Source: the human T2T-CHM13v2.0 reference genome, Homo sapiens
Reading direction: 5' to 3' (one strand)
Assembly (NCBI RefSeq): GCF_009914755.1
Contig: NC_060943.1
Length of the DNA stretch: 64,000 bases
Below are positions 1-64,000 of the stretch, one piece after another. Every line of letters starts with the position of its first letter. Position 1 is the stretch's first letter. The notes beneath the pieces were generated by a model. It was not told the origin of the DNA. It saw only the letters and a list, made by a program, of their open reading frames with translations, and made no database searches. The translations under genes were made by a program, and so were the position numbers.

Positions 1-1753
1 CAGGCTCTGTGGGGCTGCAGCCCAGGGTTGGACTATGAGTGTGAAGCCATCTCAGCAAGTAAGGCCAGGTCCCATGAACAAGAGTGGGAGCACGTGGCTT
101 CCTGCTCTGTATATGGGGTGGGGGATTCCATGCCCCATAGAACCAGATGGCCGGGGTTCAGATGGAGAAGGAGCAGGACAGGGGATCCCCAGGATAGGAG
201 GACCCCAGTGTCCCCACCCAGGCAGGTGACTGATGAATGGGCATGCAGGGTCCTCCTGGGCTGGGCTCTCCCTTTGTCCCTCAGGATTCCTTGAAGGAAC
301 ATCCGGAAGCCGACCACATCTACCTGGTGGGTTCTGGGGAGTCCATGTAAAGCCAGGAGCTTGTGTTGCTAGGAGGGGTCATGGCATGTGCTGGGGGCAC
401 CAAAGAGAGAAACCTGAGGGCAGGCAGGACCTGGTCTGAGGAGGCATGGGAGCCCAGATGGGGAGATGGATGTCAGGAAAGGCTGCCCCATCAGGGAGGG
501 TGATAGCAATGGGGGGTCTGTGGGAGTGGGCACGTGGGATTCCCTGGGCTCTGCCAAGTTCCCTCCCATAGTCACAACCTGGGGACACTGCCCATGAAGG
601 GGCGCCTTTGCCCAGCCAGATGCTGCTGGTTCTGCCCATCCACTACCCTCTCTGCTCCAGCCACTCTGGGTCTTTCTCCAGATGCCCTGGACAGCCCTGG
701 CCTGGACCTGTCCCCTGAGAGGTGTTGGGAGAAGCTGAGTCTCTGGGGACACTCTCATCAGAGTCTGAAAGGCACATCAGGAAACATCCCTGGTCTCCAG
801 GACTAGGCAATGAGGAAAGGGCCCCAGCTCCTCCCTTTGCCACTGAGAGGGTCGACCCTGGGTGGCCACAGTGACTTCTGCGTCTGTCCCAGTCACCCTG
901 AAACCACAACAAAACCCCAGCCCCAGACCCTGCAGGTACAATACATGTGGGGACAGTCTGTACCCAGGGGAAGCCAGTTCTCTCTTCCTAGGAGACCGGG
1001 CCTCAGGGCTGTGCCCGGGGCAGGCGGGGGCAGCACGTGCCTGTCCTTGAGAACTCGGGACCTTAAGGGTCTCTGCTCTGTGAGGCACAGCAAGGATCCT
1101 TCTGTCCAGAGATGAAAGCAGCTCCTGCCCCTCCTCTGACCTCTTCCTCCTTCCCAAATCTCAACCAACAAATAGGTGTTTCAAATCTCATCATCAAATC
1201 TTCATCCATCCACATGAGAAAGCTTAAAACCCAATGGATTGACAACATCAAGAGTTGGAACAAGTGGACATGGAGATGTTACTTGTGGAAATTTAGATGT
1301 GTTCAGCTATCGGGCAGGAGAATCTGTGTCAAATTCCAGCATGGTTCAGAAGAATCAAAAAGTGTCACAGTCCAAATGTGCAACAGTGCAGGGGATAAAA
1401 CTGTGGTGCATTCAAACTGAGGGATATTTTGGAACATGAGAAAGGAAGGGATTGCTGCTGCACAGAACATGGATGATCTCACACATAGAGTTGAAAGAAA
1501 GGAGTCAATCGCAGAATAGAAAATGATCACTAATTCCACCTCTATAAAGTTTCCAAGAGGAAAACCCAATTCTGCTGCTAGAGATCAGAATGGAGGTGAC
1601 CTGTGCCTTGCAATGGCTGTGAGGGTCACGGGAGTGTCACTTAGTGCAGGCAATGTGCCGTATCTTAATCTGGGCAGGGCTTTCATGAGCACATAGGAAT
1701 GCAGACATTACTGCTGTGTTCATTTTACTTCACCGGAAAAGAAGAATAAAATC

Positions 1754-2486
<733 letters not shown>

Positions 2487-3330
2487 GGAGACAGTGCAGA
2501 CGCCAATGACAATAAAAAGAGGGACCTCCGTCACCCGGTAAACATGTCCACACAGCTCCAGCAAGCACCCGTCTTCCCAGTGAATCACTGTAACCTCCCC
2601 TTTAATCAGCCCCAGGCAAGGCTGCCTGCGATGGCCACACAGGCTCCAACCCGTGGGCCTCAACCTCCCGCAGAGGCTCTCCTTTGGCCACCCCATGGGG
2701 AGAGCATGAGGACAGGGCAGAGCCCTCTGATGCCCACACATGGCAGGAGCTGACGCCAGAGCCATGGGGGCTGGAGAGCAGAGCTGCTGGGGTCAGAGCT
2801 TCCTGAGGACACCCAGGCCTAAGGGAAGGCAGCTCCCTGGATGGGGGCAACCAGGCTCCGGGCTCCAACCTCAGAGCCCGCATGGGAGGAGCCAGCACTC
2901 TAGGCCTTTCCTAGGGTGACTCTGAGGGGACCCTGACACGACAGGATCGCTGAATGCACCCGAGATGAAGGGGCCACCACGGGACCCTGCTCTCGTGGCA
3001 GATCAGGAGAGAGTGGGACACCATGCCAGGCCCCCATGGCATGGCTGCGACTGACCCAGGCCACTCCCCTGCATGCATCAGCCTCGGTAAGTCACATGAC
3101 CAAGCCCAGGACCAATGTGGAAGGAAGGAAACAGCATCCCCTTTAGTGATGGAACCCAAGGTCAGTGCAAAGAGAGGCCATGAGCAGTTAGGAAGGGTGG
3201 TCCAACCTACAGCACAAACCATCGTCTATCATAAGTAGAAGCCCTGCTCCATGACCCCTGCATTTAAATAAACGTTTGTTAAATGAGTCAAATTCCCTCA
3301 CCATGAGAGCTCACCTGTGTGTAGGCCCAT

Positions 3331-3338
3331 CACACACA

Positions 3339-3374
<36 letters not shown>
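3331..3374. repeat. (CA)n microsatellite, interrupted
   Basis: Direct reading. Confidence 0.95.
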
Positions 3375-3376
<2 letters not shown>

Positions 3377-3528
3377 GAAAGTGCAGGATCCTGGACAGCA
3401 CCAGGCAGGCTTCACAGGCAGAGCAAACAGCGTGAATGACCCATGCAGTGCCCTGGGCCCCATCAGCTCAGAGACCCTGTGAGGGCTGAGATGGGGCTAG
3501 GCAGGGGAGAGACTTAGAGAGGGTGGGG

Positions 3529-3756
3529 CCTCCAGGGAGGGGGCTGCAGGGAGCTGGGTACTGCCCTCCAGGGAGGGGGCTGCAGGGAGCTGGGTACTGC
3601 CCTCCAGGGAGGGGGCTGCAGGGAGCTGGGTACTGCCCTCCAGGGAGGGGGCTGCAGGGAGCTGGGTACTGCCCTCCAGGGAGGGGGCTGCAGGGAGCTG
3701 GGTACTGCCCTCCAGGGAGGGGGCTGCAGGGAGCTGGGTACTGCCCTCCAGGGAGG
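3529..3756. repeat. 36-bp G-rich minisatellite, 6.3 identical copies
   Basis: Unit CCTCCAGGGAGGGGGCTGCAGGGAGCTGGGTACTGC at 3529, 3565, 3601, 3637, 3673, 3709, partial at 3745. Confidence 0.98.
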
Positions 3757-5198
3757 CAGGAGCACTGTTCCCAACAGAGAGCACATCTTCCTGCAGCAGC
3801 TGCACAGACACAGGAGCCCCCATGACTGCCCTGGGCCAGGGTGTGGATTCCAAATTTCGTGCCCCATTGGGTGGGACGGAGGTTGACCGTGACATCCAAG
3901 GGGCATCTGTGATTCCAAACTTAAACTACTGTGCCTACAAAATAGGAAATAACCCTACTTTTTCTACTATCTCAAATTCCCTAAGCACAAGCTAGCACCC
4001 TTTAAATCAGGAAGTTCAGTCACTCCTGGGGTCCTCCCATGCCCCCAGTCTGACTTGCAGGTGCACAGGGTGGCTGACATCTGTCCTTGCTCCTCCTCTT
4101 GGCTCAACTGCCGCCCCTCCTGGGGGTGACTGATGGTCAGGACAAGGGATCCTAGAGCTGGCCCCATGATTGACAGGAAGGCAGGACTTGGCCTCCATTC
4201 TGAAGACTAGGGGTGTCAAGAGAGCTGGGCATCCCACAGAGCTGCACAAGATGACGCGGACAGAGGGTGACACAGGGCTCAGGGCTTCAGACGGGTCGGG
4301 AGGCTCAGCTGAGAGTTCAGGGACAGACCTGAGGAGCCTCAGTGGGAAAAGAAGCACTGAAGTGGGAAGTTCTGGAATGTTCTGGACAAGCCTGAGTGCT
4401 CTAAGGAAATGCTCCCACCCCGATGTAGCCTGCAGCACTGGACGGTCTGTGTACCTCCCCGCTGCCCATCCTCTCACAGCCCCCGCCTCTAGGGACACAA
4501 CTCCTGCCCTAACGTGCATCTTTCCTGTCTCATTCCACACAAAAGGGCCTCTGGGGTCCCTGTTCTGCATTGCAAGGAGTGGAGGTCACGTTCCCACAGA
4601 CCACCCAGCAACAGGGTCCTATGGAGGTGCGGTCAGGAGGATCACACGTCCCCCCATGCCCAGGGGACTGACTCTGGGGGTGATGGATTGGCCTGGAGGC
4701 CACTGGTCCCCTCTGTCCCTGAGGGGAACCTGCACCCTGGAGGCTGCCACATCCCTCCTGATTCTTTCAGCTGAGGGCCCTTCTTGAAATCCCAGGGAGG
4801 ACTCAACCCCCACTGGGAAAGGCCCAGTGTGGACGGTTCCACAGCAGCCCAGCTAAGGCCCTTGGACACAGATCCTGAGTGAGAGAACCTTTAGGGACAC
4901 AGGTGCACGGCCATGTCCCCAGTGCCCACACAGAGCAGGGGCATCTGGACCCTGAGTGTGTAGCTCCCGCGACTGAACCCAGCCCTTCCCCAATGACGTG
5001 ACCCCTGGGGTGGCTCCAGGTCTCCAGTCCATGCCACCAAAATCTCCAGATTGAGGGTCCTCCCTTGAGTCCCTGATGCCTGTCCAGGAGCTGCCCCCTG
5101 AGCAAATCTAGAGTGCAGAGGGCTGGGATTGTGGCAGTAAAAGCAGCCACATTTGTCTCAGGAAGGAAAGGGAGGACATGAGCTCCAGGAAGGGCGAT

Positions 5199-5214
5199 GG
5201 CGTCCTCTAGTGGG
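5199..5214 (-). promoter_or_regulatory. Candidate CTCF site (one core mismatch)
   Basis: Reverse complement cCCACTAGAGGaCGCC. Confidence 0.4.
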
Positions 5215-5389
5215 CGCCTCCTGTTAATGAGCAAAAAGGGGCCAGGAGAGTTGAGAGATCAGGGCTGGCCTTGGACTAAGGCTCAGATGGAGAGGACTGA
5301 GGTGCAAAGAGGGGGCTGAAGTAGGGGAGTGGTCGGGAGAGATGGGAGGAGCAGGTAAGGGGAAGCCCCAGGGAGGCCGGGGGAGGGTA

Positions 5390-5595
5390 CAGCAGAGCTC
5401 TCCACTCCTCAGCATTGACATTTGGGGTGGTCGTGCTAGTGGGGTTCTGTAAGTTGTAGGGTGTTCAGCACCATCTGGGGACTCTACCCACTAAATGCCA
5501 GCAGGACTCCCTCCCCAAGCTCTAACAACCAACAATGTCTCCAGACTTTCCAAATGTCCCCTGGAGAGCAAAATTGCTTCTGGCAGAATCACTGA
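5390..5595 (+). mobile_element. MER20-like hAT DNA transposon
   Basis: cattgacatttggg...ctctacccactaaatgccagcag...aatgtctccagac...aaatgtcccctgg. Confidence 0.75.
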
Positions 5596-7987
5596 TCTAC
5601 GTCAGTCTCTAAAAGTGACTCATCAGCGAAATCCTTCACCTCTTGGGAGAAGAATCACAAGTGTGAGAGGGGTAGAAACTGCAGACTTCAAAATCTTTCC
5701 AAAAGAGTTTTACTTAATCAGCAGTTTGATGTCCCAGGAGAAGATACATTTAGAGTGTTTAGAGTTGATGCCACATGGCTGCCTGTACCTCACAGCAGGA
5801 GCAGAGTGGGTTTTCCAAGGGCCTGTAACCACAACTGGAATGACACTCACTGGGTTACATTACAAAGTGGAATGTGGGGAATTCTGTAGACTTTGGGAAG
5901 GGAAATGTATGACGTGAGCCCACAGCCTAAGGCAGTGGACAGTCCACTTTGAGGCTCTCACCATCTAGGAGACATCTCAGCCATGAACATAGCCACATCT
6001 GTCATTAGAAAACATGTTTTATTAAGAGGAAAAATCTAGGCTAGAAGTGCTTTATGCTCTTTTTTCTCTTTATGTTCAAATTCATATACTTTTAGATCAT
6101 TCCTTAAAGAAGAATCTATCCCCCTAAGTAAATGTTATCACTGACTGGATAGTGTTGGTGTCTCACTCCCAACCCCTGTGTGGTGACAGTGCCCTGCTTC
6201 CCCAGCCCTGGGCCCTCTCTGATTCCTGAGAGCTTTGGGTGCTCCTTCATTAGGAGGAAGAGAGGAAGGGTGTTTTTAATATTCTCACCATTCACCCATC
6301 CACCTCTTAGACACTGGGAAGAATCAGTTGCCCACTCTTGGATTTGATCCTCGAATTAATGACCTCTATTTCTGTCCCTTGTCCATTTCAACAATGTGAC
6401 AGGCCTAAGAGGTGCCTTCTCCATGTGATTTTTGAGGAGAAGGTTCTCAAGATAAGTTTTCTCACACCTCTTTGAATTACCTCCACCTGTGTCCCCATCA
6501 CCATTACCAGCAGCATTTGGACCCTTTTTCTGTTAGTCAGATGCTTTCCACCTCTTGAGGGTGTATACTGTATGCTCTCTACACAGGAATATGCAGAGGA
6601 AATAGAAAAAGGGAAATCGCATTACTATTCAGAGAGAAGAAGACCTTTATGTGAATGAATGAGAGTCTAAAATCCTAAGAGAGCCCATATAAAATTATTA
6701 CCAGTGCTAAAACTACAAAAGTTACACTAACAGTAAACTAGAATAATAAAACATGCATCACAGTTGCTGGTAAAGCTAAATCAGATATTTTTTTCTTAGA
6801 AAAAGCATTCCATGTGTGTTGCAGTGATGACAGGAGTGCCCTTCAGTCAATATGCTGCCTGTAATTTTTGTTCCCTGGCAGAATGTATTGTCTTTTCTCC
6901 CTTTAAATCTTAAATGCAAAACTAAAGGCAGCTCCTGGGCCCCCTCCCCAAAGTCAGCTGCCTGCAACCAGCCCCACGAAGAGCAGAGGCCTGAGCTTCC
7001 CTGGTCAAAATAGGGGGCTAGGGAGCTTAACCTCGCTCGATAAAGCTGTGTTCCCAGAATGTCGCTCCTGTTCCCAGGGGCACCAGCCTGGAGGGTGGTG
7101 AGCCTCACTGGTGGCCTGATGCTTACCTTGTGCCCTCACACCAGTGGTCACTGGAACCTTGAACACTTGGCTGTCGCCCGGATCTGCAGATGTCAAGAAC
7201 TTCTGGAAGTCAAATTACTGCCCATTTCTCCAGGGCAGATACCTGTGAACATCCAAAACCATGCCACAGAACCCTGCCTGGGGTCTACAACACATATGGA
7301 CTGTGAGCACCAAGTCCAGCCCTGAATCTGTGACCACCTGCCAAGATGCCCCTAACTGGGATCCACCAATCACTGCACATGGCAGGCAGCGAGGCTTGGA
7401 GGTGCTTCGCCACAAGGCAGCCCCAATTTGCTGGGAGTTTCTTGGCACCTGGTAGTGGTGAGGAGCCTTGGGACCCTCAGGATTACTCCCCTTAAGCATA
7501 GTGGGGACCCTTCTGCATCCCCAGCAGGTGCCCCGCTCTTCAGAGCCTCTCTCTCTGAGGTTTACCCAGACCCCTGCACCAATGAGACCATGCTGAAGCC
7601 TCAGAGAGAGAGATGGAGCTTTGACCAGGAGCCGCTCTTCCTTGAGGGCCAGGGCAGGGAAAGCAGGAGGCAGCACCAGGAGTGGGAACACCAGTGTCTA
7701 AGCCCCTGATGAGAACAGGGTGGTCTCTCCCATATGCCCATACCAGGCCTGTGAACAGAATCCTCCTTCTGCAGTGACAATGTCTGAGAGGACGACATGT
7801 TTCCCAGCCTAACGTGCAGCCATGCCCATCTACCCACTGCCTACTGCAGGACAGCACCAACCCAGGAGCTGGGAAGCTGGGAGAAGACATGGAATACCCA
7901 TGGCTTCTCACCTTCCTCCAGTCCAGTGGGCACCATTTATGCCTAGGACACCCACCTGCCGGCCCCAGGCTCTTAAGAGTTAGGTCA

Positions 7988-8335
<348 letters not shown>

Positions 8336-9447
8336 CAAGAAACACTGGGAGAGGGAAAGCCCACCATGTAAAATACACCCACCCTAATCAGATAGTCCTC
8401 ATTGTACCCAGGTACAGGCCCCTCATGACCTGCACAGGAATAACTAAGGATTTAAGGACATGAGGCTTCCCAGCCAACTGCAGGTGCACAACATAAATGT
8501 ATCTGCAAACAGACTGAGAGTAAAGCTGGGGGCACAAACCTCAGCACTGCCAGGACACACACCCTTCTCGTGGATTCTGACTTTATCTGACCCGGCCCAC
8601 TGTCCAGATCTTGTTGTGGGATTGGGACAAGGGAGGTCATAAAGCCTGTCCCCAGGGCACTCTGTGTGAGCACACGAGACCTCCCCACCCCCCCACCGTT
8701 AGGTCTCCACACATAGATCTGACCATTAGGCATTGTGAGGAGGACTCTAGCGCGGGCTCAGGGATCACACCAGAGAATCAGGTACAGAGAGGAAGACGGG
8801 GCTCGAGGAGCTGATGGATGACACAGAGCAGGGTTCCTGCAGTCCACAGGTCCAGCTCACCCTGGTGTAGGTGCCCCATCCCCCTGATCCAGGCATCCCT
8901 GACACAGCTCCCTCCCGGAGCCTCCTCCCAGGTGACACATCAGGGTCCCTCACTCAAGCTGTCCAGAGAGGGCAGCACCTTGGACAGCGCCCACCCCACT
9001 TCACTCTTCCTCCCTCACAGGGCTCAGGGCTCAGGGCTCAAGTCTCAGAACAAATGGCAGAGGCCAGTGAGCCCAGAGATGGTGACAGGGCAATGATCCA
9101 GGGGCAGCTGCCTGAAACGGGAGCAGGTGAAGCCACAGATGGGAGAAGATGGTTCAGGAAGAAAAATCCAGGAATGGGCAGGAGAGGAGAGGAGGACACA
9201 GGCTCTGTGGGGCTGCAGCCCAGGATGGGACTAAGTGTGAAGACATCTCAGCAGGTGAGGCCAGGTCCCATGAACAGAGAAGCAGCTCCCACCTCCCCTG
9301 ATGCACGGACACACAGAGTGTGTGGTGCTGTGCCCCCAGAGTCGGGCTCTCCTGTTCTGGTCCCCAGGGAGTGAGAAGTGAGGTTGACTTGTCCCTGCTC
9401 CTCTCTGCTACCCCAACATTCACCTTCTCCTCATGCCCCTCTCTCTC

Positions 9448-9847
9448 AAATATGATTTGGATCTATGTCCCCGCCCAAATCTCATGTCAAATTGTAAACC
9501 CCAATGTTGGAGGTGGGGCCTTGTGAGAAGTGATTGGATAATGCGGGTGGATTTTCTGCTTTGATGCTGTTTCTGTGATAGAGATCTCACATGATCTGGT
9601 TGTTTAAAAGTGTGTAGCACCTCTCCCCTCTCTCTCTCTCTCTCTTACTCATGCTCTGCCATGTAAGACGTTCCTGTTTCCCCTTCACCGTCCAGAATGA
9701 TTGTAAGTTTTCTGAGGCCTCCCCAGGAGCAGAAGCCACTATGCTTCCTGTACAACTGCAGAATGATGAGCGAATTAAACCTCTTTTCTTTATAAATTAC
9801 CCAGTCTCAGGTATTTCTTTATAGCAATGCGAGGACAGACTAATACA
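9448..9847 (+). mobile_element. MaLR solo LTR (MSTA-like)
   Basis: atgtccccgcccaaatctcatgtcaaattgt...aattaaacctcttttctttataaattacccagtctcaggtatttc...gactaataca. Confidence 0.88.
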
Positions 9848-10151
9848 ATCTTCTACTCCCAGATCCCCGCACACGCTTAGCCCCAGACATCACTGCCCCT
9901 GGGAGCATGCACAGCGCAGCCTCCTGCCGACAAAAGCAAAGTCACAAAAGGTGACAAAAATCTGCATTTGGGGACATCTGATTGTGAAAGAGGGAGGACA
10001 GTACACTTGTAGCCACAGAGACTGGGGCTCACCGAGCTGAAACCTGGTAGCACTTTGGCATAACATGTGCATGACCCGTGTTCAATGTCTAGAGATCAGT
10101 GTTGAGTAAAACAGCCTGGTCTGGGGCCGCTGCTGTCCCCACTTCCCTCCT

Positions 10152-10168
10152 GTCCACCAGAGGGCGGC
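10152..10168 (+). promoter_or_regulatory. Candidate CTCF site
   Basis: gtCCACCAGAGGGCGgc matches the CTCF core. Confidence 0.6.
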
Positions 10169-10324
10169 AGAGTTCCTCCCACCCTGGAGCCTCCCCAGGG
10201 GCTGCTGACCTCCCTCAGCCGGGCCCACAGCCCAGCAGGGTCCACCCTCACCCGGGTCACCTCGGCCCACGTCCTCCTCGCCCTCCGAGCTCCTCACACG
10301 GACTCTGTCAGCTCCTCCCTGCAG

Positions 10325-10390
10325 CCTATCGGCCGCCCACCTGAGGCTTGTCGGCCGCCCACTTGAGGCCTGTCGGCTGCCCTCTGCAGG
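10325..10390. repeat. 22-bp tandem repeat x3 containing GC boxes
   Basis: cctatcggccgcccacctgagg / cttgtcggccgcccacttgagg / cctgtcggctgccctctgcagg. Confidence 0.85.
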
Positions 10391-11559
10391 CAGCTCCTGT
10401 CCCCTACACCCCCTCCTTCCCCGGGCTCAGCTGAAAGGGCGTCTCCCAGGGCAGCTCCCTGTGATCTCCAGGACAGCTCAGTCTCTCACAGGCTCCGACG
10501 CCCCCTATGCTGTCACCTCACAGCCCTGTCATTACCATTAACTCCTCAGTCCCATGAAGTTCACTGAGCGCCTGTCTCCCGGTTACAGGAAAACTCTGTG
10601 ACAGGGACCACGTCTGTCCTGCTCTCTGTGGAATCCCAGGGCCCAGCCCAGTGCCTGACACGGAACAGATGCTCCATAAATACTGGTTAAATGTGTGGGA
10701 GATCTCTAAAAAGAAACATATCACCTCCGTGTGGCCCCCAGCAGTCAGAGTCTGTTCCATGTGGACACAGGGGCACTGGCACCAGCATGGGAGGAGGCCA
10801 GCAAGTGCCCGCGGCTGCCCCAGGAATGAGGCCTCAACCCCCAGAGCTTCAGAAGGGAGGACAGAGGCCTGCAGGGAATAGATCCTCCGGCCTGACCCTG
10901 CAGCCTAATCCAGAGTTCAGGGTCAGCTCACACCACGTCGACCCTGGTCAGCATCCCTAGGGCAGTTCCAGACAAGGCCGGAGGTCTCCTCTTGCCCTCC
11001 AGGGGGTGACATTGCACACAGACATCACTCAGGAAACGGATTCCCCTGGACAGGAACCTGGCTTTGCTAAGGAAGTGGAGGTGGAGCCTGGTTTCCATCC
11101 CTTGCTCCAACAGACCCTTCTGATCTCTCCCACATACCTGCTCTGTTCCTTTCTGGGTCCTATGAGGACCCTGTTCTGCCAGGGGTCCCTGTGCAACTCC
11201 AGACTCCCTCCTGGTACCACCATGGGGAAGGTGGGGTGATCACAGGACAGTCAGCCTCGCAGAGGACAGAGACCACCCAGGACTGTCAGGGAGAACATGG
11301 ACAGGCCCTGAGCCGCAGCTCAGCCAACAGACACGGAGAGGGAGGGTCCCCCTGGAGCCTTCCCCAAGGACAGCAGAGCCCAGAGTCACCCACCTCCCTC
11401 CACCACAGTCCTCTCTTTCCAGGACACACAAGACACCTCCCCCTCCACATGCAGGATCTGGGGACTCCTGAGACCTCTGGGCCTGGGTCTCCATCCCTGG
11501 GTCAGTGGCGGGGTTGGTGGTACTGGAGACAGAGGGCTGGTCCCTCCCCAGCCACCACC

Positions 11560-12059
11560 CAGTGAGCCTTTTTCTAGCCCCCAGAGCCACCTCTGTCACC
11601 TTCCTGTTGGGCATCATCCCACCTTCCCAGAGCCCTGGAGAGCATGGGGAGACCCGGGACCCTGCTGGGTTTCTCTGTCACAAAGGAAAATAATCCCCCT
11701 GGTGTGACAGACCCAAGGACAGAACACAGCAGAGGTCAGCACTGGGGAAGACAGGTTGTCCTCCCAGGGGATGGGGGTCCATCCACCTTGCCGAAAAGAT
11801 TTGTCTGAGGAACTGAAAATAGAAGGGAAAAAAGAGGAGGGACAAAAGAGGCAGAAATGAGAGGGGAGGGGACAGAGGACACCTGAATAAAGACCACACC
11901 CATGACCCACGTGATGCTGAGAAGTACTCCTGCCCTAGGAAGAGACTCAGGGCAGAGGGAGGAAGGACAGCAGACCAGACAGTCACAGCAGCCTTGACAA
12001 AACGTTCCTGGAACTCAAGCTCTTCTCCACAGAGGAGGACAGAGCAGACAGCAGAGACC
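11560..12059 (+). promoter_or_regulatory. CEACAM5: CEACAM5 TATA-less promoter and 5' UTR; USF E-box CACGTG at 11908-11913, CACCC box just upstream
   Basis: Directly upstream of the ATG; aligns with CEACAM6 58460-58995 including the E-box. Confidence 0.85.
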
Positions 12060-30666
<18,607 letters not shown>

Positions 30667-31629
30667 CAGCCCTGGTGTAGTTTCTTCATTTCAGGAAGAC
30701 TGGTAGGTATAATGGCCTTTCCTCTTGTTCTGTTTCCTGCAGTGCTGACTGCCATGCTTGGGAGAGGGAAAGGATTTCTTCACCTGTATCTGGGACTGGA
30801 TCTCTTCCTCCTACCCCCAAGCTCCTGCTTCTCAGCACTAATTCCTGCAGGTCTCTTCTTCCCTGGTCTTCATGCTCCCTGTACGCCACTGTCTCTTAGA
30901 TATAATTATCCCCACCCTCTGCTCATTTGTTTCCCAGATTCAATACATTGTCAAAGCCTCTTGGTCCTTTTTTAACATCTCACACTTGTGTCATTCTCTC
31001 CATTCCCATAAACCTCAACAACTGCTCAAAGTCCTGCTTGACCCCTTGTTGCCAGTCTTTGAAATCTTTCTTGCATATGACTGCCTCATTACCTTCCTAA
31101 AATCTAGTTCACTCGCCTACTCAAGAAGACACAGGGGCCTACTGTGGTGTATTAGATAAGTTCACATTTCTTCTCTTTACTAATCTTTTTTACTTCCTTT
31201 ACCACCACTCCCTTATATAATTCCATCATCCTAATAGATCTGTTTCCCTACACATCCCTGCCTCTCCACCCCACATGTACACAGAATTCTTAGTTCCGGT
31301 GTTACACCTAAAAACATGTCAAACAGGGTGACCTCCTTCCACTGTCTGCACTGTGGAGTTACCCACACCCTTAATCACAAGCAACTTCTGACCTCATGAA
31401 GAACAAAGACTGTAGCATTAACCTGTGAGTCTTAAGCTCAGGACACAACTGTGCCTGTGACTGAGAACCTTTTCCTGATAACCAATTCATATGTTCATAA
31501 CAGATACAGAAATGAAGAAGGCAAGGTCCTTAATTCTATAACAGGAGACAAAACCTGAAAAATAATCATAATGCCAAAATAGAAAGGAGTGAACATCACA
31601 AGAAATTAGAGAAATCTGACGGAAAATAT

Positions 31630-31792
31630 AGCTACACATTGGAATCACTCAGAAACATTTTATAAAATGGATACTTAAGTCCCACCGATAAATTCCGATT
31701 TACTGGTCTGGAGTGGGACCCAGGCATTCGTAATTTTTAAGCCTCCCCAGATGCTACTAATGTGTAGCCAGGATGGAGAAACCCTGTTCTAA
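31630..31792. mobile_element. MER5-like DNA transposon
   Basis: ggtctggagtgggacccaggcattc...tttttaagcctccccagatg. Confidence 0.65.
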
Positions 31793-31862
31793 ATAGGTAG
31801 GACTTGGGGCTAAACCCATGACTTTCAGCTAGGAGGATTAGAATTGCCCATGGAGTTTTTCT

Positions 31863-32250
<388 letters not shown>

Positions 32251-32519
32251 CTAGTTGAGAAACAGAAGCTGAATGGAAAGGCCACCTTATTTGATATGTT
32301 AAATTATATGGGAAGCACTGTCAAATCATTAGTGATGTTAAACCTTCTCTAAGTTATATTTATGAGTATGTTATTGATGTATTCCAAAAGTTATATAAGA
32401 AATTCTAGAAATCTAATTGGTTATCAGCCATAATGTCATATGCCACAGAAGTAACTAAATTTCTATGTGAGTTGTGTTCTTATTATAATAAATTATCATC
32501 AGATTTTTAACTGTACTCA

Positions 32520-32935
<416 letters not shown>

Positions 32936-33256
32936 CTAACTGACAGCTTCATGAAACTGTCCACCAAGATCAAGCAGAGAAAATAATTAATTTCATGGGA
33001 CTAAATGAACTAATGAGGATAATATTTTCATAATTTTTTATTTGAAATTTTGCTGATTCTTTAAATGTCTTGTTTCCCAGATTTCAGGAAACTTTTTTTC
33101 TTTTAAGCTATCCACAGCTTACAGCAATTTGATAAAATATACTTTTGTGAACAAAAATTGAGACATTTACATTTTCTCCCTATGTGGTCGCTCCAGACTT
33201 GGGAAACTATTCATGAATATTTATATTGTATGGTAATATAGTTATTGCACAAGTTC

Positions 33257-33262
33257 AATAAA
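33257..33262 (+). terminator. CEACAM5: Proximal poly(A) signal of CEACAM5
   Basis: AATAAA within the last exon; fits the known shorter CEA mRNA. Confidence 0.75.
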
Positions 33263-33497
33263 AATCTGCTCTTTGTATAACAGAATACATTTGAAAACAT
33301 TGGTTATATTACCAAGACTTTGACTAGAATGTCGTATTTGAGGATATAAACCCATAGGTAATAAACCCACAGGTACTACAAACAAAGTCTGAAGTCAGCC
33401 TTGGTTTGGCTTCCTAGTGTCAATTAAACTTCTAAAAGTTTAATTTGAGATTCCTTATAAAAACTTCCAGCAAAGCAACTTTAAAAAAGTCTGTGTG

Positions 33498-33795
33498 GGC
33501 CGGGCGCGGTGGCTCACGCCTGTAATCCCAGCACTTTGATCCGCCGAGGCGGGCGGATCACGAGGTCAGGAGATCCAGACCATCCTGGCTAACACAGTGA
33601 AACCCCGTCTCTACTAAAAATACAAAAAAAGTTAGCCGGGCGTGGTGGTGGGGGCCTGTAGTCCCAGCTACTCAGGAGGCTGAGGCAGGAGAACGGCATG
33701 AACCCGGGAGGCAGGGCTTGCAGTGAGCCAAGATCATGCCGCTGCACTCCAGCCTGGGAGACAAAGTGAGACTCCGTCAAAAAAAAAAAAAAAAA
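33498..33795 (+). mobile_element. Alu (Y-like) in distal 3' UTR
   Basis: TSD-like aaaagtctgtgtg/aaaagtctatgtg. Confidence 0.95.
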
Positions 33796-33858
33796 GTCTA
33801 TGTGGTCAGTCACTACTCTTGCTGCAGTTATGAAAAGAATGAGGCCAAGTCTGATGAA

Positions 33859-33864
33859 AATAAA
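33859..33864 (+). terminator. CEACAM5: Distal poly(A) signal of CEACAM5
   Basis: AATAAA after the second 3' UTR Alu, followed by T/GT-rich sequence. Confidence 0.7.
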
Positions 33865-35122
33865 CTTATTTTGAAAACAAATTTGTCTTATTGGGATTAT
33901 CTTTGGTAGAAATAGAGATGCCTATGAAGAGAAATTATGTTGAAAAAAAACTATAGTACACCTGTTATGAGACTGTCACTTTGTACATTGTTGAGTTTTT
34001 ATTATCCACCTGTAGACTAGAGTGGACCATGAATTCTTCCACTTTCTTCAATCCCATTTTCTACCATGGAATCACTAAGAGCAAAGTCTGCTCTGTTCCT
34101 GAAGCTCTATAAGCTACAGATGGATAACTCAATGTAAATTTCATGGGAAAACACTCATGCCTAAGGTGTGGGCCACTCAGAGCTCACCAGTATGTTCAAC
34201 ACTATAACTAGAGACACTGAAACTGCAAACCAGGACAAGAAATTGACAACTTCACGCTGTAGACAGCTTTTCCCAAGATGTCAGAACAAGACTTCCTACC
34301 ATGATGAGGCTCCTACCCCTCTTAATTTGTCCTAGCTCATGCCTGCCTCTTTCACTTGGCAGGATAATGTTGTAATTAGAATTTCACAGGAAGTATCTTC
34401 TGAGGGTAGCTTAACAGAGTATCAGATCTATGATATCACTACCAAATTTTTACATAAGAGATCCTTTAGTCCACTCAACGGCTGACATTAGCAGCATCTT
34501 TAATACAACTGTTTGTTCAAAGGCAAGGTGGTCCCTTTTAAAGTTACACTTCTAGACTCACCTGTTCTCACTCCCTGTTTTAATGTAACCCAGCCATGAG
34601 ATGCCAGATAATAGAATTGCTACCTACTAGCTGAACAGGAAAGAACCTGTGCTGTTTCTGACACTTCTTGTTGCACATAGATAAATACAATGGGTATTAT
34701 AGAGACTCAGTTGCAGAAATTAACAAACATGCTGCTTGGTTAAAATGGGTAGACTCATCTGGCTCATTCTTTATTCCATTTTAGTTGGTTTGCATCTTGC
34801 CTAAGGTGCATACTCCAAACTCTTGGTATTATTCTCCTGATAGTCACACTAGTAGTCTCCCTGGTGTGCTATAATCTCTAAAAGCTTTAAATGTTTGCAT
34901 GCAGCTATCCATCGAATGTCAAATGGTCTCTCTTTGGCTGGAATGACAAAACTCAAAGGAATGTGTGATCAGGAGGACATCATAACCTATGAATGATGGA
35001 AGCCCAAAATGATGGTAGCTGAGAGTAATGTCAGTGCTTTCAGTTTTGGTCACACTCTCACCTAAGTGAGAGCATAGAGACTCCAAATAGGGCCACTGAT
35101 GCTAAATGTTACATACTCCAAC

Positions 35123-35774
35123 TGAAATTTTAAGAAAGCAGATAGATCCCAAAACAGACCAATTTAAAAAAATAAAATAAATTAAAAAATAAAAAGGCCA
35201 GGCATGGTGGCTAACGCCTATAATCCCAGCACTTTAGGAGGGTGAGGCAGGCGGATCACGAGGTCAGGCGTTTGAGACCAGCCTGACCAACATGATGAAA
35301 CCCCATCTCTACTAAAAATACAAAAATTAGCTGGGTGTGGTGGCACATGCCCTGTAATCCCAGCTACTCAGGAGGCTGAGGCAGGAGAATCACTTGAACT
35401 TGGGAGGTGAAGGTTGCAGTGAGCTGAGATTGCACCACTGCACTACACCCTGGATGACAGAGTGAGACTCCACCTCAAAAAAAAAAAAAAAAAGAAAAGA
35501 AATTCCAATCTACTTAAATTAACACAATAAGGAGGTCCCCTTTGCTTTAATTTTTATAAAAAAGTAACCTGAATTAAACTGATGTTAACCAATATATTTA
35601 TTTCTACTGCTCTCTTTTCTTGTTCAAATTTGACAAAACCCACTGTTCTGTTATTGTATGGCCAAAGGGGAGTTATCACTGTATTTGTAAAGTGGGACCT
35701 GCCCCAAATTACAAATCCCAAATAAAAGCCAATTAGATTTATAAATAAAGCTGTTGTAATCGTGTCTCTTGATA
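35123..35774 (+). mobile_element. MER65-like 3' LTR containing an Alu; AATAAA at 35721-35726
   Basis: aaagtaacctgaa...ctgatgttaaccaat...aataaaagccaattagat pattern; boundaries approximate. Confidence 0.65.
35196..35502 (+). mobile_element. Alu (S-type)
   Basis: Full dimer with A tail. Confidence 0.95.
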
Positions 35775-35779
35775 CGAGT

Positions 35780-36032
35780 TCACAGCCAGCGATGGCCAGT
35801 GGAGTCTCTCAGGCTGCGTCATTCTCACCCTGACCCTCCTGCCTTCCTCTTTCACTTACAAGGACCCTTCTGATTACACTGAGCCCACCCAGATTATCCA
35901 GAATAACCTCCCATCTCAAGATTCTTAACCTCATCACATCTGGAAAGCCTTTTGCCAAATAAAAGTGTTATGCACTGGCTCCAGGGATTAGGATGTGGAC
36001 ATTTTTAGGAGGCCATTATTCTGCCCAACACA
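35780..36032 (-). mobile_element. MLT1-type MaLR LTR fragment
   Basis: aaggacccttctgattacactgagcccaccc...gggattaggatgtggacat...attattctgcc. Confidence 0.75.
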
Positions 36033-36847
36033 GGTACCTTTTATAAACTTCACCCACAACAAAAATTTGCTTTGCCTGTCTTCTGTGTCTCACTTTTCTG
36101 TCTGTGCACAAAGTTTAAGGTGAAACACACCAGCTCTGCTGTGAACTGGCTGGATGACCCTGGACCACTCACTTCACCTCCCTCAGCCTCTTCTCATCTG
36201 AAGCACAAGGGTGATTCTTACTGCATCAGAAAATTTACATGAAAGGGTAAATTAAGACGTGTAAGGCATTAGACACAGAGCCTGGTACCTGATGAGCCCT
36301 CGGTAAACATTCCTTTCAGTCCTTTCCTTTCACCATCCTATTTCTGTCACCCTCATCCATCTGCTCCTTCATCTCCTTTCTCTTCAGTGACTTACTCAGT
36401 CTAAGCTGCCAGTTAGCAAAGAAGCCACACTTCCCATTCTCTCATGATTCTGCTGGAATGTTCTTGTGATAAAGTCTGTTATCCACACGAGACAGCCCAC
36501 ATTATTTATATGGAGAGGTCTAGTTAAAACAAGTCCTTTTTATGTTCACGTAAAACCTATACATGTTTCCTCTTAATTTACACATACCAGTCCCAATTCT
36601 GCCCCGTTAATTTATACATGCACTTTCTTGTTTTCACTCTTCTTCAGTATTTCTCTTTACACTTTATAAATTTGGATAGTACAGAGACAAAAATAATGAG
36701 CTGGGCCAAAAGAGAGGATTCCTTTAGCAAGATGAATGCTTTCCTTTAAAAAGATGAATGCTTTCTTTTGCCATAATGAATGCTAATTTGCAAGGCACTC
36801 CTGAAACCTGTTCCTAGGATTGGCTTTTAGAGAAATCATTTGACTCT

Positions 36848-37152
36848 GGCTGGGCGCGGTGGCTCACGCCTGTAATCCCAGTACTTTGGGAGGCTGAGGT
36901 GGGCGGATCATGAGGTCAGGAGATCGAGACCATCCTGGCTAACACAGTGAAACCCCGTCTCTACTAAAAATACAAAAAATTAGCCAGGCATGGTGGTGGG
37001 CGCCTGTAGTCCCAGCTACTCAGGAGGCTGGGGCAGGAGAATGGTGTGAACCCAGGAGACGGAGCTTGCAGTGAGCCGAGATCACTCCACTGCACTCCAG
37101 CCTGGGCGACAGAACGAGACTCCATCTCAAAAAACAAAAAAAGAAGAAGAAA
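36848..37152 (+). mobile_element. Alu (Y-like)
   Basis: TSD-like aaatcatttgactct/aaatcatttggctct. Confidence 0.95.
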
Positions 37153-38826
37153 AATCATTTGGCTCTAGGACACATTCTAGACCCCAGGAGGTAATAACAG
37201 TGACAGAAGCCACATCCACTCTTAGTATGCCTGCTGCATTTTCACAGAATGTTGTGCATGAATTACTGTTCCCCAATCCTTCCACTCCTGGAGGTTAAGC
37301 CTCCCCCTTCAACACCTTCATCTCCAGCTGGCCTGCCAGGACTATGGCTGGGAAATACCTCCCCACCTTCCATGCCCAGGGTGGCACCTTTGCCCATTCC
37401 CATAACTATAATAGCTCACACTGATGCAGCACTCACTGTGCACCAGCACTATCCTAAGAGCTTTCTAGCTAGCTACAGTCCTCGCCAAAAAATCCTGAGT
37501 GTTATCATCCCCATTTTTACAGATTAAAAAAAAACTGAGGCAGAGATGTGAAGTAATGTACCCAGTGTCACCCAACTCATTTAACCTCATCCTCCACTTT
37601 ATCTGGGAAGAGGACACCCTAAGATTTCCAAGATGTCCTGAATAACATCCACCTTCCAGAATGGTTTTTGCCCCCTCTACTCTCAGGATTTGACAAACAG
37701 CCAGTATTTCGTTTTCTGTCTTACCCTTCACTTATGCACCTGTTCTCTAACGCCACAGTCACAACTGCACAGCCCGGAATAAAAGCTGGCTTTTACGGAC
37801 CTCAATCTCTTTGGGAAAAAAACAGGGCCAGGTTCCCAGTCATCATAAAAAGTCATTTGTACTCTATTGTCAACTATTTGCACAGCCATTCCCTGGCCAT
37901 AAATGATGTATAGTACCAACAATAAGTGTAATGAGAAGAAAGCAGGAAAAGCATGAGTTCCTGGAATGGTCACAAAGAGGAGAAGATTTCAAATCCAGAA
38001 ACAGTCATAAAACACACCCAGAGTGTGAGGCCTCTGAGCAATGACAGCCCCACCTGCCTCTTTCCATGGCTGGTGGCCTCTGACTTCCTTCTCAACCTGC
38101 CCCACCCGGCCTTGCTTTATTAAACCGATACTAATAGCTTGGAATTGGGGCCAGACCAGTGCACACAGCACTGAGTGGTGGGGTGGAGGAGCTGAAAAGG
38201 GAGAAGAGTGTTTGACTTATGAAGACCTGACTCACTTAGGTACACATCACCTGGGCGGGAAATGGTTTAGTGAAGGGCTGTGCAGAACTCATGGTGTTTA
38301 TCCAAAATGAGTGACTGAGGCAAGTGTCTAAATTAATTGTTTATTGAGCCAGACCTTGAGGGTACACCCTAGGAAAACACAAGTCACAGAAAACCTCTGT
38401 GGCTTGTGTTCTCTCTGAAGAGGTTTTCAGGAGGCCTTAAAGGGGGGAAGGCAGGTAGGAAGAGGCGGGTAGGTGGAAGAATGATTGTTCTTGTCTTTGT
38501 TCTGTGCCTAGAAAGATAAGCATTATCAGCCTGAAATCCTAAGGACTAAGACTAAAGCCTTAGGAACCAGACTTAGATTTCAGAACTGAAGATACAATCG
38601 ACATGTCCTTGTTATATGGGAGGATATACATCTTAAAAATTTTAAGGCCAGCAAAGAACAATTTGTGAGGGCAGTCATCCAGAAATACCTAAGGCCTTTT
38701 GCTTTCCTATAGAGGTCTGTTTAATGTACAATGTTTTGACACAAGGTTTTATAGTAACAGCGATCCATCTGGGGAAATGATGATGATGTTGCATGACTCA
38801 GTCTCAAAGCTTAACTTTCCCTTTGA

Positions 38827-39252
<426 letters not shown>

Positions 39253-40189
39253 AACCCCTGAAATTCCTCAAAATCTTTCAGAGAAAGCATTATAGAAGAT
39301 ACGAGTTTGTGATTGTATGTTTCATCTGATCCTACATCACCAGGAAAGCTCATTCCTAGGAAGTTGTGTCTCATGGAGAAGGGAGTGAAGTTGCATCAGA
39401 AAAGGACCGAAGCCAAGTTACAGGAACAAAAGGAAAGTAATTGTGGAGCCCTATTTGGGCTACACAGCTGCCTCTTCAATTAAAGCAATTCTTTGAGCAA
39501 TCATCACCCTAACCGTTTCAGTTGTATGTTGGTTCGATCGTAATATCTGGAGCAGTCTATGGACTAGTTTTTCTAGAGCCTCTGAAGCTCCTTGAGATTG
39601 CAGTGGCAGATTTCTCTGGATTGTAGTTTGAATTAGATGTTCAAGTGAACCTTTTGAGTAGCCATACATCAGCAGGCACAAAGGTTGTTGTTATATAAGT
39701 TGTAATTTCTCCTGAAATTCACTTAAGTTGTCTAGCTTCAGGTTGCAGGGCTTTAGGAAAAAGCACAGTTTTAATTTCTAATGATTCCAAGTCAGAAAAA
39801 CAGAAGAAAAATTTGAAAGTGTTATTTTCAAGACTTGTAGCCAGGAAAGAATTCAGGATTCAGTACAAATTGTAAGGAAATAACAAAACTCAAAAACAAT
39901 GAGCAACACCAGAATTTAATAACAGCTGTACTGTAGTTTCTTCTGAAACATAATGTTTTCTGTCTCCAGTTCTCCATTTTTACAAAAGCCAAATTATAGT
40001 AGGACCCAAATTATTTGCAAAATAAGTTTTAGTCTTATACTTGGCCTGAAATTTTCATTTTGGAAAGTTTGTCAAATATCAAAGGTCTAAGACACTTGTT
40101 CAAAATTGGTCATAGGTCACTATAAAATCATAGTTATTAATTTAGCCAAAGTGATAATTCAAAAATTTTAAGAGGGAAAAATCTTCATT

Positions 40190-40435
40190 TTTTTCATTTA
40201 TGTATTTATTTATTTATTTATTGAGTCAGGGTCTCGCTCTGTCACCCAGGCTGGAGTGCAGTGGCACCATCATACCTCACTGCAGCCTTGACCTTCAGGG
40301 CTTATGCAATTCTCCCAACCCAGCCACCTGAGTATACGGGACTACAGGTGCATGCCACCGCACCTTGCTAATTTTGTTATTGTTGTTGTTTTTTGTAGAG
40401 ACAGAGTCTCTATTTGTGGCCCAGGCTGATCTTAA
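40190..40435 (-). mobile_element. Old Alu, 5' part missing
   Basis: Ends at caggctgatcttaaa and abuts an L1. Confidence 0.85.
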
Positions 40436-40438
40436 AGT

Positions 40439-40678
40439 CAGGTGGGAACTGAACAATGAGAACACTTGGACACAGGGTGGGGAACATCATACACCGGAGC
40501 CTGTCATGGGGTGGGGGTAGGAGGGAGGGATAGCATTAGGAGATATACCTAATGTAAATGACAAGTTAACGGGCGCAGCACAACAACATGGCACGTGTAT
40601 ACATATGTAACAAACCTGCATGTTGTGCACATGTACCCTAGAACTTAAAGTATAATTTTTAAAAAAGGAAAAAAAAAG
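40439..40678 (+). mobile_element. L1PA 3' end, 5'-truncated
   Basis: ggtgggaactgaacaatgagaacacttggacacagg...gcacatgtaccctagaacttaaagtataat + A tail. Confidence 0.95.
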
Positions 40679-41523
40679 ATGCCACCTGTGTTAATTAGCT
40701 TAGGAAAAAAATAGACACCAAGGTAACACAAAATGATAGATATTTACCTTAGGATTTTATGAGGAGATTTATTTTCTTTAGATAGGTCACTTTTGATTTA
40801 GGGTGTGTTTTCCAACTGGACCGCTGAGCTCAAGATGGAGCCCAGCAGGGCCAACAAATTATTTGCAGTTTGTGGGGCCTAATAATTTAAATATGGGAAA
40901 AGCGGGCACAGTTGGAAAGCAGAGCATTTAGATCTTTAAACATTAAGGATTCCACTGAACCCCAGGTTCCCCAAAAAAAGGAAAATGCAAAAAGGACCAT
41001 GCTGTACAACCCTTCCACAGTTGTACTTTGCTACAAAGGCATTTTTCTAATTGTTTAAACCGTGTCTTTCTTATCAAAACATGCAAAGAAATGAGTAGCC
41101 TTCTGAAGTAATAATTATTTATTGTAACCACTGTCAGTCATCTCCAAAACTGTAGCTCTCACCCCTGACCCAGCAGCCATCACACACACAAGGCCGAGTA
41201 TTTTTACAGTACGATGCAATCTCTGATGCCTCCAGAAGCCAAAAACATCAGATAACACAACAGAAAAGAGCAGAGTGTTAGACCTGAGAGAAATCTGGTC
41301 ACTTAAAATTCCTGAGGCTCCATGAGGAAAAACAGACTTTTTTTAAAAAAAAAAAATATTTTAGGTACCTTGTTATCAGATTTTAGCTGGGACAAACAAC
41401 TGCTATTTCTGGTTTTTGAATTTTTTTTTTAACCAAAGTTGCCCTCCCAATTAAAACTAATAAGGCTTAACCAGGGTTGTGACTTAACCAAGGATGTACA
41501 AGGCATATCCAAATAGATGAATG

Positions 41524-41936
<413 letters not shown>

Positions 41937-42919
41937 CTATTAGAAGAGAAGGTGGAGTGCCTTTTATTCGTATTTTCTCAGGAGATCTATAGCAAGCAGT
42001 TTAAGCTTACAAAAGATTTTAACTTTGTTTTAGGTCAAATTTTTGTAATTTACTCAAGAGAATTTTTAAAGCTAGCTACAACACTATGATGCGTCTTTTT
42101 CTTTTAATTTTATCTTTCCATCACCTATTTAAAATAAAAGATCTCCAAAATCTTTTTTTAATGTAGGAGTCCAATTTAAAGGATCCATCTTCTGGCCATT
42201 AGTAATTAGAATTTCCAATGGTGTACTGATCCCAATAATGAATCAACCCAGCAGTTTCTTCAGTGATGAAGCAATCCCAAAGATCTGTCCCCTCAACAAA
42301 ATAAAATATTCACTCCCAGGAATAGAACAGGACAGCAAAAGACTTTTGTTTCCATAGCACTAACCAGGCAACAACGGTTGGAACAACAAAAACCCCTTAT
42401 AGATGGGACTTCTTATAACAAATCCTCCTGGGAGTTCAACTCATTTGGAACAAACAAAACAAAACAAAAAAATCTCAGGTCCCAGTCATTCTCAGGCTGA
42501 TCACCTGATATGACTCAAAAATCACACCTCCCAGATGGTGGGGACCAAGAGCAAGTGCTCCCACTTGGTCACAAATGAAGCCTTCAAGGACATAAAACAA
42601 GATGAGAGGGAATTTTATTTGGTACCCTTCTTTATAAACAACACAGAATGAAAGAGACAGAGGAAAAGACTATTTCTGGAAGGAAAGGGATTAAACAATA
42701 TAAATATTCATATGGAAAAATGCACCAAATACTACACCACAATCTCTACACCCAGGCTAGTCATACACAAATCTTCTCCCATTAACCAAAATTTTGCAGA
42801 GAAAACTGATTTTTCCTGTCTGCTTGACCAGATTGCACAGGGAGAAGCCAGGAGCCTCGCTGATAATAAACTCTACCCTTTTGGTGGTTGATCATTTTCC
42901 TGGATTCCTGCATGGCCAA

Positions 42920-43278
42920 AAACAGGTTATGGGGGTAAATCAGGTTTAAGTAGCAAGACAGGTTATTCGAGGGAGAAAGGAGGAAGTCTGGCTAACGAAG
43001 ATGGTCTTGTTATATAGATGAAACCTCACAGGTAGCAGCCCTCAGAGAGAACAAATGGTAAATATTTCATTCAGGTCTTTAAGGTATAAGGCTCAGTTCA
43101 TTTTTCCCAGATCCAGACAAAAGAAAGCCTGTCTGTATTAATGGGGATTCTCTACAGATGCCAATTTTTCACATGAAAGACAGCTTTGCAGGCCACTTCT
43201 GCCTGCTGGCCCTCTGACAGACATCTCAAAATATGTCAAAAAATATATTTTTGGGTACAATATTCTTATTTCGTTCAA
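42920..43278 (-). mobile_element. MER34/MER39-like LTR fragment nested in the provirus
   Basis: caggtagcagccctcagagag...agacagctttgcaggcc...caaaatatgtcaaa. Confidence 0.6.
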
Positions 43279-45381
43279 CTGACAGGTGATTCCCAGAGGT
43301 AGAACTTGATGTTCTGCAGTTGCAGGGGTTTTAGCCAATTTTGAGGCCAGCTCACCATAATGTAGAGCTCCTGCTGGATTTGACCAAGTTGGAAGGTGTT
43401 TTGGACACTAGACAGGGCCAAGAGTTGGACAAACTCAAAGGAAGAATGACAAAAACCAAAAACACAAAAAGTGATTGCACTTTACATATTACATATTGTT
43501 GAACACTGTAAGCATGAGGAGAGATTAAAGCAAACTAGCAATAAACTTTGACCTGCAGCTACCACATTTTAAAACAAAACCCCAACCCAGCTCTTTATCT
43601 CAGAGGGGACCAAGCTGAAGGCTGCTCTCCATTGTCACAGGAGAAGGCAACTCACCTTCCTTATAGGAAGTGAGCAAAGCTGCATGAGTAGAGGAGTTCC
43701 ATGGCAAAACAAAACTCGGATCTCAAACAAAAAATTGTGGGGAGCAGGGACCTCAAGAGGGAGTAGGATCCAGTCCTTGGAAAGTCACACATTTGGTCAG
43801 AGCTAAAGCTCGATAGTTGGTACTGAGCATAAACAGGAGAATCGCTGCAGGCCTAAGGGGCTAAGCTCCACTCAGAGGATCCCTTCATGGTCACCAAAAT
43901 GTTAACCAAAATGATTGACTGAGGCAAGCAAGTGTCAGTCCATTGAGGTTTACTGAGCCAGAGCTTGAGGGTGCACCCTGGAAAAACATAAGTCATAGAA
44001 ACCATCTGTGGCTTGTGTTGTCTTTGAAGAGGTTTTCAGGAGGCCTGGTATTTATACTTCTCCTTAAAAGGGGGAAGGCACGTAGGAAGATACAAGTAGA
44101 GGAAAGAATGATTTGTCTCATCTTGTCTTTCTTCTTGGATAGATAAGCCTTATCAGTGTGAAATCTTAGATTGCAAACCTAAAGTTAGTATTGACATGTC
44201 CTTGTTTTGTGGAAGGATATACATCTTGAAAGGTTTCAAGGCCAGCAAAGAACAATTTGTGAAGGCAGTCATCTAGAGATGCCTGAGGCCTTTTCACCTT
44301 CTTGTGGGAGGTCTGGCTATAACGTACAATGCTTTGACACAAGGTTGTGTAGTAACAGTTGTTCATCTGGAGAAAAGATGGTGGCATTATGTGACTCAGT
44401 CTTCAGACTGAACTATCCCTTTGGTGTAATGAGTGTGACATGAGATTTTTATTTTCCCTTACATAATTTTAGGAGTTGTACTTCCTTGATGCTGTCTGAC
44501 TGAGGTCAAAAGGATGGGTGTGGAAGGCATCACACCTTTCTCCCATTTAGAAATCCATTGTCCCTTCCTTCTCCCTTATTGGGTTACATTCCTCTGTCCA
44601 TAGATCACGTATTTACTGAGTTGTTTTCCACGGGGAAAAAAATCTCAATTGAACTCTTTAAAGCTCCAAGCATTTAATTCAGTTCAAGAGTGTCTCTCAT
44701 TTTAATGATGACCAGGCACAAATATTTTTAAAACGCTCTCCAGAAAATTGTGATAAGAGCCTCTGCACAACCCACAGTAGCTTTGGAGAGCACTGAGCTA
44801 CAAAAGTGATGGGGAAGGAACCTGCTACATGCTGGGACCTTTATATTTCCACCTTATCTAATGTCCCCAATGATGTTTTAAGTAGGCACTATTATCACCC
44901 TATCCCAAGACATCAATTAACTTGTCCTTTATCTCAGAATTGGTCAAAGGTGGAACCAGGATTCCGACTCACATATTTCTGAATCTAAAGGTCTTGTTTC
45001 ACTGCAGAGCGATTGAGCGTACATGAACTCAAAGAAAGACAGGATGACTGATTCTAACAGAAATAACCACACAGGCTTCAATGAAGAGTCAGGGTCTGAA
45101 ACGGGCCTTAGGACAAAGAACAGCTCAGGAGGCTGAGAAGACAGTTGAAGGTATTGCGGGAAGGTGTGAAAGAATTAGAATAAGTTCAGACATGAAAACA
45201 TAAAATGTGGGTCAAGTCTTTCTACACAGACCAAGGGAGTAGACTGGGGCTGTGTTATGGGGGCTTTGAATGGCAGCCTAAGGAATTGGAACTTCATCCT
45301 ATGGATGATAGGAGTCATTGGAAAGCTTTGAGAAGGTCAGAGACATGACAAACAGCATTTCCAGGAAGATTACTCTGACAG

Positions 45382-46799
<1,418 letters not shown>

Positions 46800-46879
46800 A
46801 CAGTCTTAGGCAAGATAACAAGTGGTTCTGAACTCTGGCAACTTAATAGAATTATCTGGAAGCTTTCATCTTTTTTTTT

Positions 46880-47440
46880 TCTTTTTTTTAACTTCTCATT
46901 TTGAAATAATTTCAGACTTTCAAAAATGTTCCAAAAATAGAGTCCCCATATACTTTTCACTCAACTTCCCCAAATATTGTTTTAGATAACCACAGTGCAA
47001 ACATTAAAATCAATAAATGATCAGTGACATTGTACAGTAAATAAATTGCAGACCTTATTCAAATCCCTTTTATCTTCCCAGTGATGTCCTCTTTCTAGAC
47101 CAGGATCCAATCCAGGATCACACATTGCATCTCATTTTTCTGTCCTCTCAGTCTCCCTTAATCTGGGACAGTTCCTCAGAATTTCTTTTGCCTTCATGAC
47201 CTTAACATTTATGGAGAGTATTGGAGTTATTTTGTAGCATGGCCCTCAGTTTGGGCTTTTCTAATATTTTCTCCTGATTAAACTCAGATTATGCACTTTA
47301 GGCAAGAATAGCATAGATATGATGCTGCGCCTTCTCCATGCATTGTATTAAGATGCCCTAAGATGCAGATATCTCTGATTACTGGAGATGTTAACTTTGA
47401 GCACTGGGCTAAAGTTCCTCCACTGTAAAATGGCTATTTT
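46880..47440 (-). mobile_element. Old L1 (L1MC/ME) 3' fragment
   Basis: ttttgaaataatttcagactt...caggatccaatccaggatcacacattgcat pattern. Confidence 0.65.
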
Positions 47441-47766
47441 CTTTGGAAGCATTTTTAAGTGACCAATACCCCAGGCCACACTATGGACCAATCAAATCAG
47501 ACACTCCTGGGAAAAGGCACAGGCATTGGTAGGTTTTAAATGCCCTACAGCTGACTGTAACCAGCATCCAGGATTGGAAACCCACAGCTTAGACAGTGAA
47601 GATTAGAATCCTGGAAATCAGTCAGGAAGCCATTCTTTGGGCCTAACATCCAGTTCCAGACACAATATTTGGCATGGGCCCATGGTAGGGGAATGGAAGG
47701 CCAAAAATCTCCTGATTGGGAAAATGATGGGTGAGTAGACTGCTGTCCAATAAAAATAGAAGGCAG

Positions 47767-48075
47767 GGCCAGGTGTGGTGGCTCATGACTGTAATCCCAG
47801 CACTTTGAGAGATCAAGGCAGCCAGATAACTTGAGCTCAGGCATTCAAGACCAGCCTGGGCAACATGGTGAAATCCCATTTCTACAAAAAAAAATAATAG
47901 CCAGGCATAGGTAATATGTGTCTGTACTTCCAGTTATTTGGGAGGCTGGGGTGGGAAGATTGCTAGGGTCCAGGAGGTTGAGGCTGCAGTGAGCCATGAT
48001 TGCACCACTGTGCTCCAGCCTGGGCAACAGAGCAAGAACCTGTCTCAAAAAAAAAAAAGAGAGAGAGAGAGAGAG
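47767..48075 (+). mobile_element. Old Alu (J-like) with (GA)n tail
   Basis: Diverged dimer. Confidence 0.92.
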
Positions 48076-49834
48076 AAGGCAAAATGCTAAGTAAGGTGTC
48101 CAGCCCTTCTGGAGTATTTTCTCTCCAGACTATAGAGAAACCTGTATTGTAGAGAAAGCACACACCATAAAATTTAACTATCATAAGCCTGATGTGAACT
48201 CCTAATTGCCACTAAGAAGAAGGAAATTATAAATCATGTGATAGAAATATATGACCACATATGCAGAGATGCACACTTCCGGATACAGTTGAATGAAAAA
48301 TTCACAGAATCCACGTCAGAGGTACACCACCCCGCCCTCCCCACTTGGTCCTTTGTCCTTAATCTCTTCTGAAGTAAGAGAACGAAGACTGTTGTAAATT
48401 TCACAAAATAGGGAAGTGTACAAATCTCCTGTCACCTGGCTGTTTAAGCAACAGGACACTGTGCTCAACTTCCCTAGAGTTATTATCTTGGGTTCTCCAT
48501 AAAGGAATGCCATCAATCCTCTCTTCAGAGGGACCATCTAATAACATGCAAAAGGAAATGCCAATTTCACCAAAACCCAGAGGCAGGAAGGACCCTGACA
48601 GGAACAATCCCTAAGGTATTCACATGCCTGCCAGGGTCTGGTGCAGCTGGTGCAGGAGGAACTGCTGCTGGCAATAGCTGGAAAAAAAAAAAAGGGACGG
48701 CAGCTCTAACACTCAGGGGGTAGTAAGAAAGGAGCTCACTCAATTCACCTTCAGTTCTCACACAGCCAATACCCTTCCAGCCTCCCTGTGGGGCCTCACT
48801 GGGAGGACTGGCACATAATTAAATGCCAATACATGGGTAAAATAATTTACAGAAGGGTGGGATCAACTGGGTCAGAAAAGGTTGAAGATTTCACAAAACG
48901 GGAAGGATTTGGGTTAGGCCCCGAAAGACTCAGCCTTAAGAAAGCAGACACAAAGAGAAACAGAAGCCCAAGAAAAGCATCTAGCCTTCCTGGCCAATTT
49001 TCTATTCAGACTTCAGAGAGACCTTTATCGTAGTGAAAGCAAATGTCATATAAATTTACTATCCTAAGCCTGACATGAGCTCCTAATTGCCACAGATGGG
49101 ACGGAAATTATGAATCGTGTGATAGAAATACACAACGCACGCAAAGATGCACACTTTGCACCACTCTGGATGCACAAAGATGCACACAGGCCCCACTGGA
49201 GATGCTAGTTTTGAAGAAGGTCCCAGGAAGAAGAGTGGGTTTGCAGATGTTATTTTATTTGCTCTTCTCAAACACCATATGGGGATATTTCACAAGGAGG
49301 ATTCTCGTCCTCAGAAAGGGGAAGTAACTTGCCAAGGTTGTTGGTGGATGTGGGATTAGAACCTCAGTGAGTCTAACACCGGAGCCCATGCCACCACCAC
49401 TACCACCGAGAGCCCTGAACAGGGTATGTGTAGGGAACAGGTAGGAGCAGAGAGAGTTAAAGCAGAAAGAAACCATTTTAAAACAGGGAAGTTAGGTAAG
49501 CTTGCTAAATGGGGATCATATGTTGCAGAGGCATGAACACTAGACAGTCGTGTGAACTTGATCTTCTGATTACAGAAAAGACAAGACAAAAGAGGGTGTG
49601 AAAATGGGGTTCTGGGTTCCTAAGCTAAAGAGATGCCACCAACAACAGTGAAGGAGCCATGAGATGTGTGGAGAAAGAACTGGATGGAGAAGCTGAAGCC
49701 CTGAGTTTAAATGCAAAAAGTCATAAAGTAAGGGCATGGCTGTGGAGGGCAAGTTATATTCTCTCTCTGCAGTTTGGTCTCTCTTCATCTATAAATCACA
49801 TGGAGTGAGAATTAATGTCTAAATGACCCTCAAC

Positions 49835-49992
49835 CCTTGCTACTCAAAGTGTGGCCCACCAACCAGCAGCAACAACATGTCCAAAAGCTCCTCAGAAATG
49901 CAGAATCTCAGACCCCACCAGAAGGATCAGAATCCGTATTTTAACAAGAACTTGGGGTGACCTGTGAGCACATTAAAGATTGTGAAGCAGTT
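49835..49992. mobile_element. MER5A-like DNA transposon
   Basis: tgctactcaaagtgtggccc...agaaatgcagaatctcagacccca...ttttaacaaga. Confidence 0.7.
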
Positions 49993-51015
49993 CTCCGAAA
50001 TGTCTTCCAGTTCTAAAATGCAGTGATTTCACACTCATCTGAACTTTGTCACCTCACAGGAGAAAGAAGGAAAATGGCATTTACATTTTACCTCGTTCGT
50101 GACCTTTTCTTAATCCTAACAGCCTCTTAGACTCGCCCGCATCTGGGTAGAGGTTTTAGAAAACACCAGAGAGGCAGGGCTGCCACCTTGTGACTATCAT
50201 CAGGAAACGCACTTAACTCTTAACCAGTCTCACCAGTCAAGGACGGGACGGGGCTGGAGCAGAGAGGGTATACGGGATGAACTCCAAGTCACAGATGAGA
50301 TAAGGGAGTTATAACCACCCACAAAGGCTGGAAGTAACTGTCAGAGGGGGCTCAGCCTGCATCATAAAGCAATGTCCCCTTGCAAAGGACAGTTTTTATA
50401 ATACTTACTATGTGATATCAGTAGGAAATGGTTCCAGGTCAAGCTCTGCCCTTGTAACCTTAAAACTTACTCTAACAGGTATTTTCAACATCAGCCTCAG
50501 CCTGAACTCTGCCAGTAAACTTGTAACTTTCCAAGGAAACTTACTCTACTGTAACAGTTCTTTTTCATCCGGAGACAAAATGTATCTGATTCGCAGTCAC
50601 CGATCCTCACACTACTCTCTGTAGGCTGAATAAGTCTAACAGCTTTTCATACAACTGACCTTCAAATATTGGTTAAGAAAAAAACAAAACCACCATGTGC
50701 TGCCCATACCACCATTCCTTGGCCGTTTCCCATGTGGGGTCACCTGAAGCCCCACACCCTCTGATCACGTTCCAATGGGCAAGTGAAGTGCAGTAACAAC
50801 AACAGACACTCTGAATCCTAGGAGTGTCCCCAGAGCAGCAGAGCCACAGGACCCCCGTCCCCGTCCTGGCGCCTCACCGCTACCTAGAAGCCAAATGCCA
50901 CATCAGCTGATCTGGGGACGCTGACTTCTCCTGCTTATGCCACTGCTCAGTCATCCCACACCTGTGCAGGTGTCTACTTTTTATTCAGTTTTATTTGTAA
51001 GAAATATTTATCTGA

Positions 51016-51516
<501 letters not shown>

Positions 51517-54419
51517 TTATAGGAGCCTGCTGTGTACTGTCACTGGAGAGACAAAGGTGAATCACACCCGGTCCCTGGCTTGCAGAGCTCCAGGCTATGG
51601 ACGGAACCCACTCAAAGTCAGACCATTACTATTCAGTGAGAAACACCGTGACAGGCATCAGAAAAGGGTTTTCTGACCCATCTCACCAATGCCCTGTGAA
51701 AAATCTGCTGTTGGTTTTCTGGGCTCAGTTTTTCTCATTTCAAGTTCAGAATGAAAAAGAGAATGTAAATGTCCCTGATGGTCCTTTGTGCGGTCACAGC
51801 TGTACCCGGCATGTCCTCCCAGTTAATCCAGGGTGCTCAGGGCTCCCACTTCACTCTGAGCGTCCTCTTTCCTATCGGAGCTCACCACGTCTGCACCTGC
51901 AGCAGCCAGGTGGCTGCACACTAATAGAAAATCCAGCAAGTCAGAAAACTTGATTTACTCCTGTAAATTTGAGGCCAGTGACCTTGTGACATTGAACTAC
52001 TCCTATAACTTCCCTGCACTTTAATTTCCATGTCTGTAAAGTGGGGCAGGTGGATTCGGTCACCCTAGGTGCAGCTATATAGTGAGAGCTCCTGAGAGAC
52101 AGCAGCACATCTGATCTTCTCGCATCCACCATCTAGCAAATACCAGGCACACACTAGACGCTCAAAGCCTCACTGAATGTGTGTGTGAATAAATGACTAT
52201 ATGAGAGCCATGTGGATCATGGACAAAGTCAATAAATATTTTTGAACATCTACCAAGTACACTGTAGAATAGGGAAATAAGTAACCCAGGCAGGGTGGTG
52301 TTTTCTCCTAACTTCCCCTGACCACCTTCCTGGAGGTGGGAAGGACTCTGTACATCAGGGAGACTCTTGACACAAATAATGTTCTTGAGATGCATTGCAA
52401 GAAGTCATGTTAACAAGAGGAAAGTCCATTTGTCTTGGGGGTGTTTTAGTCAATGGATCTGAAGGACCCGAAGCCCCCTCTGATGACACACAGGGTGCAA
52501 CACCCACCCTAAGTTCATGGAGGGGAAACCAGATGGAGTGAGTTGACAGGGAGCAGGACCTGGAAGAACAGGGGGTAAAGAGACTGAGGCACCCGGAGGG
52601 AGGTCTGAGGAGTTGCTCCCAACCCCTGCGGTGGCCTCGGTGTGGACTGATGCAGAACTCAGCAGCATAAGTAAGTAAAGTGGCCGCACCAGGCTCTATG
52701 CATACATGGGACCATTTTTCAGTAAGATTTTCTTTCTGCTAATGGGCTTCACTTTTGCCCACTTTCTAACACATCAGGACAAGTTAATAGGTTACAAACC
52801 ATCATTCCATTCAGCAGTCATTTATAGAATACTCCCAAAGTGCCAGGCCCTGTGTGAGTTCAGGCAATACAAAAATGAACATAAAAGCTCCTGTCCTCTA
52901 AGATCCCCATCCAATGAGCTCCAGGGAGCACCTCTCCTACAACACGCCCCTGCTCTGCACGGCCCTCCTCTCTGCCCTCCACCAACCCAAATCCTCCTCC
53001 ACCTCCAGCTCAAGTTCCACCCAACCAAGTCCCTCTCAGTCCCCCTGCACTCCTGCCACTTTGAGAGATGACTGCACTCATATCTCTAGGTTTTATGAAG
53101 TGGATGTCATCTCCCTGGTTAGACTTGAGCCTCCTGAAGGCAGAGACCATTTTTAGAATTTTCCAGAAAAAAAGCCACATCAGTAATTTGCATCAGAACA
53201 AGCTTAGACTCTGCTCAAGCCTTCAACTTAGACAGAGACTCCACTGCCTAGCACAGTCCCTGGTCCCTGCAGTGCTTTATAAACCCTGCAGTAGCAAAGT
53301 CCACAATCAACTCGTGTGTCAGTCAACAGGCTGGGATAAGTTGAAAATGCAGACAGAGAAGAACAGTCAAACAAAAATCAAAGGGCTTTGACTCATGCCT
53401 TGCCTCTTCCCTTTTCTCAGGGAAACAAAGTCACACCCCCTGCTCTCACTCCTGCCTGGAGGCTTCCAGGGAGGGCTCCCTTGTTAGCCTTCCCTTCAGC
53501 CCCCATGAATATCACCCAGCATTCAAGCCCAGCCTCTCCTCTCCCTTTGAGCACATTTCCTAAAGTCTCAAATAAATGTCAAGTTTAGTGAGTGCTGATA
53601 TTCTATGCCCCTAATGTTTACTTCAAGTATTATTACCTTTCTTCTTTTGCCCGGGGCCATTTCCAAACAAGGGCTGGAGCCAGGCGCCCCAGCAGCTGGG
53701 CAAACACACTTCAGGGCTCCTTCCCTCCTGTGGCTCCTGTTTCTCAAACCCTCTGGGACCTGCAGCTCTGGGGGTCTCTTCCCCCAACCCAGTTCCCTCC
53801 CCTTTAGACCAGAACAACTAAGCCATGGCCACCTTCCCGATGGACACACAAGGAGGCCTGGTGTCACCCACTGCTCCAGGGGCGGTGTTCTCGGCAGGGG
53901 AGCTGCCTCTTGTCCCGGATCCTGCTCTGCTGCCACCTTATGTGGCTGCAGAATTGGAGGGAATTGTGAACAGAGAGAGGACAGGGCAACTTCCCAGGCA
54001 ACAACACTACTATTGCCAATATTTTGCCAAGGATGGGAGCAGGAGCACAGAGGGAAAACAGACCTTGTCAACGTCTCCTCCACCAACACATAACACCCAC
54101 TTTCCTGCCAAATACTCAGATAGAGAAGGTCACTGAAAGTACAAGAAAATTCAAATGAGAAAAAAGACTTGAGGAAGAAACCATGAGGCATTGGGGTGTG
54201 GGGAGGTGGGAAGGAGTACAGGAGAGAACTGGCATGGCTGCCAAGTTGTCAGTCACCTTCTTATGTTCTTAAGAATGCTGCATTTCTTTTGTTTGACCAG
54301 TTTCACTTCCCAGATTCCCGTAAAGCACATGGTCTAATCTGTTACCTAACAGCAGGAAAGCATGATCTCACCTGTTCTTGCCCTCAAGTAGGAACACTGC
54401 CCTGGGACTATACTGCAGA

Positions 54420-54586
54420 CCACCAGGCTGAGCCATCCCCAGAGGTCAGGAGCTTCCAACCGGGAACCTTTCATACACTCTTCAAGCAACGTACAGCTCC
54501 ACCGACAGTCACAATAAAAATTCTAATATCTTCCCTCCTCCTGTTGCTGATGTCCATGGTCTCTAGCAGCCTGAATCCAGGTAAAT
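54420..54586 (+). pseudogene. CXCL17 exon 1 relic (5' UTR + signal peptide), start codon ATG>ATA, 12-nt deletion
   Basis: 54514-54580 translates IKILISSLLLLL----MSMVSSSLNP(G) versus CXCL17 MKVLISSLLLLLPLMLMSMVSSSLNPG; phase-1 donor CAG|gtaaat intact. Confidence 0.88.
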
Positions 54587-54980
54587 AAGACTGTCTATGA
54601 AGGGGAAAACGGGGGGAGGAAATGGAGCAAAACAGGCCACAGGTGCATCAAAATGTAGCCCTTTCAGCTACAGGGATTGGGAGCAAGTGAGCCTTTTTCA
54701 GTGCCAGTTTCCTCATTTACTGAAAGGAGCAAACTGTACTTACATCTAGTGTTGTGAGGGTTAAATGAGATATTGTATGTGAAAGTGTCTGCAACTACAG
54801 CTGGCAGATATATACATATGTACATATTGGTTCAACGAATATTTGCTCCCATGCCTTCACCCCCAAGCCTTTTCCAGAAGAGTAATGCATTTCCCCAGGG
54901 TCAAACTTGGTGGCAGTAGTGGGAGGGTATTGAAGGCAACCATATATTTATAAAAGATAAGGAACTCTTTGCTTATATTC

Positions 54981-55205
54981 TTTTTTTTTTTTTTTAAAGA
55001 CAGGATCTTACGCTGTCGCCCAAGCTTGGAGTACAATGGTGCAATCATAGCTCATTACAGCTCAAACTCCTGGGCTCAAGCAGTCTTCCTGCCTCAGTCT
55101 TCCAAGTAAGTAGGGCTAAAAGTGTGCACCACTCTGCCTGCCTAGTTTTTCCTTTTTTTTTTTTTAGAGTCAAAGTATCACTATGTTTCTCAGTCAGATC
55201 TCAAA
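54981..55205 (-). mobile_element. Old partial Alu
   Basis: Poly-T head and diverged right arm. Confidence 0.8.
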
Positions 55206-56181
55206 CTTTGCTTGTATTGTTTATATTCTTTAGAGTGCACCAAGCATGACATACTTTAATGCTATTCAATGGTAGCTAATAAACGGAAGAAAATCCTATC
55301 ACCAGGTAGTGTCCGTATTTGAAGCTTTAGCCACACCAAGCCCTGCTGCAACAGTGCACCATTTGGGTAGCAGACCTTTGGCTAAGGCTTTCTAATCTGC
55401 TCCAGTTTTCACTACAACCAAAGTGGCCAAGCCCTTTGCAAAGAAATCATGCAGAAGACAGCTTAGCCCCATGTATATTTCCACTTGGGAGCACCATCTC
55501 CCCAAGGGCCACTTTGAGGTGAAACAGCTTTGTTACATACTCAGCGTCAACTTGGTCCTAAAATCAGGAGATGTTCAGCCTTCTCCACTCCAATTTCCAA
55601 TGTTCCTTGCTTTGTAGAGAGAGCGCTCTGGAAGCTGCTGAGCCCCATAGCCCTGGGGCCTAAACCACCATTCAGGAAGGGAAGGTTTTTCCATCACTGT
55701 GACAGACACCCAGGCCAGAGTCCTCAGCCTAGACTAAAAGGTCTAGCCCCAACCTCCGTTTCCAGTGCAACCCCCTCCACTCACTAAAAATTACTCTCTC
55801 TCCACCCAAACTAGACTGTTTGCCCTTCCCTGAACAGGGCTTGTGTTTTCCCACCAGTTCAACTTTGCAGATACACTCAACTCAAAAACCATCTTCCCAC
55901 AGGCCAGACAAGTGCTCAGCTCCTCCCACACCCAGACAATCACTCTCCATCCTGAAAGCTGGCTTAGCCCTACTGGACTCTCTCTTCTTGCACTTATCTG
56001 CTGCCTTATATTGAAGACCTTCCTGTGTCTCTCCTGCCTCCACCCACTACCCTTCGAGGTTGCAGCCTCCTTGGCAGCACAGACTGGTGCACTGTTTCCA
56101 TATCCCTCATGCTATCCAGCTCAGCACTCAGCAACCATTAGCTAACCGCACGAATGCGTCCTCAGGTTTCTAAATCAAACC

Positions 56182-56412
56182 AGGGCTTCAGAGCAGCTCT
56201 ACTGACAACTGGGCTGACCGATTCCTTGTAGTGAGGGCTGTTCTGTGCATTGTGAGATGTTCAGCAGCATCCACATGCCCTCTCTCCACTACATGCCAAT
56301 AGCAGCCTTCCCCCTCCCTCAAGCACCCTCTTCCTTCATGAAAGCAAAAAATATTTCTAGATATTGCCAAATGTCTCCTTGAGGGAAACCACCCCTAGTC
56401 GACAACCATTGC
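56182..56412 (+). mobile_element. MER20-like DNA transposon
   Basis: gggctgttctgtgcattgtgagatgttcagcagcatcc...atattgccaaatgtctcctt. Confidence 0.78.
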
Positions 56413-56726
56413 TTTATACCAATAGTTCTCCACCTGGCCCACACATTTACACTTATCTAGGCATTTACCCTCAGCCTGGAAGTCAGGGGGGCCTAGATCC
56501 AAATCCTGGTTCTGTCACTCCCTTTGCAACCCTGGACAAGTCGCTTCATTTTTTTTCTAGCCTTTTTATCGTCTTAAGATGAATAAATACCACTGTTCAC
56601 ACAGACTTGTTGTGAAGATTAGATGAACCTCAGTGTAACCTGGAAAGGGTTCAATAAATGGACTGAATGGAATTTCTAAAGTCGCTCCTAAAGCACTAGG
56701 GTGAGGAACTGGGGAAAGCTCGCTGC

Positions 56727-56742
56727 GCCGCCAGGGGGCGCC
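56727..56742 (+). promoter_or_regulatory. Candidate CTCF site in a small CpG-rich patch
   Basis: gCCGCCAGGGGGCGCc, consensus core. Confidence 0.7.
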
Positions 56743-56891
56743 ATCACAAACCACCTCGGTGGGTGGCGCCGGGCTCGAGCTTTGTTTCCCAGCCAAGTAG
56801 TTTGTAATGCGGGCCTGACTCTGAGCTACTTAGTGGCTGGAAGAAATAATAGCCCCTCCATTCCCAAAATAAATCTCAAAATAAAATCTAA

Positions 56892-57202
<311 letters not shown>

Positions 57203-57486
57203 GCATTGTTTATTATGTCGCTGATATTGTCCCAAATTTGGCCATTGGGAGTTCCTTCTAGTTGGTTTCTGTGACTTTTGACACAACCCCATCATTTTTC
57301 AAGCAGTTCCTTACTTCTGGCCCCACAGAATGTTTACTTCTGGCCCCACAAGGCTCCTCTTGTGCTTTCTTGCCCAGCCCTGGATCAGCTATTTCTCCAG
57401 GGACCCCTGGTTCCTTTCATGGGAAAATGATGTTTACAGACCATGGGCACCCATATGCCCATTGCTAGTAGGTGCCGGTGCTTCTA

Positions 57487-57502
57487 TGCCCTCTAGTGGT
57501 CG
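57487..57502 (-). promoter_or_regulatory. Candidate CTCF site
   Basis: Reverse complement cgaCCACTAGAGGGCA. Confidence 0.6.
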
Positions 57503-58459
57503 GAGCTGGGAAATAACACACCCACACTAGTGTACTGTTACCCACATTTCACAAATTAGGTAAATGAGGCACAGAAAGTTAGACAACTTGACCAACATCA
57601 CAGAGAAAATAGGTAGTAGAACTGGAAAACAAAAATAATGACAGATGCACAAGTCCTAACAAGCAAAAGTAACTTCTTCACACATGCATGTTAGCAGAAA
57701 GCCACAAGCCCAATATTCCAGCATAGACACTCTCTTTGGAAAATAACCAGAATTCCACAGCAATAAACACAATGATAACCATCACGTACTCAACACCCGC
57801 CTGGACACTGGGCTCCCACATATTCCCAACAACTCTGCAAGGAGGATTTTACCATCCTCCTTTTACAAATCAGGGAATCAAGGATCATAGAAGCCAAGTG
57901 ACTTGTCCAAGTCAACATAGTTAAGTGACAGAACCATTAGCTGAGCCCAGGTCTATATCTGGATATAAATTCCATGCTTATGCCACTATATAAGCGTTTC
58001 CCAAAACTGATTTTAGGTGAAACATAAATAAACTTTTAAGTTTAACTGTGTTTATTTTAACGCATGACAGGAAAAAAAATTAAGCACACATCAAATCTCT
58101 GATTTCATGGACAATATTGCATAAGACAAAAATATTTTGTCTTCAGTTCCTGGCCTCAAGCCATCCTCTCACCTCAACCTCTTGAGTAGCTGAGATCACA
58201 GGTGTGAGCCACCAAGCCCTGCTAAGACAAGGATGTTTTGTAAACTAAATTTAATTACAAAAAAAGTATGAAGTAAATAATAATAAAGGTGGTAAAGCTG
58301 TAGAGAAAATCATAAAGTTGGTCTAGAAATGTCTGGGGTCTGGATGACATAATACTACAGCATCATGCAGCTTCATTCTCAGTTACTCCCAGGAAATTAG
58401 AGTCACATAACACTGCAGAAAGAACAATTCAGAATCTTAGACCCGGGCTTTAGCCCTGG

Positions 58460-58995
58460 ATGTGTCCACTCCTAGGACCCCAAACATCTCTGTGACCTCC
58501 TTGCTGGGGGTAAATCCAACCTTCCCAGACGTGTGAGAACACTAGGAACATCCTGCACACATAGAGGGGTTTCTCTGTCACAGAGAAAATAACACCAGGT
58601 TTGAGGACCCCAGGGACTCTCTGTGTGGTGCTGACAGACCCAAGGCCCAGACACAGCAGAGGTCCGTGCTGGGGAGAGCGGGTCGTCCTGTTATGGAACA
58701 GGGGTCCAAACAAGCTTGCTTCTCAGAGCATCTTCTGGGGAACTGAATATAAACAGAAAGGGAAGAGGAGGAGGGACAAAAGAGACAGAAATGAGAGGGG
58801 AGGGGATAGAGGATTCCTGAACAGAGACCGCACCCATGACCCACGTGACCCTGGGAAATGCTTCTATCCCTGAGAGGAGGCTCAGCACAGAAGGAGGAAG
58901 GACAGCAGGGCCAACAGTCACAGCAGCCCTGACCAGAGCATTCCTGGAGCTCAAGCTCCTCTACAAAGAGGTGGACAGAGAAGACAGCAGAGACC
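58460..58995 (+). promoter_or_regulatory. CEACAM6: CEACAM6 promoter and 5' UTR; E-box CACGTG at 58842-58847
   Basis: Paralogous to the CEACAM5 promoter. Confidence 0.85.
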
Positions 58996-59059
58996 ATGGG
59001 ACCCCCCTCAGCCCCTCCCTGCAGATTGCATGTCCCCTGGAAGGAGGTCCTGCTCACAG
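58996..59059 (+). CDS. CEACAM6: CEACAM6 exon 1 coding part (leader)
   Basis: MGPPSAPPCRLHVPWKEVLLT; 64 nt; donor CAG|gtgagg. Confidence 0.97.
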
Positions 59060-59808
59060 GTGAGGGGAGGACTCCCTCGGAGTGGATGGGAGGAGGGAGC
59101 ACAGAGACTGGCTAGGGTCTCCTGGGGAGGACAAGGCTCTGAGAGGAGACAGAGGGCTTTTGTTGAAGCCTGAGGAAACAGAACACCAGAGAGGGACAGG
59201 GGTCACAACAGGAAAGTCACACTAAACTGGGATTGATAAAAAGGGAGGAAAATCAATTGATCATGTTTTCCAAGTTAATCATCATTTGTCATTACCATTT
59301 GAAAAAAAAGAAAAATGATAGAAATCAGAACTGCATTAGGATGACACTCCAAATAAAAATATAACAAGGAAACTAAATGCTGCCCTTACTCACCAATCAG
59401 AAGTTGAAAAATAACCACCAGATACACTCATTAACTCATCCACAAGCATTTGCAATCAATTTTAGTCAATGGCATACAACAAGCATCAGACAAGTCTCAG
59501 TCATCACAGAGCTTATGCTGTCATGAAGAGGAAAACACACACACAAAGAGATATAGAATGTGAGGTCAGGTGTTGACAAGAGCCCTGGAAGGAACAGAGC
59601 AGGGAAAGGTCAGAAAGAAAAGACCCAGGGTCTGTAGAGGGGGTGTCAGGGAAGGGATCTCCCAAGAATGCCCTGATGTGAGCAGGACCTGAGGCCAGTG
59701 GGGAGGGAGCCATGCAGACCCCTGGGGAAGAGCATTCCACACAGGGAAATGCCAAGGTCAAAGGTGCTGAAGGAATGGGGGTGTCACACTGCTGACTTTG
59801 ACTCAGTA

Positions 59809-59810
<2 letters not shown>

Positions 59811-59846
<36 letters not shown>
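59811..59846. repeat. (AC)18 microsatellite, CEACAM6 intron 1
   Basis: Direct reading; same position as the CEACAM5 copy. Confidence 0.97.
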
Positions 59847-59849
<3 letters not shown>

Positions 59850-59915
59850 CCAACGTGGAGGGGTGAAGAGACCTGCTCAGGACCCAGGGCCCTGTTTTTC
59901 CACCCTAATGCATAG

Positions 59916-60437
<522 letters not shown>

Positions 60438-63194
60438 TAGTGCAGGACACACACGGGGAAGACAAACTTCCACAGATCAGAATTCCTTTCCTGGATCCAG
60501 ACCCTGCAGACACTCGCTGCAGAGGAAGGACAGTCTGATGGGGGGACTCAGCAGGGCGAGGTCAGTGTCAGACAAGCACCCCATGGTCTCCCCATGGACC
60601 TGACCCTGAGAAAGACCCTGGAGAACTGGATCAGGGCCTGGCCTGAGGGGTCCCCCTAGGGACCCCTCAGAGAGAAGCTCAACTCTTCCCTGAACTGAGC
60701 CCCTGTACAAAGCCCTGTCCCTGGTTCCTGATTCCAGGTGATCCTGGGGAGTCTGTGCCAGGGCTGTGTGGTGGCCTCTTGGGCAGGGCTGGCTGGGAGC
60801 AAGGATGTGAGCTATCCAAGGGCCATGACTCCTGGAGTTGGTCACCAGCCAGGTCCGAGCACCCAGAGCCTCATCTAGCTGAGGATAGGGCCTCCTCCTT
60901 CACTTGAGGCTCAGCATGGAAAGGACAGATGGAAAAAATTACTAGTGCATGAGCCCACTGCCCTGGGGGACACAGGTTACTCCCTGGGAAGTTCAGAGTC
61001 CCCAAGGGGAGGAACAGAGAAGAGAGGATGCTCCTGGCAGCTCCATGTCCACCAGGGATCAGGCCCAGGGCCCTCTGTCTTGGAAGCAAATAATCATAGA
61101 TAACTGTTCACTTGGGCAGCTCCTCTGTGCAGAGCTGAGATCAAGTAATTGTAAATATTTTGAGATTAACTCACAAACAACCTCACAGCCAAATAGCACT
61201 TATCCTACTTATAGAAAGGAAATTGAGGGACAGGGAGACAGTCACTAACAAGGGTCACACAGGCCATAGGTGGCAGATTAGAGACATATGAGGTCTGTCT
61301 GCAGCCACAGCCCCCTCCTCTCCTCAACCGGGGGTGATGGGGCTGTTTGTTGTTAGGCATCTGCATCTGAGGCCAGTCATGGGTTCACTTCCTTTTGTCT
61401 TGTGCATCCGCAGCTCAGAAGTGGAGATTCTGGTCTGGAAAGTAAGAAGCAAACAGAGAATTAATCAGTTTTACTCTAGAACTAAATCACCTGCCTCAAA
61501 TAACAGAGTCAGTGCTGGGATTGTCCAGGCCTCTCCCTTCGATCCACAGTCCCCTCACTGCACCTGAAATCCTGTTTCCCGATGTGTGGGTGTCACTCCC
61601 ATGGGAGGATAAAGGAGAGGACTTTGCTTTCTCTCCCCACTCACACCCTGCACCAGCACAGGCCCAAAGTGAGACACACGCTCGCTCAGGAGTTCTCTCA
61701 TGAAAAAGGGAAGAAAGGAAGAAGGAATGAAAAAAGGATCCATAACCTCTTTAGAGACCGGCTCCTGGATGCAGAATCCTATGAGGTTCTGGCCACACCT
61801 GTTTCTTGTCCCTCAGGGGCTGACACCCATGTTCCATCCCTCTGAACCCCTGTCCCTAAACCTACCCCATCTCATGTGACTCTGGGGTTCCTTGGTCATT
61901 AGAGGGTTTTCAGGTCTCCCTGGTCCTGGTCTGGGGCAGCCAAGAGGCTCCTGGTCCCTGGGGTCTCTGAGGTCACTGTATCCCCCACTGCTCACTGCCA
62001 TGGGTATCTCTGGCTCTTTCTGCTCCTCTCTGTCCCTCATTTTCTTCCCCTTTCATTCTAGCTGGGATGCCCTGCCCTGCACAGCTTCCTCCACCCTTAG
62101 GCCTTCCCCAGAAAACCCCTCTAACAAGGCTGGCTGTCCTGTTCCCTTCCTGCTCACACTGTGTCCTGGCCCACATCCCAGGCAACAGAGAAGGCACAGA
62201 AATCAGCCGGAGCAGCCGCCCCTGCCGGGCTCCATCACGAGCCAATGTCCCCAAGTCAACAGGAGAATGAGCTTCCACTGTGTCCCCATCCAGGGCTCTT
62301 TCCCCCAGTGAGGCCGACATGTGGAACAGGCCACGTGACAGGGACAAGCGACTCCTCCATACAGTCTCTACTGACTCACCAGGCAGTCAGAGGCAGGATG
62401 ACAGGTCTGCTTTCCCCAAGGCCCAGAGGCTAATTTCATCCATTGACTTCCGTCCTCATCTTGGTGTGAGGCTCACATCCTCCAGTCATTCCCCAGGACC
62501 TTCCCCAGGTGGAGCCGGCCAGGCAGGTGCTGTCTGATGGGTTTGCTGCCCATTCCACATACACTACTGTGTCCTCATGATGATGCCGTTGTCATAAGGT
62601 GGGGTCCCTTGGACTGAGAAGTGCACCAGCCACTGGAGTCTCACATAGACTCTGCCCAGTTTAGATGAACTTAAACTCTCATTGTGTTTTCTCAGGTTAA
62701 CAGGAGAGGAAGAAAGCATTTCACATGACTGTTTGGGGCTCCTTCCCTATTTGCCTAACTGCACAGGAATTAGGGGCAGGGAGCTCTTTCTAAATTTACT
62801 AACATAACACACGTTGCTTCTAATTTGGCATCGTTCCTTCCTTTATGTAACTGACACACACCTAAGACTTCCTCTCCTACTGGTTCTATCCTCCTAAGAG
62901 GACTCATATGCCTCTCTCTACTCAAGGAGTTGCTAATTTCAAACCAACTTCAGCATCTTCATTTGACGACAATATGATCCTGCTGGAATTCACAACACAC
63001 CTAAACCTTAGTATGTTATCAAGAAAAATACTACTTCCAGCCCTTGATCTTTGATCTTTAGGACATTAGTAACGATCTCCACTTATGGAAAAAATTAAAT
63101 GTTTCCCCCAAAGTTCTTTTATTTTTTACTATATTCAGAACATAACATGAGGTCTAAACTCCTGACAAACTTTTCAAAGCAAATTACAACACTA

Positions 63195-63431
63195 CAGGTC
63201 AAGCATCCCACATCCAATAATCCAAAATCTGAAATGCTCCCAAATCTAACACTTTTTGACCACTAAAGTGATGCTGAAAAGAAATGCTCACTGGAGCATT
63301 TTAGATTCTGGGTTTTCAAAATTAGGGTGCTAAACGGGTAAGTCTACTGCAAATATTCAAAAATCCAGAAACAGTCAGAAATCCAAAACACTTTTGGTCC
63401 TAAGCCTTATGCGTAAGTGATACTCAATCCG
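63195..63431. mobile_element. MER46/Tigger4-like MITE, CEACAM6 intron 2 (no Alu)
   Basis: TA-flanked; aligns with 16272-16836 minus the Alu. Confidence 0.82.
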
Positions 63432-64000
63432 TATGAACTATAGGTACCAAGCTGTACAGCAAATCTCTAGAACCTCATCCTGTGTATAACTGAAAGCGCA
63501 CACCCATTGACTAACTCCCCATTCTGCCTCTCCCAATCCCTGGCAACCATGATTCTACTCTGATTCCATGAGTGTGACTACTCTAGGGACCTCATATAAG
63601 TGGAACCCTACAGTATCTGTCCTGTGAGTGACTTATTGCATTTAGCATAATGTCCAATGGGAGAAAATATTTGCAAAACTTCTCCTCAAATTTCTGTCTC
63701 ATATCTGTCAAACACACATGGTCCTTGAGAGTCAGATTTGCAGCATTTCATGCTCCCCCTTTCCACCACTCAGCTGTGCATTTGCAAACATCCACATGTG
63801 TTTATGGAGAGAGCCACAGGGTCCTCACCTGCCCTCCGCAGAGGGAGAAGAAACATTAAAGGCCAAAGAAAAGGAACACGGTTCTGCTGGGAAATTCAGG
63901 CAGCTCCTGCCTGTCCCCCTCACTGTCTTCTAGATCATTCTCTGAATTCTGCTCTATCTGTAGGTGTCACAGGCTCAAGTCAGTCATTATTAAACACCTG

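What the first reader, a model, noticed from the sequence alone, without database searches (positions are those of the whole stretch)
54420..54586. Disabled copy of chemokine CXCL17 exon 1 between CEACAM5 and CEACAM6
Seen: 54514-54580 reads ATA AAA ATT CTA ATA TCT TCC CTC CTC CTG TTG CTG ATG TCC ATG GTC TCT AGC AGC CTG AAT CCA G|gtaaat = IKILISSLLLLLMSMVSSSLNP(G). Known: CXCL17 starts MKVLISSLLLLLPLMLMSMVSSSLNPG with a phase-1 intron at this point, and lies 3' of CEACAM1 in the same orientation. This copy has ATG>ATA (which also creates AATAAA at 54513-54518) and lacks 4 codons between TGCTG direct repeats, but the donor is intact. I see no exons 2-4 before CEACAM6. Inference: the duplicated CEACAM block extended through the CXCL17 promoter and first exon. 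A mucosal chemokine promoter therefore sits ~4.5 kb upstream of CEACAM6 and could act as an enhancer or alternative first exon. Its phase-1 donor matches the phase of the CEACAM6 N-exon acceptor at 59953, and in-frame ATGs remain at 54550 and 54556.
Basis: partly seen in the sequence, partly recalled or inferred. Interest (0 to 1): 0.82.

Follow-up and report, generated by a model that had tools for sequence, protein, structure and literature searches.

The report
Dead CXCL17 first-exon copy near CEACAM6
A broken copy of the promoter, first exon and part of the first intron of the chemokine gene CXCL17 lies between CEACAM5 and CEACAM6, left there by the old duplication that built this gene cluster; it cannot make a chemokine, and whether it still regulates anything is untested.

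Summary
Window 54415-54580 is a copy of CXCL17 exon 1. It sits in a 22-kb block (35779-58139) collinear with the CEACAM1-CXCL17 intergenic region, the CXCL17 upstream region, exon 1 and 5.5 kb of intron 1. The start codon reads ATA, 12 bases are missing between two TGCTG repeats, and the donor is intact.

Exons 2-4 are absent because the duplicated unit ends inside intron 1, about 3.4 kb before exon 2, and then joins CEACAM upstream sequence.

The same junction occurs behind CEACAM6, CEACAM7, CEACAM8 and CEACAM21. That points to one founding duplication. Three blocks keep exon 1 and two lost it by internal deletions.

The copied upstream region is the best-kept part of the block. It holds the only recent exchange tracts: 4 differences in 546 bases against the true CXCL17 upstream region, and 5 in 1203 against the CEACAM6-CEACAM3 copy.

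Coding function is dead. Enhancer or alternative-first-exon activity is neither supported nor excluded; no transcript or regulatory element is annotated there. It is an unannotated but ordinary duplication relic.

The parts
35779..58139 (+). Block collinear with the CEACAM1-CXCL17 intergenic region, CXCL17 upstream region, exon 1 and the first 5.5 kb of intron 1 (chr19:45278955 down to 45256661, minus strand)
   Evidence: Chain of low-copy blastn alignments, 72-94% identity
51515..54414 (+). Copy of about 2.7 kb of CXCL17 upstream sequence. It is the best-kept part of the block.
   Evidence: Window 51667-54796 is 88.6% identical over 3178 columns to chr19:45265039-45261928. Bins of 500 bases give 89-96% here, against about 70-87% elsewhere. 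The region is not repeat-masked.
54415..54580 (+). CXCL17 exon 1 relic: 5'UTR homologue 54415-54513 (14 bases missing near 54427) and coding homologue 54514-54580
   Evidence: Window 54415 aligns with the RefSeq TSS chr19:45262340. Four-way alignment. Translation.
54514..54516 (+). Lost start codon (ATA in place of ATG); together with 54513 it forms AATAAA
54541..54549 (+). Site of the 12-nt (4-codon) deletion. Its position is ambiguous within the TGCTG word that is repeated in CXCL17. The deletion is absent from the other two relics.
54578..54586 (+). Intact phase-1 splice donor CAG|GTAAAT
54581..58139 (+). Copy of the 5' part of CXCL17 intron 1, with lineage-specific repeat insertions
   Evidence: Window 55217-56905 is 82% identical to chr19:45261408-45259733. 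Window 57204-58139 is 81-85% identical to chr19:45258282-45256661.
58140..58573 (+). Junction of the duplication unit. CXCL17 intron-1 homology ends here: an ~80-bp interspersed repeat at 58147-58225, then 45 more bases of intron homology at 58230-58274. CEACAM1-upstream homology starts at 58573.
   Evidence: The sequence across this junction is continuous in four other CEACAM blocks.
52623..53825 (+). Tract nearly identical to the CEACAM6-CEACAM3 relic: 5 differing positions in 1203, longest identical run 424
   Evidence: In a permutation test 0 of 20000 shuffles reached the run.
53472..54017 (+). Tract nearly identical to the true CXCL17 upstream region chr19:45263285-45262740, about -945 to -400 from the TSS: 4 differing positions in 546, longest identical run 284
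   Evidence: In a permutation test 0 of 20000 shuffles reached the run.
52803..52808 (+). CATTCC (TEAD core). It aligns with the CATTCC at -1579 of CXCL17, the position a paper reports as a YAP/TEAD1 site.
   Evidence: PMC11825485, passages only
51013..51514 (+). About 500-bp insertion found only in this block, including an (AGGA)n array at 51311-51507
   Evidence: 509-column gap in both CXCL17 and the CEACAM6-CEACAM3 copy. TRF: period 4, 48 copies. Repeat-masked 50976-51514.

Best explanation
This is an unprocessed, truncated duplicate of the 5' end of CXCL17: the upstream region, exon 1 and 5.5 kb of intron 1.

Inferred origin. An ancestral tandem segmental duplication copied a CEACAM1-like gene together with everything downstream of it, as far as a breakpoint inside CXCL17 intron 1, and joined that point to CEACAM upstream sequence. 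Later rounds of duplication copied the unit again, junction included. As a result such a relic now follows CEACAM5, CEACAM6, CEACAM7, CEACAM8 and CEACAM21, and each is followed in turn by another CEACAM gene or pseudogene.

Shown from sequence. The window copy cannot encode a chemokine. Exons 2-4 were never part of the unit, the start codon is lost, and four leader codons are deleted.

Inferred state. It persists as neutral DNA. Its upstream part has recently been homogenised by interlocus gene conversion, both with the true CXCL17 upstream region and with the sister relic upstream of CEACAM3.

Any present-day role would have to be regulatory. That is possible but unshown.
For: Identity and extent:
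- E = 1.1e-262 against CXCL17 exon 1 and its flanks.
- A collinear chain links window 35779-58139 to chr19:45278955-45256661.
- Promoter and intron are both present, so this is not a retrocopy.

Copy number:
- Exon 1 occurs at only four places in the genome that the tool shows: CXCL17 and the relics 3' of CEACAM5, CEACAM6 and CEACAM7 (7 of 7 candidates scored).

Single founding event:
- All three blocks start at CXCL17-side coordinate 45278955-9 and end at 45256661.
- The CEACAM8 and CEACAM21 blocks also end at 45256661. Internal deletions removed 45263302-45258798 and 45264341-45258976 respectively.
- Sequence is continuous across the junction in all five blocks, whereas CXCL17 stops matching there.

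Lesions:
- ATA start and a 12-nt deletion.
- No exon 2-4 homology.

Gene conversion:
- 4 differences in 546 bases against CXCL17 and 5 in 1203 against the sister relic, with flanks differing at about 14-15% of positions.
- 0 of 20000 permutations reach the observed identical runs of 284 and 424 bases.
- Exact matches of 100 bases or more between the whole CEACAM5-CEACAM6 spacer and any other block occur only in 52623-54017.

No other feature:
- RefSeq has no transcript or functional element in the spacer.
- No Rfam hit in 50000-59000.
Against: CXCL17 is not the outgroup, as strict vertical descent from one founding event would require.
- Near the junction the K2P distances are CXCL17 to the CEACAM8 block 0.159, to the CEACAM5 block 0.187, to the CEACAM7 block 0.271 and to the CEACAM21 block 0.331 (878 sites).
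- In intron 1 the CEACAM7 block is the long branch.
- The history is therefore mosaic (unequal crossing-over or older conversions), and the simple model is incomplete.

The copied upstream region is about twice as well conserved as the rest of the block, also outside the near-identical tracts. Selective constraint could produce the same pattern as repeated conversion.

Lack of function is not shown. No expression, chromatin or population data could be consulted. The RefSeq functional-element track is sparse (only 2 CAGE clusters and 43 promoters on all of chr19), so its silence means little.
Confidence: 0.85

Rival explanations
1. The relic is a working regulatory element. The copied CXCL17 upstream region drives or boosts CEACAM6 transcription in mucosal epithelium, or starts a transcript whose first exon (54415-54580) splices to the CEACAM6 N exon at 59953.
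For: - The donor is intact and in the right phase, and there is no upstream ATG in 54415-54549.
- The upstream region is the best-kept part of the spacer.
- A tract with 4 differences in 546 bases matches the true CXCL17 upstream region.
- The reported YAP/TEAD1 core is retained.
- CXCL17, CEACAM5 and CEACAM6 are listed in the same airway epithelial expression programmes in a single-cell meta-analysis (bioRxiv 10.1101/2020.04.19.049254, passages only).
- The region is 4.5 kb upstream of the CEACAM6 TSS.
Against: - RefSeq annotates no exon, transcript, enhancer or promoter there.
- The core promoter and 5'UTR homologue are the less well-kept part: 83-93 of 100 identical per 100-base bin over 54300-54599, with a 14-base deletion in the 5'UTR.
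- AATAAA lies within the exon.
- A protein starting at 54550 would lack most of either leader.
- Co-expression is equally explained by the CEACAM promoters themselves, which are also paralogous.
Confidence: 0.2
2. The near-identical tracts reflect strong purifying selection on a conserved enhancer present in all copies, not recent gene conversion.
For: The whole 2.7-kb upstream homologue is less diverged than its surroundings in all three pairwise comparisons.
Against: - The edges are abrupt: differing positions fall from about 15% to under 1% within a few bases.
- The two tracts have different limits for different pairs. The copies 3' of CEACAM5 and CEACAM6 are identical over 52623-53471, where both differ from CXCL17 at about 13% of positions.
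- All 6 CpGs in the 546-base tract are kept in both copies.
- The CEACAM8 block copy of the same region is only 84-87% identical.
Confidence: 0.07
3. The relics arose by several independent duplications of the CEACAM1-CXCL17 region that happened to break at similar places.
For: CXCL17 is closer to some relics than those relics are to others.
Against: - Five blocks share the same end coordinate (45256661) and a continuous, homologous sequence across the junction, including an ~80-bp repeat at it.
- Four blocks share the same start coordinate (45278955-9).
- Unequal crossing-over between an existing relic and the true gene explains the distances without needing new junctions.
Confidence: 0.04

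Closest known systems
CXCL17 (chr19:45247666-45262340, minus strand), exon 1 and upstream region
   Same: Same upstream sequence, 5'UTR, signal-peptide exon and phase-1 donor, in the same order and with the same orientation relative to an upstream CEACAM gene.
   Different: No start codon, 4 codons deleted, 14 bases missing from the 5'UTR, and no exons 2-4. [quoted passage not shown] That motif is named as defining in bioRxiv 10.64898/2026.01.18.700233 (passages only).
Sister relics 3' of CEACAM6 (chr19:~44609324-44610322) and 3' of CEACAM7 (exon at chr19:44468854-44468776, minus strand)
   Same: Same exon, same position in the duplicated unit, same junction further downstream.
   Different: The CEACAM6-side copy has an Alu (about 325 bp) inserted in the first codons, and its start codon reads ATT. 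The CEACAM7-side copy keeps ATG, 26 open codons (MKVLISFLLLLLPLMLMTMVSSSPSP) and a GT donor, but its homology to CXCL17 stops about 130 bases upstream of the TSS.
Unprocessed pseudogenes that exchange sequence with their parent gene by interlocus gene conversion (textbook pairs such as CYP21A2/CYP21A1P and GBA1/GBAP1; recalled, not from a call)
   Same: A disabled duplicate in a segmental duplication shares short, sharply bounded, near-identical tracts with the working gene.
   Different: Here only the gene's 5' end was duplicated, and the exchanged tract is non-coding upstream sequence. The partners lie about 690 kb apart in inverted orientation. The direction of transfer is unknown, and no disease link is known to me.
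CEACAMP pseudogenes of the CEA/PSG cluster (for example CEACAMP2 and CEACAMP3)
   Same: By-products of the same rounds of block duplication. CEACAMP2 and CEACAMP3 sit just beyond the same junction in the CEACAM8 and CEACAM21 blocks.
   Different: They are relics of CEACAM genes and are annotated. The CXCL17 relics are fragments of an unrelated neighbouring gene and are not in the RefSeq annotation supplied.

Membership tests
Unprocessed (duplicated) partial pseudogene of CXCL17 | Homology to the parent exon and also to its flanking promoter and intron | tested here: met
   88.6% over 3178 columns spanning the upstream region, exon 1 and the start of the intron; 82% over a further 1.7 kb of intron 1
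Unprocessed (duplicated) partial pseudogene of CXCL17 | Lies in a duplicated block that keeps the parent's gene order and orientation | tested here: met
   It lies 3' of a CEACAM gene on the same strand, as CXCL17 lies 3' of CEACAM1. The chain is collinear over 22 kb.
Unprocessed (duplicated) partial pseudogene of CXCL17 | Disabling lesions or truncation | tested here: met
   ATG>ATA, a 12-nt deletion, and a unit that ends in intron 1 so that exons 2-4 are absent
Processed pseudogene (retrocopy) of CXCL17 | Exons joined without introns, a poly(A) tail, and no parental promoter | tested here: not met
   The donor and intron 1 follow the exon, the parental upstream region precedes it, and there is no exon 2-4 sequence
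Functional CXCL17 paralogue (secreted chemokine gene) | [quoted passage not shown] | tested here: not met
   No ATG at the start, and only exon 1 is present
Alternative first exon of CEACAM6 | Compatible donor and reading phase | tested here: met
   A CAG|GTAAAT donor in phase 1. In a script, 54550-54580 joined to 59953 onwards reads on in the native frame.
Alternative first exon of CEACAM6 | Transcripts that start at the relic or are spliced from it | not testable with these tools
   Reads, CAGE and long-read data are not available here. RefSeq RS_2025_08 has no such transcript: both CEACAM6 mRNAs start at window 58887.
Enhancer or promoter active in mucosal epithelium | Open chromatin, active histone marks or reporter activity | not testable with these tools
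   No RefSeq functional element lies in window 33881-58887, but none lies at the true CXCL17 promoter either, so the track is uninformative. One published TEAD core is retained.
Interlocus gene conversion tract | A sharply bounded run of identity far longer than the surrounding divergence allows | tested here: met
   Identical runs of 284 and 424 bases. The longest runs among 20000 shuffles were 168 and 333 bases, and 0 of 20000 reached the observed values.
Interlocus gene conversion tract | Phylogenetic incongruence shown with an outgroup, and direction of transfer | not testable with these tools
   No other primate genome is available. The CEACAM7, CEACAM8 and CEACAM21 blocks all lack window 53472-54017.

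The most novel reading that the evidence does not exclude
The copied CXCL17 upstream region has been recruited as an upstream regulatory module of CEACAM6, and its sister as one of CEACAM3. It would contribute the mucosal and inflammation-responsive expression that these primate-specific genes share with CXCL17, and it would be kept similar to the working CXCL17 promoter by ongoing gene conversion. Conversely, relic-derived sequence may have been written into the human CXCL17 promoter region (-945 to -400) within the last few million years, changing the regulation of a chemokine gene from its own fossil.
Probability: 0.15. Interest if true: 0.6.

Novelty: new member of a known kind. Interest (0 to 1): 0.36.

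Why it matters
There are three modest reasons.

1. The relic and its shared junction are a clean structural marker. Five CEACAM blocks (those of CEACAM5, 6, 7, 8 and 21) carry one and the same breakpoint inside CXCL17 intron 1. That ties them to a single founding duplication and gives a landmark for ordering the primate expansion of this medically important family. CEA (CEACAM5) and CEACAM6 are tumour markers and pathogen receptors.

2. The true CXCL17 upstream region shares a tract with only 4 differences in 546 bases with a relic about 690 kb away. Short-read mapping, variant calls, ChIP/ATAC signal and primer or guide design for the CXCL17 promoter can therefore cross-map to two other loci. 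For example, the published TEAD site is present three times.

3. If the relic proved active, it would be an example of a gene fragment donating regulatory sequence to its new neighbour. Nothing here shows that.

Tried and rejected
Chance resemblance: rejected on the E-value and the 22-kb collinearity.

Retrocopy: rejected, because the intron and promoter are present.

Hidden gene or RNA that might explain the good conservation of 51500-54500:
- There were no Rfam matches at gathering score in 50000-59000.
- The three longest ORFs I chose from the 11 ORFs of at least 80 aa in 51500-55000 (207, 162 and 121 aa) had 0 Pfam families at E <= 0.1.
- The 207-aa ORF (53568-54191, minus strand) is broken into 109 and 64 aa at the homologous place upstream of CXCL17, so I take it as a chance ORF.

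Protein-level search for the relic: tblastn with the CXCL17 protein against 164 kb found only the CEACAM6-side relic, at E = 0.12, and not the window copy. A 22-residue leader is too short for that route, so the case rests on DNA alignments.

A reading I had to correct: the three-way MAFFT alignment suggested that ATG>ATA and GTT>ATT are shared with the CEACAM6-side relic (note 2). That was an artefact of the Alu and its target-site duplication. Reading the sequence shows ATT and GTT before the Alu. The two relics therefore lost the start codon at the same base by different substitutions.

Evidence of constraint on the relic exon: it has fewer differences from CXCL17 than its flanks (3 substitutions in 67 aligned bases). 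That is expected if only the gene's own lineage is constrained, and relic-to-relic comparisons show no excess conservation. The counts are too small to say more.

Direction and order of the conversions: these could not be settled. In the overlap 53472-53825 the window copy differs from CXCL17 at 3 positions and from the sister relic at 3, while those two differ from each other at 6. The window copy is therefore the intermediate, but no outgroup copy contains the tract.

A megablast screen at >= 96% identity printed nothing, because the alignments run on past the tracts and fall below the cut-off. I replaced it with an exact 60-mer scan.

Literature:
- CXCL17 + pseudogene gave 68 papers. I read only the listing of the top 15 and passages of one of them, PMC3346806, and saw nothing on this.
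- CXCL17 + CEACAM5 + CEACAM6 + duplication gave 0 papers.
- CXCL17 + CEACAM1 + synteny gave 1 paper, on amphibian orthologues.
- CXCL17 + 'CEA gene family' gave 0 papers.
- CEACAM6 + CEACAM5 + enhancer + intergenic gave 2 irrelevant papers, judged from the listing.
- CEACAM + gene conversion + segmental duplication + primate gave 2 papers, listing only.
The ChIP primer positions of PMC13067748 (its Supplementary Table 3) could bear on which promoter parts are functional.
- I cannot exclude an Ensembl/GENCODE or subscription-journal record of these relics.
Full report
**1. The observation**

Window 54514-54579 reads IKILISSLLLLLMSMVSSSLNP and is followed by G|gtaaat. RefSeq places CXCL17 at chr19:45247666-45262340 on the minus strand. 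Its exon 1 is 45262148-45262340 and carries 79 coding bases, which gives a phase-1 intron. Those bases translate to MKVLISSLLLLLPLMLMSMVSSSLNP.

The alignment shows three things in the window copy:
- ATA stands in place of ATG. Together with the preceding A this makes AATAAA at 54513-54518.
- There is a 12-base gap between two TGCTG words that lie 12 bases apart in CXCL17.
- The donor is CAG|GTAAAT, against CAG|GTAAAC in the gene.

That includes the Met codons at 54550 and 54556 and the phase match with the CEACAM6 N exon. CEACAM6 exon 1 has 64 coding bases, and a script joining 54550-54580 to 59953 onwards read on in the native frame.

**2. More than chance, and how far the homology goes**

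A DNA search of the whole reference with window 54000-55200 hit the CXCL17 exon 1 region at E = 1.1e-262 (85% over 797 bases). I then ran blastn of window 30000-62000 against chr19:45240000-45351999 and removed multi-copy (Alu-type) hits. What remained was one collinear chain from window 35779 to 58139, running from chr19:45278955 down to 45256661. The chain covers the distal part of the CEACAM1-CXCL17 intergenic region, the CXCL17 upstream region, exon 1 and 5.5 kb of intron 1. Its best piece is window 51667-54796, 88.6% identical over 3178 columns.

At window 58573 the homology switches to the sequence just upstream of CEACAM1 (chr19:45348193) and continues into the CEACAM6/CEACAM1 exons. 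CXCL17 exon 2 (45253165-45253245) lies about 3.4 kb beyond the breakpoint. That explains why no exons 2-4 are present. DNA comparison over 164 kb found none, and tblastn found none below E = 0.5. The promoter and intron are present, so this is not a retrocopy.

**3. One of a family of relics with a single junction**

A repeat-free query (window 54330-54960) found the exon at only four places in the genome: CXCL17 itself and one copy 3' of each of CEACAM5, CEACAM6 and CEACAM7. All 7 of 7 candidates were scored, the other three matches were 41-50-base fragments, and matches in closed regions are not shown.

- The three blocks start at the same CXCL17-side coordinate (45278955-9) and end at the same one (45256661).
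- Two further blocks, 3' of CEACAM8 and 3' of CEACAM21, also end at 45256661. Different internal deletions removed exon 1 from them (CXCL17 coordinates 45263302-45258798 and 45264341-45258976).
- The sequence across the junction (window 57440-59640) is continuous and 75-86% identical in all five blocks. CXCL17 matches only up to 58139, plus 45 more bases at 58230-58274 after an ~80-bp interspersed repeat (in one search, 40 of 2301 candidates were scored).
- Each relic is followed by another CEACAM gene or pseudogene: CEACAM6, CEACAM3, CEACAMP2 and CEACAMP3, and, 14 kb beyond the end of the CEACAM7 block, CEACAM4.

I infer one founding tandem duplication whose unit ran from CEACAM upstream sequence to a point in CXCL17 intron 1, followed by re-duplication of that unit.

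**4. State of the three exon copies**

- Window copy: ATA start, 12-base deletion, 14 bases missing from the 5'UTR homologue, good donor.
- CEACAM6-side copy: an Alu of about 325 bp is inserted within the first codons, flanked by a target-site duplication. The start codon before it reads ATT. The two copies therefore lost the start at the same base by different substitutions. An earlier reading of a shared ATA was an alignment artefact.
- CEACAM7-side copy: ATG at chr19:44468854 (minus strand), 26 open codons (MKVLISFLLLLLPLMLMTMVSSSPSP) and a GT donor. Homology to CXCL17 stops about 130 bases upstream of the TSS. The next 17 kb are about half repeat-masked.

**5. Age and mosaic history**

K2P distances in the intron-1 part (1611 sites ungapped in all four sequences):

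| Pair | K2P |
|---|---|
| CXCL17 - window copy | 0.177 |
| CXCL17 - CEACAM6-side copy | 0.167 |
| Window copy - CEACAM6-side copy | 0.168 |
| CEACAM7-side copy - any other | 0.26-0.30 |

The 2:2 site patterns support pairing the two relics 3' of CEACAM5 and CEACAM6 (46, against 20 and 22), with bootstrap support of 100.

Near the junction (878 sites, six sequences):

| Block | K2P to the others |
|---|---|
| CEACAM21 block | 0.31-0.39 |
| CEACAM7 block | 0.26-0.29 (0.385 to the CEACAM21 block) |
| CXCL17, CEACAM8, CEACAM5 and CEACAM6 blocks | 0.14-0.19 among themselves |

With recalled neutral rates of about 1.1-2.2e-9 per site per year, 0.17-0.19 corresponds to roughly 40-85 million years. 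That is an inference and not a measurement.

CXCL17 is not the outgroup, which a shared junction with strict vertical descent would require. The likeliest reason is unequal crossing-over between an existing relic and the true gene, which buds off new relics that keep the old junction. Older conversions are an alternative. I could not resolve this.

**6. Recent sequence exchange in the copied upstream region**

The upstream homologue is the least diverged part of the block. In 500-base bins it is 89-96% identical to CXCL17, against about 70-87% elsewhere. Inside it lie two sharply bounded tracts:
- Window 52623-53825 differs from the CEACAM6-side relic at 5 of 1203 positions, with a longest identical run of 424 bases.
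- Window 53472-54017 differs from the true CXCL17 upstream region (chr19:45263285-45262740, about -945 to -400 from the TSS) at 4 of 546 positions, with a longest identical run of 284 bases.

The flanks differ at about 14-15% of positions. Shuffling the variable sites 20000 times never reached the observed runs; the longest shuffled runs were 168 and 333 bases. An exact 60-mer scan of the whole CEACAM5-CEACAM6 spacer against 319 kb of paralogous sequence found matches of 100 bases or more only in 52623-54017.

I read this as interlocus gene conversion. With 4 differences in 546 bases and recalled rates, it happened within roughly the last 1-17 million years (an inference with a wide Poisson range). 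The direction is unknown, because no outgroup copy contains the tract.

**7. What it does**

Coding function is excluded by the sequence. For a regulatory role the evidence is only circumstantial.

In favour:
- The upstream region is well preserved and still exchanging sequence with the working gene.
- The CATTCC at -1579 of CXCL17 is kept at window 52803-52808 and in the sister relic. It matches the YAP/TEAD1 site that PMC11825485 reports at 1572-1581 bases upstream of the TSS (passages only).
- The donor is intact and in phase.
- CXCL17, CEACAM5 and CEACAM6 appear in the same airway epithelial programmes in one single-cell meta-analysis (passages only).

Against:
- No transcript or functional element is annotated there. 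The track is equally silent at the true CXCL17 promoter and sparse chromosome-wide.
- The proximal promoter and 5'UTR homologue are the less well-kept part: 83-93 of 100 identical per 100-base bin.
- An AATAAA lies in the exon.
- A protein starting at 54550 would carry 10 residues from the relic, and would lack the 21 leader residues encoded by CEACAM6 exon 1.

I put the chance of measurable regulatory or first-exon activity at about 0.2.

**8. Novelty**

RefSeq RS_2025_08 does not annotate any of the relics. My text searches found no description of them. For most papers I saw only listings, supplements were closed, and subscription journals and Ensembl/GENCODE were out of reach.

The kind of object is ordinary: a truncated duplicate of a neighbouring gene carried along in a segmental duplication, with gene conversion between the paralogues. 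I rate it a new member of a known kind, with modest interest. Its value lies in the shared junction as a marker for CEACAM family history, and in the warning about cross-mapping in the CXCL17 promoter region.

Noticed in passing
chr19:44609324-44610322 (L005, L025/L026), between CEACAM6 and CEACAM3: Second CXCL17 exon-1 relic. An Alu of about 325 bp (44609521-44609845) is inserted in the first codons with a target-site duplication, and the start codon reads ATT. A 123-bp deletion lies opposite window 53826-53948.
   Followed up: partly
chr19:44468854-44468776, minus strand (L006, L028), 3' of CEACAM7: Third relic, with ATG, 26 open codons and a GT donor still intact. It lies in intron 2 of the Gnomon lncRNA LOC105372405 (exons 44482506-545, 44470796-925, 44463060-597), which runs on the same strand. 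The last exon of that lncRNA covers the duplication junction. No annotated exon uses the relic.
   Followed up: partly
chr19:45398827-45382279 (L033-L035) and chr19:44416247-44420437 (L036-L037): The blocks 3' of CEACAM8 and CEACAM21 carry the same CXCL17 intron-1 junction, followed by CEACAMP2 and CEACAMP3. Independent internal deletions of 4.5 and 5.4 kb (in CXCL17 coordinates) removed the proximal promoter and exon 1.
   Followed up: yes
window 57170-58145 and 55217-56905, with paralogues: CXCL17 is not the outgroup of the relics, and the CEACAM7 and CEACAM21 blocks are much more distant. The block history is mosaic and is not explained by one duplication plus vertical descent.
   Followed up: partly
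window 51013-51514: An insertion of about 500 bp found only in the CEACAM5-CEACAM6 block, including an (AGGA)n array of 48 units at 51311-51507. It lies directly upstream of the well-conserved CXCL17 upstream homologue.
   Followed up: partly
window 53568-54191, minus strand: A 207-aa ORF (and a 162-aa ORF on the plus strand) inside the GC-richer near-identical tract. There was no Pfam match, and the ORF is split at the homologous CXCL17 site, so it is probably chance.
   Followed up: yes
window 37171-38295: The part of the block just 3' of the CEACAM gene is also present 3' of seven PSG genes (matches just downstream of PSG3, PSG10P, PSG6, PSG11, PSG2, PSG5 and PSG9) as well as of CEACAM6, 7 and 8, at 77-85% identity. 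I did not trace how far the PSG blocks run towards the CXCL17 part.
   Followed up: no
chr19:45323863-45278959 (L015-L020): The CEACAM1-CXCL17 spacer holds about 45 kb that none of the CEACAM5, 6, 7 or 8 blocks has. In all four, homology resumes at 45278955-9, 30 bases to 1.9 kb after the end of the CEACAM gene. Either this is a deletion in the founder unit or an insertion at CEACAM1.
   Followed up: no
window 60121-62714 and chr19:45342163-45345371: The antisense lncRNAs LOC112268252 (in CEACAM6) and LOC105372407 (in CEACAM1) overlap homologous sequence: window 61105-62000 aligns with 45345355-45344160. They look like paralogous antisense transcripts.
   Followed up: no
window 44650-45150: A second, weaker peak of identity between the CEACAM5 and CEACAM6 blocks (92-95% in 500-base bins, with a 96-base exact match at 44898-44993). 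It may be an older exchange.
   Followed up: no
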